Assembly (NCBI GenBank): GCA_965248445.1 | Contig: CBDFJG010000003.1 | Span: 1,600,001-1,664,000 of the forward strand | DNA: 64,000 bases | Source of the DNA: Planctomycetota bacterium | Lineage (GTDB): Bacteria; Planctomycetota; JAJSAM01; JAJVHW01 | Direction of reading: 5' to 3' | Part shown: positions 1-64,000 of the stretch, piece after piece | Layout of the letters: each line of letters opens with the position of its first letter | Numbering within the stretch: the stretch's first letter is position 1 | Position numbers and translations under genes: made by a program | Notes under the pieces: model-generated | The model's database searches: none | What the model saw: the letters and a program-made list of their open reading frames with translations, nothing else | Told to the model about the DNA's origin: nothing

Positions 1-1334
1 ACGAGTCTCCGAGCGCGGCGGCGCGCCGTTCCACTCTTCGAGGAGCACGTGCGCGTTCGTGCCGCCGAAGCCGAACGCGTTGATGCCCGCGCGACGCGGC
101 TCGCCGTCACGTGGGGTCCACGGCCGTGACTCGGTCAGGACGTCGAACGGTCCACCGAGGCCCTTGTTCGCCTGCTCAAACCCTGCCGTGGGCGGCAACT
201 CGCGGTGCCGCATCGACAGCAGCACCTTGATCAGGCCTGCCGCGCCCGCGCCGGTCAACAGGTGGCCGACGTTTGACTTCACCGACCCGACGACGCACGC
301 TCCGGTGGCGTCGCCCCACAGTTCACGCAGCGAGCCCAGCTCGATGGCGTCCCCCACCGGTGTGCCGGTGCCGTGGCACTCGATCAGCTCCACCTCTTGC
401 GGCTGCCAGCCCGCTTGGGCGTACGCGGCGCGCAGTGCGCGCAGTTGCCCTTCGCGGCTCGGCGAGAGCAGGCTGCCGTCGACATCGTTCGAGAGACCGA
501 TGCCGCGAATGACGGCGTGGACGGTGTCGCCATGAGCGATCGCATCCTCGAGGCGCTTCAGGACGACGACACCCGCGCCCTCGCCGACGACGAGCCCGTC
601 TCCACGCGCGTCGAACGGACGACACGCGCCGGTGGGAGAGAGCGCACGAAGCTGGGTGAAGCCCATCTGCGTGTAGAGCGCGTCGGGACGGGAGAGCCCA
701 CCGCTCAACACCGCGTCGCACTCACCGTCTTCGAGTGCGGCGCACGCGAGATGGAGCGCGAAGAGCGACGACGCGCACGCGGCATCGAGAGTGAAGGCCG
801 GTCCGCCGAACCCGAGCGCCTCGGCCACCATCTGCGCCGGCAGGCCGAGCACCTGCGCGTCCTCGGGGTACACGGGCTCGTCGGGGACGTCGCGACCGAG
901 TTGCTTCGCCAGCTGCCGGCCCAGCGTGGCTCGCGCCAGCGCCGACGCGCGCTCCGTCGGGAGCGCGATGTTGCCGAGGATCACACCGACCCGGGAGCGG
1001 TCGACATCGTCGGTCTGCGCGTCTTCCCACGCCGCCCGAGCGGCGTGCAACGCGAAGTGCACGGACGGATCGAGGCGAGCGAGGCGCTCCGGCTCGATGT
1101 CGAGGCCGCGCGGATCCAGCTCGAACCCAGTGACGAAGCACCCGTGCTTCGATACGACGTGGTCCGCGCGTGGTCCGGACGGATCGTGGATCGCATCGGG
1201 ATCGAGCAGCCAGCGTCCGGGCGGCGGCTCGCGGAACGCGCTCCGTCCCTCGCGCACGTTCGACCAGAACGCCGCGAGATCCGGGGCGTCGGGGAACAGC
1301 CCCCGAGACCGCAGATCGCGATGCTGCGTGGCAT
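1..1334 (-). CDS. PfaB/C-like (pfa3-type) beta-ketoacyl synthase, runs off the window; apparent 1-nt frameshift near codon 12
   Basis: ATG at 1334 gives MPRSIAICGLGG. After a shift in the C5 run at 1300-1304 it reads LFPDAPDLAAFWSNV...TLDAACASSL...ECHGTGT...VKSNVGHLL...NAFGFGGTNAH, with the KS Cys/His/His triad. Starts just after the pfaA stop. Confidence 0.85.
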
Positions 1335-1336
1335 GC

Positions 1337-4300
1337 CTACACCGTGACGGGGAGTGCGTTCTCGCTGTACGCGGTCTCGAGAGATGCGTCCACGACGCAC
1401 TCGTATCCGTCTGCGGACAGCAGGACGGCCCCGTCGGCTTCGACGAACGCCAGATCCGCCGTGGCCGCGCTGTTCACCGTGCGGCGCACGTTGGCGACGA
1501 CGCGGACGCCGTCCCGCGGCAGGGACGACGCGTACATACGCAGCCGCCCGATCGCCGTCGGGAGTGAGGGAGCGCCGCGCGTGGCGCGCGTCCAGAGCAC
1601 CATCAGCTGGAACGCTCCGTCGAGCGCCAGCGGATCGGTGACGAAGCGCCCGCGCAGCGGTGACTCCATCCAGTCGCCGGGACGCGGCGCCGTGGCGACG
1701 TCGCCCACGATTCCGTCCGGACCGCAGGCGTCGACCTTGCGGATCGCACGCAGTAGCGGACCGTGGAACAGCTGGTCGGGGTAGAGAGCCCCGCTCCCGA
1801 TCGGCTCCCCCGCCGGCTGTTCGGGCGCAGCGGGTGCGGCCGGGAGCTGATCGACAAGCAGCGCCGTGGCGCGGGCGTGCAGTACGTCTCCCCGGGGACC
1901 GGCATCGCTGCGCAGTTCGACGGACACTCTCGACACGCCGTCTGCGTCAGCGTATGGGGCGGCGGACACGTGCACACGAACCCGCGCACTCTGCTCGGCC
2001 GTCAGCTTCAGGCCGTTCAGGACGCGCAGGTCGTCGAGACCGTGGAAGCGCAATCCCGGGTTCACGTGCAGTGCCCCGTGGGCCATCCACTCGATCATGA
2101 GGACGACCGGCAGGACGGCCTTGCCGCCGACCACGTGGTCGCGCAGGACCGGGTGAGACGCGATGTCGACAGAACGCTCGAACGCCACCGGCGCAGCCGT
2201 GATCGGCGCGGGCGGTGCGAGCGCAGCGCTGCTGCCTTCGCCAAGCACCACGACCTCGACCGCGCCACCGACGCTGGCGCGCGCCTCGCGCACGACATGA
2301 CGGGCACCGACCGCGCGGTCGATGACCTGGATGCCCTCGTCCTCGAACACGCGGCGCAGCGACGCGTCGACCATGCCGCCGTCCCATGGTCCCCAGTTGA
2401 CGGAGACGACGCGGCACGCCGGACGGCCGACCGCCTCTCGCTGCGACATCTTGTTGAGGACCTCGTTCGCTGCCGCGTAGTCGATCTGGCCCGTGCGGCC
2501 GAAACGGCCTGTCGACGACGAGAACACGACGAGCAAGCGCAGGTCCTCGGGTTCGTCCGCGGACGCCGCATCGAGCAGCGCACGGAGGCCGTCCACCTTG
2601 GTGCCGTAGACGCGGTTGAACTCCTCGATCGTCTTGTCTTCGATGCGACTGTCGGCGAGCACGCCGGCGCCGTGCACGATCCCGCGTACGGGGCCGTGGG
2701 TCGCGCGCGCGTCGGCGACGGCCGCGGCGACCGCCTCGGGGGAACGCACGTCGCACGGTGCGTAACGGACCTCCGCGCCGGCCTCGCGCATCCGGTCGAG
2801 GTTCGCCCGCGCCTCGCGCACGGCGAGCACACGGCCGACCGCGTCCTTGGCGGCGCGGGGAGAGCCGCCACCGGTTCCGCGCGCGATCATCTCTCGCAAC
2901 AGCGAGCTCTCGTCGGCGAGTCCGGCCATCCACGCGGGCTCGTCATCGAGCGTGCTGCGTCCGAGGACGAGCAGCGCGGGCACGAACTCGGCGGCGAGGG
3001 CGACGGCAACGTCCGCCGTCACACCGCGGGCGCCGCCGCTCACGACCACGAGGTCACCCTTGGCGAGAGGTGTGGCGTTGCCGTCCTCGAGCGCCTCCGC
3101 GCGCAGCGTCGGAACCATGCGGATACCCGGTGCGAAGAGACCGACTTCCGTCGGCTGCGCGAAGAACGCCTCCTCGACGATGGCGGCGGCAGCCGTTTCG
3201 AGGTCCTCGGCATCGGGTGCGACGTCGAGCGCGCGGCATGTGACGCCGGGCCACTCGTGAGCGGCAGTCTTCGCGAATCCCGCCAAGCCGGCTGTGGTCG
3301 TGTCCGCGCCGTTCATGGCCTTCAACCCGAACGCTCCGTCGAGACGCGACACCGTCACGAACAGACCGCGCGCCTCACGGAGTGCGGGCGCCGCACGGAC
3401 GAGCAGCGACAGCGTGTCGCGCAGGAACGCGTCGCCCGCTCCGCGGGATGGCGCGACGACGAACAGACCCGCAAGGCGCTCCGGCAGATCACCGGCGTTC
3501 TGCACGGCAACCACCTGGGCCGTGTGGCCGTGGTCCTGCAGCGCCGCTGCGACCGCAGCGCCGAGGCCGTTGCCGTCGCAGGCCACGAGGATCGTGCCCT
3601 CGCCCGGCGCGACGCGCTCGCGCACGTCGCCGTTCAGGTCGACCGTCGTCAGCACGTGCCGCTCGATCGCCGCCGGCGCCGCGGTCGGCGCGGGAGCGAC
3701 GGACACCGGCGCAGGAACCGCATCGCCGGAACCGCCCAGTTCGGAGACGACATCGCCCAGTGTGCGCAGAGCGCCGAGCCGTTCGCTCGCCACCGCGGGC
3801 AGGGACGGCACGCGCTCCTGCATCGCCGAGAGGATCTCGACGCGCTTGATCGAGTCGATGCCGAGGTCCGCATCGAGCTCCATGTCGAGGTCGAGCATCT
3901 CGACCGGATAGCCGGTCTTCTCGCACACGACCTCGAGCAGCAGCGAACCGAGATCGGGACCGGACGACGCGGCATCGGCCTGCACGGGCGCGGACGCGGC
4001 GACGGGCAGTTGACCCAGTTCGGCGACGACGTCGCCCAGCGTGCGAAGTGCACCGAGACGATCGCTCGCAACGGCCGGGAGCGACGGGACGCGCTCCTGC
4101 ATCGCCGAGAGGATCTCGACGCGCTTGATCGAGTCGATACCGAGATCCGCGTCGAGTTCCATGTCGAGGTCGAGCATCTCGACCGGGTAGCCGGTCTTCT
4201 CGCACACGACCTCGAGGAGCAGCGGACCGAGGTCCAGACCAGCGGCGGGCGTGGGAGTCGGGGCTGCGGCCGGCGCGGCGATCGGTGCGATCGGCGGCGC

Positions 4301-7300
4301 CACGAGCGCAGGTGCGGGAGCCGTGATCGGTGCGGCTACAACCGCGCCATCTGCGTGAGCAGATGGGCCAGAAGGCAATCCCAGCAGGGCCTCCTGCTGG
4401 CGGAGCAACGTCTCGAGGGCGCGCTGTGCGGCCTCCTGGCCCTCGAGGAACCGCCGGTGAACATCGGCGGTCTGCTCCTGCATGCGGAGGAGCGCGGTCA
4501 TCTGCTCGCGCAACGAGGCGAGCGCCGCGCCGCCTTCCGCGGCGGCACGCGGTGGCGGTTCGGCCGGTCTCCTCGTGATGGGAGACGGCGGAACGGCACT
4601 CGCCGGTGCGTGAAGCGCGGCCCCGATCGCGGGGGCGGCGAACGCGGCGGACGGAGCGGTGGCGCTGGGTGTGGGCGCTGCCTGCGGCGCGCTCGCTGGC
4701 ACCATCGGCGCGGCGGTGTCGCCGCGCACGACCGGCATCGGTGGTGCCTTCGGTCGCTTGGGACGGGGGTTCATCACGTTGGCTCCACAGATCGGGATGC
4801 GCAGGCGGCGCACCGCGTCGGCTTCATCGGCTTCTGGCGGACCGCCGTCGTTCCAGGCGTCCAGTGCGACGCCGTGACCACCGGCGGCGAGGCGCGCGAG
4901 GGCGACGGCGAGATCGTGCATACCGCTCCGCTTGCCGCTCGACGCGTCGAGTGCGACGGCTGCGTGCTCTCGCCCTTCGAGTATCCGTCCGACCAGCGCG
5001 GTCAGCCGCCCGCCGGGTCCGACTTCGAGGAAGGTGTGCACGCCGTCCGCGTGCATGCGTTCCACGAGGCCCGTCCAGTCGACGGAATTCACGAGTTGCC
5101 CGGCGAGCAGATCGCGCGCGGCGTCGGCGTCTTCCGCATACGGCTCCGCGGTCGTGTTCGCGTAGACCGGCGTCTCTCCCGCGAACGGAAGGTCGGCGAG
5201 AGCGTCACGCAGCGGACGGGCGGCGTCCGCCACCAGCGGGGAGTGGAACGCGGCGGACACCGGCAGCAGGGTCGCGCGGACTCCCTGCTCTGCGGCGAGC
5301 TCCTGGGCCCGCTCGATCTCCCGGCGTTCGCCGGAGACGACCGTTTGCACCGGCGCGTTGAGGTTGGCGATCGAGAGACGCAGTTCGCCGTCCTCGACGA
5401 ACCGCACCGCACCGTCTCCGTCCAGCGCGAGAGCCAGCATCGCCCCGCGGCCGCCGTCGCCGTCCGCCATCAGAGCACCGCGGAGACACGACAGTTCGAT
5501 CAGCGCCGCGGTGTTCCAGCCGTGCGCGGCCGAGAGCGCCGACAGTTCCCCGTAGCTGTGTCCGGCGTATGCCTGCGGCGCCAGAGCGAACGTCCCGATC
5601 AGCGCGGCGAGCGCGCCGACGCTGACCGCGCCGATGGCCGGCTGCGCGACGCGCGTGTCGCGGAGGAGCTTCTCGGCGTGCCCCCGGACGATGTCGTTCC
5701 ACTGGTTCTGCGGGAAGATGCGGTCGGACAGTTCCATCCCGACCGTCACGCCCCCGGCGAGACCGCTGGCCGCCAGCTCGAATGCCTGGTCGGCTGTTTC
5801 GAGCGCGCGCTGCACGGCCGGGAACCGGCAGGCTAGATCGCGCAACATGCCGACGTACTGCGAACCCTGTCCCGGGAACAGCACTGCGAGCTTGCCGATG
5901 AGAGAGCCGTGTCCGAAGTGTGCGCCGTCCGGCGTGCTCCACTGCTTCGCCTTCGGACGGCTCTTCAGCATTGCCTGCGCGTTGTGGAGCTGTGAGCCGA
6001 GGTCGGTGCGGTCGCGCTCGATGACGAGAACCAGCCGGTTGTCCGCGAGCGGATCGAACCGGCCCCGTGCGTCGGCCGAGCGGCGGGCGAGTTCGTCCCA
6101 CTCGATCTCTGCCGGGAACGCGGCCACTGTTGCGCGGAGCTCCTCTACCGACGCAGCGGCGAACGGCAGGATCTCGACGTCGGGGTCCCAGTCGATGCCG
6201 GGCTTCTCCGACCGATGTTCCTCGAGCACGCCGTGGAAGTTGCTGCCTCCGAATCCGAACGCGCTCAGCGCGGCGCGGCGCGGATGTGCGACCCGCCGCA
6301 GCCACGGACGCTTCTCGGTCGGAAGGTAGAACGGCGACTCACCGTCTGCGAGCGGCTCGAGCGGATCCGTGATTCGCAGCGTCGGCGGGACCACCTTGTG
6401 GAACAACGCCAGCGCGGACTTGATCAGTCCCGCGATGCCGGCGGCGGCTTTGGTGTGTCCGATCGCGGACTTCACCGAACCGAGCGCAGCCCACTGCCCG
6501 TCCGTACGAGAATCGCGGTACACCTCGGTCAGCGCGGCGAGCTCGGTCGCGTCGCCGACCCGCGTCCCGGTGCCGTGAGCCTCGACCAGTTCGACCGTCT
6601 CGGGCGAGACGTCGGCTGCGGCATACGCGCGACGGAGCGCGCGCATCTGGCCGTCGGACTTGGGCGCGTAGACAGCGCCGCCCTTGCCGTCGCTAGAAGA
6701 GCCGATGCCCTTGAGGACTGCGTAGACGCGGTCCCCGTCGCGCTCCGCGTCCGCCAGCCGCTTGAGCACGACGATGCCGACGCCCTCGCCGAGGATCGTC
6801 CCGTCGCCGGCGCAGTCGAACGGACGCGCGGCGCCCGTCGACGACAGTGCGGTCGTCTTGCTGAAGCACATGTACATGAACACGTCGCTGAACGTGTCGA
6901 CACCACCGGCGAGCACCATGTCGCTCTTGCCGGATGCGAGTTCCATCGAAGCGACGTGCAACGCGCCCATCGAACTGGCGCACGCGGCGTCGACGACACA
7001 GTTGGTCCCGTGCAGGTCCAGCCGGTTCGCGATGCGTCCGGCCACGACGTTGCCGAGCAGGCCGGGGAACGAATTCTCCTGCCACTCGGGGTAGCTGTCG
7101 GAAATGCGTGCCACGACGTCGTCAGCGAGTTCCTTCGGTACGCCCGCTTCGGCCAGCGCGCGGCGCCACACCGGGTGACCGAGACGTGCACCCAAGGGGA
7201 TGACAAGCTCGAGAGCGCCGGTGACGCCGAGAATCACACTCGCGCGATCGCGGTCGAACGTCTTGCCGTTCTTGCCGTAGCCCGCGTCGCGCAGAGCGCG

Positions 7301-7642
7301 CTTGGCTGCGACGAGTCCGAGCAGTTGCGACGTGTCGGTCGCCTCGAGGTCGCGCGGCGCGATGCCGAACTCCATCGGGTCGAAGTCGATCGCGTCGAGG
7401 AAACCGCCCTTCGCTCCGTAGAGCATGTCGCGGGACTTTGGGTCCTCGGCGAGATACGACTCGACGTCCCAGTGCGTCTCCGGAACGTCGGTGATCGCGT
7501 CGACGCCCTTCTGGAGGTTCTGCCAGTAACGCTCGAGCCCGTCGGCCTTGGGGAACATCGCCCCGATGCCGACGATCGCGATCGGGACGGAACTCCCGGT
7601 CACGGGACGGTCGATGGGCGTGGCGTCGGTCGTGTCGCTCAT
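1337..7642 (-). CDS. pfaA: PfaA-like iterative type I PUFA/polyketide synthase (KS-MAT-ACP-ACP-KR-DH)
   Basis: DAACASS, EAHGTGT, GHTKAAAG (KS); GHSYG, AFHS (malonyl-AT); two LGIDSIKRVEI (ACP); GGARGVT, YAAAN (KR); HVVGGKAVLP, DGAFQ (DH). Start reset to ATG 7642, which overlaps the pfaD stop (ATGA). Confidence 0.93.
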   Translation of the reverse strand: MSDTTDATPIDRPVTGSSVPIAIVGIGAMFPKADGLERYWQNLQKGVDAITDVPETHWDVESYLAEDPKSRDMLYGAKGGFLDAIDFDPMEFGIAPRDLEATDTSQLLGLVAAKRALRDAGYGKNGKTFDRDRASVILGVTGALELVIPLGARLGHPVWRRALAEAGVPKELADDVVARISDSYPEWQENSFPGLLGNVVAGRIANRLDLHGTNCVVDAACASSMGALHVASMELASGKSDMVLAGGVDTFSDVFMYMCFSKTTALSSTGAARPFDCAGDGTILGEGVGIVVLKRLADAERDGDRVYAVLKGIGSSSDGKGGAVYAPKSDGQMRALRRAYAAADVSPETVELVEAHGTGTRVGDATELAALTEVYRDSRTDGQWAALGSVKSAIGHTKAAAGIAGLIKSALALFHKVVPPTLRITDPLEPLADGESPFYLPTEKRPWLRRVAHPRRAALSAFGFGGSNFHGVLEEHRSEKPGIDWDPDVEILPFAAASVEELRATVAAFPAEIEWDELARRSADARGRFDPLADNRLVLVIERDRTDLGSQLHNAQAMLKSRPKAKQWSTPDGAHFGHGSLIGKLAVLFPGQGSQYVGMLRDLACRFPAVQRALETADQAFELAASGLAGGVTVGMELSDRIFPQNQWNDIVRGHAEKLLRDTRVAQPAIGAVSVGALAALIGTFALAPQAYAGHSYGELSALSAAHGWNTAALIELSCLRGALMADGDGGRGAMLALALDGDGAVRFVEDGELRLSIANLNAPVQTVVSGERREIERAQELAAEQGVRATLLPVSAAFHSPLVADAARPLRDALADLPFAGETPVYANTTAEPYAEDADAARDLLAGQLVNSVDWTGLVERMHADGVHTFLEVGPGGRLTALVGRILEGREHAAVALDASSGKRSGMHDLAVALARLAAGGHGVALDAWNDGGPPEADEADAVRRLRIPICGANVMNPRPKRPKAPPMPVVRGDTAAPMVPASAPQAAPTPSATAPSAAFAAPAIGAALHAPASAVPPSPITRRPAEPPPRAAAEGGAALASLREQMTALLRMQEQTADVHRRFLEGQEAAQRALETLLRQQEALLGLPSGPSAHADGAVVAAPITAPAPALVAPPIAPIAAPAAAPTPTPAAGLDLGPLLLEVVCEKTGYPVEMLDLDMELDADLGIDSIKRVEILSAMQERVPSLPAVASDRLGALRTLGDVVAELGQLPVAASAPVQADAASSGPDLGSLLLEVVCEKTGYPVEMLDLDMELDADLGIDSIKRVEILSAMQERVPSLPAVASERLGALRTLGDVVSELGGSGDAVPAPVSVAPAPTAAPAAIERHVLTTVDLNGDVRERVAPGEGTILVACDGNGLGAAVAAALQDHGHTAQVVAVQNAGDLPERLAGLFVVAPSRGAGDAFLRDTLSLLVRAAPALREARGLFVTVSRLDGAFGLKAMNGADTTTAGLAGFAKTAAHEWPGVTCRALDVAPDAEDLETAAAAIVEEAFFAQPTEVGLFAPGIRMVPTLRAEALEDGNATPLAKGDLVVVSGGARGVTADVAVALAAEFVPALLVLGRSTLDDEPAWMAGLADESSLLREMIARGTGGGSPRAAKDAVGRVLAVREARANLDRMREAGAEVRYAPCDVRSPEAVAAAVADARATHGPVRGIVHGAGVLADSRIEDKTIEEFNRVYGTKVDGLRALLDAASADEPEDLRLLVVFSSSTGRFGRTGQIDYAAANEVLNKMSQREAVGRPACRVVSVNWGPWDGGMVDASLRRVFEDEGIQVIDRAVGARHVVREARASVGGAVEVVVLGEGSSAALAPPAPITAAPVAFERSVDIASHPVLRDHVVGGKAVLPVVLMIEWMAHGALHVNPGLRFHGLDDLRVLNGLKLTAEQSARVRVHVSAAPYADADGVSRVSVELRSDAGPRGDVLHARATALLVDQLPAAPAAPEQPAGEPIGSGALYPDQLFHGPLLRAIRKVDACGPDGIVGDVATAPRPGDWMESPLRGRFVTDPLALDGAFQLMVLWTRATRGAPSLPTAIGRLRMYASSLPRDGVRVVANVRRTVNSAATADLAFVEADGAVLLSADGYECVVDASLETAYSENALPVTV
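3735..4240 (-). repeat. Two tandem, near-identical ACP-domain coding repeats inside pfaA
   Basis: LLLEVVCEKTGYPVEMLDLDMELDADLGIDSIKRVEILSAMQERVPSLPAVAS occurs twice, with high nucleotide identity. Confidence 0.9.
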
Positions 7643-9306
7643 CCCATCCGTTCCTCGAGGTCCGCTCGCGGAAGCGCACGAACGTCGTCCGCTCCAGGGG
7701 GCAATGTTACGCCCTGAGCCCGCAGACTCACCGTTCGCGTGAGAACCGCCGCACCCTGAAGCAGGTTCAGGGCTACGGTCATCACGTCGCGGTTGGCCGG
7801 CTCGGCCAGGAAGGTGCCGGCCGTCCACTCGTTGAACGCTCCCATCGCCGGGCCGCACCAGACCTGGTAGTCGACCTTCCTGGTGGGCTCCCCCCCGTTG
7901 GCCCAGGCCGACGACTGGCCGAGATACCACCGGAAGACCAGCGCCATGCGGTGCTTCGGATCGGTCGCCGCCCGCTCGATCTGGCGCGGGTCTCGTACCT
8001 CGAAGTACGCGACCGTCTCCCGCCACACCTCGTCCAGGGGCTTGCGGAGGATGCGCGTCTCGAGCTCGGTCCGCTCCTTGGCGGTCAGATCGTCGAGCGA
8101 GGCCCGTGCGCGGTAGAGGTCGAACAGCTTCTGCGCCCGCATGGCGAAGAGCGTTCCGCGCTTGAGCACCTGGACCCGCACGCCCATCTCGAACATGTCG
8201 GCGGCGGGCGCCATGACGACGTCAGCCTGCCCGGCCGCGGCCAGCATCGACCGCACCTCGTCCGAGGTGCCGGCCTCGCGGCACGCCTGGTTGACGCTGC
8301 CCGTGAGCACGTACGCCGCGCCCAGTGCGAACGCGGCTGCGGCCGACGCCGGCGTCGCAATGCCTCCGGCGGCGCCGACACGCAGTGGGATGCCGTAACC
8401 GTGCTCGCTCGCCATCCGGGCCGCCAGCGCGCGCATGGTCGGGATGAGCGCGATGGCCGGACGGTTGTCCGTGTGGCCTCCGGAGTCCGCCTCGGCGGTG
8501 ATGTCCTGCGCCACCGGAACGTTCGCCGCGAGATCCGCCTGCTCGCGGGTCAGGTCGCCCCGTCGCACGAGTTCGTCCACCATCGCGGCCGGTGCGGGCG
8601 ACAGGAACTGCGAGGCCACCTCGACGCGGGAGACCTTGGCCAGGACGCGGTTCGGCGTGACGACCGAGCCGTCGGGCCCTCGCGCAATCCCCGCGAGCCG
8701 GTAGCGGACGAGCGGCAGCGTCAGCCCGAGGTACGCCGACGCGGACACGAGCCGCACGCCCTGCCGCACGTACAGGTCCGCAACCGCCTTCTCGACGGCC
8801 GGTTCGTTCGGACTGTGGATGAGGTTGAACCCGTGCGGCAGCCCGCCGACGGTGCGCTGCAACCGGTCCACGGCCGCCTCGACCTTGCCAACCGGCAGGC
8901 CCGCGGCGCCGAAGAACCCCACGCACCCAGCCCGTGCCATCGCCTCGACAACGTCGCACGAGCCGATCCCGTTGGCCATGGCCCCCGCCACGTACGCGAA
9001 GCGAAGCCCATGTTCCTCGCGGAACGAGGCGTCACCGAGGCTCTCGGCCCGGCACGCGGGCACGATCGCCAGAAGACGCAGCCCCTCGCCACCGTCGAAC
9101 TCGACAGATCCGCCCGTCGCGACGGCGGGCCCGTCCGGTGTAGCGACCACGACGAACGGCGTCGGGCCCGCGAGCGCTCTCTTGAGCGCACCGCGCGACG
9201 CGTCGGGGACGGTCTGTCCGCGCCACACCGCCCCCGCTGGGAGCGGCGCCGCGTCACGCGCACCCGCGTGCGGCGGGCGGACCGGGGTGGATTCGGTGAG
9301 ACTCAC
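7639..9306 (-). CDS. pfaD: PfaD-family FMN-dependent enoyl reductase
   Basis: AGAMANGI, AKVSRVEVA, AEADSGGHTD, GAAGGI, TGSVNQ, MAPAADMFEMG, DYQVWCGPAMGAFN motifs. Confidence 0.93.
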   Translation of the reverse strand: MSLTESTPVRPPHAGARDAAPLPAGAVWRGQTVPDASRGALKRALAGPTPFVVVATPDGPAVATGGSVEFDGGEGLRLLAIVPACRAESLGDASFREEHGLRFAYVAGAMANGIGSCDVVEAMARAGCVGFFGAAGLPVGKVEAAVDRLQRTVGGLPHGFNLIHSPNEPAVEKAVADLYVRQGVRLVSASAYLGLTLPLVRYRLAGIARGPDGSVVTPNRVLAKVSRVEVASQFLSPAPAAMVDELVRRGDLTREQADLAANVPVAQDITAEADSGGHTDNRPAIALIPTMRALAARMASEHGYGIPLRVGAAGGIATPASAAAAFALGAAYVLTGSVNQACREAGTSDEVRSMLAAAGQADVVMAPAADMFEMGVRVQVLKRGTLFAMRAQKLFDLYRARASLDDLTAKERTELETRILRKPLDEVWRETVAYFEVRDPRQIERAATDPKHRMALVFRWYLGQSSAWANGGEPTRKVDYQVWCGPAMGAFNEWTAGTFLAEPANRDVMTVALNLLQGAAVLTRTVSLRAQGVTLPPGADDVRALPRADLEERMG

Positions 9307-9577
9307 GGTGTGTGGGGCAGGCTCGCTCCTCGGCCAGGGGGAACGTGCGGCCGGGGAAAGAGATGCCCGGCCGCTGCGCTACGATCGGGCGGCCGAGCGC
9401 AGCCTGGCAACCCTAGCACTCCCCTCGCGCGCGACCGCACACGCGCGAGGGCCGATGACGCAGGACAGGCCCCGCGGCACCGCTGACCCGTCAGCACCGC
9501 CGGACAGGCGCGTCCCGGGACGAATCCCAAAGTCGGGACACCACTGTCCAGGAAACCGGATTCGTGCGGGCCGGACG

Positions 9578-10396
9578 CTATCGACGCCGCTTGCGCCGGC
9601 GATACGTTCCAGGCTCGAGATCGAGTTTCTGCAGCTTCGCGTGGAGGAACGTCCGAGCCAGTCCTGCCCGGCGTGCCACCTCGGAGACGTTGCCCCGGAA
9701 GCGCTGCAGCAGTTCGTCGAGGTACATCTTCTCGAACTGGGCTCGCGCCTCGCGAAGAGGCATCTCCATCATCGACGGCACCAGACTGGCGCTCGCGCCG
9801 GGGGACGCCGACGCCTGCGGCGGCTCCGGATAGCCAATGCCCGTGCGACGGGCGACGCCCGCGGTCGGAGCCTCGGCCACGCTGCGACCATTCCCTTGTG
9901 AGGCCGGCGCATCGACTGCAAGGAGCGCCGTCAACGCCTGGACGGGCCGGGTCGGGCCCTTCCCGCTGCGCTTCAGCTCGTCGAGGAGGTCCATAGCGGG
10001 AGCGCCGGGAACCGTGCGGTCCACGAGAACGAGACTGGCGCCGTCGAGCGCCACATGCTCTCGCGCCTTGGAGACGCTCGAGGCACCGATGACGGCGATG
10101 CCGGCAGCGCGCAGCGCCCGCACCCCCGCCTCGCGCGCCGCCGCGTCGCCGTTCACGAGAACGGCTCCCCTGGCGGCGTCTACGGTGGCGTCTACAGATT
10201 CGGAGGAGGCGGTCACTTCACGTGCCGCCAGCCTTCCGGCCTGGTCGGTTGGCATCGCGCCCGTCACACCGGAATCCCTGTTGATGGGCGCCGCGTTGAT
10301 GGGCACTGAGATAGGCACTGCGATGGGTGCGCCGTCCGCTTTCGCGGACGCGACGGAATCAGAGTGCACTCGATCGGAGTCACCGCGAGACACCAA
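9578..10396 (-). CDS. Regulator with degenerate receiver-like region and C-terminal Fis/NtrC-type HTH; start uncertain
   Basis: C-terminus LREARAQFEKMYLDELLQRFRGNVSEVARRAGLARTFLHAKLQKL; LVLVDRTVPG resembles a REC strand; no Walker A or GAFTGA. Confidence 0.7.
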   Translation of the reverse strand: MVSRGDSDRVHSDSVASAKADGAPIAVPISVPINAAPINRDSGVTGAMPTDQAGRLAAREVTASSESVDATVDAARGAVLVNGDAAAREAGVRALRAAGIAVIGASSVSKAREHVALDGASLVLVDRTVPGAPAMDLLDELKRSGKGPTRPVQALTALLAVDAPASQGNGRSVAEAPTAGVARRTGIGYPEPPQASASPGASASLVPSMMEMPLREARAQFEKMYLDELLQRFRGNVSEVARRAGLARTFLHAKLQKLDLEPGTYRRRKRRR

Positions 10397-10488
10397 TGGA
10401 TGTCCTCCCCGGCCGACAGCGTCAGGAGGCTTTGACAGGTCCGAGAAGCATTGTGCAGTAGACCAGGGACAGCGCCCACACTAACAAG

Positions 10489-10504
10489 CGGCACGCGACG
10501 TGCT
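10489..10504 (+). promoter_or_regulatory. Putative sigma54 (-24/-12) promoter
   Basis: CGGCACG-CGAC-GTGCT versus consensus TGGCACG-N4-TTGCW; GG at 10490-91 and GC at 10502-03, exactly 10 nt between them. Confidence 0.6.
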
Positions 10505-10516
10505 TTCCTCTCCCGC

Positions 10517-10624
10517 ATGAGATCACACCTCACCACAACACTGTCAGCAGCACGGGACGACTTCCTCGCACTCGCCGCGATGACGACCGTCGTCGTCGCG
10601 TTCATCGCGCTGCTCGCCGGCTGA
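10517..10624 (+). CDS. 35-aa small hydrophobic peptide, probably leaderless
   Basis: MRSHLTTTLSAARDDFLALAAMTTVVVAFIALLAG*. ATG lies at about the expected +1 of the sigma54-like promoter; one TM-like stretch. Too short for the ORF track. Confidence 0.5.
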   Translation: MRSHLTTTLSAARDDFLALAAMTTVVVAFIALLAG

Positions 10625-10635
10625 ACAACTCGCGG

Positions 10636-11916
10636 TCACTCTCCACTGACAGTGGGGAGCGCGATCGTCTTCCGTTCACCCCCGCGGATGACGACGATCT
10701 CGACGCTCTCCCCGGCTGCGTGCTCGAGCCGGAACCACGACTGAAAGTGCAGTTCGCTCCGGAAGTCGGTCTTTCCGCCGACCGAGACGACGACGTCGTC
10801 CTTGCGGATGCCGGCCTTGTGCGCGTTGCGGCCGGTGTGGGCGTTCGGCCCCCAGGTCACCAGGTAGCCCACCCGGAAGGCGAACTGCTCGACCGGGATG
10901 CCGAGATCGCCCTTGGCCGCGGCGTCGATGGCGCGGCCGCCGAAGCCGGGCTTCGGGTCGAGGCGCCACATCGTGCCCCGCCAAGCCATGTCGAGCGGCC
11001 CACCCTCGCGCCAGCCCTTGGCGAGACCCCGGCGGAGAGTCCGCTCCTCCTCACCCCGGCGGACGACGAAGCTCGGCTTCCCGCCCTTCGAGGGGACGCC
11101 TTCGAGCACGGCCTGCAAGTCGCCTTCGGTGGCGATCGGCCGGTCGGCGCCGCGCAGCAGCCGGTCGCCCGCGAGGAAACCCGCCTTCGCCGCCGCCGAA
11201 CCCTCGTCCACCGACGTAACGAGTGACTGATCGTCCCTGTCGGTGTGCAGGCCGACGCGACCGCCGTCCGGCCAGCGCCACGCGTCCCGTTCGTCCCACT
11301 TGCCGTCCTCGCGGGCTCCCTCGTCGCGCGCCTGGAACACCATGTGGCAGTGGAAGCACTCCGGCCCCTTGCCGGCCTTCACGCGGCGCGCCATCGTCGG
11401 GAGTTCCTCGACCGTGCTCGGCCGGCGCTTCTTCAGCTTGACCGGCGTCAGCGCGGGGAACTCGGTGAGCGTTGTGCGCATGACGGCGGCGAGCGAGTCC
11501 ATCGAGAGATGCGACTGCGCCCCGCTCGGATCGCGGTTGCCGTAGTGGTGCAGGATGCGCCCGTCCGGCGCCATGAACAGGATGGAGAACGTGAGGTCGT
11601 AGTCGAACACGTAGGTGTTCAGGTCGACGCCTTCCATGTTCATGATGCGAACGCACTCGAACTCGCGGGAGAGACGCGCGATCTCCTCCGGCGGCTGACG
11701 GACCAACTGCCCGTCGAACGCTTGCGCGTCCTTTCAAGGGTCTCAACGGAAGACGACCATCAGTGGCCGGCCCTTGTCCGCCGCGTCCGCCCGCGCGGCT
11801 GTCAGGTCCTGCCGCCACTGGATGGTGACGGCCTGGTCCTCGGCGGTCGCGAACGCGGCGAACCCGGCGACCACCGCCCCGAGGAGCAGCAAGGCAAACG
11901 TGTAAGCTCTCGGCAT
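10636..11916 (-). CDS. Secreted thioredoxin-like/PDZ-domain selenoprotein with UxxU motif (426 aa; Sec58 and Sec61)
   Basis: Track ORFs 11743..12165 and 10636..11706 are in the same frame, separated only by TGA-GAC-CCT-TGA plus 9 sense codons: WRQDLTAARADAADKGRPLMVVFR-U-D-P-U-KDAQAFDGQL. Signal peptide from ATG 11916, CFHCH motif, two PDZ-like regions. Confidence 0.85.
11697..11731 (-). promoter_or_regulatory. Two candidate bacterial SECIS hairpins
   Basis: GGACGC-GCAA-GCGTTC begins 11 nt after the first UGA; GACGGGC-AGTTG-GTCCGTC begins 18 nt after the second UGA. Confidence 0.5.
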
Positions 11917-11973
11917 GGTGCTCTCACGGTACTTGGGACCTCGCCCGAGGTACAGAGAGCCGAGGAGGCGGCG

Positions 11974-12759
11974 ATGGCAACCACCCGCGACATGCTGATC
12001 TTCACGGTCCTGGCGGTGCAGACCGCCGCCATCGGCTGGCTGGTCGTCGACCGTCTCGACCCGGGTGACTCGGGGGTCCTCGACCGCATCGACACGCTCG
12101 AGACGGGAATCGCCAAGGCGGCGCATAACTCGCGGGGTGCAGAGCTTTCCGCAGAGCGCCAGCACCGTTTCGTCGCCGCGCTGGAGCGCCGCGTGCTCGA
12201 CGTCGAGCGGGATCTGCCCGACGCAACGATGGCAGCCGACACCGCGAGCACCGAGTCACCAGAACGGGCGACTGACGACGCGGAGAGAGCGCTCACCCGC
12301 GCGAAGTCCGCGAAACTGATGCAGCGTCGGATGGAAGCCGATGTCGTCGCGCAGACCGACGTGGTCGCAGCGAAGCTCGCGAGCGTCGGCATCAAACTCA
12401 AGACGATGAAGCTACGCAGCCTGGCGGAGGAAGACCGCTGGGCGGCGGCCTCCGAGAAGGTGGGTCTCAACGACACGCAAGTCCGTGAGATCCAGGAAGC
12501 CACGCGCAACCGGGACATCGAATTCGAACGCGCGACGTCTCACGAGATCAGCACCGACGACGACGGGAGCATGCGCAAGGTCGTGCACGTCGACGCCGAG
12601 ATCCGCCAGGCCGCCGACGAGGCCTACACCGATCGAGTGAGCCGCACCCTCAACAACGAGCAGCGCAAACAGTGGCGCAGCGAGGGGTTCGAGGGCGCGT
12701 TCGGCGTCCACCGGCCGCGCGCGTCGGTTTGGGTGGACCGCCGAGGCGGCAAGCGCTAG
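11974..12759 (+). CDS. Hypothetical membrane-anchored coiled-coil protein
   Basis: GAGGAGG RBS before ATG 11974; N-terminal TM segment (MLIFTVLAVQTAAIGWLVV); helical, charged remainder. Confidence 0.7.
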   Translation: MATTRDMLIFTVLAVQTAAIGWLVVDRLDPGDSGVLDRIDTLETGIAKAAHNSRGAELSAERQHRFVAALERRVLDVERDLPDATMAADTASTESPERATDDAERALTRAKSAKLMQRRMEADVVAQTDVVAAKLASVGIKLKTMKLRSLAEEDRWAAASEKVGLNDTQVREIQEATRNRDIEFERATSHEISTDDDGSMRKVVHVDAEIRQAADEAYTDRVSRTLNNEQRKQWRSEGFEGAFGVHRPRASVWVDRRGGKR

Positions 12760-13032
12760 CAGTGCGTGGAAGAAGTCGGCGTGCGCCACGATTGTGTCCG
12801 GCGGTGCCGCATGCAAGGCGCAGAGGTTCGAACGCGACGCCAAAGCGTCGCTGAGTGCCGGCAACGCAGCAGGCGGTGCCGCCGGGCACAACCGCTTGCG
12901 GTCGAGCGACTTGCGGCTGCTCGGCGGTGAGCTGAGCGCCGCGCGTGAGCGCAGAGCTCAGGTTACCGACGCGGGCACAGCCCGAAGCCGCAAGTCGCGA
13001 GATCGTGGCCCGTCGAGTTGTTCAACACGCTG
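12760..13032. mobile_element. 273-bp non-autonomous MITE with imperfect terminal inverted repeats and CTAG on both flanks
   Basis: Left end CAGTGCGTGGAAGAAGTC versus reverse complement of right end CAGCGTGTTGAACAACTC; CTAG at 12756-59 and 13033-36; internal inverted repeats at 12792-12810/12873-12891 and 12906-12918/12986-12998. Confidence 0.65.
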
Positions 13033-14052
13033 CTAGTCGTCCTTGCCGCCGGTGATCGCGGGGGCCTCGAACAGCGTGAACACATAGTCCGCACCGGTCA
13101 CCATGATCGTCAGCTTGTCGCCCTCGAGCGATGCATCGACGGTCTCGAGCGGCTTCTTGCGCTTGACCACGCGCCGGAACCCGCCGAACTCGGCGACGTC
13201 GTCCTTACCATTCCGCGAGCGCACCCACAGGTAGGGTTCGTCGCCACCGGTCAGCGCCAGGAGGGCGGCGCCGCCCTCGCCCGGAGCGCCCTTGTGCACG
13301 ACCGCCACGGCGATCTCGCCCTCGTGTTCCTCGAGGAAGCTCGTCCGCACGGCCGGTTCGGCGAACTGCACGAAGTCGAGCACGATCTCCTCGCCGTCGG
13401 CCCGCTCACCCTTGAGTCGCGTTATCTTCGCCGCCTCGAAGCGCACGACGCCCGCGTTCGGTCCGAAGCGCAGGCGCACGTCGACGGCAGGGAGTGCTTC
13501 CCACTTCTTGCGAAGGGCGGGTTCGTACTCGACGTCGTCCGGAACCTCGAACAGGTCCAGCAGCGCAGCGTCACCGGTCGCAGCGGGACGCTCGATCGGA
13601 ACGGCCGCTCCGCGAGTCGTCTTCACGAGCTCGATCTCGAGCGACTTGCCGGCCTTCTTGTCCGTCGTGCCGGCCGGCGTTCCAACCGTCGCGGGCAGGA
13701 CCGCGAACTCGGTGCTGTCCTCGCTCCACTTCCAGTCGTTCTCCTCGAAGACGACGAGCTCCCACTTGCGCTCCTCCCAGAAGCGCAGGTTCAGGGTCAT
13801 CTCCCCGGGGAGGAGCATCGAGTCGGCGCCGACGAGCGCCATCTTCTCGATCGTGAGTCGCGTGGGCCCGTCCTTGCCGAGCCGCCACGTCAGACCCGGC
13901 TGTAGCTGCTCCATCAGTTCGGGCCGGAACCGAATCGCGTTCCAGCGCACGCGCGCCGAGCCGAGTCCCTTCATCTTGAGCGCGCTGTCGCCCGCGAACG
14001 CGGCGGCGGCAACCACGAGCAGTGTGGCGGCCGTGACCGTGACGCGCCTCAT
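13033..14052 (-). CDS. Hypothetical secreted protein
   Basis: Signal peptide MRRVTVTAATLLVVAAAAFA; GC3-rich codons; ATGA-coupled to the upstream gene. Confidence 0.75.
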   Translation of the reverse strand: MRRVTVTAATLLVVAAAAFAGDSALKMKGLGSARVRWNAIRFRPELMEQLQPGLTWRLGKDGPTRLTIEKMALVGADSMLLPGEMTLNLRFWEERKWELVVFEENDWKWSEDSTEFAVLPATVGTPAGTTDKKAGKSLEIELVKTTRGAAVPIERPAATGDAALLDLFEVPDDVEYEPALRKKWEALPAVDVRLRFGPNAGVVRFEAAKITRLKGERADGEEIVLDFVQFAEPAVRTSFLEEHEGEIAVAVVHKGAPGEGGAALLALTGGDEPYLWVRSRNGKDDVAEFGGFRRVVKRKKPLETVDASLEGDKLTIMVTGADYVFTLFEAPAITGGKDD

Positions 14053-14417
14053 CGGGAGTCACCCTGCGCCGCGAAGACGTGATCCAGTTGCGTGCGCAGT
14101 GCGTCGTGGGCGATGTCCGCGCCGTCCACGACGCTTGCGGCTGCGACGCCGAGGGTGACGGCCACGACCTCCTCGAGTTCGGCGCGCGTTGCGCCCATCT
14201 CGACGAGCTTCCGCATGTGGCCCTCGATGCAATTCTTCGCGCCGGTGCCGAGTGAGACACCGAACGCGATGAGCTCCTTGGTCTTCATGTCCAGGGCGCC
14301 GTCGCGGAACACCAGCCGGTAGTAGCCGAGGTAGTGCCGACGCACGTCCTCTCCGAGGAGCGCGTACGAGTCGATATCGCCCGGATCGCGAGCCGGTTCG
14401 TCACCTGCCATGGTCAT
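14049..14417 (-). CDS. Carboxymuconolactone decarboxylase/AhpD-like protein
   Basis: GALDMKTKELIAFGVS...NCIEGH...GATRAELEEVV pattern. Confidence 0.85.
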   Translation of the reverse strand: MTMAGDEPARDPGDIDSYALLGEDVRRHYLGYYRLVFRDGALDMKTKELIAFGVSLGTGAKNCIEGHMRKLVEMGATRAELEEVVAVTLGVAAASVVDGADIAHDALRTQLDHVFAAQGDSR

Positions 14418-14501
14418 CTCCGCGTCATCTCCACTTGGGGCTCACCCCGCGTCCGGGCGCTACACGCCCGCCCGGGGTTCCGTGGAAGGCTCTTGCGCCG
14501 G

Positions 14502-16910
14502 CTACTGCGTATCGAGAGGCGGGCCGGGCACGCCCAGCACGAGCCCGAACTCTTCGGCACCGCCGATCAGACCGAAGATCAGGCCGCGCCTGCGGGTCAG
14601 CGCGCCGAAGACCGCATTCGCGTCCACGTACCTCCCGTCCGGGCGCACCCGGTAGGTCCCCGGACCGGACTGACTCTGCAGAGGCTGCATGATGACCCGT
14701 CCCGAAGCCGCGTCGTTCAACGTGAGCACTCCCGTGCTGCTGATGGTGAATCGCCCGGCGCCGCCCGAATCGGCCTCGATCTCGAGGCGTTTCACCGAGT
14801 TCGTCGGGATGACCGTCTGCCCAGTGTCGGTGTTCACGGCGGGCGAGGTCAGCGCCTTCAAGAACGCGTGTCCGACGAAGTCCTCGTTCCCCGCATTCTG
14901 CGCACCGCGCACGAGCGCGACGAGCCGGAGCGTCGCGAGCGTGGGCGCCCCCGGGCTTCCCTCGAGGCGTTGCGCGCGCCCGATCAGGAGGTCGCCGCGC
15001 AGGGCGGGAATGAGGTCCACCTCGGTGAGCTGCGGGTCCCCGCCGAACGCGACGTCCAGGCGGGCGGTGCCGCCGTTGGGCGTGAGTCGTCCGCGCTTCG
15101 GTTTCTGCTTGCCTGCGCTGTTCTCCCAGCCGCCCGACGGGAACGAGGCAAGGTTGGAGACGGTGAAAGAACGCAGAGGGGCGATGGTGCCGTCCTGCGC
15201 GACGAGTATGTCCGCACGGCCGCCGAAGCGGCGCAGGTCGATCTCGCCTGTGGGGTTGGTCTTGGCACTGAACTCGTACACGAAGATGTGCCAGAGGCCG
15301 GCCAGGGTGAGCTTGGTCGGGTTGCGCTTCGCCCTGCGCAGGAACAGCCGCATCGACCTGTCCGTGATCCCGACGCCCAGGTTGTCCGACCGGCCGCGCC
15401 TGTAGATGCGCGGGCTGGACAACAGGTCGAACGCGAAGTCCGCGTTCGTGCCGAGTTGCACGAGCCCAGTTTCCGGCGGGCCGCCGCTCACGTTCTCCAG
15501 CTCCAGTTCGGGAGCACCCGTCCCCCGCCGCCACTCCATCCGTCGTTCGTCGCGCGTGAACTCGACCGCATTGCCGTTCCGTCCGCCGAACTTCGCTGAC
15601 ACCGGGTTGATCGAAATTCCGAACTCGCCGCCGTAGTCATCGAGCGGGCCGGAGAGGACCTCGACCTCGAAGAACGTGCCCTTCACGGGCCGCGGGCGGG
15701 GCGACGTCGCCTGCAAGGTCGAGAAGTGTGAGAGCGAGACGGTCGCGGTCGAAGCCAGAATGTCGATGTCGTAGGGACCGGGGATGGTCTCGAGTTCGCC
15801 GGTCTCGCTGTCTCGGACGACGATCGACAATTCGGACTCGGGGTCGTCGTACGCCTGGGGGTTGAACGGGATGGTGACGGTGAGGGCCTCCGCGAACTCG
15901 GTGCCCGGCGGACCGAACGTCACGGCCGGGCTGCCGGCGTTCTCGCCGTCCTCCACGAAGAAGTTCTCGTCCTCGGAGATCGTGAGAACGATCGTCCCCG
16001 ACACGGCGTCCGGCGGCACCTCCACGGAGACGTCGTCGATGTTCGAACCGTCCTGCGACGGTTCGATCACGCCGCCGCCCTCGTCCACCGGGCGCCCGTA
16101 CACCGCGCCCTCCTCGGAGAGTTCGTCGCCGTCACGGTCGCGCAGGTCCACCTTCGTCTTCGTCGTCGCGGCCGGCGTCAACTTGACGGCGATCGCGAAC
16201 GATCCGGGCGTGGCGCCCGCGTTCCGCACGGTGATCCGGTAGTCGCCGGTCTCCGGCACGCCGCCGAGCTTCGCCTTGTGCTTCGTGCTGCCGTCCTCGG
16301 GAGGATCGATCGGCGTCACCGAGTCGTCCGGTGCGCGCACGGACTCGATGACGGGGACGAACGCAGAGCCCTGGGCAGGCGTGCACCTGATCCCGACCTT
16401 TGCGCCCGCGGGGGCTGCGAACACGAACTCCGCGGTCGCACCCGGATCTACGGATCCGCCGTCCACGGTTCCGAAGAGCCTCTTGTACTTGGCCTTGATC
16501 TTCGCCTTGTAGTCGCCGTCGTTCTCGCCGTCTCCGGTGATGCGGAAGCGGTACGCTCCCGTCTCGGGAGTGATGTACCCGGTGATCTTCGTGGCCTTGC
16601 CCGAGGTGACACCGGCGATCACGTCGTCGTCCGGCTCCACGACCTCGATCACCGGCACGAGTTCGCCCTTGCCCTTGCGCTTGACCGACGCAGTGACCTT
16701 GGCGCCCTCCGGCAGTTCCACCACGTACGTCTCGCGCTCGTCGGCCGGGCGGATCGTGCCGTCCATCTTGGCGGGCGCGCGCACCTGCACATCGACGGTG
16801 TCTGTGATCGCCAGCGCGCAGAAGCACGACGCGGACACGGCGAGCGCCAGGACGATCCCGGCTGCTCGTGGCCCGCGGCCCACTCCCCAGAAGCCACGTT
16901 GCGTTCTCAC
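14502..16910 (-). CDS. Large secreted beta-rich hypothetical protein (PPC-like repeats, ZU5-like region)
   Basis: Start reset to GTG 16910, followed by a hydrophobic signal; PETGAYRFRITG and PETGDYRITVR repeats; VEVPPDAV...FGPPGTEFAEALTVTIPF...LSHFS is ZU5-like. Confidence 0.7.
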   Translation of the reverse strand: MRTQRGFWGVGRGPRAAGIVLALAVSASCFCALAITDTVDVQVRAPAKMDGTIRPADERETYVVELPEGAKVTASVKRKGKGELVPVIEVVEPDDDVIAGVTSGKATKITGYITPETGAYRFRITGDGENDGDYKAKIKAKYKRLFGTVDGGSVDPGATAEFVFAAPAGAKVGIRCTPAQGSAFVPVIESVRAPDDSVTPIDPPEDGSTKHKAKLGGVPETGDYRITVRNAGATPGSFAIAVKLTPAATTKTKVDLRDRDGDELSEEGAVYGRPVDEGGGVIEPSQDGSNIDDVSVEVPPDAVSGTIVLTISEDENFFVEDGENAGSPAVTFGPPGTEFAEALTVTIPFNPQAYDDPESELSIVVRDSETGELETIPGPYDIDILASTATVSLSHFSTLQATSPRPRPVKGTFFEVEVLSGPLDDYGGEFGISINPVSAKFGGRNGNAVEFTRDERRMEWRRGTGAPELELENVSGGPPETGLVQLGTNADFAFDLLSSPRIYRRGRSDNLGVGITDRSMRLFLRRAKRNPTKLTLAGLWHIFVYEFSAKTNPTGEIDLRRFGGRADILVAQDGTIAPLRSFTVSNLASFPSGGWENSAGKQKPKRGRLTPNGGTARLDVAFGGDPQLTEVDLIPALRGDLLIGRAQRLEGSPGAPTLATLRLVALVRGAQNAGNEDFVGHAFLKALTSPAVNTDTGQTVIPTNSVKRLEIEADSGGAGRFTISSTGVLTLNDAASGRVIMQPLQSQSGPGTYRVRPDGRYVDANAVFGALTRRRGLIFGLIGGAEEFGLVLGVPGPPLDTQ

Positions 16911-16933
16911 GCTCGCATCATAACGCGCGAATC

Positions 16934-17443
16934 TCAGAGCAACCCGAGTAGCTCCAGTGGCAGCAGTACCAGCGCCGCCACGATCTCGTCGCCCAGATCC
17001 GTCTCGGTGGTGCGGAAGTTCGGGTGGAACACGCCGGGAGGCCTCTCGCCCTGCGGCACCGGGCGGACGCGGACGTGTGCACGGGCAGTGGGCGGCGGAT
17101 CCGGACTCCGCGCGACCGCCGAGAGCGCGGACGCATCGAACGCCACGAGGCGGCAGGTCCCGCAGCCCATCGCAGTGACCGAACCCTCCTCGCACACTCC
17201 GCGGACTTCCTGGAACGGGCGAGCGCAGGTCGGACAGGCATGGTCCGCGGTTCTCTCCCCGTTCTCGAGGAGCGCACGCCAGAGCGACTTCGCGAGGCGC
17301 TCGTCCAGGAACGCACGGAGGGCCGCGACGTTCATGGTGACGGTGCGGCATCCCCTGCACGGGAACGTGAACACGCTCCGCAGCCGGACCCCGCCAGCGG
17401 CCTCACCGCAGCTCGGGCACGCGAGCCTGACGCCGTCCTCCAT
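16934..17443 (-). CDS. Multi-CxxC zinc-ribbon protein
   Basis: CPSC, CRGC, CPTC, CGTC; hydrophobic C-terminus. Confidence 0.6.
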   Translation of the reverse strand: MEDGVRLACPSCGEAAGGVRLRSVFTFPCRGCRTVTMNVAALRAFLDERLAKSLWRALLENGERTADHACPTCARPFQEVRGVCEEGSVTAMGCGTCRLVAFDASALSAVARSPDPPPTARAHVRVRPVPQGERPPGVFHPNFRTTETDLGDEIVAALVLLPLELLGLL

Positions 17444-17475
17444 GCCGCCTGAAACCGGCGCCCCTCCCTCGCCGT

Positions 17476-17754
17476 TCACAGCACGAACTTCACGGCCGCG
17501 TGGACGTGCAGCGTGTTGGCGATCCCGCGCCGGTCTTCGTGGCTGGTGACGATCAGCTCGAGGCGCAGCGAGACGTACTTCCCGCCGCTGGATCGGCGGG
17601 AGACGGAGATGTCGTGGTGCCGTTCGTCGACCGCCGCGGCGATGGCGTCGCGCAGCCCCGCCTCGTCCGGTCCGATCAGCTTGTAGGACCACTGGGTGGG
17701 GTAGTCGATCTCGACTTCCGGTAGCTCGGCATCGGGCACGCAGAGAGGGTACAT
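17476..17754 (-). CDS. YbeD/HP0495 (DUF493) family protein
   Basis: IDYPTQWSYKLIG...SRRSSGGKYVSL...VKFVL. Confidence 0.88.
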   Translation of the reverse strand: MYPLCVPDAELPEVEIDYPTQWSYKLIGPDEAGLRDAIAAAVDERHHDISVSRRSSGGKYVSLRLELIVTSHEDRRGIANTLHVHAAVKFVL

Positions 17755-17787
17755 CCGTCGCGGTACGGTGGTTGCGCTACCCCGGGC

Positions 17788-18732
17788 ATGACGATGGAGA
17801 CCGAGCCCGGGGATGACGCGGTGTCACTGAGGGTCCAGGTCTCCCGCCAGATCGACGTGCTCGAGATCCTGACCACCACCCGCGAGAACGAGAGCCTGGA
17901 CGCGGCGCTCGTACTGACCGCTGCCGGGATTCCGCACTCTCGTGTGTACCGCCTCGGAGTGCACCGGCTGCTGGTCGACGAGGAGCACTACCACGTGGCG
18001 CGAGAGGAGCTCGCGGCGTTCCGCGAGGAGAACGCGCTGCAGAAGCCGGATCACCCGGTAGCCGTGCGGCGCGCAGAGTGGTGGCCCGGCGTTCTGGCGT
18101 ATGCCGCGTTCCTGATCATAATCTTCTCGCTCGAGCGCTATCCGGAGATCACGTTCCCGTTCAAGGCGGCCGGCCGGATGGACGCGCTGGCGGTGCAGGA
18201 CGGCGCGTGGTTCCGGACGGTGACGGCTCTGACGCTGCATGCGGACTTCACGCACATCATCGGAAACCTGTTCTTCGGAGCCGTGTTCGGGGCACTCCTG
18301 GCGCAAGTCGTCGGCAACGGCGTCGCATGGGGCACGATCGCGGTATCCGGTGCGCTAGGCAACACACTGAACTCCGTGCTGCGCACGGAGAACCACTTCG
18401 CGGTCGGTGCCTCGACCGCCGTGTTCGGCGCACTGGGTGCGCTGGTGACGTGGCAGTGGGTCTACGGGCGCTCGGCGAAGATCTCGTGGCCCAAGCGTCT
18501 TGCCCCGGCGGCGATGGGACTGGTGCTGCTGACGTACATCGGCGCGGGCGGCGAGAACACCGACGTGCTCGCACACGTCTACGGCTTTCTGGCCGGCGCC
18601 GCGCTCGGGTACCTGCACTTCCACATCACCGCGCGCCGCGCGCTGTCCGCGCAGACCCAGGCGATGATCGGCGTCGCAGCGGCGGCGCTGGTGGTCGTGT
18701 CGTGGGCGATCGCCTGGAACGCGTGGTACTAG
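17788..18732 (+). CDS. Rhomboid family intramembrane serine protease
   Basis: WFRTVTALTLHADFTHIIGN, GASTAVFG (catalytic Ser), AHVYGFLAG (catalytic His). Confidence 0.92.
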   Translation: MTMETEPGDDAVSLRVQVSRQIDVLEILTTTRENESLDAALVLTAAGIPHSRVYRLGVHRLLVDEEHYHVAREELAAFREENALQKPDHPVAVRRAEWWPGVLAYAAFLIIIFSLERYPEITFPFKAAGRMDALAVQDGAWFRTVTALTLHADFTHIIGNLFFGAVFGALLAQVVGNGVAWGTIAVSGALGNTLNSVLRTENHFAVGASTAVFGALGALVTWQWVYGRSAKISWPKRLAPAAMGLVLLTYIGAGGENTDVLAHVYGFLAGAALGYLHFHITARRALSAQTQAMIGVAAAALVVVSWAIAWNAWY

Positions 18733-18734
18733 GA

Positions 18735-19436
18735 TCAGCCGAGGTACCGGGTCGGCAGTTCCTCTTCCGTTACGCCATCGCTGCTCCGCGTGACGCGATA
18801 GCACTTCGCGTCCGGCAGGGACGCGACGCACTCGACGAGATCCGTCCCGCGGAACACGAGTGCGGCGCAGTCGTCCGCTGCGTACCCGCCCGGAAACCCG
18901 TCGCGAACCGCAGCGCGATACGTCGGCCGCCGCTCCTCCTCGCCGTCGTAGTGCGGACACGCGCTGCCGGGCAGGAAGCCGAGTCCGTCGCGCCACGCGC
19001 GCACCGGACCGAACGAGTCCGACATGCCCGCCTCGAACCAGCAGATCATCCCGGCGGAGAGGCCGGCGAGCACGACCCCCGCCTCCCACGCCTCGCGTAG
19101 GACTGCGTCCACGCCATGGACACGCCAGATGGCGAGCGCGTTGGCTGTGTTCCCTCCGCCCACGTACACGACGTCCTGCGAGAGCACGAAGTCACGAATG
19201 TCCGTCCGCGGCGCCCCGAACAGCTTCAGGTGAGACGCTTCGACCGGCCGGCCGTCGAACGACGACTGGAAGTGCGCGATGTACCCCTGCGCGTCGCCGG
19301 ACGGCGTCCCGAGGAAGCACAGCCTCGGGCGGTCGCGGGCTGCGAGCGACAGCACGAAGTCGTCGAGCAGCGTGTTCTCCGACTCCATCGAGAAGCCGCC
19401 GCCGCCCATGGCGACGATCGTCGGTGCGGCGGTCAC
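18735..19436 (-). CDS. Peptidase E (family S51)
   Basis: YVGGGNT, GLSAG (Ser nucleophile), CPHYD. Confidence 0.92.
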   Translation of the reverse strand: MTAAPTIVAMGGGGFSMESENTLLDDFVLSLAARDRPRLCFLGTPSGDAQGYIAHFQSSFDGRPVEASHLKLFGAPRTDIRDFVLSQDVVYVGGGNTANALAIWRVHGVDAVLREAWEAGVVLAGLSAGMICWFEAGMSDSFGPVRAWRDGLGFLPGSACPHYDGEEERRPTYRAAVRDGFPGGYAADDCAALVFRGTDLVECVASLPDAKCYRVTRSSDGVTEEELPTRYLG

Positions 19437-19454
19437 GCCACTACCACTCGCCGA

Positions 19455-20384
19455 TCACCATTCATCTGAGAAGCGGTAGTCCTGGCCCTTCATGGTGAAG
19501 ACGGTCTTCAGGTACTCGGAGTCGGCACCCTCGGGGTGCACCTCGAACATGCCCTTCACGATGATCGGCATGTACGCGTCGTACATCGCGCCGTCGTCGT
19601 TCGTCATCTCGACTTCGACGACCTCGTTCGCCTTGGGCAGCATGCCGAAGCAACAACTCATCATGTAGCGCGAGAGATAGAACGTGCGGACGTTCCCCTT
19701 CTCGAACTTCAGCGGGATCATGTAGCCCTCGAGCTCGACGATCTGCCGGTCCATCTTCTGGACAGCCCGCGGGATGCCCTTCTTGCCCGTCGTCTCGGAC
19801 TTCTCGGCGTGCTGCGCCATCACGCTGTCTTCGGCGATCGCCATCATCCCGGAGTCGAACGAGCCGAGGTAGTCGAAGGTCGTGTACCACACGCCGTCCT
19901 TCAGCTCCGGCAGCGCGACGTCGGGGTCGGCCGGCGCGTCCTCGACGAGCGGCGGGTCGCCCCCGTCGTCCGTGTCACCGATCGCTTCGTCCCCGTCCGG
20001 CCCGTCCCCGTCCGGCCCGTCACCTTCCGGCTCGTCACCTTCCGGCTCGTCACCTTCCGGCTCGTCACCTTCCGGCTCGTCACCCTCCGGCTCGTCACCC
20101 TTCGTTTCGTCACCTGCTGCTTCCGGCGTGGTGACGTCGGGAGCGGCCATCTCCGGGCCGGTGGTGTCCGGCGCGACGGCGGGCGGTTCGGTCACGCGGC
20201 CGTGCCCCGCCCCGACGAGGGGTTCGAGTTCGGTGTTCGCGACTCCCGAGTCGACCAGACTCCCCGAATCAATCGGTGCTCCTTGCACGACCGGCGCCAC
20301 CGCCACGTCGAGGTCGTCGGCACGCTCGCACGCGGCCACGGTCAGCGCGGCGGCGAGCAGGGACAACGTGACGAGGTGCTTCAT
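19455..20384 (-). CDS. DUF3299-family lipoprotein with acidic repeat linker
   Basis: Lipobox-like VAAC; VELEGYMIPL...FYLSRYMMSCCFG...NEVVEV. Confidence 0.75.
   Translation of the reverse strand: MKHLVTLSLLAAALTVAACERADDLDVAVAPVVQGAPIDSGSLVDSGVANTELEPLVGAGHGRVTEPPAVAPDTTGPEMAAPDVTTPEAAGDETKGDEPEGDEPEGDEPEGDEPEGDEPEGDGPDGDGPDGDEAIGDTDDGGDPPLVEDAPADPDVALPELKDGVWYTTFDYLGSFDSGMMAIAEDSVMAQHAEKSETTGKKGIPRAVQKMDRQIVELEGYMIPLKFEKGNVRTFYLSRYMMSCCFGMLPKANEVVEVEMTNDDGAMYDAYMPIIVKGMFEVHPEGADSEYLKTVFTMKGQDYRFSDEW
19988..20114. repeat. 15-bp tandem repeat encoding (GDEPE/GDGPD)n
   Basis: About 8 adjacent copies of CGTCACCTTCCGGCT and variants. Confidence 0.9.
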
Positions 20385-20445
20385 CGGGGGGACTCCGGAG
20401 GGAAAACGCGGGAGCGAGCAGCTCCCAGCGGCAGAGACTACAGGG

Positions 20446-21699
20446 TCAGGACGTCGGGAGCAGGTTCGGGGCCACGTCGGTCGAATACGCCTTGAACGCA
20501 GGCAGCAGTCCCGCCGCGGCGCCGAGGAGCGTCATTCCGAGCGGAGCGGACCAGAGCGCGGGGTGCCCGGTCATGACGTCGATGACGACGCCCGTCTGTT
20601 GCCGGACGATTGCCGCGGCTACGCCGACGATGGCGACGTACACGACGTAGCCGAGGAGCGCGCCGAGGAACGCGATCGTGGCCGACTCGAGGACGATCAC
20701 ACCGAACACGGTCCTGCGCCGCGCGCCGAGCGCACGCAGGATCGCGAACTCTCGACGGCGTTCGTTCATCGTGTTGTAGAGGCTCGCGAGGATCGAGAAC
20801 GCCGCAACGACCATCACCAGGTACGCGACCAGGCGCAGGATCTCCGCCACCCAGGCAAGCTTGTTGAACAGGTCCGCCACAATCTGGTCTACCGGCCACG
20901 CGAGGGTCGCCACCTTGCCCTGACGGTTGATCTGATGCGCGAGCATCAGACCCGCGGCGGGATCGCGCAGCCGCAGCATTACGGCGCTGACCTCCTTGTG
21001 CTCGTCGGGGATCGCGTGACCGTCCTTCGGGAGGAACGACGCGCCCGTGCCGCGCAGCTCGTGGCCATCCATGCGGAACGCGCCGTCGATCGGGATGAAC
21101 AAGACGCGGTCGACCGGCGCGCCGGTCTGTTCGAGGATGCCCACGATCGTGTACTCGGTGTCGTGCGCTTTGCCCCTCGCGCCCACGTCGTGCACCGGGT
21201 GGAACGTCGCCCCGACGCGAAGACCGGTGTCGACGGCGGCGGTGTGGCCGATGACGGCTTCGCGGCGCGCCGGGTCGAACACGCGTCCGCCCTTGCGCGG
21301 AGTCAGCTTGCGATCACCGCCCGCGAGGAACACCTCGAACAGCTCCGGAGTCGTGCCGACGATCCGGAACCCGCCGAGGTTGTCCCCCACCGCGTACGGA
21401 ATCGCCGACTCGACGGCCGGGTGGTTCTGGATCTCCTGGTACATCGACCACGGGACGTTCCCCGGCGACGTCTCCAGGTGGAACACCGTGTTCAGCACGA
21501 GCTGCACCGGGCTGCCGCGCGCCCCGAGCACGGCATCGAAGCCGCCGTCACCACCGGTGAACGCGTCGCGGCTCGCCTTGCTCAGCGTGAAGACCGACAT
21601 GACGAGGCCGACCGCCAACGCGACCGAGAACACGGTCACGGCGGTGGCCAGCGAGTGCTGGCGGAGGCTCCTGCGGGCGATGAGCCAGAGGCCCTTCAC
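20446..21699 (-). CDS. ABC transporter permease (MacB/FtsX family)
   Basis: GARGSPVQLVLNTVFH, ERRREFAILRALGA; four TM segments. Confidence 0.9.
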   Translation of the reverse strand: MKGLWLIARRSLRQHSLATAVTVFSVALAVGLVMSVFTLSKASRDAFTGGDGGFDAVLGARGSPVQLVLNTVFHLETSPGNVPWSMYQEIQNHPAVESAIPYAVGDNLGGFRIVGTTPELFEVFLAGGDRKLTPRKGGRVFDPARREAVIGHTAAVDTGLRVGATFHPVHDVGARGKAHDTEYTIVGILEQTGAPVDRVLFIPIDGAFRMDGHELRGTGASFLPKDGHAIPDEHKEVSAVMLRLRDPAAGLMLAHQINRQGKVATLAWPVDQIVADLFNKLAWVAEILRLVAYLVMVVAAFSILASLYNTMNERRREFAILRALGARRRTVFGVIVLESATIAFLGALLGYVVYVAIVGVAAAIVRQQTGVVIDVMTGHPALWSAPLGMTLLGAAAGLLPAFKAYSTDVAPNLLPTS

Positions 21700-22388
21700 G
21701 TCGCGGCTCCGTCGGATGCGCGGTTGATCTCGTCGAGCGAGAGCACCTGCTCGAAGCTGCCGAGTACGGCCTCGTCGTGACTCACCAGGAACAGCGCGGC
21801 GTCGTGCTCACGGCACGCGCTCCGGATCGCGTCGAGAGCGGTGCGCGCGTTGCGCGCGTCCAGATTGCCCGTCGGCTCGTCGGCCAGGACGAGCTTCGGT
21901 TTGTTGGCGAGCGCCCGCGAGAGCGCCACCCTCTGCTGCTGGCCGACGGAGAGCTGCGCCGGCTTGTGGTCGAGGCGGTCCGCCATCCCGAGGTCGGTCA
22001 GGAGCGAGCGGGCGTACGCCTCGTCGGGTCCGGGGCCGAACATCATCCCGAGCAGCACGTTCTCGAGGGCGGTGAAGCCCTGCAACAGGTTGAAGGTCTG
22101 GAAGACGTAGCCGAGGTGCGTCGCGCGGAAGGCGTCTCGCGCCGACTCGCTCAGCTTCGCGACATCGGTGCCGAGCACGCTCACCTCGCCGGCATCCGGC
22201 CGGAGCAGCCCCGAAATCACGTTCAGCAGCGTGGTCTTGCCGCTGCCGCTGCGCCCGCGGATCGCGATCTCCTTCGGCGCGGGGACGACGAGCTCCGCGA
22301 CGTCGAGCACGACCTGGGTCGTGCCGTCCGGCGCACGGTACGACTTGCGCACGCCGCGCAGGTGAAGCAGAGGTCCGCCGTCCGGCAT
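21696..22388 (-). CDS. ABC transporter ATP-binding protein (LolD-like)
   Basis: GRSGSGKTT, LSVGQQQRV, LADEPTGNLD. Confidence 0.95.
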   Translation of the reverse strand: MPDGGPLLHLRGVRKSYRAPDGTTQVVLDVAELVVPAPKEIAIRGRSGSGKTTLLNVISGLLRPDAGEVSVLGTDVAKLSESARDAFRATHLGYVFQTFNLLQGFTALENVLLGMMFGPGPDEAYARSLLTDLGMADRLDHKPAQLSVGQQQRVALSRALANKPKLVLADEPTGNLDARNARTALDAIRSACREHDAALFLVSHDEAVLGSFEQVLSLDEINRASDGAAT

Positions 22389-22551
22389 CGCGGGACGATA
22401 CCGGATCGGGCGAGCGCGCGATCAGGAGATGAGGCCGAGATCCGTGTACGTGTGTCCGGTGAACACGCGCGCCGGATCGTCGCTCAACCAGTGGTCCACG
22501 ACCCTGCCGAGTACCTCTCGATCGTCGACCTGAAGACAACCGGTCAGGCGA

Positions 22552-23538
22552 CTACGAGGAGACGCGAATGGCGATCTTGCCGGTCGTGTGCCCGGCCTCG
22601 AGCGCGCGGTGTGCCTCGGGCACCTCGGCCAGCGGGAAGGTGCGGCTGACCACGGGCCGGATCGAGCCGGCCTCCACGAGTTCTCCCACGCGCCCCAGCA
22701 GGTCGCCCTGCGCCTCCATCCGCTGTCCGTGCATCGACGGGGCGCCCATGAACTCGTGGATCAGCGTGGCGTTCTTGACGAACAGCTTGGCCGAGACGTT
22801 GGGACTCTCGTTCGCCACGATCGTCACCACGCGGCCGTTCACGGCGACGCAATCGAGAGAACTCTCGAACACCGCTCCGCCCACGGTATCGAACACGAGC
22901 GGACAGCCGGCGCCGCCGGTGAGTTCGAGGACCCGCGCCGTGACGTCCTCTGCCCGGTGGTCGATGACGTGCTCGGCGCCGAGGTCCTTGCACAGCTTCT
23001 TGGACTCCTCGCGGCTGGCCGTGGCGATGACGTTGGCGTACCGGAGCCGCGCGAGCTGGATCCCGATGTGCCCCACCCCACCCGCTCCGGCGTGCACGAG
23101 AACCCACTCACCGGTGCCGACCTCGGCGCGATCGTAGAGGGCCTCCCAGGCAGTGATGGCCACCAGCGGCAGCGCGGCCGCGTGCTCGTGGTCGAGCGAG
23201 GGCGGCTTGAGCGCGGCGCGACGGTGGTCAACGAGGACCAGCTCCGCGTTGCTGCCGTCGCGAAACAGGCTGGGCGACGCGATGACCTCGTCACCGGCCG
23301 CGAACCCGGAGACATCGGAGCCGGCTCGCGCCACCACGCCGCTGACATCGAATCCGAGGACGTAGGGCGCCGGGCGCTCACCGAGATAGCCCGCGCGGAT
23401 CTTCGTGTCCACCGGGTTCAAGGCCGCGGCGCGCACGCGCACGAGCAGATCGTTCGGCCCGGGCGAGGGCTCAGGATGGTCGTCCCGCAGTTCGAGGACC
23501 TCGGGACCGCCGTGGCCGGTTGCAACGAGGACGCGCAT
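22552..23538 (-). CDS. MDR-family NADPH:quinone oxidoreductase-like protein
   Basis: AALNPVDTK, AAALPLVAITAWEAL, AGAGGVG, GHTTGKI; start reset to ATG 23538. Confidence 0.92.
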   Translation of the reverse strand: MRVLVATGHGGPEVLELRDDHPEPSPGPNDLLVRVRAAALNPVDTKIRAGYLGERPAPYVLGFDVSGVVARAGSDVSGFAAGDEVIASPSLFRDGSNAELVLVDHRRAALKPPSLDHEHAAALPLVAITAWEALYDRAEVGTGEWVLVHAGAGGVGHIGIQLARLRYANVIATASREESKKLCKDLGAEHVIDHRAEDVTARVLELTGGAGCPLVFDTVGGAVFESSLDCVAVNGRVVTIVANESPNVSAKLFVKNATLIHEFMGAPSMHGQRMEAQGDLLGRVGELVEAGSIRPVVSRTFPLAEVPEAHRALEAGHTTGKIAIRVSS

Positions 23539-23606
23539 CGCGTCCGTTCTACCGCAGGGCAATCCCGCCGTCGATCTGTCCCCACCGCTTGCGAAGCTGG
23601 GCGGCT

Positions 23607-24443
23607 GTGAGAGAAGAGCAGCGGCAGATTCGCGTCACGAAGGTCCCGTTCTGGTTCCACTCCATCGACATGGGCGACGGACTCGTCAGTCCCGGGGTGA
23701 AGCCCCAGGAGCAGCTGAAGCGCGAGTGGGAATCCATGGAACTCCCCGCTCTCAGCGGCAAGTCCGTGCTCGATATCAACTCCTGGGACGGGTTCTTCGC
23801 GTTCGAAGCGGAAGAGCGCGGAGCGACCAAGGTGACCGCGCTGGACCGGTTCATGTGGACGATGCACTTGGACCAGCACATGGAGTACTGGCAGCGCTGC
23901 AAGGAAGAGGGGCGCGCGCCCGAGCCATACGAGACGCGCCCGTACTACGACCCGGAGAGCCTGCCAGGCAAGATCGGCTTCGACACGGCACACGCCCTGC
24001 GCGAGAGCGGCGCCGCGTCCGTCGTCGGCGACTTCATGGACATGGACCTCGCGGAGGTCGGCGAACACGACGTCGTGTTCTTCCTCGGGTCGCTCTACCA
24101 CATGGAGGATCCGCTCCGGTCCCTGCGACGGGTGGCGAGCGTGACGAGCGAGCTGGCGATCATCGAGACCGAGGCCGCCGAGTTCCCCGGGCACCATGAC
24201 CGAGCGGTTTGCGAGTTCTTCCCCGGCAGTGAGCTGAACGGCGACCCGTCGAACTGGTGGGCGCCCAACGCGAAGGCGCTGACGGGGATGTGCCGGGCCG
24301 CCGGCTTCACGCGGGTGGAACTCGTCTCCGGGCCTCCCGGCTGGTCCCGCTCGGGCCTGATGACGCGCGCGAAGAACCTGCAGAAGACGGGGCAGGCGTC
24401 CGCCGTGTCGCGCTACCGCGCGACGGTCCAGGCCTGGAAGTAG
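23607..24443 (+). CDS. Class I SAM-dependent methyltransferase (CmoB/DUF1698-like)
   Basis: WFHSIDMG, GKSVLDINSWDGFFAFEAE, FLGSLYHM, NWWAPN. Confidence 0.85.
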   Translation: MREEQRQIRVTKVPFWFHSIDMGDGLVSPGVKPQEQLKREWESMELPALSGKSVLDINSWDGFFAFEAEERGATKVTALDRFMWTMHLDQHMEYWQRCKEEGRAPEPYETRPYYDPESLPGKIGFDTAHALRESGAASVVGDFMDMDLAEVGEHDVVFFLGSLYHMEDPLRSLRRVASVTSELAIIETEAAEFPGHHDRAVCEFFPGSELNGDPSNWWAPNAKALTGMCRAAGFTRVELVSGPPGWSRSGLMTRAKNLQKTGQASAVSRYRATVQAWK

Positions 24444-24464
24444 GCGGCCGGCCGACGACGCGAC

Positions 24465-24713
24465 CTACGGCGTGAGCGGCGGTCCCGGCGGCGCGTCGTA
24501 GCAGGTGCGACCGGGTCCGTCGCAGTCGCCGGGACACGCGCTCGAGCCGTCCGGTCCGAGCGCTTCGGTCGTGCGGCCGCACCACCAGATGGCCGTGTCG
24601 TACGGGTTCTCCTGCTCGTCGTCGTCGGGCAGCGGCTGCACCATCTCCTTGGTGCAGAGATGCACGCAGCGCGTGCGCAGGATCTTCTGAAGCCGCCGGC
24701 GGTACGTGCTCAC
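24465..24713 (-). CDS. 82-aa six-Cys hypothetical protein coupled to the molybdoenzyme operon
   Basis: GTG 24713 overlaps the FAD-subunit stop; RCVHLCTK...WWCGRTTEALGPDGSSACPGDCDGPGRTCYD. Confidence 0.7.
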   Translation of the reverse strand: MSTYRRRLQKILRTRCVHLCTKEMVQPLPDDDEQENPYDTAIWWCGRTTEALGPDGSSACPGDCDGPGRTCYDAPPGPPLTP

Positions 24714-25720
24714 TCCGCCCTCCCCGCCGCGCTCAGCAGCGCCCGACGCACCGCGACCTTCACGAGGTGGACCTTGTACTTGGTGCCATCGAGCGGCTTC
24801 GCTCCGCTGGCCGCGGCCTCGCTCGCCTTCGTGATGACACCGTCGGTCAGCTGCTTGTTCAGGATCGCCGCCTCGGCCGCCGCCGCGCGATACGGGGTCG
24901 GCGCAACCGAGCCGAGCCAGACCGAGACCTTCTCGGCCACCCTCTTGCCGAATACCTCTCCGTTCCAGCTGACCTTCACGGCCGCGGAGACGAGCGCCCA
25001 GTCGAACGCGGCCTTCTGCCTCACCTCTTCGTAGGCGGCCGCGTCGGAACCGGTGAGAACCGGCAGCGAGAGGGCCGTGACGATGTCGCCGGGTTCGAGG
25101 GACGCATCCGAGTGGCGACCCTTCCGCGGCGGGACGTACAGCTCCCCGAACGGCAGGTCGTCCGTGGCGGCATTGGCCCGGCGCACGTGCACGGTTGCTC
25201 CCAATGCACCGAACACGGGCGGGAGGCTGGCGGGGTGCGCCGATGCGCACTGCGAGTTGCCGAAGATCCCCGCCGTCTCCTGAACTGCGCCGTCCGCGAG
25301 CACGGGGCAAGCGTCGTCCCCGCGCCGCCAGCAGGGGAACGAGCGGATGCGGAAGTACCCGCACCGGGTGCGTTGCAGCAGATTGCCCGCCACGGTCGCC
25401 CGGTTGCGGATCTGGAGACTCGCTGCCATCCCGGCCGCCTGTGCGAGCGGCGCCGCGTGCGCGCGGACCAGGTCGGACGCCGCGACGTCCGACAGCGTCG
25501 CGAGTGCCCCGATCCGCAGCGTCGCCCCGTCCTTCGTGATCGCGCGGAGCGCGGGATCGCCGAGCGACAGCAGCGCCACGACGCGATCGGGTTCGTCAAC
25601 GCGCTCCTTCATGCGGTCTAGGACGTCGATGCCGCCGGCCTTCATGAGCGCATCGGCGCTCGCGCCGTGCTTCGCGGCCCCGGCGACGTCGTTCGGGCGG
25701 ACGTAGCGGAACGCCTTCAT
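24710..25720 (-). CDS. Xanthine dehydrogenase family FAD-binding subunit (PaoB/YagS-like, with Cys-rich insertion)
   Basis: AGGIDVLD, IRNRATVAGNLLQRTRCGYFR...C...C...CASAHP. Confidence 0.9.
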   Translation of the reverse strand: MKAFRYVRPNDVAGAAKHGASADALMKAGGIDVLDRMKERVDEPDRVVALLSLGDPALRAITKDGATLRIGALATLSDVAASDLVRAHAAPLAQAAGMAASLQIRNRATVAGNLLQRTRCGYFRIRSFPCWRRGDDACPVLADGAVQETAGIFGNSQCASAHPASLPPVFGALGATVHVRRANAATDDLPFGELYVPPRKGRHSDASLEPGDIVTALSLPVLTGSDAAAYEEVRQKAAFDWALVSAAVKVSWNGEVFGKRVAEKVSVWLGSVAPTPYRAAAAEAAILNKQLTDGVITKASEAAASGAKPLDGTKYKVHLVKVAVRRALLSAAGRAE

Positions 25721-27945
25721 CAGATTCGGCCCAGCGCTGTGAGGACACGGGCGGGCGTGATCGGCAACTCGTGCACGCGCACGCCGAGCGCGTGGAAGAC
25801 CGCGTTGCCGATGGCGCCGGCAGTCGGGACGGTCACCGGCTCACCGAGGCCCATCATGCCCGTGTTGTTGAACCCACTGTCGATCGACGTCAGGACGACG
25901 TCGATCTGCGGGCAGTCGGAGACGCCGAGGATCTTGTAGGTGTCGAAGGTCGGATTGACCATGTCCCCCAGGTTGCGGTCCATGCGCCGGTCCTCGTGCA
26001 GCGCGTACGAGATACCCTGGATGACGCCGCCGATGACCTGGCTGCGCGACGTCAACCGGTCGATGATCCGGCCGGCGTCGTGCACGGCCACGACGCGCTC
26101 GACCCGGACGATCCCCGTGTCGGTGTCGACCGCCACGTCCGCGAACTGACAACCGGCGGTGTCACCGTGGAAGCCGTCGTAGTTGCGGCGCCGCTCGCCG
26201 CGCACGGTCAGGCCGTCCGGACCGATCAGGCCGCAGGCCTCCTTGAACGTCGCCTTCTTGCCACCGGGCCCGTTGAACACGCCGTTGTCGTGCTTGACCT
26301 TGTCGACGTCCGTCTTCCATTCCTCGGCCAGCAGGGCACCCAGCGACTCGTGTCCACGAGCCGCCGCCTCGCGGGCCGCCGGACCGATCGAGGGCGCCGT
26401 GGTGCTGCCGCCGCTCCCCGGCCCCGCCGGGTACGACGTGTCGCCGATGCGGACGGTGATGTCGCTCGGCGCGAGACCGAGTTCCTCCGCCACGATGATC
26501 GCGAGCACGGTGCGGGTGCCGGTGCCGATGTCCTGCACGGCGTTCTTGACCGTCACGCTTCCGTCGCGAGAGAGCTCGAGCTCGACGACCCAACTTCCCC
26601 GCCCGCGGCTCTGCCACACCCCCGCGGCGCAACCGACGCCGCGCTTGACTGCGCCCTTCGACGCGCCCGGAGCGACCTTGCGGCGCTTCTCCCAGTCGAT
26701 CCGCTCGGCGCCGATCCGCCACTGCACCTGTCGCAACGGATGCGGGTCGTTCCGGAGGCGAAACGCGAGCGGATCCTCGCCGCGGGCGTGCGCGAGCATG
26801 TCGATGATGCCCTCGAGCGCGAAGAAGCCCTGCGGGTGACCGGGCGCGCGGAAAGCGCGACCGCGACCGGTGAACGTCGAGACTGCCGTGTGCTGCGCCA
26901 GGAGGTTCGGGATGGAGTAGACGCGCGTGTTGGTTGCGCTACCGCCGCGCGATCCGTTGCCCGGGGTGCCGTGGGTTTCGGACGTCATGACGGTGATCTT
27001 CCCGCCCTTGTCCGCGCCCATCGTGAGCTTCTGGATCGAGTCCGGTCGGTTGCCGGCGATCAGGTGCTCGGAGCGCCGGTCGAGCATGCCGTTGACGGGC
27101 CGCTTCAGCTTCACGGCGAAGTGTGCGGCAGCGCGGTCCCATGCGTCGATCCCACCCAGCTTCGCGCCGAAGCCGCCGCCGACGTGCTCGGCGATCAGGC
27201 GCACCTTGCCCGGCGGCACGCCCAGCGCCTTCGCGATCGATCCGCGGAACGAACCGGTGCCCTGCGTAGACGCGTACACCGTGAATCCGTCGCCGCTCGG
27301 CTCGACCACGCAGCCGTGCGACTCGAGCGCCGAGTGGGTCTGCACCTGCGTGCGGAACACTGCAGAGACTCGCTTATCGGCCTTCGCGAGCGCGTCCTCC
27401 GGGTCGCCGCGGCGGACCGGTCCGCCCCGGCGGCCCTTCGACTCAACGGCGTTGTCTCGCTTAGCGTCGACGCGAGGCGCGCCCGGTGCCATCGCGTCGT
27501 CGGTCGTGACAGCGCACGGCAGGATGTCGTACTCGATGTCGACAGCCGCGAGTCCGTCGGAGAGCGCCTCGGGATTCTCGGCGCAGACTGCGACCACGCC
27601 CTTGCCGGCGAACTTGACGATGCCGCCGCTATCGACGAGCACCTGCGTCGCAAGAACGCCCGGCACACCATCCGCGGCGGCGGTGCTGACGCGCTTGACG
27701 CGCGCGTGTGCGTGCGGGCTGCGCAACAGCGCCGAGTACGCCATGTTGGGCAGCAGCATGTCGGCGCTGTAACGCGCGGCGCCCGTGGTCTTCTGCGGAG
27801 CTTCGAGACGCGGCACGTCGGTTCCGACACACCGCAGGTCGGCGCCGGAACCCCACGGCGCGATGTCGAGATCGTGGATCTCGACAGTCACCTCACGCTC
27901 CGGGCCGTCCGGGCGGCCGAGCATCACCTTGACGCGGCGCGGCAT
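25720..27945 (-). CDS. Xanthine dehydrogenase family molybdopterin-binding subunit (PaoC/YagR-like)
   Basis: HSALESH, VGGGFGAK, FRAPG, QDIGTG, GSGGS, GLGEP (catalytic Glu). Confidence 0.93.
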   Translation of the reverse strand: MPRRVKVMLGRPDGPEREVTVEIHDLDIAPWGSGADLRCVGTDVPRLEAPQKTTGAARYSADMLLPNMAYSALLRSPHAHARVKRVSTAAADGVPGVLATQVLVDSGGIVKFAGKGVVAVCAENPEALSDGLAAVDIEYDILPCAVTTDDAMAPGAPRVDAKRDNAVESKGRRGGPVRRGDPEDALAKADKRVSAVFRTQVQTHSALESHGCVVEPSGDGFTVYASTQGTGSFRGSIAKALGVPPGKVRLIAEHVGGGFGAKLGGIDAWDRAAAHFAVKLKRPVNGMLDRRSEHLIAGNRPDSIQKLTMGADKGGKITVMTSETHGTPGNGSRGGSATNTRVYSIPNLLAQHTAVSTFTGRGRAFRAPGHPQGFFALEGIIDMLAHARGEDPLAFRLRNDPHPLRQVQWRIGAERIDWEKRRKVAPGASKGAVKRGVGCAAGVWQSRGRGSWVVELELSRDGSVTVKNAVQDIGTGTRTVLAIIVAEELGLAPSDITVRIGDTSYPAGPGSGGSTTAPSIGPAAREAAARGHESLGALLAEEWKTDVDKVKHDNGVFNGPGGKKATFKEACGLIGPDGLTVRGERRRNYDGFHGDTAGCQFADVAVDTDTGIVRVERVVAVHDAGRIIDRLTSRSQVIGGVIQGISYALHEDRRMDRNLGDMVNPTFDTYKILGVSDCPQIDVVLTSIDSGFNNTGMMGLGEPVTVPTAGAIGNAVFHALGVRVHELPITPARVLTALGRI

Positions 27946-27946
27946 G

Positions 27947-28597
27947 TCAGCGTACCTCCCCGCCGGACGTCTCGCGCACGCCTGCCGCGGCGAAGGCCGC
28001 CGCGACGACGTGCGGGTACGTGCCGCAGCGGCAGAGGTTGCCAGAGATCATCGGGAGGAGGCGGTCGCGCGTGAGCGACTTGCCGTGGACCTCGACCGCA
28101 TGCGCGACCGACATCACGAAGCCCGGGGTGCAGAACCCGCACTGGAGCGCGTCGTATTGCCGGAATGCGTCCTGCACGGGGTGCAACGCGTCCGCCGTGC
28201 CGAGCCCCTCCACGGTCGTGATCTCGGCCCCCTCGGCCTCGATCGCGAGCAGCGTGCACGCGTAGACGGGGCAGCCGTCCAGCCAGACCGTGCACGCGCC
28301 GCACGTACCCCGGTCGCAGACCTTCTTCGCGCCGGTCAGCTGGACGTCGCCACGGAGTGCGTCGAGGAGCGTCCGGCGTGGCGGCACGCGGATCGTCCTG
28401 TCCTTGCCGTTGACGCGCAGGGCGACCGGCACGTCACCGGGGCCGACGACCTCGCCACCGCCGCCGGCATCCTGGCCGAGGGCCTCGCCCGCACCGAAGG
28501 CCGCACCCGCCGCAGCGGCAGTGCCGGCGGACTGCAGGAGCTGACGCCGCGTGATCCCGCGCGGCTCGTCGCTCTCCGGCCCTCGTCGCTTGCCCAT
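27947..28597 (-). CDS. [2Fe-2S] subunit with twin-arginine signal (PaoA/YagT-like)
   Basis: ITRRQLL Tat motif; CDRGTCGAC, QCGFCTPG, CRCG; start reset to ATG 28597 after a GAGGAGG RBS. Confidence 0.92.
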   Translation of the reverse strand: MGKRRGPESDEPRGITRRQLLQSAGTAAAAGAAFGAGEALGQDAGGGGEVVGPGDVPVALRVNGKDRTIRVPPRRTLLDALRGDVQLTGAKKVCDRGTCGACTVWLDGCPVYACTLLAIEAEGAEITTVEGLGTADALHPVQDAFRQYDALQCGFCTPGFVMSVAHAVEVHGKSLTRDRLLPMISGNLCRCGTYPHVVAAAFAAAGVRETSGGEVR

Positions 28598-28699
28598 CCG
28601 GGCCCTCCTCGTGCGGCCCGAGTGTACGACCCGGCGCCCGCGCGCCACGCTGGTCAAACTCTCTCTACGGTGCGCCCGGGAGGCGGCTATGCTCCCTGT

Positions 28700-28890
28700 C
28701 CCCTCAGGAGGAACCACGGTTCCTCCACGAGGACGGTTCCCCGGACTGGGGTGTCTGCAGAGATCGGGCACGCGCGTTGCGCCGTGCTGGGCCAGGGTGC
28801 AGGCTTCCCCGTTCGGGGAAGGGATGAGTCAGAGGTAAGGGGACACCGCGCGAAGCGCATGACGGGTCCCGGTTGGCTACGGCCGAGGAG
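28700..28890 (+). ncRNA. Candidate structured RNA or leader of unknown family
   Basis: TATGCT -10-like box at 28688-93; hairpins at 28707-26, 28804-21 and 28848-58; long-range GGTGTC/GACACC pairing (28750-55/28842-47). No match recognised to tRNA, tmRNA, SRP, RNase P or common riboswitches. Confidence 0.3.
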
Positions 28891-29162
28891 TGAATGACAT
28901 GGGTTACAAGATCGACGAAAAGTAGCTCGTGGGGAGGCTCTGGGGGTAGCGGAAACGGCGTATCTGCCGTAACCGCAAGAGCTTCGGCGAGTCGAGCAGC
29001 CTTCGTCCCGGGGTCCGCCCACGCGCGACACGTCGCGTGTAGTCGAGCCTGGCCAACTGTGCTCGGCCTCATCGGTGGACCCATAGTCCGCCCCCCGACT
29101 TTGGGCGAGGCGGCGGAGGCGGACGAGCGCCGCGTCGATGAAGCCCTGCGGGAGATTCTCCC

Positions 29163-29354
29163 GTGAAGCGCCACATCCCCAGAGGCGTGGCCACCCGCGT
29201 CATGCTCTGCGGCCTGACCCGCCACGAGGTCAACGACCGGGTCTTCATGCCGCGGGACCTGCCGATGGACCTCGACCTGCTCGGGGACTCTCTGCGCCTC
29301 CTGTGCAGATCGGCCTGGCGCGGCGCCCCGGCGGCACTCGAGGAAGCGGCGTGA
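29163..29354 (+). CDS. Phage-like hypothetical protein
   Basis: GTGA-coupled at both ends; GGAG upstream. Confidence 0.55.
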   Translation: MKRHIPRGVATRVMLCGLTRHEVNDRVFMPRDLPMDLDLLGDSLRLLCRSAWRGAPAALEEAA

Positions 29355-29578
29355 CCACCGCCACCAGAACCCCGATCGAGTGCGGATCGACCAGCCGCTG
29401 CGGCGAGCTGGTGCTGGAGTCGGTCACCGCCCTTGGGGACTCGCTCGGGGCCCGTCGGGCTGCCCGGCGTAAGGCGAAGCGGGCGAAGGACGAGGCGTTC
29501 GAGCGGCACCGGTCCAGGTGCCCGGCTTGGTTGAGGGAAGCGGAGGCGGCTGCGGTCGCGGGAGGTTCCATTCGATGA
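29351..29578 (+). CDS. Phage-like hypothetical protein
   Basis: GTG 29351 overlaps the previous stop; its own stop overlaps ATG 29575. Confidence 0.55.
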   Translation: MTTATRTPIECGSTSRCGELVLESVTALGDSLGARRAARRKAKRAKDEAFERHRSRCPAWLREAEAAAVAGGSIR

Positions 29579-30570
29579 AGGTCTACGTCGCTTCTTCGTG
29601 GCGCAACACGATCCAGCCGGAGGTGGTTGACGCTCTCCGTACCGCCGGCCACGAGGTCTACGACTTCAGGAACCCGGCTCCGGGCAACAGCGGCTTCGCG
29701 TGGTCGGACCTCGACCTCAAGTGGAAGGAGTGGGACGACCACGCGTACCGGGAGGCGCTGGATCACCCTCTCGCGAGAGAGGGCTTGCGCCTCGACATGA
29801 CGGCGCTCCGCGGATGCGAGGCGTGCGTTCTCGTACAGCCGTGCGGGATCAGCGCACACCTCGAGTTCGGCTGGGCCGTTGGGGCTGGCCGCCTCGGTGT
29901 TGTCCTGCTGCCCGGGGTACGGGAGCCGGAGCTGATGATCAAGATGGCGGACGTTCTCTGCCTGTCGATGGACGAGGTGATCGCGGCGCTGGCGTCGGCG
30001 CCGGAATGCGCCGCGAAGGACGCGCAGCTCGCCATGCAGGAGCCCCCGACGGGCCTCTCTATCGACATGCAGGCCAAGACCGTCGGGGCGCTGATCGGCA
30101 TGGTCTGTCAGGACCTGGATGGCCACGAACCCGCCGAGCTGGAGCGCGAGTTCGGCATCAAGCCCCCGCACCGTGAGTTCGTGTCCGTCCACCTGGGCTT
30201 CCACGCCGAGGCACTCCGCGTCCTCGGTGCGCTCGGGGTGATGGACATCGACGACCGTGGTGGGCGATGCGTACTGGGCGACTCCGTCCGCGAGGACGTG
30301 CTCGACCTGACCGGGGTCATCCCGGGATGGAAGGGTGGACAGGCTCCCCGGATTGAGCCCGCCGTGGCCGCCGCCGCCTCGCAGCCCTCCGCCTACATGC
30401 CGGACTTGTCGTACCTGGCAAACCAGGCGGCCCTAGCCCGCGAGGCGACCGCCTCCGTCCGGCTGGACGGGGAACCGCCCGCCGTCGATGAACGCGCCGA
30501 CCTCGTGGACAGCGCCGGTGTCGGGGCGGAAGAGGACGGGGTGGACGTGCACCCGGGGGAGGGTAGCTGA
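29575..30570 (+). CDS. Nucleoside 2-deoxyribosyltransferase-like domain with C-terminal extension
   Basis: MKVYVASSWRN...GHEVYDF...DMTALRGCEACVLV...SAHLEFGWAVG; GGAGG RBS before ATG 29575. Confidence 0.7.
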   Translation: MKVYVASSWRNTIQPEVVDALRTAGHEVYDFRNPAPGNSGFAWSDLDLKWKEWDDHAYREALDHPLAREGLRLDMTALRGCEACVLVQPCGISAHLEFGWAVGAGRLGVVLLPGVREPELMIKMADVLCLSMDEVIAALASAPECAAKDAQLAMQEPPTGLSIDMQAKTVGALIGMVCQDLDGHEPAELEREFGIKPPHREFVSVHLGFHAEALRVLGALGVMDIDDRGGRCVLGDSVREDVLDLTGVIPGWKGGQAPRIEPAVAAAASQPSAYMPDLSYLANQAALAREATASVRLDGEPPAVDERADLVDSAGVGAEEDGVDVHPGEGS

Positions 30571-30619
30571 TGGGCGCACTCCGGAGCTGCGCCTCGCCCG
30601 AAAGCCCCAAGGTCCCCGC

Positions 30620-30919
30620 GTGAAGTTCCGCGGCACCGAGATGGCCCAGAGCGACGCAGGCCACGGTCTGCACCTGTCCTACTGGGACGAGGACAGCCAG
30701 ACGGACGTGGTCGTGGAGTGCCGCCAAGGCCCGGCGCATGCGCACGTGGGTGGCCCATGGGGGACCGCGTCCGTCCTGCTCCAGCGTCTCCCCGACGAGA
30801 CCCGCGAGGCCGCGTGTCGCCGCGCGCTCGCGGCGATCGAGCGGGTCGTCCCGCCGCAGGAGACCGAGGACCCGTGCAGGTGCCTGATCTGCGAATGGGA
30901 GGTGCTGGGTGTCGGTTGA
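30620..30919 (+). CDS. Phage-like hypothetical protein
   Basis: GTG 30620; C-terminal CRCLIC. Confidence 0.5.
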   Translation: MKFRGTEMAQSDAGHGLHLSYWDEDSQTDVVVECRQGPAHAHVGGPWGTASVLLQRLPDETREAACRRALAAIERVVPPQETEDPCRCLICEWEVLGVG

Positions 30920-31115
30920 CCGCATCCAGGAAGAGGAGGTGCTGGTGCTTCGGCGCGCTGTCGCTGGGGGCGCTCGCGGTTTCTCGACGAGGCGGTGGGA
31001 CGCCACTCCCGTCTGGCACCTGGCGCACAGAGGCTTGCTGCGCTGGGAGCCAAGGCTGATGCGCTACCAGGTGACGACGAAGGGTCGCTCGTGGCTCGGG
31101 GAGCACGACGCGTGA
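30909..31115 (+). CDS. Small phage-like protein, possibly winged helix
   Basis: GGAGG RBS; LAHRGLL...YQVTTKGRSWL pattern. Confidence 0.55.
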   Translation: MSVDRIQEEEVLVLRRAVAGGARGFSTRRWDATPVWHLAHRGLLRWEPRLMRYQVTTKGRSWLGEHDA

Positions 31116-31327
31116 GCGGACCGCGCTACCCGTCGCCAGCGGACATGAAACGGCTTCGGTCGATGGCCCTGGTCGTGGCGGAACTCGGTAGGGATGTGGA
31201 CGTCGAGCACCTCCGAGACATGGACCCCAAGAGCACCGCGTACAAGCTGCTGCGCCGCTGGACTGAGGAGCTGATCTACCGGGACCTGCCGTGGATGCTG
31301 AAGCGGGTGGTGGAGGGTTGGCAGTGA
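31112..31327 (+). CDS. Phage-like hypothetical protein
   Basis: GTGA-coupled; GGAG RBS. Confidence 0.55.
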   Translation: MSGPRYPSPADMKRLRSMALVVAELGRDVDVEHLRDMDPKSTAYKLLRRWTEELIYRDLPWMLKRVVEGWQ

Positions 31328-31560
31328 ACCGCCCCGTGCCCTTCCGAGTCGTCTTCCGTTGCGCGGAGGGGCGGGTGTACGTGCGGCACCACGCGCCGGA
31401 CGGCGAGAACCGGAGGGTGACGGGCCCGTACACCGACATCACGGACGCGTGCATGTACCTCTGTCGCTTCTGGCCTGACCAGGTGCCGATGGTGGAGCGC
31501 GGTTCCCACGGCGAACGCAGGGTCGCGCTGCCGCCACACGCTGAGGAGTGCGACGCGTGA
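31324..31560 (+). CDS. Phage-like hypothetical protein
   Basis: GTGA-coupled; GGAGG RBS. Confidence 0.55.
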   Translation: MNRPVPFRVVFRCAEGRVYVRHHAPDGENRRVTGPYTDITDACMYLCRFWPDQVPMVERGSHGERRVALPPHAEECDA

Positions 31561-31606
31561 AGACGCCACCGCGCGAGATCCTCGCCTCACTCGATCGGAG
31601 ATCCCC

Positions 31607-32175
31607 ATGACCACATGGATCGGCCACTGGGTCGTCGTCCTCCCTCCAGAGGAGCCCCCTCTCTCGAGCTCCATCACGATGGACGTGTTCTCCGAGGCCG
31701 ACAGGGACGCGCTCCTCCGCTGCAAGACGGGCTCCGTGGCCTACCAGGTCGCCGAGCTGCTCAAGGGGAAGGCGGAGCCGTTCCAGCTCGACGAGGACGA
31801 ACAGAAGCCGGGGGAGAAGGGAACCGGTACGTCCCAGGGCGGGGCGCCGGCGGAGGACACAACACAAGGAAGAGATCCGACCGAAGGGGACAACACCGAG
31901 CCCGACCCCGGCACCCCGCCGAACCGATGCTTCTGCGGCCGCCCGAGTCGTCGTCTGAAGGTCGTGTTCTACCGACCCGTGAGCCCTCCTACTCCTTCAC
32001 CTGCCCCTGGTGCGAGAGCCGGATCGAAGTGGCGATCGAGGACACGTACGCGGGCCTTCACGCCGCTCCGAGCCTTCTCGGCTGGGCCTGGGACATGCAC
32101 GTCGTGGAGTACCACGGGATGAAGCCGAAGCGAGAGCGTAGGACCTGGCCGTGGGAGGAGGAGCCGTGTGGCTGA
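31607..32175 (+). CDS. Phage-like hypothetical gene(s); frame ambiguous after about 31980
   Basis: ORF 31607..32122, plus an alternative-frame CPWC-containing tail ending at 32175. Confidence 0.4.
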
Positions 32176-33406
32176 TCCCCTCCGCGTGTTGTCGCTCTTC
32201 TCCGGTATCGGCGGGCTCGACCTCGGGTTCCACGCCGCCGCCCGACGAGTGGATGTCGCTCCTGTCGCAGTCGGCTACGTGGAACGGGAAGCACTCTGCG
32301 CCGCGGTACTGGCGTGCGCGATGGAGGTCGGCGACCTGGCTCCGGCGCCTCTGTTCGTCGGTGACGTTCGAGAGTTCCCTGCCGAGGATCTGGCGAGGGC
32401 GGTGGACGTCGTCCTCGCCGGCTTCCCCTGCCCGCCCGTCTCCGCCGCCGGGAAGCGCGGGGGCATCGACGACGAGCGGTGGCTCTGGCCCGAGGTTGTC
32501 CGCGTGGCTCGAGAGTCTCGGGCTCGCTACATCGCCATCGAAAACCCCGTCGGCATCCTCACGTCCAACGGGGGGCGGGAGTGGGCGGCGGTCCTCGGCT
32601 CGCTGGCCGAAGGCGGGTTCTCTGCGGAATGCACGAGTGTCTCCGCGTCGGATGTCGGAGCGCCGCACGGTCGCGCCCGGGTCTTCCTTCTGGCCCACGC
32701 CCAGGACGATCAGCGGTGGACCGGAGAGCGCGGAGAGGAAACAGGAACTCGGGCGATCGAACGCGGGCGGCGGGGATCTCCAAGCGGCGGTGTTGCTCTG
32801 GCCGACGCCCAGGTCCTCCGACGGGCCGAAGGGCGGCCCGAACCAGCGGGGGAGCAGCGGGGACCTGATGCTGCCGAGTGCGGCGATGGCGTGGCCGACG
32901 CCCCGTGCGAACGAGCGGAACCAGAGCAACTCGCAGGATGCGGGCGTGGCCTTGAGCCGAGCCGTGAACGACTGGCCGACGCCGGGAGCAGCCGACGCCA
33001 AACAGGTCAAGGCGCACAAGGGTGGGAACCCGTCGCTCCACCACGCAGCGTCGTTGTGGCCGACACCGAGCGCGAACGACCACAAGGGCTCGTATCGCCC
33101 GGGCCAGCGCCGCGGCCAACTGAGCGAGGCGGTGGAGACTGGCCCCTGCCCTGGCCTCCCGGCTTCCGAGGAGACGACGACCGATGGGCTGCTGTTCTCG
33201 GCCATCGCCCTGACCTCGCACCCCGTCTGCCGACTGTCGCCGCGCTTTGTGACCTGGCTCCAGGGGTTCCCCCCGGGTTGGTGCGAGCCGTGGAGCAGGC
33301 CATGAGCGACCGCACGTTGAAGCTCCGGGCTCTGGGGAACGCCATCGCGCCAGCGCAGGCAGAGGCGGCGTTCCTTGAGCTTCTGTCTCGGGGGTCCACG
33401 GGATGA
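32168..33406 (+). CDS. DNA (cytosine-5) methyltransferase, alpha chain (motifs I-VIII and X)
   Basis: LSLFSGIGG (I), LAGFPCPPVS (IV), IENPVG (VI), GAPHGRARVF (VIII), LRALGNAIAP (X); motif IX absent from this frame. Confidence 0.9.
   Translation: MADPLRVLSLFSGIGGLDLGFHAAARRVDVAPVAVGYVEREALCAAVLACAMEVGDLAPAPLFVGDVREFPAEDLARAVDVVLAGFPCPPVSAAGKRGGIDDERWLWPEVVRVARESRARYIAIENPVGILTSNGGREWAAVLGSLAEGGFSAECTSVSASDVGAPHGRARVFLLAHAQDDQRWTGERGEETGTRAIERGRRGSPSGGVALADAQVLRRAEGRPEPAGEQRGPDAAECGDGVADAPCERAEPEQLAGCGRGLEPSRERLADAGSSRRQTGQGAQGWEPVAPPRSVVVADTERERPQGLVSPGPAPRPTERGGGDWPLPWPPGFRGDDDRWAAVLGHRPDLAPRLPTVAALCDLAPGVPPGLVRAVEQAMSDRTLKLRALGNAIAPAQAEAAFLELLSRGSTG
32652..33305 (+). CDS. Putative beta chain of the C5 methyltransferase in an overlapping frame (WPTP repeats and motif IX)
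   Basis: ATG 32652 gives MSERRTVAPGSSFWPTP; five WPTP repeats; RLSPRFVTWLQGFPPGW matches motif IX; lies wholly inside the alpha gene. Confidence 0.7.
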   Translation: MSERRTVAPGSSFWPTPRTISGGPESAERKQELGRSNAGGGDLQAAVLLWPTPRSSDGPKGGPNQRGSSGDLMLPSAAMAWPTPRANERNQSNSQDAGVALSRAVNDWPTPGAADAKQVKAHKGGNPSLHHAASLWPTPSANDHKGSYRPGQRRGQLSEAVETGPCPGLPASEETTTDGLLFSAIALTSHPVCRLSPRFVTWLQGFPPGWCEPWSRP

Positions 33407-33452
33407 AGGCGAAGCCGGAGCCCCGCAGGACCTGGCCGTGGGAGGGACGCCG

Positions 33453-34932
33453 ATGAGCGGAGACCTTCGCCGGCCATGGTGCTGCGTCGAGCCGCGGTGC
33501 ACCGCCATCCACCAGCTCGCGAACCGCTCCGACCTGAGCGACGCGCGTCCAGGGGACTCGTTCGCCTGCTTTGGGATCATGCCCCAGCAGATCGTCTTCA
33601 CCTACGACGGCGACCGGCACGAGAACGACCTCCGCTCGTGCGTCTACACACCGCTCAAGGGCATGGTGGCGTGGCAGGAGAACGCCAACGACTGGGCGAT
33701 GATGCGGGACGCCTACACGGCGGCGCTCGCCAAGCTGGAGGACGGTTCGCCGGGGCGTGCCCATCCACCTGAGCCGGACAATCTGTGCGGGTGCGGCGCT
33801 CCGACCAACCCTCGATACGGGTGCGTGGTCTGCGGCGGAACGGGCGAGGTGCCGTCCGGCATCGGGAGCCACTCGGGAGAGCGCCGCGTGACCACCACCC
33901 GCATCCTGGTGGGCGACGTGCTCGACCGCCTCTCGGAGATCCCCGAGTCGTCGATCCACTGTGTTGTCACGTCCCCTCCCTACTGGGGCCTCCGGGACTA
34001 CGGCGTAGAGGGCCAGATCGGTCTGGAGGCGACGCCCGAGGAGTACGTGGAACGGATGGTGGCGGTGTTTCGGGAGGTCCGGCGTGTCCTGCGGGATGAC
34101 GGGACGCTCTGGCTGAATCTCGGGGACTCGTACGCTGGCGCTCGGCGCGGTCCGGAAGGCGACCTGTCCACCCTTCAGGGCAGCCGGAGCTCCCAGGCGG
34201 AGTCGCGCCGCGCGCAGCGGGCGATGACCGCCTCCCGCCGGCGCGATGATCATCCGAGCCCGAGGTCCGACGTCGATGTCGCTGGACTCAAGCCGAAGGA
34301 CATGATCGGGATGCCTTGGCGGGTGGCCCGCGCGCTACAGCTCCCGGACCTACAGTGCGTCGGGTGCGAGAAAGAGGCGCCAGGGGTCCTCTGGGGCCGC
34401 CAACCCTCACGGGGAGGCTTGATCTGCCCGACGTGCTACTGCTCCACCGGGAACAGAGTCGTCCGGCCCGGGTGGTGGCTCCGCTCCTGCATCGTCTGGG
34501 CGAAGCGCTCGTGCATGCCGGAGAGCGTGGCCGACCGGCCGACGACGGCGCACGAGTTCATCTTCCTGCTCACCAAGAGCCCCGCGTACTTCTACGACGC
34601 GGACGCCATCCGAGAGCCCGTGTCGGGCACGGCCCACGCGCGCGGGTCCGGCGTCAACCCCAAGGCGCGCGCGAACGGCGCCAACGTGAAGGGCCAGCGG
34701 ATCAAGCAGAACGAGAGCTTCTCCGCCGCGGTGTCGGGACTGGTCTCATCCAGGAACGCCAGGACCGTCTGGACGATCAACTCGCAGGCGTTCCCGGAGG
34801 CGCACTTCGCGACGTTCCCCGAGGAACTTCCGAAGCGGTGCATCAAGGCGGGGACGAGCGATCGGGGGTGCTGCCCTGGGTGCGGAGCGCCGTGGGAACG
34901 GGAGGTGGAGCGCAGCGGCGCGCCTGAGAAAC
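33453..34932 (+). pseudogene. N6A/N4C DNA methyltransferase (beta class), 3'-truncated by IS3; alternative start GTG 33888
   Basis: ILVGDV, CVVTSPPYWGLRDY, DGTLWLNLGDSY, HEFIFLLTK, AHFATFP. The SAM-binding DPFxGxG motif is missing because IS3 begins at 34933. Confidence 0.85.
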
Positions 34933-34987
34933 TGGAGTTCCCCCGGTTCGGTGGACACCCGACCACTGAGGTTGGGAGGATGTCCAG

Positions 34988-35302
34988 ATGCCCAGATCGA
35001 GACCACCGTACGACGAGGAGTACAAGCGCCAGATCGTCGAGTTGCACCGCGCCGGCCGGAGCGTGATGAGCCTGTGCCGCGAGTTCGAGCCGACGGAGAT
35101 GACGATCCGCAAGTGGATCAAGCAGGCCGCGCTGGACGCCGGAGAGCGTGACGACGGCTTGACCACCGCGGAGCGCGATGAGCTGCGCAAGCTCAGACGA
35201 GATGTGCGCCGGCTGCGCGAGGAGCGCGACATCTTGAAAAAAGCCGCGGCCTGGTTCGCTCGGGAGACGCGCTCGATCCCAGAGAAGGGTTCGGGTTCGT
35301 GA
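34988..35302 (+). CDS. IS3 transposase OrfA
   Basis: HTH region YDEEYKRQIVEL...TIRKW; leucine-zipper-like end ERDILKKAAAWF. Confidence 0.92.
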   Translation: MPRSRPPYDEEYKRQIVELHRAGRSVMSLCREFEPTEMTIRKWIKQAALDAGERDDGLTTAERDELRKLRRDVRRLREERDILKKAAAWFARETRSIPEKGSGS

Positions 35303-36156
35303 GCGATCACCAGGCAGAGCACGACGTGGCCACCATGTGTCGGGTCCTCGGCGTCTCGAGGAGCGGGTACTACGCATCGCGCGGCCGTGCGCCCTCGAAG
35401 AGAGATCGCGAGGACGCTGCCCTGACCGAGCGCGTCCGCGAGATCCACGAGCGCTCTCGCCAGACGTACGGATCACCGCGCATCCATGCCGAGCTGCGCT
35501 ACGAGGGCCTCCACATCGGTAGGAAGCGCGTCGAGCGCCTCATGCGCCAGGCTGGGATCGAGGGCGTGAGCCGCCGCAAGAGAGCCAAGACCACGAAGCG
35601 CTCGCAGCGTCAGGCGCCGGCCGCCGACCTGGTCGATCGCGACTTCACGGCCGACGCACCCGATCAGCTCTGGGTGGCCGACATCACGTACGTGCCGACC
35701 TGGACGGGGTTCCTGTACCTGGCGGTCGTCCTCGACGTCTGGAGCCGCCGGATCGTCGGCTGGTCCATGGCCACGACGCTCCACACCAAGATCGTGCTGG
35801 ACGCACTCGAGATGGCCGTGCGCCAGCGCCAGCCCCTCGGAGTCGTCCACCACTCCGACCAGGGCTGCCAGTACACGTCGCTCGCCTTCGGGCGGCGCTG
35901 CAGAGAAGCGGGCGTCAGGCCGTCCATGGGATCGGTCGCAGACGCCTACGACAACGCCATGTGCGAGAGCTTCTTCGCCACGCTCGAGACCGAGTTGATC
36001 GACCGCACCAGCTTTTCGACCAAGTCCGCAGCGCGGTTGGCGGTGTTCGACTTCATCGAGGGCTTCTACAATCCGCAGCGGCGACACTCCTCCATCGAGG
36101 ACCTGTCGCCCATCGAGTTCGAGAGGCGGCGACGGCCGGAGGCCGCCGTATCATAG
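35299..36156 (+). CDS. IS3 transposase OrfB (DDE)
   Basis: WVADITY, HHSDQGCQY, DNAMCESFF, YNPQRRHS. Confidence 0.95.
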   Translation: MSDHQAEHDVATMCRVLGVSRSGYYASRGRAPSKRDREDAALTERVREIHERSRQTYGSPRIHAELRYEGLHIGRKRVERLMRQAGIEGVSRRKRAKTTKRSQRQAPAADLVDRDFTADAPDQLWVADITYVPTWTGFLYLAVVLDVWSRRIVGWSMATTLHTKIVLDALEMAVRQRQPLGVVHHSDQGCQYTSLAFGRRCREAGVRPSMGSVADAYDNAMCESFFATLETELIDRTSFSTKSAARLAVFDFIEGFYNPQRRHSSIEDLSPIEFERRRRPEAAVS

Positions 36157-36189
36157 TCCCCGGGTGTCCACCGAACCGGGGGAACTCCA

Positions 36190-36563
36190 AGCAGCGCTTC
36201 GCAATAGACGATGTCGGCGCCCGTATTCGGTCTGTACACGGTCACTCCGTGGCTGTTGGGTGCGTCGGAGAGCCTACGACGCCACCCGCCGTTCTCTATC
36301 ACGGGACCCATCGCCGAGCACTGCGTCGGATTCTCCGTGAGGGTATTCGGCCCATGCGCCGGCAACACGTCCACCTGTCCGCAGACGCCACGACTGCCAG
36401 GCACGTCGGCTCACGACGCGGAGACTCGGTCATCTTGCGTGTCGATGCCGCAAGACTCCACGCGAGCGGAGCTCAGTTCTTCGCGTCTACGAGTGGCGTT
36501 TGGCTCACGGCGAGTGTGCTGCCTGCGTACCTACATGTCCTTGCGGGCGCGGACGCGTCCTAA
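36190..36563 (+). pseudogene. kptA: 5'-truncated RNA 2'-phosphotransferase (KptA/Tpt1)
   Basis: QRFAIDDVGARIRSVHGHS...LYHGT...RQHVHLS...GVWLT; N-terminal RH region absent; begins at the IS3 right end. Confidence 0.85.
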
Positions 36564-36693
36564 CGCTCTCGCGCGGCGAGCGATGCGCCAGCATGGTCGG
36601 TCGTGCCCGGGCGGAGTTCGTGTCTCTGCCCGTCAGACGGAGCTCGGTTGGTCCCGTGCGTCGCGCGGAGAGCAGCAAGGTGCAGCCCGAGTG

Positions 36694-38225
36694 GTACCCG
36701 TTCAGCCCTTGGTTCTGAGCTCGGATCCAGATCGCTTTCCGTTCGGTCGATGAATCGGATGTGGGCACCGATGAGCTGCGTGATCTGGTCGAGCGCCTGA
36801 CCCGTCGTCTGGACGCTCGGGACGAGACGATTGCCGAGCAGGCGGAGGTGATCGAGCGGCAGGCGGCACGGATCGACGATCTCGAGAGCCGTCTTCGCCG
36901 GGACTCCCGCACCTCCTCGCGCCCACCGTCCTCGGATCCGTCGTGGTCCAAGAAGCGGCGGCGGCGCAAGCCGCCGTCGGACAAGCGCCAGGGTGCGCAG
37001 CCCGGCCACAAAGGGGCGACGCGCAAGCTCGTGGACGAGTCCGAGGTCGATGGCGTAGAGGACCACCGCCCGCGCGAGTGCAGCGCGTGTGGGAGCGACG
37101 TGCTCGTCCCGATCGATCGCGCCCCGACACGCCAGCAGGTCTTCGAGGTCCCGCCACGGCTGATCCAGGTGACCGAGCACCGGTTGCACCGGGCACGGTG
37201 CACGGACTGTGGCGCCACGTCCACTGCCTCGCTGCCAAGCGGTGTGACGGCGAGTCCCTTCGGCCCGCGACTCTGTGCGCTCACCGCGGCTCTGGTCGGC
37301 GTCTTCCGCCTGTCGCGGCGCGAGACCAGTCGTCTGTTGCGTGACGTCATCGGCGTCTCGATGTCACCGGGCACGGTCAGTGCGATCGAGGAGCGGGTGT
37401 CGGGAGCCATCTCCTCAGCGCACATCGAGGCCCTCGGGGCCGTACGCACGAGCAGCGTCGCCTATGTAGACGAGACACCGTGGTCGCGTCGTGGCACGCT
37501 GCATTGGCTGTGGAGCGCGGTCTGTGAGCACGCCACGGTCCATCGTATCGATCGGCGCAGGAGCGCCAAGGCCATGCGGCGACTCGTGGGCAAGCGCTTC
37601 AGGGGCGTCCTCGTGACCGACCGTATGGGCGCTTACGACCAGCATCCCACCGAGCGCCGCCAGATCTGCTGGGCGCATCTCGAGAGGGACTTTCGAGCGC
37701 TGGCCGAGGGCTCGCGCGGCGGCCGGCGCTTCGGCAAGCAGGCCGTGCGTCTCGCCCAGGCTGTCATGCGAGCTCAGCGTCACTTCGGCGAGCACGGGGA
37801 CCGCGACCGCATGCGGCGTGAGCTGCGTCTCACATGGGACCGACTCCTGACGCTGCTCGTGCGCGGCGCAGACAGCAAGCACCGCCGAGTACGCGGAACG
37901 ACTCGGCATCTGCTCGACCGAGCGGAGGCTCTGTGGACCTTCGCCGACGTCCCTGGCGTCTCCCCGACGAACAACGCCGCTGAGCGCGCGGTGCGCAAGC
38001 CGGTCCTGTGGAGACGCGCAACGCACGGAAGTCAGAGCGAGCGCGGACTCCGCTTCGTCGAGCGCATCCTGACCGTCACCGCCACGCTCCGCCAGCGTGG
38101 CGAGAGCGTCTTCGATTACCTCGCAGACGTCAGCGCGGCACTCGCGCACAACCGCTCGCCGCCGGCTCTCGTCGCGCTCCCGATCACGCGCTGAGGCCGC
38201 GGATCGTCATACCCTGAACGGGTAC
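36694..38225 (+). mobile_element. IS66-family single-ORF element (ISBst12-like), 1532 bp, with 8-bp target duplication
   Basis: Inverted repeat GTACCCGTTCAG...CTGAACGGGTAC; CCCGAGTG at 36686-93 and 38226-33. Confidence 0.95.
36761..38194 (+). CDS. IS66 transposase
   Basis: SSRPPSSD, GAQPGHKG, CSAC/CTDC, VDETPW, QICWAHLER, PTNNAAER. Confidence 0.95.
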   Translation: MGTDELRDLVERLTRRLDARDETIAEQAEVIERQAARIDDLESRLRRDSRTSSRPPSSDPSWSKKRRRRKPPSDKRQGAQPGHKGATRKLVDESEVDGVEDHRPRECSACGSDVLVPIDRAPTRQQVFEVPPRLIQVTEHRLHRARCTDCGATSTASLPSGVTASPFGPRLCALTAALVGVFRLSRRETSRLLRDVIGVSMSPGTVSAIEERVSGAISSAHIEALGAVRTSSVAYVDETPWSRRGTLHWLWSAVCEHATVHRIDRRRSAKAMRRLVGKRFRGVLVTDRMGAYDQHPTERRQICWAHLERDFRALAEGSRGGRRFGKQAVRLAQAVMRAQRHFGEHGDRDRMRRELRLTWDRLLTLLVRGADSKHRRVRGTTRHLLDRAEALWTFADVPGVSPTNNAAERAVRKPVLWRRATHGSQSERGLRFVERILTVTATLRQRGESVFDYLADVSAALAHNRSPPALVALPITR

Positions 38226-38241
38226 CCCGAGTGGGCCCGTC

Positions 38242-39693
38242 TCACTCCCGCGCGAGCAGCTCCGCGGTTCCCACGAGCGCGCCGCGCGCGTGCTCGTCCA
38301 ACCGCTCCCAAGCGACCAGAAGGGCGGCGAGACGCGAGTCGCGGGGAGTCGTCGGACGGCCCTCGCGAGCGCTCCCTCCATCGAGTGGCGTACTGCGCCG
38401 ACGCGACGGCTTGTCGCTCACAGCCGCCGCGTCCGTCCCCGTGGCACGCACGGCCTCGATCTCCGGCTGCGCTCCGACGTCCGGCAACCTCTCGATCGCC
38501 TTCCGATCGTCATCCCGCCCGAGCACCGTGTAGACGTTCGCGGTCAGGACCGGCGTGCTGTGTCGCAGGAGCCGCTGCGCGAGTTGCAGTGCAACGCCGC
38601 CGCGCGCGAGGTTCGTCGCGAACGTCACGCGCAGGCTGTGGAAGTCCACAACGCGGCCGGCGTCGTCCTCGTAGGGGATCTTCGCGACTTCGAGGTCAGC
38701 GCGCAGCATCACAGCGGCGCGGAAGTCCTTCGGGAGCGTGAAGACCCGGGCGGCCGGAAGCCGCTCGCGAACGTGCGTGCGGAGAGCGGCAGCCAGATTG
38801 AGCCGAAGCGGCAGATGCGCCTCGCGGCGGTTCTTCGTGTTCGTCGCACGGACGTTCACGGTGGCGCGATCGATGTCGGCGATGTCCAGGTCGGCGACGT
38901 GGAGGGTCTTCATCTCGTTCCTGCGCAGGCCCGTCTCGGCGGCCATTCGGTAGAGGAGCGCTCGTTCGGGTCCGGGGATGCCGCCCTGGCGCTCGGCTCC
39001 CGTCGATCCATCGCGCGGGAGACCCTCCGCGGTCTTCGCCAGGAGTCGCGCCAGTTCGTCGGCCGTGAGCGCACGTCGCTTCTGCGTGCTCTGGACGTCG
39101 AGTGGTCTGAGCACTCGGAGCGGGTCCTCGCTCGCGAACGCCGTGCGCACCGCCCAGCGACTGAACTGCCGGACGGCCTGCAGGTGGAAGTTGCTCGGGC
39201 TCGGGCTGACCCCGCCCTCGCGTTCGCGTTCGGTCTGGAGGAACTGCTCGACGTGCGTGGCGTCGATCTCGCTCCAGTAGTCGGCACCGATGCCGGACAG
39301 CACTTTCCTCGCCCGGCTTGTCACCAGCCGGACGTGGCCCTCGGTGTTGCCGCGCGCCCGCAGGTGTGCCTCCCAGTCGTCGAGCAGTTCGCCGAGCGGC
39401 CGGAGGGCCGCGACCTGCGTGGCTGTCAGCATCCCGCAGTCGGACAGCCGGTCCCGGAGCGCTGGAGCCAGATCCTCGATCCAGCGCCGCATCTCCTCGT
39501 CGGGCGTGGCTGCTGTGGCTCGGAGTGCGGCGAGCCGCTTGAGCTTGCGTTCGAACTCCCGTGACGCCGGGCGGTCCGCGAAGCCGGGGAACCGCTGGCG
39601 CCGACCGAGGTGGTCCTTGAACTCCACATGCCAGCGCTTGGTGCGGCGCTGCTCGCCGTTCCGGTCGCGGTAGTTCAGGCGGAAGACGCTCAT
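38242..39693 (-). CDS. Tyrosine recombinase/integrase
   Basis: TGLRRNE, TKNRR, DFHSLR, LRHS, NVYT catalytic set. Confidence 0.95.
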   Translation of the reverse strand: MSVFRLNYRDRNGEQRRTKRWHVEFKDHLGRRQRFPGFADRPASREFERKLKRLAALRATAATPDEEMRRWIEDLAPALRDRLSDCGMLTATQVAALRPLGELLDDWEAHLRARGNTEGHVRLVTSRARKVLSGIGADYWSEIDATHVEQFLQTEREREGGVSPSPSNFHLQAVRQFSRWAVRTAFASEDPLRVLRPLDVQSTQKRRALTADELARLLAKTAEGLPRDGSTGAERQGGIPGPERALLYRMAAETGLRRNEMKTLHVADLDIADIDRATVNVRATNTKNRREAHLPLRLNLAAALRTHVRERLPAARVFTLPKDFRAAVMLRADLEVAKIPYEDDAGRVVDFHSLRVTFATNLARGGVALQLAQRLLRHSTPVLTANVYTVLGRDDDRKAIERLPDVGAQPEIEAVRATGTDAAAVSDKPSRRRSTPLDGGSAREGRPTTPRDSRLAALLVAWERLDEHARGALVGTAELLARE

Positions 39694-39953
39694 CGATCAG
39701 ATTCCCACGCGTGGCGTGGAGGGCACCTTCGCTCTACCCAGCGAAGGAGATCAAGTCGTGTCCAACGCCGCAGGCGGCCTATCTGGATCGGGCGCGGAAC
39801 CTCTCCTCGGGCGTCCCAGCGGTAGAAGACCGAACGGGAGATGCCGAGCAGGGCGGCGGTCTGCGCGGCCGAGAGGAGCAGCGGCGCGTCAGCCATTCCC
39901 GCGCCGACTTCGACGTTGGGGTTCGGGGCCTGCTTCTCACGGCGAGTGGTCAC
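39690..39953 (-). CDS. AlpA/excisionase-like HTH protein
   Basis: LLSAAQTAALLGISRSVFYRW...VPRPIQIG..RRW; coupled to the integrase. Confidence 0.85.
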   Translation of the reverse strand: MTTRREKQAPNPNVEVGAGMADAPLLLSAAQTAALLGISRSVFYRWDARGEVPRPIQIGRLRRWTRLDLLRWVERRCPPRHAWESDR

Positions 39954-40018
39954 GGCGACCTACCGGGCCCGCGCTTCCACCGCCATGTCGGCGGGGTCAA
40001 CTGGGTCGCGGAGAGAGC

Positions 40019-40372
40019 TCACAGGTACCGCTCGAGGTACACGAGCATCGGGACGGTTCGACCGGGGAGTTCGGCGAGGTGCTCCTGACGCGACACCCGC
40101 GGCTCGCGCGTCAGCTCCCAATCGAGGTCGACCGGCAACACCGCCCTCAGCAGTGCGCCGAGGTGTTCGAGCGGTACGCCGCCCTCGGTGGCGTCGACTG
40201 CGTCGTACTGAGCCAGGGAGAAGATCACGTGGAAGTGCCGGTCGCGCATGGCCGGCCGGAGATTGACGCTGGTTTCAACCTCCTCGTCCGAGCCGTGAGC
40301 GGTGGTGGCGACGCCCCCTTTGTCGCCCGTAGGCGCGAGATCGATGAGACGAAGCGCGTCATCTAGCGTCAT
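40019..40372 (-). CDS. Hypothetical protein
   Basis: GGAGG RBS; co-oriented within the element. Confidence 0.5.
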   Translation of the reverse strand: MTLDDALRLIDLAPTGDKGGVATTAHGSDEEVETSVNLRPAMRDRHFHVIFSLAQYDAVDATEGGVPLEHLGALLRAVLPVDLDWELTREPRVSRQEHLAELPGRTVPMLVYLERYL

Positions 40373-40526
40373 CGAGGGACCTCCGTTGCGACGCGAACAG
40401 GGAGCGCGTCGCGGGGTTCACTGGCGGCGTCCGACTCGCGCTGAGTGCGACTTCGTGGTTCGCTCGCGACGCGCGGCAGGCCGGTCCGGATGCCGCCGCG
40501 ATAGCGTGAGTTGACGAGGAGTGGCG

Positions 40527-41753
40527 TCACGCTGGCCTCCGCTCGGCCTTCTCGCCCGTGTAGTTCTCCCAGCGGTCGACGCTCACGTCGCACCAGGCGG
40601 GGTCCAGTTCGACGCCCGCGCATCTCCGGCGCGCGCGCGTCGCTGCGATGACCGACGTGCCGCTGCCGAGGAATGGGTCGTAGACCAGGTCGCCCGGCTT
40701 GCCGTGATTTCGCATCGGGCGCTCCATGCACTCGACGGGCTTCTGTGTGCTGTGAGTTGTGCTGCCGGTGTCATCGGCGCGAGCGATGTTCCAGACAGTC
40801 GATTGCTTGCGGTCCCCACACCACGCAGCTGGGCGGCCCTTGCGTACCGCGTACCAACACGGCTCGTGCTGCCAGTGGTAGTGACCGCGGGAGATCTGCA
40901 GCGACGGCTTGGCCCACACGATCCCCGCCCTGATCTGCAGTGAGGCGGAGAGCAGTCCCTCCGCCACGTCCCACGAGTGCAGACTGGCATGCCACACGTA
41001 CGCAACGTCGCCGGGGAACAGTCGGTAGGCAGCACGCCAGTCGGAGCGGTCGTCGTTCAGCACCGCTTCGGTGCGACGGACCGACGAGCCGAGACCACCG
41101 TCGGCGGATGAGCGTGCTCGCCACGCGGGGTCGTACTCCACGCCGTATGGCGGGTCCGTCACCAACTGGAACGGAAGCTCACCATCGAGGACTCGGGCCA
41201 CGTCCTCGGCGTTTGTGGCGTCGCCGCAGAGCAGACGGTGCTCCCCGAGCACCCACAGGTCACCCGGCTTCGTCACGGGATCAACTGGCGGCTCAGGGAC
41301 CTGGTCTGGATCGGTCTCACCCGAGACCGGATCCAATAGCCGTGTGATCTCGGCGTCGGTGAAGCCCGCCACCGAGTGGTCGAAGTCCGGCGCCTGCTGC
41401 AACTCGGCGAGCAGTCGCCCGAGTGCGTCGTCATCCCACCCGGCGAGTTCCGCTGACCGATTCAGCGCGATCCCGAGGGCAGTGGCGTTCAGGTCGTCGA
41501 CGTCCACCTCGACAAGGTCCACGCCGCCCACGCCCATCTCTCGCAGAACGGCGACACGGCCGTTGCCGCCGATCACGCGTCCCGTGGACTTCTGGACAAC
41601 GATTGGCTCGACCTGTCCGAAGCGCTCGAGGCTCGAGCGGATCGCGTTGAGATTGCGGGGATCGTGGGTGCGCGCGTTGGCGGGGTCGAGTGTCAGTTCG
41701 TCGAGTCGACGTCGGACGACTGCGAGCTCGGGGGTGGCGGGGGCGCGGGTCAT
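40527..41753 (-). CDS. ParB-like N-terminal domain fused to DNA adenine/N4-cytosine methyltransferase
   Basis: PANARTH...SLERFGQVEPIVV...IGGNGR (ParB); HRLLCGDAT, TDPPYG, HSTQKPVE, YDPFLGSGT; start reset to ATG 41753. Confidence 0.92.
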   Translation of the reverse strand: MTRAPATPELAVVRRRLDELTLDPANARTHDPRNLNAIRSSLERFGQVEPIVVQKSTGRVIGGNGRVAVLREMGVGGVDLVEVDVDDLNATALGIALNRSAELAGWDDDALGRLLAELQQAPDFDHSVAGFTDAEITRLLDPVSGETDPDQVPEPPVDPVTKPGDLWVLGEHRLLCGDATNAEDVARVLDGELPFQLVTDPPYGVEYDPAWRARSSADGGLGSSVRRTEAVLNDDRSDWRAAYRLFPGDVAYVWHASLHSWDVAEGLLSASLQIRAGIVWAKPSLQISRGHYHWQHEPCWYAVRKGRPAAWCGDRKQSTVWNIARADDTGSTTHSTQKPVECMERPMRNHGKPGDLVYDPFLGSGTSVIAATRARRRCAGVELDPAWCDVSVDRWENYTGEKAERRPA

Positions 41754-41992
41754 CGCTTGAGCTCCTTCAGCTTCCGCGCTGCGAGCGCGTTCATCACCGC
41801 AATGGCCTCGGGAGCGACGCTCCCGTCCTCGCGAACAAGTCCGTGCCGCAGTAGGACGGCGCCGAGCTTCTCGGCCGCGACAATCGGCACGCCGGCGCAG
41901 AGCGCCCACGCGGCGGAGGTGTCCTCATCAGGGCGCTCCTGCATCACCTCCGCAACGTGCGGCCACGCGATCGCGAGCCGCTGCGCGGACAC
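41750..41992 (-). CDS. Hypothetical protein; start uncertain
   Basis: Stop overlaps the MTase ATG. Confidence 0.5.
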   Translation of the reverse strand: MSAQRLAIAWPHVAEVMQERPDEDTSAAWALCAGVPIVAAEKLGAVLLRHGLVREDGSVAPEAIAVMNALAARKLKELKR

Positions 41993-42047
41993 GTCGCTGG
42001 CAAGGTGTGCGACTGCGATGGCGGTCAGACTGAGTTCGGGAATGCGT

Positions 42048-42542
42048 TCACCTCGCCGAGTGCCTGGTGGCGGGTCCGAGGATGCGCTCCCTTGCGGTGA
42101 GACCGGCGGTCGGGAGCGATGGAGTGGTCGCGCGAACCGTGGTCCGCGCGGACGGAGAGAGCCCGAGTTCTCGAGCAGCTGCGAGCAACTGTGCTCTGGC
42201 CGACGCCGCGAGTTGCGTGTACGGAGACGTGAAACTCCGGCCGTGCGTGTCGATCAGTACGCCGCCCTCGACACGCAGTGCGTACTCGGCTCGGGCGAGT
42301 TGAGACCAGGCGGTGGTGTAGGTCGTCAACACCGCCCGGTCGATCACTTCGAGCAACCCACGCCGAACGAGTTCCGGAACGAGTCGGTCCCACTCCGCGC
42401 GGGCAACGTCATCGAGAAACTCAGGCGGGTCGGGCGCGCCCGGGATCACGGGCGGCTCACTGGGGTTGCTGCGGCACGGTTGGTCCGTTCCACGGAGCCG
42501 CTTCACAGCGGTCGGCAGTGGCTTCGGTCCTCGCTTACCCAC
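42048..42542 (-). CDS. Phage terminase small subunit, P27 family
   Basis: RGPKPLPT..KRLRG, PPEFLDDVARAEWDRLVPEL, ELGLSPSAR. Confidence 0.9.
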   Translation of the reverse strand: MGKRGPKPLPTAVKRLRGTDQPCRSNPSEPPVIPGAPDPPEFLDDVARAEWDRLVPELVRRGLLEVIDRAVLTTYTTAWSQLARAEYALRVEGGVLIDTHGRSFTSPYTQLAASARAQLLAAARELGLSPSARTTVRATTPSLPTAGLTARERILGPATRHSAR

Positions 42543-42599
42543 TATTGAGACCTCCGACGGTCAGGCCGTCGTGTGCGTGCGCGTACGCATGCGCGCCCG

Positions 42600-42710
42600 C
42601 GCCACGCGCGGGAACTCCGAAACCTGCACGCGCGGGAAGTTGGGTGATCCACCGGTCTACGGGCGCGAGGTGCCAGAGATCAGACCCCCCTCCCCCCCTC
42701 GCCAGGGGGG
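42600..42710 (-). other. Putative cos/packaging region upstream of terS
   Basis: GGGGGGAGGGGGGTCTGATCTCT...TAGACCG, then a 12-bp direct repeat TTCCCGCGCGTG (42603-14 and 42627-38). Confidence 0.45.
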
Positions 42711-42962
42711 GCAGCCGGTTGCTGATCGCCTTCAAGTCGGAGGTGTGAGCACGCTCGGCAGCACTCGCCTCCAAGCCGCGGACCAGACGACGCCAGGGAG
42801 ACGGACTCTCGAGTAGTTCACTCGCCGCGCCACATCCGGACGCGGCGAGGAGGAGACTCCAGACTGACCAGTCCTGACGCATGACGCGTCCTGACGCCTC
42901 CGCCGCAAAGCAGCCTTCGCGCGCGCGTTGAGTAACGGTTGTGAAGCACGAGTCATGAGGCG

Positions 42963-44731
42963 TCATGCGTCAGGACTCCTCTCGACGAGTGGGTCGGCGC
43001 GCAGCCTCACTCCCAACCAGAGCCGTGCCTTCTCGGTGCGCTTCTGCCCGAAGCCCCGGTCTCGCAACTCCCGCGCGAACGCCCGACTCCCCAGCGCCTT
43101 CTCGCCTGCGCGCTCAGCGAAGTCCTTGTAGGCGTGGAAGAGCACCGACCCCGCGACGCTGGCGTGTGCGTCCAGCTCGCACGCTGCGAGCAGGAAGGGC
43201 CCAAGTGCGTCCTCGGCGGCCCTGTACTCGGAGGTCGCCCCGGTCACGGCCGATGCCGTCCCGAGGCGGTGTCGCTGGTACGCGAGGCAGCCGCGAACGG
43301 CCCAGGCCAGAATGCCAGGACCCTCCGCCTGCAGTGTCGCCGCAAGGTGCGGATCGGCCCGGTCCCCGAGGAACTGCTCCTTGAACGGCAGGAGCTTCAC
43401 GCGGCGCCACGTGCCGTCGGAACTGTCCCGGATCGACGGCCTATGATTCGTCGAGAGGAACAGCGTGAACTTCGGCTCGAACTCGAAGTGCTCGCCGAAG
43501 AGGAACCTCGCTGTCTGCCTCCCGCCGCCAGTGATCCCCTTGACAGTCGCTTCGTCCAACCGACGGTCGCGTCCGGGCTCCTCGGCTGTCACGATCCGGG
43601 CTGGGGCGAGGCGCGCGAGGTCATTCCGCGGTCGCGAGACGTCGCGTCGGCGGAGGAACGTACTCGCCTCCGCATGGATTGCGTACGTACCAAGCATCCA
43701 CTGCAGGGTCCGTATCAAGACCGTCTTGCCGTTGCTGCCGGCGCCCCATAGCAGGACGATGAGGTGCTCGAGAACGACGCCAAGGAGCGAGTAGCCGACG
43801 AGCCGCTGGAAGTAGCAAATCAGGTCCCCGTCACCCGCAAAGACCTCCATGAGGAACCGCTCGAATCTCGGGGCTGTGGCATCCTGATCGAACGCTACCC
43901 CCGCCTGTCGGGTGATCAGGTCCTCGCGCTGATGCGGCCACAACTTCCCGGTCCGAAGGTCCAGCAGACCATTCGCAACCGAGAGCACCCACGGGTCCGC
44001 GTCGAGTTGGTCGGCCCAACGGTCACTCCGGAACGGCTGGCGGTGAGGTGTAGCGCGGCGGTGAGCGCGCGGTGGCTCTCGGACCGTTGGGCGAACTTGA
44101 GCAACTCGTCCCGCCGGTCCTTGTTGTCGATATCCGCAGCTGCGCGGGACAGCGCTCGCGCGGTGTCCCCGGCGCGGCGCAGTGCGGCGCCGTCTGTGTC
44201 GGTCTCCCACAGGCCACGGTCCTCGCTGTAGACGAGCCACTTTCGCTCCGCGGCGTGGAAGCGCATGTCCGCGCCGTGGACCGCGTGGATGCGTTCCGCG
44301 AATCCGAGCTCCGTGCATGGCGCATTGACGAGGACGGAGGCAGCGTCGCGCCGGTCAGCCGCCGAGGTGACGAGCCTGAGATGGCGCTCCCACTCCCTCA
44401 CCGGAAGGTCGCTCGAGACGAGGCCGGCAACGAGACCGACAGCGTCGGACACACCGCGCTGCCGTAGTTCCTCGGTGACGCGCACAACGTCCGGTGTGCC
44501 ACCGTCCGTAGACGCCCGCAGCGCGTCGTGAAGTCGCCGGCGGAGGTGGTGTGTCTGATGGCTGCGCGAAGTCCGCGCAAGGATGGCCTGAGCCGCCTCG
44601 TTGTCGAGGAAGCACGCCCTCAACAGCGCTGCCTCCGACAGAGCCGGCGCACCCGGTACTTCTGTGCCGGTCAGTAGATCGTGAGCGCCGGCCATCGCCA
44701 CCGCGGCGCCGTTGAGACGGGCGCCCGTCAC
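42963..44731 (-). CDS. DnaB-N-like domain fused to P4/D5-family SF3 helicase; apparent 1-nt frameshift at about 44015-44017
   Basis: N-terminal part SEAALLRACFLDNEA...DVVRVTEELRQRG and TELGFAERI. C-terminal part LDADPWVLSVANGLLDLRTG, Walker A GAGSNGKT, VKGITGG, GTWRRV. The frames join if GGG is read as GGGG. Confidence 0.85.
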
Positions 44732-44991
44732 GACGGCTCCGCGACTGTCTCGGGTCGTCCACCGTCGGGACACCCTGCAACGTCTGCCAGCAACTCCGCG
44801 ACCGCTTCCCGAGGGACGCGCACGTGCGCGCCTGGTCCGTGGCCGAGTTTCACAGCGCGAAGGCGACCCGCGGCGATGTAGCGCTTGACCGTTCGCGGGT
44901 CGACGTTGAGGGCGCGCGCGACCTGAGCTACGCGTGCCAGTGGTGGGAGATCGAGTTGCAGGCGTCTGTCCGGGCGATGCATGACCGACAT
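44728..44991 (-). CDS. Excisionase-like (HTH_17) DNA-binding protein
   Basis: VAQVARALNVDPRTVKRYIAAGRLRAVKLG; stop overlaps the helicase GTG. Confidence 0.85.
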   Translation of the reverse strand: MSVMHRPDRRLQLDLPPLARVAQVARALNVDPRTVKRYIAAGRLRAVKLGHGPGAHVRVPREAVAELLADVAGCPDGGRPETVAEPS

Positions 44992-45103
44992 ACTGACCCC
45001 CCGTTTCGCGGGGTCGGTCTGCAGCGCGGGAGAGCCCGAGCGCGTGCCTAGCGAGTGGCCAGGCCGCTCACTTGCGGCTCCCCGGTACACACCTTGGCGT
45101 GGC

Positions 45104-46603
45104 GTAACCGTTCACCCCTTCGTCGCGAGCCAGGATCCAGATCGTTCGGCCATCGGTCGATCAAGATGTTGTGGGCGAGCGGCAGGACGAGGATCTGCGG
45201 GCGATGGTCGAGGGCCTTCTGGCCTGGATCGAGGAGCTGGAGCGTCGCGAAGCGAAGCATCTGCGCCGCATCGACGAGCTCGAGTCGCGTCTGAAGCGTG
45301 ACTCCCGCAACAGCTCGAGGCCTCCGTCGTCGGACCCGGCGTGGTCCAAGCGCCGTCGCGGCCGAAGGCCGCGTAGCGGTCGCAAGCAGGGCGGACAGCC
45401 GGGCCATGAGGGCACGGCGCGCGAGCTGGTGGATCCGTCCAACGTCGATGAGACCAAGGAGCACCGTCCCGACCTCTGCGACGCGTGCGGACACGACGAT
45501 CTCGAGCAGGGCATCGGCGATCCGTACCGGCACCAGGTGACGGTGCTCCCGCGCGTGCTCGTCACGGTGCGGGAGCACCGGCTGCACAAGGCGCGGTGCC
45601 GGCGCTGTCGTGCGGTCACGACGGCGGTCCTGCCCGATGGCGTGCCGACCGGGGCCTTCGGTCCGCGGCTGACCACACTTGCCGGCGCGCTGCGCGGCGT
45701 GTACCGCGTGAGCGTGCGGGAGACGCAGCGGCTGCTCGGTGAGATCTTCGGTGTGAAGATGTCGCTGGGCAAGATCAGCGACTGTGAGCGTCGGCTCAGT
45801 GACTCTCTGCACTCGTCGTACCTCGAAGCCCTCGGGGCAGTCCGCACGTCGCTGCGAGCCAACGTGGACGAGACGTCGTGGAAGGAACGGGGCCGGGTGT
45901 GCTGGCTGTGGGCGGCGGAGAGCGAGCACGCCACAGCCTTCGGGATCGATCGCCGCCGCAGTGCCAAGGCGAAAGGGCGGCTGATCGGGCGGCGCTTCGG
46001 TGGCACGGTGATCAGCGACCGGATGGGTGCCTACGAGTCACACCCACTTGCCCGCCGCCAGCTCTGCTGGGCGCACATCGAGCGCGCCTTCCGTGCGCTG
46101 GCCGAAGGCCCGCGAGGACATCGCCGCTTCGGCAACAAGGGCGTCATGATCGCGCAGTCGGTCATGCGCAGCTACCGGCTCTTCGGTGAGCACGGCGACC
46201 GTGACCGGCTGCAAGGCGAAGCCGCTGTGCTGCGCGGACGGCTCGAGCGACTGATCGCGAACGACGACTCGGCTCTGGCCAACCATCTGCGCCCCCGCGT
46301 GGTCGCCCTCTTCACCTATGCGCGGACCCAGGACGTGAGTCCGACGAACAACGCCGCCGAGCGCGCGGTCCGCAAAGCGGTGCTCTGGCGCAAGGGCTCC
46401 TTCGGAAGCCAGTCCGCTCGCGGACTCCGCTTCGCCGAGCGCGTGTTGACCGCCGCGGCCACGCTGCGACGCCGTGGCGACCAAGTCTTCGACTTCCTCG
46501 CCGACTCGGTCGCCGCGCACCTCACCGGCGCCGACCCGCCCGTCATGGTCCCGCTGCCCGTCGCACGCTGAGGCTCACACGCTGTCAAGGGGTGAACGGT
46601 TAC
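45104..46603 (+). mobile_element. Second IS66-family single-ORF element (1500 bp), no target duplication
   Basis: Perfect 17-bp inverted repeat GTAACCGTTCACCCCTT; flanks GGCGTGGC and TCGCGCCT differ. Confidence 0.93.
45171..46571 (+). CDS. IS66 transposase
   Basis: NSSRPPSSD, GGQPGHEG, VDETSW, QLCWAHIER, PTNNAAER. Confidence 0.95.
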   Translation: MGERQDEDLRAMVEGLLAWIEELERREAKHLRRIDELESRLKRDSRNSSRPPSSDPAWSKRRRGRRPRSGRKQGGQPGHEGTARELVDPSNVDETKEHRPDLCDACGHDDLEQGIGDPYRHQVTVLPRVLVTVREHRLHKARCRRCRAVTTAVLPDGVPTGAFGPRLTTLAGALRGVYRVSVRETQRLLGEIFGVKMSLGKISDCERRLSDSLHSSYLEALGAVRTSLRANVDETSWKERGRVCWLWAAESEHATAFGIDRRRSAKAKGRLIGRRFGGTVISDRMGAYESHPLARRQLCWAHIERAFRALAEGPRGHRRFGNKGVMIAQSVMRSYRLFGEHGDRDRLQGEAAVLRGRLERLIANDDSALANHLRPRVVALFTYARTQDVSPTNNAAERAVRKAVLWRKGSFGSQSARGLRFAERVLTAAATLRRRGDQVFDFLADSVAAHLTGADPPVMVPLPVAR

Positions 46604-47431
46604 TCGCGCCTTGGCGACACGCGCGACGCGCTTCGCCCAGTAGTTGTGCTCGCGCACGAAGAGCGTGTGCATCGCAGTGAGGCCGCATTGCTCGTTCGCC
46701 CGGACGTCGCCCGCGAGGAAGTAGCCGGCGTCGGACGACGGCGCGTTGGCAAGACCGTCTTCGTTGTATGGGAGCAGGTGCCCGTCGCTCTCGCAGAGCC
46801 GCCCCGTGCCGTCGAGCGTGCGCAGCGCGAGCGCCCTCTCATCGTCGGAGCCGTAGACCTGCGACGCGTCGATGAAGGCCGTGATTCCGTTGGTCTGTTC
46901 ACGAACCCCGTCCACGACCGCGTATGCGGATCGCAGCAGCGGGATGATCGCGGCGCCCTCACCGGCCGGATCGAACCACGCATCGCCGACCGGAACGATC
47001 ACGAAGAACGGCTCGGCCGGGTCCGCCTCGGGCGTGAGATCGATGTCGTGGTCGAGGAACTGCCCCCACTGCCAGAACATGTCGGAGACGCCGGCGGCGT
47101 TCGGGAGATCCCCCTCTTGCTCACAGACGGCGTTGCTGACCGCGCGAGCGTTCGGGCGCTCCTCGCCGGACGGAGCCGCAGCCCCATCGGCGTAGGCGCT
47201 CGCCAGCCGGCGCACGTACGCGATCCCGGGCGTTCCGAGAACACCGTCGGCGTGGTTGCCCGTGCCGTCGACGGTCCGCGTCTCGCTGAGACTGGTGGCG
47301 GCCAACCCCTGATCGAGTCCGCGGGCGTCCGACACCGCGACGAACGTGACCAGCGTGCCCAGGACCAACATCTGGATTCCGGCCGCAGCCCGGTTCCGAG
47401 CGGCGGAGTGCGTATGCATGAGTTCGTGCAT
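46604..47431 (-). pseudogene. Animal-type heme peroxidase (peroxidase-cyclooxygenase superfamily), 3'-truncated by IS66
   Basis: RTVDGTGN, WGQFLDHD (distal His), DASQVYGS, AGDVRANE, FVREHN; homology stops at the IS right end; GGAGG RBS before ATG 47431. Confidence 0.88.
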
Positions 47432-47575
47432 GACTGTTCCTCCGTTGCGATCCGCTGATGACGAGCGTGGACCCTGTGTCCTGCGCAAATCTGAAGCAGT
47501 TCACGAGTCGCGATCGCCGTCCGGATTCATCGCGAACGCAGAGGAGGAGCTACCTCGACGTGGGGTCCGGCTCCG

Positions 47576-50500
47576 TCACCGGCCGAGCAAGCGCGCGGCC
47601 TGGTTCTTCGAGTTCTGGAAGCGCGGCTGCCACTCACCGCTCGCGATCTGCTCGAGCAGCGGGCGCGCCAGGTCGTGGCGGCCGCGGCGACGGAGCAGTT
47701 GGGCGCGGGAGAACAGGATGTCGGCATTGGTCGGCTCGATGTCGAACGCGGTCTCGTAGGCTTTGTCCGCCATGACGTACTCGTTGGTCTGCGCCATGCG
47801 CTGCGCCAGGTTGGTCCAGGGCGCAGCCTCGTTCGGCTTCGCGTCCAGCGGCGTCGTCAGGTAGTCCCACGCGAGCTCGTCCTCGCCGAGCGATGCGAAG
47901 ATCGCCCCGGCCATGTTGCTTGCGCCGGTCGGGTCGTCGTCCAGCGAGCGCCAGCGGTCGGCAACCGTCACGATGCGCGTGCGCACTTCGTCGCCTACCG
48001 ATGCGTCCAGGACGCCGGCCGCGTTCGCGAGCTGCTGGAAGCGGGACATCAGCTGTTGGTACTGCTGCCGCACCTGCTGCAAGTCGATCACATCACCCAG
48101 CCGGCGGTACTCGATGTCGAGCGCCTTCTCGTGGTAGGCGAGGGCGCGCTTTCCGTCACCGGCCTGCTCGGCCAGCGTGGTCGCCAGCGTCCAGAGCGGG
48201 GCGATCTCCGCCGTGTCCTCACGGTCCAGAAGCGGCTCGAGCTCCTCGAGCGCGCGCTGCTGGTTTCCGGTCATCATCCAGTGCTCGACGATCGAGATGC
48301 CGAAGAGCAGTTCACGCCCCTCCGGCAGCTCCTTGCGGGCGTACTCGATCAGTTCGTCCGCCAGCGCGCGGTCGCCGATCTGCGAGCACTGCGTCGCCAG
48401 CAGGGGAACGACGGCGTGGCGCTCGCCTGCGACCATCCGCCGAGCCAGTCCGTGCCAGAGCTCCCGCCACTCGGGCTCGGCGCCGGAGAACGCGTTGCGC
48501 AGACGATGGTCCACGGGCGGGAGGTATCCCTGCTCCAGGACTTCGGCGTGCAGCTTCGCAAGGTCGCTGCGGGCTCGCTTCACGAGGTCCGGGTCGCCGG
48601 TCTGCTTGCGTAGGATGGCGGCTTCGTACCGGGAGCGGTAGCGGTCGATCCCGCGCTCCGCGAGTCCGTCGAGCGCATCCGCCAAACGCGCCCGCACATC
48701 CTGCGCACGGCCCCAGTTTTTGAGAACGAGCGCGAGGAAGTACGCGCGTTCGGGGTCCGCCTCGGACTCGATGAGATCCATGACCCTCGCGGTGGCGTGC
48801 GTCTGCTTCTCGGCGTCCTGCGTCGCTCGACCGGACGCGAAGTCCGCCGTCTCGTTGCGCAGACGGGCGAGCCCGGCCAGCCACTGGTCGTCGATCTCGT
48901 CGATGCTCGCAACGCGGCCCGCGTCACGCTGTGCGATCTCCTTGACGTACCAGGCCAGCGCGCTGTCGGGGTGCTCGCGCGTGGGATCGAGCGCCTGCTG
49001 GTCCGGCTTGGACTCGTCGTTGATGGAGTGCGGATTCCACTGCCAGCCTGAGGCGAGGAGGAGCGCGTAGACGCCCAGGCGCCGGTCGTCGTGCTGCACG
49101 AGCTGCTGCTGCAGGAACTGTGACTGCGACCCGAAGCCCCACTGAATCATCTGCGTCACGCCCATGGCGATCCGCTCGTCATCCGTGTAGTGCTTCTGCG
49201 GCTGACTGGCGGCCTTGTCTCCGCCCCGCGTCTTGACGGCCTCGTTCGACCGCTGCTGCAGGAAGTTCCATTCGCGGAACGGGAGCTCGATCACGACGAG
49301 GTCCTCGTCCAGGCACAGGTCGATCGGTGGGTTCCGGCCCGCGACGCGATGAGCGGCGATGTCCACGACGTGCTCGTCCTCGCCGGCCGTCTGCGTTACC
49401 CGAATTCCGTCATCCGTCGAGGTGTAGGCCTCGCTCGCGACGACCTCGCCCTTCTCGTTCTCGTACCGGCGCCCTTCGAAGGCACCGGACTCGCTGAACG
49501 AGAACACCGTCCGTCCGGAGCCGGAGTGCGGTACGACGTGCACAGTTCGGTCATCGACGTAGACCACGTCCGAACCACGAGCGAGTCGCTCGACCGTCGG
49601 GAGCGTCCAGGGCGCCACGTACGCGAGTTCTTCGCGCAGCGCGGACGCCGGGAGCCTGCGTGCCGCGAGACCGGTCGACGGATACGCGTGGATCACATGC
49701 TGCCCGTCGTGGACGACGATCTCCTGAAGACCGTCCGCGTACGTGCGCTCGATGCGGAAGTGGCCGCGGCCGTCGACAACGGCCTTCGTCGCGACACCGT
49801 CGTCCGAACGCAACAGCACTTGCGATCCGCTGGTACGCATCAGCTCGATGATGTCCCGCGCCTTGCGGTCGATCTTGCCCTGCCGCGGCGCGAGAGCCGG
49901 GAGTTCTTGCTCCACGATGTCCCAGACGTCGCTCCAGGAGACGGTCATCGCCGGCATGCGGCCCAGTAGGTCGGAGAAGTACGCCAGGTCCGTCATCGGA
50001 GACGCCTGCTGCAGGAACAGCCCCTGCTGCCACGTGCCGTGGTAGTAGCCCTGCAAACGGTGGCGGATGCGCGCGTCCGATGCGGCTGCCCGCGTCTCGG
50101 CGCTCCGAGTGCCCGCGAATGCCCCGCCCGTCGGTCCGCTCAACGGACGCGGTAGACGCTGCATGCGCATACCCCCGCCGAGGAAGCCGCTCCCGCGGAT
50201 GTTCTTGCCGGCGCTGCGGCGACCGTCGTCGAACCAACGCTCCGCGGACTGCTTGCCGTTCCACCGCTCCCGCTTGCGCCCGATGGGTCCATCGAACGGA
50301 GCGCTCGCCGTGAACCACGGCTCGCCGGGAGGCATGCCCATCGGCATCTCGAGATCCCGCCGCGCGAATTGGTCCGCGAACAGTCCCGACAACGCGTAGT
50401 TCACCTCACTCATCGGTGTCGTGGCGTTCAGGTTGAAGCCGGCACTGGATCTGAGTTGCACCTGGCCCCACGATCGCCGTCCCCACCGCCCCCCGAAGCG

Positions 50501-53335
50501 CCCGTTCTGCGCCTGGGACTCGCGGACGCCCTCCAGTCGGTCGAACACGTTCTCGGTCCGGGTGCGGAACTCTCCGTCACCGTCGGAGTCCGATAGCCAG
50601 CCCCCCTCGTCGAGTCCGTCGTTGAAAAAGGCGCCGCTCAGCCCGTACACGCCGTTCGAGAACGCCACCGTCGTGTCGTAGGCGTTCCTCGTGTAGCCCT
50701 GGCCGTACCAGTTGCTGCCGTCGTGCACCAGCCGAGTCGGCTGGCGCATCAAGACCGTGCGCATCACACGCTCGATGTCGGCGCGCGTGACCGTCCCGTC
50801 AGGCGTCTGCACGACGTCCTGCTGGCCGATGGGCTCGCGCACGACCTCGATGCGGTCGGGTGCGGGGTACATCGCCCAGTGGTCGCTGCGACCGCGATCC
50901 ACGTTGAACTGTTTGTACATCTCCTCGCTCTCGAGAACGAGCAGCGACGTGAGGGGCGACATGACGTACGACGACATGCTGAGCGCAACGATCTCCTTCT
51001 CGTGCTTAGCGGAGTCGTCCGCCACGAGCCGCTCGATCTCGAGACGCGCCCACTGGCGCGGCAGGTAGCCCGCGTCGGCCTGGGCGTTCGCCACCGGGAG
51101 CGTCTTGGCCCACGTCGATCCGTCGCGCACTCCCGAGATCGTCACCGTCTCGGGGAGCGCTCTACCCTTCGGGAGCCGTGCGATTGCCGCGACCTCTGCG
51201 CCGTCGCCGATCGCGTCGGCGAACGACAGGAACGTGAGCTTCTCCGCGTCGTCGACGACGGAGATACTCCGCAGCCCGGGCGCGGCCAGCGTCGCGGCCA
51301 GGTCGAAGGCCCGCCAGTTGATCGGCTCATCGGGCTGGATCTGCGTGACGTGTCCGCCCGTGCGCGCCGCAGCCGCCTTCATGAAGGTCCGCGACCAGCG
51401 CCGGCCGACGGCCACACCGACGTACTTCGCGCGGTCAGGAACCTGCTTCGCCAGCGTTCCGGGGTCCCGTTCGCCGAGCGTCGCTACGCCGCCGCCCAGG
51501 TGGACGATGTAGGGATTGGCGGCCGTCATCGCGAAGTCCGACGCAGCGGCCAGGGCCTTCTCGAGGTCAAGCGCGCCGATCAGGTGCGTTGAGTCCATGA
51601 ACTCGCGCGCAGCGGCGATGTTCTCGGCCGAGAGCGGCAGCAGTGCGTCGGACAGCGCACGAACGCGGGTCCCGGCGGTCAGCACCGTGAACGTATCCCC
51701 GGCCTCCGCATGGTCGAGCAGCGTGCCGACGACGTCCGCCTGCACTCGGGCGAGCAGCGGATCACGGCTGCCGGAGGACTCCACGACGAACACCCAGTCG
51801 CGGCGCTCTCGCCGCTGCGAGCCCGCGAGATGCGGACTGTGGCGCACCATCAGATAGCGGTGCCCATCGTGCTCGACGGTGTCGAACCGGGTCGCGTTGC
51901 GGGCCATGCGCGTGCGGCGCAGCCGCAGCACGACGTCGTCCTTCAGCAGGACGTCGTGCTTGGACTGTGCCACGCGCAGGTCGCCGCCCGCGGTCGTCGC
52001 GGCGAGCGCGTGCGAATCGCACTCCCATGCCGCCGTGGCTCCGCCCGCGACGGTCGCACCGAACGACCAGTCGCCGACGGCGTCGAGCGTGTGCCCGACG
52101 GGGAAGCGGTACTTCGTCTCGCCGTAGAGCGTCTCGAGACGCTGCGTGTAGGAGAGCACAATACGCTTCTCCTCGCGGGGCTCGAGCGGGAACACGCGCA
52201 TCTTGAACGTGCTTCCGTCCACCCATTCGAGGAGCGCAGGATCGCGGCGGCGGGTAACGATCTGCTCGTACACGTTCCGCGCGTGCCTGCGTTCGCTCAT
52301 CCCGCCTTCCATGCGGACGGCGCCCACGTACATCGCGAGACGTGAGAGCGAGGCGTCCGCAGGAAGCGGGAAGTAGAACGTGCCTTCGAGCCGCCACGTG
52401 GCGTGGTTGAAGTACGTCTGGTCAATCGTGGTCCGCGCGAAGCCATCCTCGATGTGAACGTCGACGCTGTACTTGCGGAGCGAGAGGCGTGCCTCCTGGC
52501 CCCACGGGTCGAACGCCACCAGCGCGCCGCCGCCGTAGTCGCTCTTGGGGACAAGCGGGGACTCGGCGGCGGCAACCAGTTCGCGGGTCCACTCGAGGAG
52601 GTGCGAGACACGCGGGGCGCGCTCGACCGTCTGCTCGCCGTCGCGGTCGGTGAAGCGCTCACCCGAGAAGACGGCATTGCGCAGGCCGCTCACGCCGACC
52701 TTGCCGTGCGTCACGACGAGGTCGGTGGCGGCGTCGGCGACCGTCACGCCGAATCGCGTTCCGAGAGCCGTGAAGCGCCGTTCCGGGGTCTTCACGACGA
52801 ACTTGCGGGACGCGTCCGGTCGCACCTCGAGGTAGACCTCGCCCGCACGGACGTCCACACCGCGCGCGCTCGTCACACGAACGTCCGAGCTGCCATTCAC
52901 GTAGAGAACCGAGCCGTCCGGCAGGACGATCCTGCGGCGCTCGTGCGCGCCGGTCTCGATGGCGTCACCGACCGCGACGCGCGTGCTCTCCGGGGCGTCC
53001 CCGCGCGGACGCGGGACCTGGCCGAAGCTGCCGCCGCGAGGCGCGAGGACTCCGGCCGGACCCCGGAACGGGTCGATGTCGACAGGGAGCTCGCCGTCCG
53101 TCCCGGCGACGAAGACCGCCGCCACGAGGCCCGCCGCCGCGGCCATCGCCGTGAGGCGCTGTACCGTCACGGAACGCGACGGGCGGCCGGTCGGGCGCGC
53201 TGAAGCGGCTTCCGCCAGCAAGAGGTCCTCGACCCGCGCGACGAAGTCCGGCGCCGGATCCTCCGGCCGGTAGCTGCGGCTGATGAGGCGCTCCACGTTG
53301 CGGTCGCCGTGCTGGTTCGTGTTGTCGTGCGTCAT
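47576..53335 (-). CDS. 1919-aa FecR-VIT-vWA-TPR multidomain protein, probable anti-sigma/sensor
   Basis: TM segment, then FecR-like IVLPDGSVLYVN...ALGTRFGV; VIT FARTTIDQTYFN...EGTFYFPLP...RRDPALLEW; vWA-like FVVESSGS; C-terminal TPR-like helices. Confidence 0.85.
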   Translation of the reverse strand: MTHDNTNQHGDRNVERLISRSYRPEDPAPDFVARVEDLLLAEAASARPTGRPSRSVTVQRLTAMAAAAGLVAAVFVAGTDGELPVDIDPFRGPAGVLAPRGGSFGQVPRPRGDAPESTRVAVGDAIETGAHERRRIVLPDGSVLYVNGSSDVRVTSARGVDVRAGEVYLEVRPDASRKFVVKTPERRFTALGTRFGVTVADAATDLVVTHGKVGVSGLRNAVFSGERFTDRDGEQTVERAPRVSHLLEWTRELVAAAESPLVPKSDYGGGALVAFDPWGQEARLSLRKYSVDVHIEDGFARTTIDQTYFNHATWRLEGTFYFPLPADASLSRLAMYVGAVRMEGGMSERRHARNVYEQIVTRRRDPALLEWVDGSTFKMRVFPLEPREEKRIVLSYTQRLETLYGETKYRFPVGHTLDAVGDWSFGATVAGGATAAWECDSHALAATTAGGDLRVAQSKHDVLLKDDVVLRLRRTRMARNATRFDTVEHDGHRYLMVRHSPHLAGSQRRERRDWVFVVESSGSRDPLLARVQADVVGTLLDHAEAGDTFTVLTAGTRVRALSDALLPLSAENIAAAREFMDSTHLIGALDLEKALAAASDFAMTAANPYIVHLGGGVATLGERDPGTLAKQVPDRAKYVGVAVGRRWSRTFMKAAAARTGGHVTQIQPDEPINWRAFDLAATLAAPGLRSISVVDDAEKLTFLSFADAIGDGAEVAAIARLPKGRALPETVTISGVRDGSTWAKTLPVANAQADAGYLPRQWARLEIERLVADDSAKHEKEIVALSMSSYVMSPLTSLLVLESEEMYKQFNVDRGRSDHWAMYPAPDRIEVVREPIGQQDVVQTPDGTVTRADIERVMRTVLMRQPTRLVHDGSNWYGQGYTRNAYDTTVAFSNGVYGLSGAFFNDGLDEGGWLSDSDGDGEFRTRTENVFDRLEGVRESQAQNGRFGGRWGRRSWGQVQLRSSAGFNLNATTPMSEVNYALSGLFADQFARRDLEMPMGMPPGEPWFTASAPFDGPIGRKRERWNGKQSAERWFDDGRRSAGKNIRGSGFLGGGMRMQRLPRPLSGPTGGAFAGTRSAETRAAASDARIRHRLQGYYHGTWQQGLFLQQASPMTDLAYFSDLLGRMPAMTVSWSDVWDIVEQELPALAPRQGKIDRKARDIIELMRTSGSQVLLRSDDGVATKAVVDGRGHFRIERTYADGLQEIVVHDGQHVIHAYPSTGLAARRLPASALREELAYVAPWTLPTVERLARGSDVVYVDDRTVHVVPHSGSGRTVFSFSESGAFEGRRYENEKGEVVASEAYTSTDDGIRVTQTAGEDEHVVDIAAHRVAGRNPPIDLCLDEDLVVIELPFREWNFLQQRSNEAVKTRGGDKAASQPQKHYTDDERIAMGVTQMIQWGFGSQSQFLQQQLVQHDDRRLGVYALLLASGWQWNPHSINDESKPDQQALDPTREHPDSALAWYVKEIAQRDAGRVASIDEIDDQWLAGLARLRNETADFASGRATQDAEKQTHATARVMDLIESEADPERAYFLALVLKNWGRAQDVRARLADALDGLAERGIDRYRSRYEAAILRKQTGDPDLVKRARSDLAKLHAEVLEQGYLPPVDHRLRNAFSGAEPEWRELWHGLARRMVAGERHAVVPLLATQCSQIGDRALADELIEYARKELPEGRELLFGISIVEHWMMTGNQQRALEELEPLLDREDTAEIAPLWTLATTLAEQAGDGKRALAYHEKALDIEYRRLGDVIDLQQVRQQYQQLMSRFQQLANAAGVLDASVGDEVRTRIVTVADRWRSLDDDPTGASNMAGAIFASLGEDELAWDYLTTPLDAKPNEAAPWTNLAQRMAQTNEYVMADKAYETAFDIEPTNADILFSRAQLLRRRGRHDLARPLLEQIASGEWQPRFQNSKNQAARLLGR

Positions 53336-53353
53336 GGATGTCCTCCCGCCGGA

Positions 53354-53965
53354 TCAGGTCGCGGCGTCGAATTGGAGGCCGTTCGCCAGGGTGGTGAACG
53401 TGGCGCGGAACGCGGCGCGGGCGCGGCCGAGCTGAGACTCGACCGCCTTCTCGGTCGCACCGAGCGCCGTCGCGATCTCCCGCACGCTGTGTCCGAGCAT
53501 GTACTTGGACTCGAGCGCCTCGCGGTAGTGCGGCGGCAGTTGCGCCATCGCGGCGTTGACCATCGTGCGCGTTTCCTCGCGCTCGAGCACGGCGTCGGGG
53601 AGCGACTCCGCATCGAGCTTGCTGTAGACGTCGAGAAGCTCGGCGTCCATGCGCTCCCACAACACGTCGAGCGACACCTGCCGCTGTGTGCGGGTGCGGT
53701 GTCGCTTGATCTCGTTGCGGGCGAGTCCGGTCAGCCATCCGAAGATGCGCCCGCCGCTGCGCACGGGCTCGAACTTCTCGAGCTGCCGCAGCGCCTTGAC
53801 GAGCGTCTCCTGGACGACCTCTTCGCACACGTCGTGGTCACGTCCCACGCGATAGAGACAGAACGCGTACACCGGACCGAGAGCCTCCTGGCTGAGGCGA
53901 CGGATCGCGTCGGGGTCACCCGCCTGCGCCCGTCTCTGCCAGCTCTCGTCAAAATCTGAGGTCAC
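53354..53965 (-). CDS. ECF (sigma-70 group 4) sigma factor
   Basis: CEEVVQETL, WLTGLARN (region 2); LPPHYREAL...SVREIA...AVESQLGRAR (region 4); AGGAG RBS before GTG 53965. Confidence 0.92.
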   Translation of the reverse strand: MTSDFDESWQRRAQAGDPDAIRRLSQEALGPVYAFCLYRVGRDHDVCEEVVQETLVKALRQLEKFEPVRSGGRIFGWLTGLARNEIKRHRTRTQRQVSLDVLWERMDAELLDVYSKLDAESLPDAVLEREETRTMVNAAMAQLPPHYREALESKYMLGHSVREIATALGATEKAVESQLGRARAAFRATFTTLANGLQFDAAT

Positions 53966-54098
53966 GTTCTGCTCCTGTGTCCGCCCAGCTTGCAAACGAC
54001 ATGCTGTGGCGGCCTCCAGGACTCTCTGTCCCGCCGGTCCGCCAATCCCTCGCGAAAACTCTGGATGCGAACGGAGTGGCGAGAGTTCCCGAGGGCGG

Positions 54099-56015
54099 TC
54101 ACTCGGCCGGCAGCGCGGCCAGGGCAGCGGAGGCTGCCTCCCGCACGGACTTGTCCTTGCTGGCCTCGAAGTCGGAGATGGCGGCGCGGGCCTCCGCAGC
54201 GTCGCCCCCTACGGCGGCCAGCGCCTCGATCAGCCGGCGCTGCACGACGTACTTGCGCTCCTTCGCCAGGCGGGCGACGAGCGCCGGCGCGGCGCGTTCC
54301 GCGACGGTGCCCCAGGCTGTGAGCGTCTTCGCAGCTTGTTCCCGCGCCGAGACATTCCTGTCGTCGACGCGGTCCGCAACGGTCGCCAGCAAGCCGGGAG
54401 TGGGAAACGCCGCCAGGACACGCACCAGGGTGATCCGGATCGCTTCCTCGTCGTGGATGCGCAGAGCGTGGAGGGTCTCGTGGGCCGCCCCACCCGGCGG
54501 GACGATGCGCACGAGTGCGACCCCTGCCGCAAGGCGCACCCATCCATCCCCATCGTCGAGCATTGCCATCAACGGCGCCTCTGCCGCTCGGGCCGACGGA
54601 CCAATTCCCCCGAGGGCCCCCGCAGCGTGATGATGCAACTTGCCACCGTTTCGGAGCATGTCGATCAGCCTCGGCACGCCGGCCGCGCCGGCCGCCCCGA
54701 GATTGCCCAGCCCGCCGATCGCGTGACGTCGAACGTGGAAGTCCGGATCATCGAGACCGGCGACGAGCGCGGCGACGACTGCCGGATCAGTCGATGCGAT
54801 CCGGCCCAGACCCATCATGGCCGAACGGCGGACGCCGATATTGTCGTCACGCGCCCTCCGCGCGATCGCCGGCGCCGCTGATCCGACGCCGCGGACGCCG
54901 AGTGCGTCAATGGACATCGCGCGCACCTCCGGGTCGTCGTGGTCCAGGTTCTCGCCGAGCGCGGCCAGCACGTCCTCCGAAGCGTCTGCGTCGTCGGCAT
55001 CGTAAGCCATCCACTTGGCCGCCGCCGCGCGTACGTCGTCGTCGTCCGCGCGCAGCGCCTGCGTCAGAGCCCAGGGGCCGATGCGCCCGAGCGCATCGAC
55101 CGCGGCCGGAGTCGTCGTCGGTGCCTCCGACGCTACGCGTAGGATCTCCGGCACCGCCGCACCGGCACCCGGCCCGATCCCGGCGAGCGCCGCGAGCGCC
55201 TGCCGGGCGAGATCGGCGTCGCTCTCTCCGAGAAGTCGCGTCATCGCGCCGACGGCGGGTTGCGCCTGCTCCCCCAGTCCCCGGAGTGCGTTCAACGCAA
55301 AGACCGCGTCATCGCCGCCCCGCGACATGTACTCGACCAGCCCCGGCACCACGAGGTCGACGTGCTCACGCATCTGCGCAACGGCCACGGCAGCAGCCGA
55401 TCGCACATCGGCGTCGTCATCCTGCAGGGCGCGGACAGCGGCCGCGGCGACTTCGCGCGTGTGCTCCTCGCCGTACCGCAACACGTGCAGACCAGCCGCG
55501 CGCACGAGAGGGTCCTCGTCACTCAAGGCGCGGAGCGCGTAGCGGAAGCTCGCAGGATCGAACTTCGAAAGGACGTGGGCCGCCGTATCCGCGTACTCGG
55601 CGTCGAGCAGATACCGGCCGAGCGCGTCGAGCACGAACTGCGGCGGGTCCTCGACCCGTCTGAGCGCGAACAGCGCGAGGAACGTGGCATCCCCGCCATC
55701 ATCGAGCGAGGCGACGAGCTCGCGCAGACCGGACTCTCCCAGCGTCGCCAGGCGCCAGGCCGCCGCCCTCCGTTCGGCGAGCAGCATGTCGTCGTTGCGA
55801 AGCCGGTCGCCCAGGACGACCTCCGGCGCCCTCTCGTCGCCCTTCTCGGTGTCTGCGCGCACTCGCTGCGAACGCGGCGCGCCGTCGACGGCGCTACCGT
55901 CCGCGGCCCCCGCGTCTGCCGGACCGTCTCGCAACACGCTCGGCGGCGCGCTATCTCCGCAGCCCCACGTCGCGAACGCGACGAGCACCCAAGCAGCTAG
56001 CGTTCCTGACCTCAT
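54099..56015 (-). CDS. HEAT-repeat putative lipoprotein
   Basis: Signal ending TWGC; many D-D-x-x-VR-x-AA-x-ALG repeats. Confidence 0.85.
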   Translation of the reverse strand: MRSGTLAAWVLVAFATWGCGDSAPPSVLRDGPADAGAADGSAVDGAPRSQRVRADTEKGDERAPEVVLGDRLRNDDMLLAERRAAAWRLATLGESGLRELVASLDDGGDATFLALFALRRVEDPPQFVLDALGRYLLDAEYADTAAHVLSKFDPASFRYALRALSDEDPLVRAAGLHVLRYGEEHTREVAAAAVRALQDDDADVRSAAAVAVAQMREHVDLVVPGLVEYMSRGGDDAVFALNALRGLGEQAQPAVGAMTRLLGESDADLARQALAALAGIGPGAGAAVPEILRVASEAPTTTPAAVDALGRIGPWALTQALRADDDDVRAAAAKWMAYDADDADASEDVLAALGENLDHDDPEVRAMSIDALGVRGVGSAAPAIARRARDDNIGVRRSAMMGLGRIASTDPAVVAALVAGLDDPDFHVRRHAIGGLGNLGAAGAAGVPRLIDMLRNGGKLHHHAAGALGGIGPSARAAEAPLMAMLDDGDGWVRLAAGVALVRIVPPGGAAHETLHALRIHDEEAIRITLVRVLAAFPTPGLLATVADRVDDRNVSAREQAAKTLTAWGTVAERAAPALVARLAKERKYVVQRRLIEALAAVGGDAAEARAAISDFEASKDKSVREAASAALAALPAE

Positions 56016-56059
56016 CCCCCTCCGATCCTACGCCGACGGGGGTCTGCTACGCTCTTGGC

Positions 56060-57370
56060 GTGGCGGGAAGATCTCTCACGGCACTCCTTCTCGGCCTCGT
56101 CATGGGCGGGGCCATCGGCGCTGGGATCACCGCAGCCGTCCTGGTCGCGGGTGGTGACGACCCGGTCGTCGACGTCGCCCCGGCATCCGAGTCTGTCGAT
56201 GTCGGGGACACCTCGGATCCGATGGAGCACCGCCGTGTGGCGCGCCGGATGGAGGCGCTCGAAGACGAGAACCGTGCGCTGCGCCGTCAACTGCGTGTGC
56301 GCGTGACGCCCCCTCCGAGCGGTGCCGTCGGAGCGAGCGGAACAGCCCCAGGCGGCCCGCCGAACGATCTGCAGAGGCAATTGCAGGCGGCGATGGCCCG
56401 CACGAACACGGCGAACGCCGCCGCTGCAGCGGAGGCCGTGAAGCCGGAGGAGCTGCTTGCCGCGATCCGCGACACATCACGAGACGCCGGCGCGCGACGA
56501 AGGGCGTTCCAGACACTCCTGAAGACTCACCCGCAGCTCGCCAAGGAGGTCGCCGCCGAGATGCTCGCCGCGGGCGAGACCGACGAGCAGTTGCGCCAGT
56601 ACTCGCTCTACGCGTTGCGCGTGGGCGCGGTCGAGGGTCAGAACGTGCATCCCTCCGTCCGCGCAATTGCGTTCGACGGTGGAGCAAGCCGGAAGGAGCG
56701 GTCGCTGGCGCTCTCCATCGTCGCGGTCAAGTCGCCGGACGAGGGGTTCCCGACTCTCGAGAGCCTCATCTCGTCGCCGGATCAGAACGAGCGCAAGCTC
56801 GGCATCGAGGCCGCGCTCAACGTGGACACGCCGCGCGTCGGAGAGCTGTTCGCGCGCAACATCAACCGAGACGCGCTCCGCCCGTACGTCAAGCCGATGG
56901 TCGACGTGATCGCCCGCCACAAGCACAAGCGGTGGAGTGTCCAGCAGATCGTCGGAGCTCCGGACCTGCCGGTCGGGGCGGACCTCGCCACGGCGTGGGC
57001 CAGCAAGAAGCCGGACATGGGCAAGGTCTGGGTCGAGCTGACGTTCCGCTCGGCGGTCGAGCTCGCGGAGCTGCGAGTCCACGAGACGTTCAACGCCGGG
57101 GCGATCATCGAGATTTCCGCGCACGACGAGGACCGCAACGAGTGGGTCATCCTGTGGACGGGCAACGGCGCCGCCGCCCAGACGCCGCGCTGGTTTGCAC
57201 CCCCGCTGTCCTCGACAGACTTCAAGACACGCAAGGTGAAACTGGTCCTCGACACAGACGCGGTGAAGGGCTGGAACGAGATCGACTCCGCCGAGCTGAT
57301 CGGCCAGGGCGGCCTTCGTCAGTGGGTCCAGTCCGCGCGGGCGAGCTCCGACTACACGACCGGCAAGTAG
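56060..57370 (+). CDS. Membrane-anchored protein with helical repeats and C-terminal jelly-roll-like domain
   Basis: N-terminal TM; WSVQQIVGAPD...TAWAS...WVELTF...VHETFNAGAI...WNEIDSAEL. Confidence 0.75.
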   Translation: MAGRSLTALLLGLVMGGAIGAGITAAVLVAGGDDPVVDVAPASESVDVGDTSDPMEHRRVARRMEALEDENRALRRQLRVRVTPPPSGAVGASGTAPGGPPNDLQRQLQAAMARTNTANAAAAAEAVKPEELLAAIRDTSRDAGARRRAFQTLLKTHPQLAKEVAAEMLAAGETDEQLRQYSLYALRVGAVEGQNVHPSVRAIAFDGGASRKERSLALSIVAVKSPDEGFPTLESLISSPDQNERKLGIEAALNVDTPRVGELFARNINRDALRPYVKPMVDVIARHKHKRWSVQQIVGAPDLPVGADLATAWASKKPDMGKVWVELTFRSAVELAELRVHETFNAGAIIEISAHDEDRNEWVILWTGNGAAAQTPRWFAPPLSSTDFKTRKVKLVLDTDAVKGWNEIDSAELIGQGGLRQWVQSARASSDYTTGK

Positions 57371-57377
57371 CCGTCCG

Positions 57378-58352
57378 TCACTCCGCTTCGATCACGAACT
57401 CCATGTGCGTCTCGCGCCGCATCACGGTGATGTTCTGATCGTCGCTGATGCGGAATACGCCCTCCCCGTCGAGCGAGAGCGTCGCGCGCTCCGGCACGAT
57501 GTCGGTCAGGCGCGCATCGACGCGGCCCGTGCCACTCGCCACGAGCCTGGTCAGCCGCGCGCTGGCGCTCTGGTCCATGCCGGGCATCGCGATCGGACCG
57601 GGGTTCGCCGCCTGCTGCACCACGACCTCCAGAACGACCCGCCGTGCGTCTCGGTGAATCAACTCGTAGGTGCGCGTCATCCGCACTTCGGCGCCACTCC
57701 GCACTTGCGGCGAGACGACCTCCCACCGTGCGCCGATGCCGACCGGTTCGGCGGGCACGGGCACGGAGATCACGTCCATTGACTGCTGGATGCTCTCCTC
57801 GACCCCGGGAGGCTTCGGCCCCAGGGCGCCGGGCGGCGCAGCCACGCTGGTGACGGTGCACAGGCCGCGCGCGTCGCGGACGAGCGTTCCGCTGATGCCG
57901 ACGCCCGCGCCGAGCATCCGCCGGAACGACTCGACTTGAGCGGGCGGCGCCTCGCCCTTGAAGATCGGTTCCGCCGCGGTGATCGCGAACGCGAGTTCGA
58001 GCGCGCCCGCTTCGTCGGTCTCGCCGGCGGTCACAGCCATCTCGAGCCGCGTTCCCACGAGCGGTGACGAGGTCTCCACCGGACGGCCGTCCACGGTCAG
58101 TGTGCCGGATGTTCGCGTCTCGATGCGGACGGTCTGCATCGATCCCGGAGCGACGTCGAACCGCAACGTCGCGCGGCTCTTGCCGCCTGGATCGAGAAGG
58201 CGAAGTTCTGTCTCGGCCGGGATCGCGACGACGACCTCCGCCTCCAGCGGTTGCACCGGGGTGAACGGACGCGGCGCAGTCTGCACCGGGGGATCGGCTT
58301 CGCCGCACGCGGCCAGCGCGAGAACGAGTCCGATTGCGGATCGCAACTTCAT
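57378..58352 (-). CDS. Hypothetical lipoprotein (DUF6263-like)
   Basis: LAAC lipobox; LLDPG...LRF; VPAEPVGIGARW. Confidence 0.7.
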   Translation of the reverse strand: MKLRSAIGLVLALAACGEADPPVQTAPRPFTPVQPLEAEVVVAIPAETELRLLDPGGKSRATLRFDVAPGSMQTVRIETRTSGTLTVDGRPVETSSPLVGTRLEMAVTAGETDEAGALELAFAITAAEPIFKGEAPPAQVESFRRMLGAGVGISGTLVRDARGLCTVTSVAAPPGALGPKPPGVEESIQQSMDVISVPVPAEPVGIGARWEVVSPQVRSGAEVRMTRTYELIHRDARRVVLEVVVQQAANPGPIAMPGMDQSASARLTRLVASGTGRVDARLTDIVPERATLSLDGEGVFRISDDQNITVMRRETHMEFVIEAE

Positions 58353-58425
58353 TGCGCCCAGGGTCGGGACCGGGTACCCGGAAGAAGTCATAGATTTCGA
58401 GCGCTGCCCCGGCAGGCTGGGCGCG

Positions 58426-58770
58426 ATGCAGGTTGGACACGTCGAGCTGCCGGTCCGCGACGCGCTGCGGAGCGCGCGCTTCTACACAGAGGTCCTCGGG
58501 TTCACCCTGGAGGCGAACCAGGCGGACCGATTCGTGTGGCTGACCTCCGGGCAGCTCACGCTCCTCCTCCGTCCTGGTTTCGACGGTGCTCCGGAGAACG
58601 ACCTCTCGGCAGTCAATCTCGTGCTCTACACGGACGACGTGCCGGGCGCTCGCGCGCGCCTCGAGGACGCGGACGTCGCCTGGAGCGAACGCGCGAACTG
58701 CCTCCACTTCCGCGATCCCGACGGGCACTGGCTGCAGATCGTGGATCCACACGAAGACCACTCCGGCTAG
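58426..58770 (+). CDS. VOC/glyoxalase family protein
   Basis: HVELPVRD..RSARFYTEVLGF...FRDPDGHWLQI. Confidence 0.88.
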   Translation: MQVGHVELPVRDALRSARFYTEVLGFTLEANQADRFVWLTSGQLTLLLRPGFDGAPENDLSAVNLVLYTDDVPGARARLEDADVAWSERANCLHFRDPDGHWLQIVDPHEDHSG

Positions 58771-58775
58771 CGCAG

Positions 58776-60146
58776 ATGGCGGTGTCCGGCTCCGGTCTTG
58801 TGCGCGCGGCGCCCTGGGCGCTCTACGCAGCGTGTGCCGGCGCCATGGCGTGGTTCCGCATCCCGTGGGTCGACGAGGCGTGGGTCGCGGGCCCCGCCGC
58901 GACTCTGCTGAGTGAAGGCGTGATGCTCGACGTCGGCGGTCCGCTGCCGGACGAAGCAACGAGGCAAGCTCCGCTGCTGGAGTTGTTCGGCCTGGTCCTG
59001 GCTGGGTGGTTCAGTGCGTTCGGCGTCGAGATCGTCCGCGCGCGTGTGCTCACGGTGATCACGGGAGCGCTCTTCCTCGTCGTGTCGGACCGAGCGTTGC
59101 AGGCCGCCGGCACGCCCGACCGCACGCGCACGATCGTGCGGTGGCTCTTCGTGACGAGCTACTTCTTCCTGTTCACGTCGTCGTGGGTGCGGCCGGACAT
59201 CGCCGCAGTGACGCTCGCGTTCGCAGGTGGGCTGGCCGTCGCAAGGTGGTCGGTGGACGGCTCGCGGAGGTTGCTCGCGCTCGGGCATTCCGCGCTGATC
59301 CTCGCGACGTCCATGCACCTGCAGGCCGGGTTCGTGGGCCTCGCGATGTGGGTTGCGACGCTCGGAGCCGCACGGCGGCCCGCCCGCGGTGACCTCCTCG
59401 CGTTCCTCGCCCCATACGGCGCGGCACTCGCACTGTCAGCAGCGGTGTACTGGAACCGGATGGACGCCGTGGCGCACGCGTTCGCACGGGGCTTCTCGGG
59501 AGACATCGTCGCGCATTCGGGCGGCGTTCCGGGTGCGCTGCTCCGCTACATCGACACTGGACGCTGGGAAGCCGTCGCGGGGATGACGCTACTCGTCTGC
59601 GTCGTGGCGTACGGACCGTGGGCGTTTTACCGCGACCGGCGCACGCCGGTGTCCTTGACCGTTGCGCTTGCCGCGTGGGGCGCTGCCGCGTCGTGGTTCC
59701 TGACGACGGCGGTCGGCAACAACTACCACGCCGTGTGGATCACGCCCGCGCTCGTCCTCGGCGCCGCCGCAGCATGGACCCCCGCAGGCGCACTCGTCCG
59801 GTGGCGCTGGCCGCAGATCGCCGTCCCGGCCCTACTCGCGATCTTCGGCTTGGCTCTGACCGCCCAGACCGTTCGCGATGACGGGCGGAGCGGCTACGAA
59901 GCTGATCTCACTCGCCTCGACGCAGCGTACGGCCTGCGCGCCGGAACGCTCTCCGGAGCGCGCGAGATCCAATGGCACTATGACTTCGACCGCAAACTCA
60001 TACGCCACCTCGCGGACGGTCACCGGCCGGAGTGGTTGCTGGTCCTCAACACGCGCGATGCACCCGAAGGACGATTGCGACGCGGCGGCCGAACGTACCG
60101 GCGCGTGGACACCGGCCGCGTCCTCACGCTCTACCAGCGCGACTGA
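58776..60146 (+). CDS. Polytopic membrane protein, GT-C (ArnT-like) glycosyltransferase
   Basis: PWVDEAW loop after TM1, VRPD motif, many TM segments. Confidence 0.65.
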   Translation: MAVSGSGLVRAAPWALYAACAGAMAWFRIPWVDEAWVAGPAATLLSEGVMLDVGGPLPDEATRQAPLLELFGLVLAGWFSAFGVEIVRARVLTVITGALFLVVSDRALQAAGTPDRTRTIVRWLFVTSYFFLFTSSWVRPDIAAVTLAFAGGLAVARWSVDGSRRLLALGHSALILATSMHLQAGFVGLAMWVATLGAARRPARGDLLAFLAPYGAALALSAAVYWNRMDAVAHAFARGFSGDIVAHSGGVPGALLRYIDTGRWEAVAGMTLLVCVVAYGPWAFYRDRRTPVSLTVALAAWGAAASWFLTTAVGNNYHAVWITPALVLGAAAAWTPAGALVRWRWPQIAVPALLAIFGLALTAQTVRDDGRSGYEADLTRLDAAYGLRAGTLSGAREIQWHYDFDRKLIRHLADGHRPEWLLVLNTRDAPEGRLRRGGRTYRRVDTGRVLTLYQRD

Positions 60147-60874
60147 CGCCTGGGCCCGCGCGACCTGCCGGACCGCCCTTCGCGGCGATACACGAGCACG
60201 GTCCGCTCGTCGAGGCCGGGAACATGCGTCATCTGCGCCTTCTTGACGCTCAGTCTCCGGCGCTTCGCGACGAGCGCGGCGCTGCGCACCTCATCGGCCG
60301 CCAAGTTCGGTCCCTTCATCATCAGGATGCAGCCGCTCTGTGCGGTCAGTGGTTCCAATTCGAGGACGATCGGCGCCGTCTTGCCCACGGCCCGGGCCGC
60401 GCACACGTCGAACGAGCGCTTGAACTCGGGCCGAAGCTCCGGCAGGTCAGCCCCGCGCGACCACACGCCTTCGACGTTCTCGATCCCGGCGGCGGCGAGG
60501 CACTCTTCGACAAGCCGGATCTTCTTGCCCGTGCCGTCTGCAACGACGACGGCGCTCCGCGGCCACGCCACGGCCAGCGGCACACCCGGGAAACCGCCTC
60601 CGGTGCCGAGGTCGAGCACACGAGCCGGCTCCCGCGGACCGGCCAGCTCGTGCCAGACCCCCACGAGCGACAGGCTGTCGACCAGGTGGCGGACCACGGC
60701 CTCGCCCCGATCGCGGATCGAGGTGACGTTGATCCGCTGGTTGGCCTCGAGCACGGCATCGAGGTAGGCGAGGAGCTTCCGAGCGCCCTTGTCGTCGAGC
60801 GTGGCGCCGACCACTCGCGCGCCCTCGAGGAGCGCTTCGATGTGCGGGTCGGCAGAGTCCTCGGAGTCGCTCAA
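60131..60874 (-). CDS. rsmG: 16S rRNA (guanine527-N7) methyltransferase; start approximate
   Basis: NQRINVTSI, HLVDSL, LDLGTGGGFPGVPLA, ARAV, MKG. Confidence 0.92.
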   Translation of the reverse strand: MSDSEDSADPHIEALLEGARVVGATLDDKGARKLLAYLDAVLEANQRINVTSIRDRGEAVVRHLVDSLSLVGVWHELAGPREPARVLDLGTGGGFPGVPLAVAWPRSAVVVADGTGKKIRLVEECLAAAGIENVEGVWSRGADLPELRPEFKRSFDVCAARAVGKTAPIVLELEPLTAQSGCILMMKGPNLAADEVRSAALVAKRRRLSVKKAQMTHVPGLDERTVLVYRREGRSGRSRGPRRQSRW

Positions 60875-60935
60875 GCGTCCGGCGTAGGATACGGGCTTCG
60901 ACGAAGCCACACGCACTGCGTACCAAGGAGAAGGC

Positions 60936-62561
<1,626 letters not shown>

Positions 62562-62616
62562 CGCCCGTATCGCGTCCCGGCCGGACGAGGCCCGGAACCA
62601 GCGGTAGGATGCAGGC

Positions 62617-64000
62617 GTGCGCGCGCGCCTCTTCCTGCCCGGATTCGTCCTGCTCGTGGCCGCTCTCGTGCCCACGGTGCCGGACCGGGTGCGGGCGCAG
62701 GAGAGTGACCTCGTCCGGCTGGCGGACGCGTTCCCGGGGGTGACGTTCAGCCGGCCGCTCTTCGCGCTGCAGCCGCCGGACGCGACCGACCGCATGTTCG
62801 TCATCGAGCAAGGCGGGAAGGTGTTCATCGTGCCCCACCCGGCGCCGGCGGAGGGGCCGATCCCGAGAGTCGAGTTCCTGGACGTCGACGTCGAGCGCGG
62901 GGGCAACGAGCAAGGTCTGCTCGGCTTCGCGTTCCATCCGCAGTACGCGAGCAATGGTCTGTTCTACGTCAACTACTCCCGCGACGGTGACGGCGCGACC
63001 ATCGTGTCGGAGTTCTCGGTGTCCGCGGGCAACCCGGACCAGGCGAACGCCGGCAGCGAGCGCGTGCTGATGACCGTCGCGCAGCCGTACTCGAATCACA
63101 ACGGCGGGATGATCGCGTTCGGGCCGGACGACATGCTCTACATCTCGCTCGGCGACGGCGGCTCGGGCGGCGATCCGCAGGACAACGGCGAGAACCTCGG
63201 CACGCTCCTCGGCGGGCTGCTGCGCATCGACGTTGACGACCAGGACCCTGACCTCCAATACGCCGTGCCACCCGACAATCCGTTCGTGGCGCGGCAGGGG
63301 GCACGGCGGGAGCTCTGGGCGTACGGCCTGCGCAACCTGTGGCGATTCTCGTTCGACAGGTCGACCGGCGAGTGCTGGGGCGGCGACGTCGGGCAGAACG
63401 CGTTCGAGGAAGTCGACCTCATCTCGGCGGGTGACAACCTCGGCTGGGACCGCCGCGAGGGCTTCGTCGCGTTCGAGGGCGACGGCGGAGCGCCCGTGGA
63501 CCCCTTCGTCGATCCGCTCCACGTCTACGGTCGCAACCTGGGCCGGTCGATCACCGGCGGATACGTCTACCGCGGGGACCTGATCCCGGAGCTCGTCGGC
63601 CAGTACCTGTTCGCGGACTACGTGACCGGCCGCATGTGGCAGCTCGCGCACGACAACGGGGGCAACGTGCAGGTCGATCAGCTGCTCTCGACCGGCGAGA
63701 GCGTCGCGAGCTTCGTCGAGGACCGCGACGGCGAACTCTACATCTGTACGTTCGGCGGTCGCATCCTCGCGATCCTGCCCACAGACGTCCCGGAGCCGCC
63801 GCCTCCGCCAGAAGCGCTGCCCGAACTCCTGTCGCAGACGCCGCTCTTCCGCCGCATCGACAAGCACCGGAAAGCGCGCGGCGCCCTGCGTTACGGCGTG
63901 CGTTCCGAGCTTTGGGCCGACTTCGCGGAGAAAGACCGCTGGATCGTCCTGCCGCCGCGCGGCGTCATGACGACCAACGGCGAGGACTCGTTCGACGTGC
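62617..64000 (+). CDS. PQQ-dependent sugar dehydrogenase with additional C-terminal domain; runs off the window
   Basis: GLLGFAFHP, NHNGG, GDGGSGGDP, YGLRN, DVGQNAFEE, SITGGYVYRG, then LPELLSQT...LWADFAEKDRW. Confidence 0.9.
   Translation, partial: MRARLFLPGFVLLVAALVPTVPDRVRAQESDLVRLADAFPGVTFSRPLFALQPPDATDRMFVIEQGGKVFIVPHPAPAEGPIPRVEFLDVDVERGGNEQGLLGFAFHPQYASNGLFYVNYSRDGDGATIVSEFSVSAGNPDQANAGSERVLMTVAQPYSNHNGGMIAFGPDDMLYISLGDGGSGGDPQDNGENLGTLLGGLLRIDVDDQDPDLQYAVPPDNPFVARQGARRELWAYGLRNLWRFSFDRSTGECWGGDVGQNAFEEVDLISAGDNLGWDRREGFVAFEGDGGAPVDPFVDPLHVYGRNLGRSITGGYVYRGDLIPELVGQYLFADYVTGRMWQLAHDNGGNVQVDQLLSTGESVASFVEDRDGELYICTFGGRILAILPTDVPEPPPPPEALPELLSQTPLFRRIDKHRKARGALRYGVRSELWADFAEKDRWIVLPPRGVMTTNGEDSFDV

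Follow-up and report, generated by a model that had tools for sequence, protein, structure and literature searches.

The minus strand of a 64,000-nucleotide stretch of planctomycetotal DNA (the window) carries a gene that very likely encodes a selenoprotein with two in-frame UGA codons and with a hairpin that is linked to the first of them (UGA1). Comparison of homologous sequences suggests that both UGAs are probably decoded as selenocysteine by means of a single predicted SECIS element (hairpin 2), and that the preceding hairpin (hairpin 1) probably serves UGA1 by folding the spacer in front of this element. The family to which the gene belongs, the Trx7/PDZ selenoproteins, is already known, and so is the UxxU motif in other families; new here are the link between a helper hairpin and SECIS distance in single-UGA families and a correction of the register in which the two UGAs fall on the thioredoxin site. 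The question the family addresses is how two UGAs a few codons apart are decoded.

An earlier note on this DNA had placed the gene at 10636..11916 without naming a strand. The interval is correct, but the coding frame runs on the minus strand, from 11916 to 10636; the plus frame of the same interval was rejected as a gene. In translation the read-through frame reads ...VVFR*DP*KDAQ..., and between the N-terminus and the terminal TGA there are no internal stops besides these two TGAs, which join a signal-peptide ORF to a CxxCH/PDZ ORF, as the note had supposed, in one intact reading frame (Table 1). The protein is a member of NF041199 (Trx7/PDZ selenoprotein), whose model it matches over positions 1-389 of 390 and whose architecture of Thioredoxin_7 and PDZ domains it shows. 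Structure models were made with Cys at the Sec positions; that of the read-through protein has a mean pLDDT of 91. Foldseek with the whole model returned PDZ matches only, and the Thioredoxin_7 domain superimposes on its best structural match over 118 aligned residues (Z 13.7, rmsd 2.2). A hydrophobic stretch lies upstream of the motif in 118/118 UxxU homologues with enough upstream sequence.

Table 1. Features of the Trx7/PDZ selenoprotein gene, in positions of the window
Feature	Position	Strand	Evidence or remark
Trx7/PDZ selenoprotein gene	10636..11916	-	426 aa with both TGA read; NF041199 369.4 bits, curated cut-off 300
Predicted signal peptide, residues about 1-25	11842..11916	-	hydrophobic stretch in sequence; pLDDT < 50 for 1-25
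Thioredoxin_7 domain, residues 33-117	11566..11820	-	E 2.5e-11; best structural match 3f9u
UGA1, predicted Sec58, 3 residues before canonical first Cys	11743..11745	-	TGA in 124/235, TGC/TGT in 111/235 homologues
UGA2, predicted Sec61, canonical first (nucleophilic) Cys position	11734..11736	-	TGA in 194/235 homologues
Hairpin 1, GGACGC-GCAA-GCGUUC, inferred spacer-shortening helper	11716..11731	-	+12 to +27 after UGA1; mainly UxxU genes; pair probability 0.93
Hairpin 2, GACGGGC-AGUUG-GUCCGUC, predicted SECIS	11697..11715	-	loop G at 11707 (+27 from UGA2, +36 from UGA1)
CxxCH motif (CFHCH, 187-191), putative c-type heme site	11344..11358	-	in 234/234 homologues long enough to check
PDZ domain 1, residues 226-294	11035..11241	-	domain search
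PDZ domain 2, residues about 320-426	10639..10959	-	domain search; DegQ/HtrA PDZ matches, Z 11.8

All 99 matches of the read-through protein in protein databases cover at most 85% of the query, which is expected if gene callers cut at the UGAs and which bears out the earlier note's prediction that they would split the gene. The split would also suit a pseudogene, a sequencing error or two separate ORFs, an explanation that is scarcely credible, since the same two TGAs stand in 124 distinct genes from 31 of the 38 sampled families, a paralogue in the same genome among them, since the frame has no other stops and neither UGA site has TAA or TAG in any of 235 homologues, and since the genome has the full selenocysteine machinery.

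The 235 distinct homologous genes comprise 124 with UxxU, 70 with CxxU, 41 with CxxC and none with UxxC. Position 61 is Cys in 41 of them, and the alignment that the note had proposed finds Cys or UGA at both 58 and 61. UxxU, which the note had called rare, is the commonest sampled form within this family. The NF041199 profile was matched in 136 of 401 genomes of the phylum, and the first set consisted of the 150 matches listed (73 UxxU, 44 CxxU, 33 CxxC, 0 UxxC), with 31 unlisted matches and one duplicate CxxC gene left out; its UxxU genes (73/73) run for 345-381 codons to the next stop. To this set were added 19 new genome loci, the whole yield of family- and order-level searches, and 67 usable metagenome loci, which were gathered with patterns from close relatives and are therefore biased towards close relatives. 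The metagenome loci were 80 before removal of 8 duplicates, 2 without the motif (L238, L260), 2 without the N-terminus (L252, L290) and L224, a contig-end artefact scored as 'UxxC'. At two loci (L115 and L131) two UxxU genes of the family stand in tandem, one copy of each pair having a weak hairpin 1 (-1.4).

The Trx7/PDZ (seleno)protein NF041199 is tabulated as CxxU with one Sec (PMC13188914, PMC9312934), both tables citing the GOS study, whose 'putative secreted serine protease MucD' with CxxU (PMC2398784) probably denotes the same family; in the present protein no protease domain turned up. The latter shares with NF041199 a score above the family cut-off, the Trx7 and PDZ domains and Sec at 61, but it is UxxU where CxxU is tabulated, and in the motif [C/U]xx[C/U]xxC it has Ala at the third place. 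A family catalogued as containing one Sec is mostly a two-Sec family in the sampled genomes, and it is truncated in protein databases. Among bacterial selenoproteins, UxxU is listed for Prx-like/SelL-related proteins (PF00578), the metal-binding protein NF041115 and the FmdB family (PMC13188914); these have two Sec three residues apart, as here, but are different proteins. In the open-licence literature we found no description of the UxxU form of the Trx7/PDZ family or of the helper hairpin; figures, supplements, the NCBIfam model comment and BSepDB entries lay outside the scope of this search and may record UxxU members.

The genome (5.4 Mb, 92% complete) contains selA, selB, selD and one tRNA-Sec(UCA), each above cut-off, so that all of selA, selB, selC and selD, for which the earlier note had advised looking, are present. 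The gene selB was detected by a single match to the SelB wing domain family, and selD contains a TGA of its own. TGA is the commonest stop in the genome (959 of 1531 long genes), which argues for recoding at UGA1 and UGA2 and against a changed genetic code. UGA1 might also be read as Cys by a SelC*/tRNA-ReC or act as a leaky, selenium-sensitive stop, the protein then being effectively CxxU. For UXXU hydrogenases a tRNA-ReC has been reported in about 56% of the genomes, where the UGA may be Cys (PMC13582414), and in the Trx7/PDZ family position 1 often switches between TGA and TGC (28 changes on the tree described below). We regard this reading as very improbable, since ARAGORN found one full UCA tRNA and one GCA tRNA-Cys in the 92% complete genome (relaxed settings, -ps85, gave noise only), since the SelB wing was matched once, and since the sole other tRNA-Sec-like match is an incomplete copy whose 5' end is foreign. 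This copy (G000:C2:392732-392810, minus strand) comprises the 3' two-thirds of tRNA-Sec, lies about 63 kb from selC on the opposite strand, and may be what is left of the attachment site of an integrated element.

Hairpin 1 starts 11 nt after UGA1 and hairpin 2 starts 18 nt after UGA2, exactly where the earlier note had put them. In the present gene alone folding is only modestly beyond chance: a 57-nt piece has z = -2.23 (5 of 200 shuffles as stable), and six other pieces have z between -0.27 and -1.74. The support comes from the homologues, in each of which two fixed windows were compared with 200 synonymous recodings. Hairpin 2 folds in 124/124 UxxU and in 70/70 CxxU genes; its mean shift relative to the recodings was -6.1 in the UxxU genes of the first set (73/73 folding), -5.3 in the CxxU genes (44/44) and -0.7 in the CxxC genes, where the window does not go beyond expectation. 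Hairpin 1 folds in 110/124 UxxU versus 13/70 CxxU genes and is weak or absent in the other 14 UxxU genes. In the first set it reached -3 kcal/mol or lower in 65/73 UxxU, 11/44 CxxU and 3/32 CxxC genes and was more stable than the recodings in 71/73, 21/44 and 24/32, respectively, with mean shifts of -3.25, +0.13 and -0.34. In the metagenome set the -3 kcal/mol threshold was reached in 40/45 UxxU versus 2/22 CxxU genes (p 2e-9). Sliding windows over 40 genes per class gave a stability peak at +7 to +10 in UxxU genes only and one at +28 to +31 in both UxxU and CxxU genes. A control with Cys-motif genes of the genome, which is small (n=10) and consists mostly of proteins other than thioredoxins, gave a mean shift of -0.31 (3/10).

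The link between hairpin 1 and UGA1 was examined on a tree of 233 proteins in which the codons of the motif and of the hairpins were masked and from which two short rows were left out. Among the 28 changes at position 1 there were 19 supported independent pairs, for which the sign test gave a median p of 0.0005-0.039 over five thresholds. A PGLS regression yielded a slope of -3.6 kcal/mol (p 5e-21), 24 of 28 contrasts agreeing, and hairpin 2, taken as control on the same tree, had no significant link to position 1. A first tree (150 rows, 10 supported pairs) was underpowered; four absolute-energy thresholds were not significant there (median p 0.22-0.45) and the recoding-corrected one was (0.016). 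The covariation that the earlier note had hoped to see in both hairpins is evident for hairpin 2, of which 90.9% of the cells are paired and 5 of 7 pairs have double changes; for hairpin 1 one fixed register pairs 63% of the cells (47% in CxxU genes). RNAalifold recovered the core of hairpin 2 only and not hairpin 1. The register of hairpin 1 shifts between lineages, and this is why RNAalifold and fixed-register counts capture it poorly. Selection on both hairpins is supported by these comparisons.

As calibration served 20 genes hand-picked from 33 UGA motif candidates of the same genome, which are themselves predictions; the SECIS of selD was left out, plain MFE folding not having recovered it. 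Eighteen of the 20 match thioredoxin, AhpD, DsbD or DUF3179 families, and the other two (L306 and L313) had no Pfam or NCBIfam match at the thresholds used. Seventeen of them have the loop G at +19 to +28; it could not be assigned in one and is far in two (L312 at +32, L310 at +35), both of which have an extra hairpin filling the spacer between UGA and SECIS. The loops read G-U or G-G in 18 of the 19 assignable cases, and the genes with a near SECIS all have a stem that starts by about +19.

The genome holds at least 20 further UGA-readthrough genes for redox proteins (L302-L321, on several contigs; thioredoxin, TlpA, AhpD, DsbD, DUF3179), a predicted selenoproteome that would be large and, as most N-termini are signal-like, mostly exported. 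The UxxU paralogue (L013, G000:C3:1539388-1540575, plus strand, FR-U-VP-U-AGC) has a hairpin 1 that is strong (-10.6 kcal/mol) and uses another register. Pairwise BLAST of the read-through protein against another Trx7 protein of the genome gave no match. At G000:C2:719266 (plus strand) two adjacent TGAs have coding-like codon use on both sides (GGDH-TGA-TGA-PSFKF), possibly a double stop overlapped by a start.

The published bSECIS consensus asks for a loop of 3-9 nt, a stem of 4-16 bp, a G as first or second loop base (in many cases with G or U after it), a distance of 16-37 nt from the UGA and an MFE of -7.5 or lower (PMC13188914). Hairpin 2 agrees with it in every respect: its stem of 7 bp and its loop AGUUG fold at -11.7 kcal/mol, at a distance of 25 nt from UGA2 and 34 nt from UGA1. 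With the consensus and fdhF it shares a loop of 3-5 nt in which G is followed by G or U, and its distance from UGA2 is 25-26 nt. A G occupies one of its first two loop positions in 124/124 UxxU and 70/70 CxxU genes, where 0.69 and 0.64 are expected, and stands at +27 in 190 of the 194. Each UGA could have its own SelB-binding hairpin, hairpin 1 serving UGA1 and hairpin 2 serving UGA2. Such a tandem arrangement would account for hairpin 1 tracking UGA1 and hairpin 2 tracking UGA2; hairpin 1 starts at the fdhF distance from UGA1, its loop G is at +17 in 88 of 110 genes, and in the present gene it formally lies within the consensus (17 nt spacing, GCAA with G first, -7.7 kcal/mol; family mean -5.6 kcal/mol). 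We nevertheless consider two SECIS elements rather unlikely. The G in the loop of hairpin 1 (97/110, or 0.88, versus 0.83 expected) is frequent because a conserved Cys codon supplies it, and of the 10 UxxU genes without this third Cys, 5 have G neither first nor second in the loop. The G is followed by C, unlike the G-U or G-G of the genome's other candidates, and the Cys codon UGU, which would give a G-U loop, is not enriched in hairpin 1 (17/114 versus 13.9% in the genome). At +17 or +18 the G is also closer to the UGA than in any candidate of the genome, and a hairpin in the same place, mostly without G, occurs in single-UGA genes with a far SECIS. Of the two SECIS-like hairpins of the earlier note, hairpin 2 has the SECIS signature; the behaviour of hairpin 1 is more that of a helper than that of another SECIS.

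The single-UGA genes in question form two unrelated thioredoxin families with distant SECIS (+32 to +40), which have a conserved hairpin, mostly G-less, at hairpin 1's place. Family B (L310 and L322-L344) consists of UxxC genes. Where the loop G lies at +34 to +39 (16 genes), the stretch from +10 to +27 was more stable than the recodings in 16/16 (mean shift -4.4), and none of 15 spacer loops starts with G, most being AUCA. L334, with its SECIS at +27, has no spacer hairpin, nor do three Cys homologues of the family; in a further near gene, L338, the spacer window overlaps the SECIS. Family C (L312 and L345-L414) was sampled with 72 genes from 70 of 120 matches, the other 50 being left out. 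An invariant CGG-TCG-CTC SECIS loop stands at +32 in 58 genes, in 57 of which the spacer hairpin is more stable than the recodings (mean -4.2 kcal/mol); the Arg codon that pairs in the spacer is CGG in 51/54, versus 0.23 in gene bodies of the Trx7/PDZ family (family A). In a subgroup whose SECIS lies at up to +40, beyond the published limit of 37 nt, the spacer hairpin is present in 9/9 genes and stronger (mean -8.7 versus -4.2 kcal/mol at +32, p 1e-4), which may reflect more room. The loop G remained uncalled in 5 genes of family C. The statistics for both families ignore kinship, and the Cys control consists of the three homologues in family B, with none in family C.

From these data we lean towards the following view. 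In this lineage the reach of SelB would be short, with the loop G at about +19 to +28; genes with a SECIS farther away would carry a helper at about +10 to +27 that collapses the spacer; and the Trx7/PDZ family would toggle this helper together with UGA1 over about 28 changes, so that one SECIS would serve both UGAs, which are 9 nt apart. While UGA1 occupies the A site, the two hairpins would fold next to each other, hairpin 1 over +12 to +27 and hairpin 2 over +28 to +46, and the loop G of hairpin 2, which is 36 nt from UGA1 in sequence, would come to lie effectively about 20 nt away, as G23 does in fdhF. Three codons on, hairpin 1 would be drawn into the ribosome and melt, and the same loop G would then be 27 nt from UGA2. 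Measured against the genome's own range of +19 to +28, the 27 nt from UGA2 are inside and the 36 nt from UGA1 outside. Omitting the 9 nt that directly follow UGA1 gives pair probabilities of 0.93 for hairpin 1 and 0.97 for hairpin 2. When the folded bases are subtracted, the distance from UGA to G has medians of 17, 20, 20 and 21 in four gene groups, values that are partly fixed by the chosen windows; in E. coli fdhF the corresponding G23 is 20 nt after the UGA (PMC8659212). Against the need for a helper it can be held that the published spacing of 16-37 nt lets hairpin 2 reach UGA1 (34 nt) alone.

A single SECIS is also assumed in an explanation in which hairpin 1, at the mRNA entry, pauses the ribosome or counteracts termination and so buys time for SelB, with no role in distance; its model is the Sec redefinition element of eukaryotes. 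Three observations speak for a pause: the median start of the helper is +9 to +11 in each of the four gene groups, roughly the point at which the ribosome encounters a duplex; every near-SECIS gene of the genome has a stem that begins by about +19; and the loop sequence of the helper is free. However, recoding is also predicted for UGA2 and for the CxxU genes, where no hairpin precedes +19. Nor does a pure pause need a helper that adjoins the SECIS (median gap 0-3 nt) and gains in strength with the distance of the SECIS. We therefore think a pause alone unlikely and prefer a hairpin 1 that shortens the spacer.

In September 2026 Group 4 [NiFeSe] hydrogenases with UXXU were described, in which two UGAs are likewise 9 nt apart and a single downstream SECIS was proposed to serve both; the report describes the SECIS architecture as unchanged between CXXU and UXXU and adds that 'additional factors may be involved' (PMC13582414). 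No extra element is proposed for these hydrogenases, whereas in the Trx7/PDZ family the gain of UGA1 goes with the gain of a hairpin. In the accounts of bacterial SECIS elements consulted there is one stem-loop per UGA at a spacing of 16-37 nt, with no separate spacer hairpin in the parts covered (PMC13188914, PMC8659212). Our findings suggest that the far end of this range is reached with a helper hairpin; the occurrence of the same element in single-UGA genes with a distant SECIS means that it could be a widespread component of bacterial Sec decoding that has been overlooked. If the proposal is true, a short reach of SelB together with a helper would explain the loose consensus of 16-37 nt and would give a design rule for placing one or two Sec in recombinant proteins. 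With 124 natural double-UGA genes and 70 single-UGA relatives as controls, the family points to a specific cis-element.

The earlier note had put the two UGAs exactly on the CxxC of the thioredoxin fold. Ungapped alignments to ERp18 and to PDB 3fk8 (FGANWCTDC) show that the pair lies three residues too early for this: U61 corresponds to the first Cys and residue 64 to the second, and U58 falls on the Ala of A-x-W-C. Residue 64 is Cys in 114/124 UxxU, 63/70 CxxU and 41/41 CxxC genes, from which, together with the alignment of U61 and residue 64, it follows that the family motif is [C/U]xx[C/U]xxC and that U58 is extra. In the present gene residue 64 is Ala, so that a putative diselenide between U58 and U61 is the only bridge possible at this site. 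In SelL-type proteins the two Sec take the places of the canonical CxxC and are joined by a diselenide; in the present protein U61 alone has a canonical place, in which respect it differs from that type. Residue 58 directly follows a strand in both models, and the helix starts at 62 or 65, depending on the model. ERp18/AGR2, DsbD-gamma and DsbH-type thioredoxins (PDB 2k8v, 3fk8, 3f9u, 2ju5) have the same fold (Z 10-13.7) and the same position of the first Cys; the present protein differs in the additional Sec/Cys three residues earlier, in the lack of the cis-Pro, whose position reads L-T, and in the CxxCH segment and two PDZ domains fused behind.

The genome contains Cytochrom_C_asm genes (two matches of PF01578), so that a CxxCH motif in a predicted exported protein and a maturation system are both present; heme attachment is putative. 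The thioredoxin register, the CxxCH conserved in the homologues and the cytochrome c assembly genes have led us to the tentative idea that the protein may be a periplasmic thiol/selenol oxidoreductase in which U58/U61 exchange electrons with a c-type heme and the PDZ domains bind clients.

Clustering of neighbours over 171 loci revealed no conserved neighbour gene; the top cluster consisted of antisense shadow ORFs, and the largest of the real ones reached 7 genus or locus labels. Two genes upstream in the window (14049-14417, minus strand) lies a small ORF that we take to be carboxymuconolactone decarboxylase/AhpD-like, for which no conserved link to the Trx7/PDZ family was seen. Just downstream of the gene (1337-9306, minus strand) are a large ORF resembling polyketide/polyunsaturated-fatty-acid synthases and a PfaD-like ORF, both labelled from a look at their translations.

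Follow-up and report, generated by a model that had tools for sequence, protein, structure and literature searches.

The methyltransferase gene at 32168..33406 of the window (the whole 64,000-nucleotide stretch of Planctomycetota DNA analysed here) carries a second, shifted reading frame along almost its entire length, and comparison with related sequences indicates that this two-frame layout is real, conserved and under selection in both frames. The best explanation overall, which we regard as probable, is that the two chains from the overlapping frames form one cytosine C5 methyltransferase, with the catalytic domain coming from alpha, and motif IX and five likely recognition cassettes from beta. 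The parts of this explanation differ in strength: a two-chain enzyme is highly probable, recognition carried by beta is quite probable, and a separate specificity for every cassette is an even call. C5 methyl transfer to cytosine by alpha and beta together is the likely function predicted for the pair. The features of the two chains are as follows.

32153..32163, plus strand: Shine-Dalgarno sequence GGGAGGAGGAG, likely common to the interleaved GTGTG start codons at 32166-32170, as judged from the sequence and from paired starts in relatives
32166..33305, plus strand: beta chain, +1 frame, 379 aa from a putative start at GTG 32166
32166..32690, plus strand: beta N-terminal region over the alpha catalytic domain, open and with amino-acid constraint in relatives
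32168..33406, plus strand: alpha chain, 412 aa, an open reading frame with motifs I-VIII, a filler middle and motif X
32198-32215, plus strand: alpha motif I
32420..32434, plus strand: alpha motif IV, GFPCP, with the catalytic Cys88; PCP replaces the usual PCQ
32537-32548, plus strand: alpha motif VI
32666-32686, plus strand: alpha motif VIII
33231..33281, plus strand: motif IX-like RLSPRFVTWLQGFPPGW, beta frame
33323..33361, plus strand: motif X, alpha frame, downstream of the beta stop codon

The alpha frame has the catalytic hallmarks of a C5 methyltransferase: motifs I-VIII, the Pro-Cys nucleophile, Glu-Asn and Arg-x-Arg. PF00145 covers alpha residues 6-182 only (profile positions 2-166 of 324, E 1.3e-28) and phrog_363 matches residues 4-403. 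The assignment of motifs I-VIII and X to the main frame in the original prediction is confirmed. No motif IX was found in the alpha frame at 32168-33406. Motifs IX and X do follow the variable region, as in C5 methyltransferases, but they do so in two different frames. The names given to the motifs at these positions are established knowledge. The middle of alpha, unlike its catalytic domain, is not conserved. When PF00145 was compared with both frames, a check proposed at the outset, the match was to alpha; beta had no match in Pfam or NCBIfam, and the +1 frame was matched by phrog_1008 (E 4.5e-18).

From stop to stop, the +1 frame extends over 32142-33305 (387 codons) and contains no stop. 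Its GTG at 32166 sits 3 nt behind the Shine-Dalgarno sequence, a strong one, and 2 nt upstream of the alpha GTG at 32168, and the same MW(L/I)xxP-type N-terminus opens beta in relatives. In 14 hand-picked loci with the MW-type N-terminus, the window included, the beta start lies at -2 (seven loci), +4 (five) or +7 (two) relative to that of alpha. Among 111 loci picked without hand selection, all with a +1 frame open from the front, a beta start codon falls within -2 to +7 nt of an alpha start in 71, against 20 of 111 for the +2 control frame. In 70 more of the 188 complete loci, beta opens inside the catalytic domain, and 65 of these 70 have a start with a loose Shine-Dalgarno-like motif, an uncontrolled count. 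Both N-termini of the relative L154 are the same as those of the window, and in GenBank the beta ORF itself is an annotated feature of Acidovorax phage Alfacinha3, beginning at its MWLYIP start. The Shine-Dalgarno sequence at GTG 32166, the paired starts in relatives and the Alfacinha3 annotation make a beta of 379 aa from GTG 32166 most likely. ATG 32652, a candidate for the main beta start, was rejected as it has no Shine-Dalgarno-like motif. The shifted frame had been predicted to span 32652-33305, with five WPTP repeats and motif IX; repeats and motif are present, and it is the start that has to be revised. With the start at GTG 32166 rather than ATG 32652, the overlap of about 1138 nt exceeds the 650 nt over which both frames had been described as open and includes the whole catalytic domain.

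A family profile of motif IX aligns collinearly but weakly with M.HhaI 271-309 (1.3 bits), and a beta profile gave no meaningful match among PDB sequences. The ESM Atlas returned C5-methylase clusters for beta at 0.93-0.94, a result that was set aside, since reading a genuine gene out of frame may produce scores of this kind.

Taken by itself, the locus is weak evidence for dual coding, since in this GC-rich gene synonymous resampling of alpha leaves the +1 frame open by chance in 9% of cases with genome codon usage and in 2.6% with the gene's own usage. It is conservation across relatives, not the single locus, that proves dual coding. A search of viral contigs with an alpha profile matched at least 600 stretches, of which 566 were confirmed and the best 80 used. 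Motif IX lies in the +1 ORF and motif X in alpha in 65 of these 80, which is not an unbiased family frequency because most of the loci used to seed the profile had originally been located through beta. Of the remainder, four have both motifs in the +1 ORF, five are cut by the contig end and six were unclassified, the main layout being visible by eye in five of the six. Over the catalytic domain, the +1 frame is open in 47 of the 80 loci against 0.6 expected, and the +2 frame in none; stops in the +1 frame number 141, against 609 expected. The open frame is seen again in 12 of 18 clusters when the relatives are grouped at 60% identity and in 27 of 40 at 70%; for the last 100 codons, an open +1 frame is present in 75 of 80, versus 4 of 80. 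Constraint on beta is also evident in an alignment of 55 sequences, where the synonymous codons of alpha fit the beta residues (Pro61 is CCT in 42 of 52, Glu41 is GAA in 43 of 45), and where alpha position 83 varies while the beta Leu is kept in 40 of 55.

The layout extends to bacterial genomes. The motif IX pattern was found at 117 loci in genomes of several phyla; 43 of these, most of them with short flanks, were dropped as they had no catalytic-domain match, and of the 74 that could be classified 65 have the same layout, three have motifs IX and X in alpha and six are otherwise different. The beta piece has 1402 relatives of similar length, with a Pfam family in none of the 120 matches listed. 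Among 40 relatives of the host genome a match was found in three, one of which (G012) has a full two-frame gene.

Frame crossovers of every kind occur: nested as in the window, like M.AquI, with motifs IX and X in alpha alongside +1 cassettes, and single-chain. In four loci (L237, L268, L028 and L030), alpha has both IX and X, and the +1 frame still has five to nine cassettes and ends before IX; these loci suggest that beta can act purely as a cassette-bearing subunit. A second alpha subfamily with another N-terminus (YYNE-type, in P2-like phages and plasmids; L004-L006, L331, L332 and L334) has the same +1 beta, with cassette types common to the subfamily of the window. Of the 14 loci obtained with a single-query search of the alpha catalytic domain, 13 were excluded as another short methyltransferase-like family; the short phage methyltransferase-like proteins retrieved with the alpha query (L037-L049, about 200-270 aa stop to stop) have PPC and ENP motifs.

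Database records usually annotate one of the two frames, and are inconsistent with one another at L052 993-2159, L050 1038-2394 and L053 1045-1974. The Alfacinha3 record gives beta alone, labelled as a methyltransferase, that of Arthrobacter phage TaylorSipht has two adjacent genes with an M.AquI-like split, and that of Sc-Yong805-2 a single hypothetical CDS over the dual region. In mycobacteriophage Tweety (L051 613-3065), two small genes lie between two annotated methyltransferase genes, the first of which contains a short +1 ORF with one cassette, which suggests an interrupted member of the two-frame family.

The region of beta between the catalytic overlap and motif IX holds five cassettes, each beginning at a WPTP in the +1 frame.

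32691..32798, plus strand: beta cassette 1 (type 3), with counterparts in distant relatives at 81-85% identity
32799..32891, plus strand: beta cassette 2 (type 7), which single-chain methyltransferases also carry in-frame
32892..32972, plus strand: beta cassette 3, matched at 60% identity or more by part of the sequence in 23 of 240 fetched proteins
32973..33056, plus strand: beta cassette 4, with no relative at 60% or more among the 240 fetched proteins
33057..33140 (end approximate), plus strand: beta cassette 5 (type 36), sharing 81% identity with one of the cassettes of L154

At the same threshold and in the same 240 proteins, cassettes 1, 2 and 5 have relatives in 166, 78 and 37, respectively. 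Across 258 deduplicated loci, 771 cassettes were cut (0-8 per locus, median 35 aa), which fall into 262 clusters and follow a common grammar: W-P-T-P-x-A-x-D, a variable loop, then L-x3-(A/V)-x-(M/L). In all 25 of the largest cassette types substitutions peak at the third codon position of beta (mean 0.23/0.20/0.57) and identity is higher in beta than in alpha. Substitutions in the cassettes thus follow the beta frame, which makes the middle of alpha a by-product. Together with the open +1 frame, this answers the proposed check of frame-specific conservation in favour of dual coding.

The cassettes are also shuffled. Cassettes of type 3 are 87% identical in 145 pairs of loci with catalytic domains less than 45% identical and occur at array positions 1 to 4, although these loci were picked with a pattern from that cassette, and the counts are not unbiased family frequencies. 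Conversely, catalytic domains agree at 75% identity or more in 441 pairs, of which only 140 have an array in common, part of the differences being pattern misses or broken loci. Cassettes differ between close relatives in type, order and number, and eight loci show, on inspection by eye, clean cases of cassettes gained, lost or swapped (for example L084 versus L093 and L003, L007, L015). The junction between cassettes shows conservation of its DNA sequence, and its translation is acceptable in either frame, so that in-frame recombination there could change the specificity and break neither gene. The beta-type proteins P0128 and P0236, of 885 and 1095 aa, have a dozen or more cassettes, and one beta-type protein in the group P0128, P0236 and P0170 is fused to a PF05869 adenine methyltransferase domain.

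Single-chain relatives place the cassettes within the order of motifs. PF00145 and cassettes occur in one chain in 18 of the 120 longer relatives among the matches listed, and in 10 of these 18, relatives of window cassettes 1 and 2 included, motif VIII, cassettes, IX and X follow in order by pattern; the majority of the single-chain relatives occur as singletons, and assembly frameshifts could account for some of them. In C5 enzymes, the target-recognition region lies in this interval between VIII and IX, according to the accessible text of PMC3404938. From the selection on the beta frame, the shuffling and this position in single-chain relatives we infer multiple recognition modules, in keeping with what had been suggested from the window alone. 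An AlphaFold model of one single-chain relative, P0183, is confident for the catalytic domain and motifs IX and X; the cassettes have a pLDDT below 50, so that the model gives neither a fold nor a position for them. A Foldseek search with this model matched M.HhaI (E 2.6e-14, 165 columns); only the catalytic domain aligned, and the match is therefore mute on the cassettes.

The copy in the window lies in a run of short ORFs that follows a phrog_12607 gene. Its surroundings are given below.

29518-30570: phrog_12607 nucleoside deoxyribosyltransferase-like gene
33453-34930: N6/N4 DNA methyltransferase directly after the C5 gene, interrupted by an IS3-family element
34932-36190: IS3-family element, with inverted repeats near 34932-34962 and 36158-36190
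36761 and 45171: IS66 elements
38242-39693, minus strand: integrase
40527-41909, minus strand: second N6/N4 methyltransferase
42963-44318, minus strand: D5-type primase piece

From this content, the island at 29100-46600 is a decayed prophage or integrative element disrupted by insertion sequences. The original prediction of a phage version holds insofar as many phage relatives have the layout, but the setting is not an intact phage. A KptA piece lies 3' of the IS3 element and is not the continuation of the interrupted N6/N4 methyltransferase. No restriction enzyme gene was recognised among the neighbouring ORFs scanned, the genome has one other C5 methyltransferase, which is single-chain, and scans for promoters, terminators, tRNAs and Rfam families gave nothing beyond chance.

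The family might work as proposed while the window copy is a silent or weakened relic, a reading compatible with the best explanation at the level of the family and, in our estimate, rather unlikely. It draws on the interruption of the next gene by IS3 and on the two IS66 elements and partial primase nearby, as well as on the divergence of the chains. The window alpha departs from 16 of 66 conserved columns (median 6), as many as in only 1 of 54 others, and is joint most divergent of the 55; PCP and ENP, both present in it, are rare (3 and 2 of 188, respectively). Several near-invariant positions of the beta motif IX differ. Against this, both frames are intact over 1138 nt, the catalytic Cys88, Glu125-Asn126, Arg169 and Arg171 are kept, and the deviations of beta are typical (5 of 28 positions, with as many in 26 of 54 others). 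PCP is also present in MtbP of SPbeta, and L154 shares the start arrangement of the window and part of its divergence.

A less probable alternative, which we consider unlikely, accepts the two-chain enzyme and questions the cassettes, which would not be independent units of specificity: they would act jointly or redundantly to yield one relaxed specificity or a general affinity for DNA, or only the cassette adjacent to motif IX would be used. Several observations are in line with it. The TL consensus of recognition domains is PT[ILV] (PMC2413257), and this was found in 7 of 771 cassettes, with PTP in 528; the profile of the cassette junction matched MtbP of SPbeta only at its PTL motif (314-324), at -2.8 bits versus a shuffle maximum of -2.0, so no significant similarity to the SPbeta recognition domains was found. 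The low pLDDT in the P0183 model and the dozen or more cassettes per beta in P0128 and P0236 point in the same direction, and prophage C5 enzymes of relaxed specificity exist, whether or not they belong to the two-frame family (PMC3925955, accessible portion). Opposed to it is the finding that every cassette type has a variable loop of its own, which stays highly identical in backbones less than 45% identical (87% for type 3) and wherever in the array the cassette sits; a type-specific function accounts for this better than generic binding does.

It is very unlikely that beta is an independent overprinted protein with another job and that alpha works alone. The four loci in which alpha has its own motif IX and the +1 frame keeps cassettes would agree with such independence, but the window alpha has no motif IX and a middle that is not conserved, and the same cassettes occur inside single-chain methyltransferases. 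Still more remote is a single polypeptide made through two programmed ribosomal frameshifts, from alpha into beta after motif VIII and back before motif X. The resulting order of motifs would be viable, since single-chain and differently crossed-over relatives exist; beta, however, possesses a conserved start of its own, and selection acts on beta upstream of motif VIII, and canonical -1 slippery heptamers after motif IX were found in 2 of 188 loci versus 4 of 188 in a control window, a count that concerns -1 signals only. Two compensating indels in one continuous gene, the assembly artefact raised against the original prediction, can effectively be dismissed: although the contigs of four runs come from one sample, probably the source, and are therefore not independent, they contain neither indels nor differing letters, with two running across the whole stretch, and the same partition recurs in the 65 of the best 80 viral contigs, which are unrelated, in cultured phages and in a genome of the same order.

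Under the two-chain explanation, one transcript would yield two proteins from overlapping frames, with the interleaved GTGs 2 nt apart and co-initiation at the common Shine-Dalgarno sequence giving roughly matched amounts. Alpha would bind AdoMet and provide the catalytic cysteine, its middle serving as filler kept open only to deliver motif X. The N-terminal region of beta likely docks on alpha, as deletions in the beta of M.EcoHK31I suggest (PMC2836561, in its accessible part), and beta would close the enzyme with motif IX. The cassettes might then be presented to DNA one at a time, like the tandem domains of the Bacillus phage enzymes (accessible text of PMC8936443). In-frame recombination at the conserved junction would swap specificities with both frames staying open, and the likely benefit would be protection of the mobile element against several restriction enzymes.

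To our knowledge, bacteria and phages seldom show dual coding that is full-length, on the same strand and laid over a conserved enzyme core; among the relatives sampled it is the norm. Because databases usually record one protein of the two, predictions of specificity from alpha would look at the wrong frame. Tentatively, and with a little less than even confidence, we propose that a very large phage and prophage family hides its specificity subunit in a fully overlapping frame, as a recombining library of DNA-recognition cassettes of about 35 residues, with one target each, that bacterial phyla have in common. If each cassette has one target, the 262 clusters from 258 loci would be a testable recognition code and would explain how mobile elements retune their protection against restriction. 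On mobile elements, the family would then be the equivalent of exchangeable specificity domains, overlooked in annotation, and would offer a natural plug-in code with which to program cytosine methylation; it would also place the recognition domain of M.EcoHK31I-type enzymes in beta rather than alpha.

Among known systems, the multispecific C5 methyltransferases of Bacillus phages (SPR, SPbeta, phi3T, rho11 and H2) have tandem target-recognition domains, as described in the accessible part of PMC8936443. As far as that description goes, the window family shares with them a solitary occurrence and tandem modules between motifs VIII and IX. The Bacillus enzymes are single-chain and encoded in one frame (the +1 frame of SPbeta mtbP has 41 stops), and their modules have a PTL motif, whereas the cassettes of the window family have WPTP. 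Given the outcome for the TL consensus, the window enzyme is not placed among them. M.AquI (CYCGRG) consists of two polypeptides, according to the accessible text of PMC3404938. Its type of split, with IX and X in the second chain, is seen in four of the best 80 of the 566 viral relatives and in phage TaylorSipht; the window, unlike M.AquI as described there, keeps motif X in alpha, and its two genes overlap along nearly their whole length.

The closest likeness is to M.EcoHK31I, a two-chain C5 methyltransferase that recognises YGGCCR, whose alpha contains motifs I-VIII plus X and whose beta, with motif IX, comes from an alternative frame inside the alpha gene (PMC2836561 and PMC3404938, as far as accessible). 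Deletions in its beta indicate that the N-terminal part matters for association (same part of PMC2836561). The likeness is to the published description, in its accessible portions, since no sequence of the M.EcoHK31I chains turned up in the collections searched, plasmids among them; it had been drawn in the original prediction and finds support in the split seen in 65 of the best 80 of the 566 viral loci and in these two papers. As in M.EcoHK31I so described, the window alpha has I-VIII and X without IX, and an ORF in the alternative frame with its own putative start carries IX. By this analogy, the two chains of the window likely associate, and both may be needed. Unlike that beta, the window beta overlaps nearly all of alpha, starting 2 nt upstream of it and otherwise nested within it, and has five shuffled cassettes. 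The accessible text of the two M.EcoHK31I papers predicts the target recognition domain in alpha; in the window family it likely resides in beta, selection between VIII and IX being on the beta frame in 25 of 25 cassette types. Both PHROG families, phrog_363 for alpha and phrog_1008 for beta, are labelled DNA methyltransferase, and the labels omit the two-frame pairing. No description of the phage family, the paired starts or the cassettes was found in the open literature searched, and the layout is not described in the accessible portions of PMC6536676, PMC5537653, PMC3925955, PMC12707154, PMC9957025, PMC11855218 and PMC5009743.
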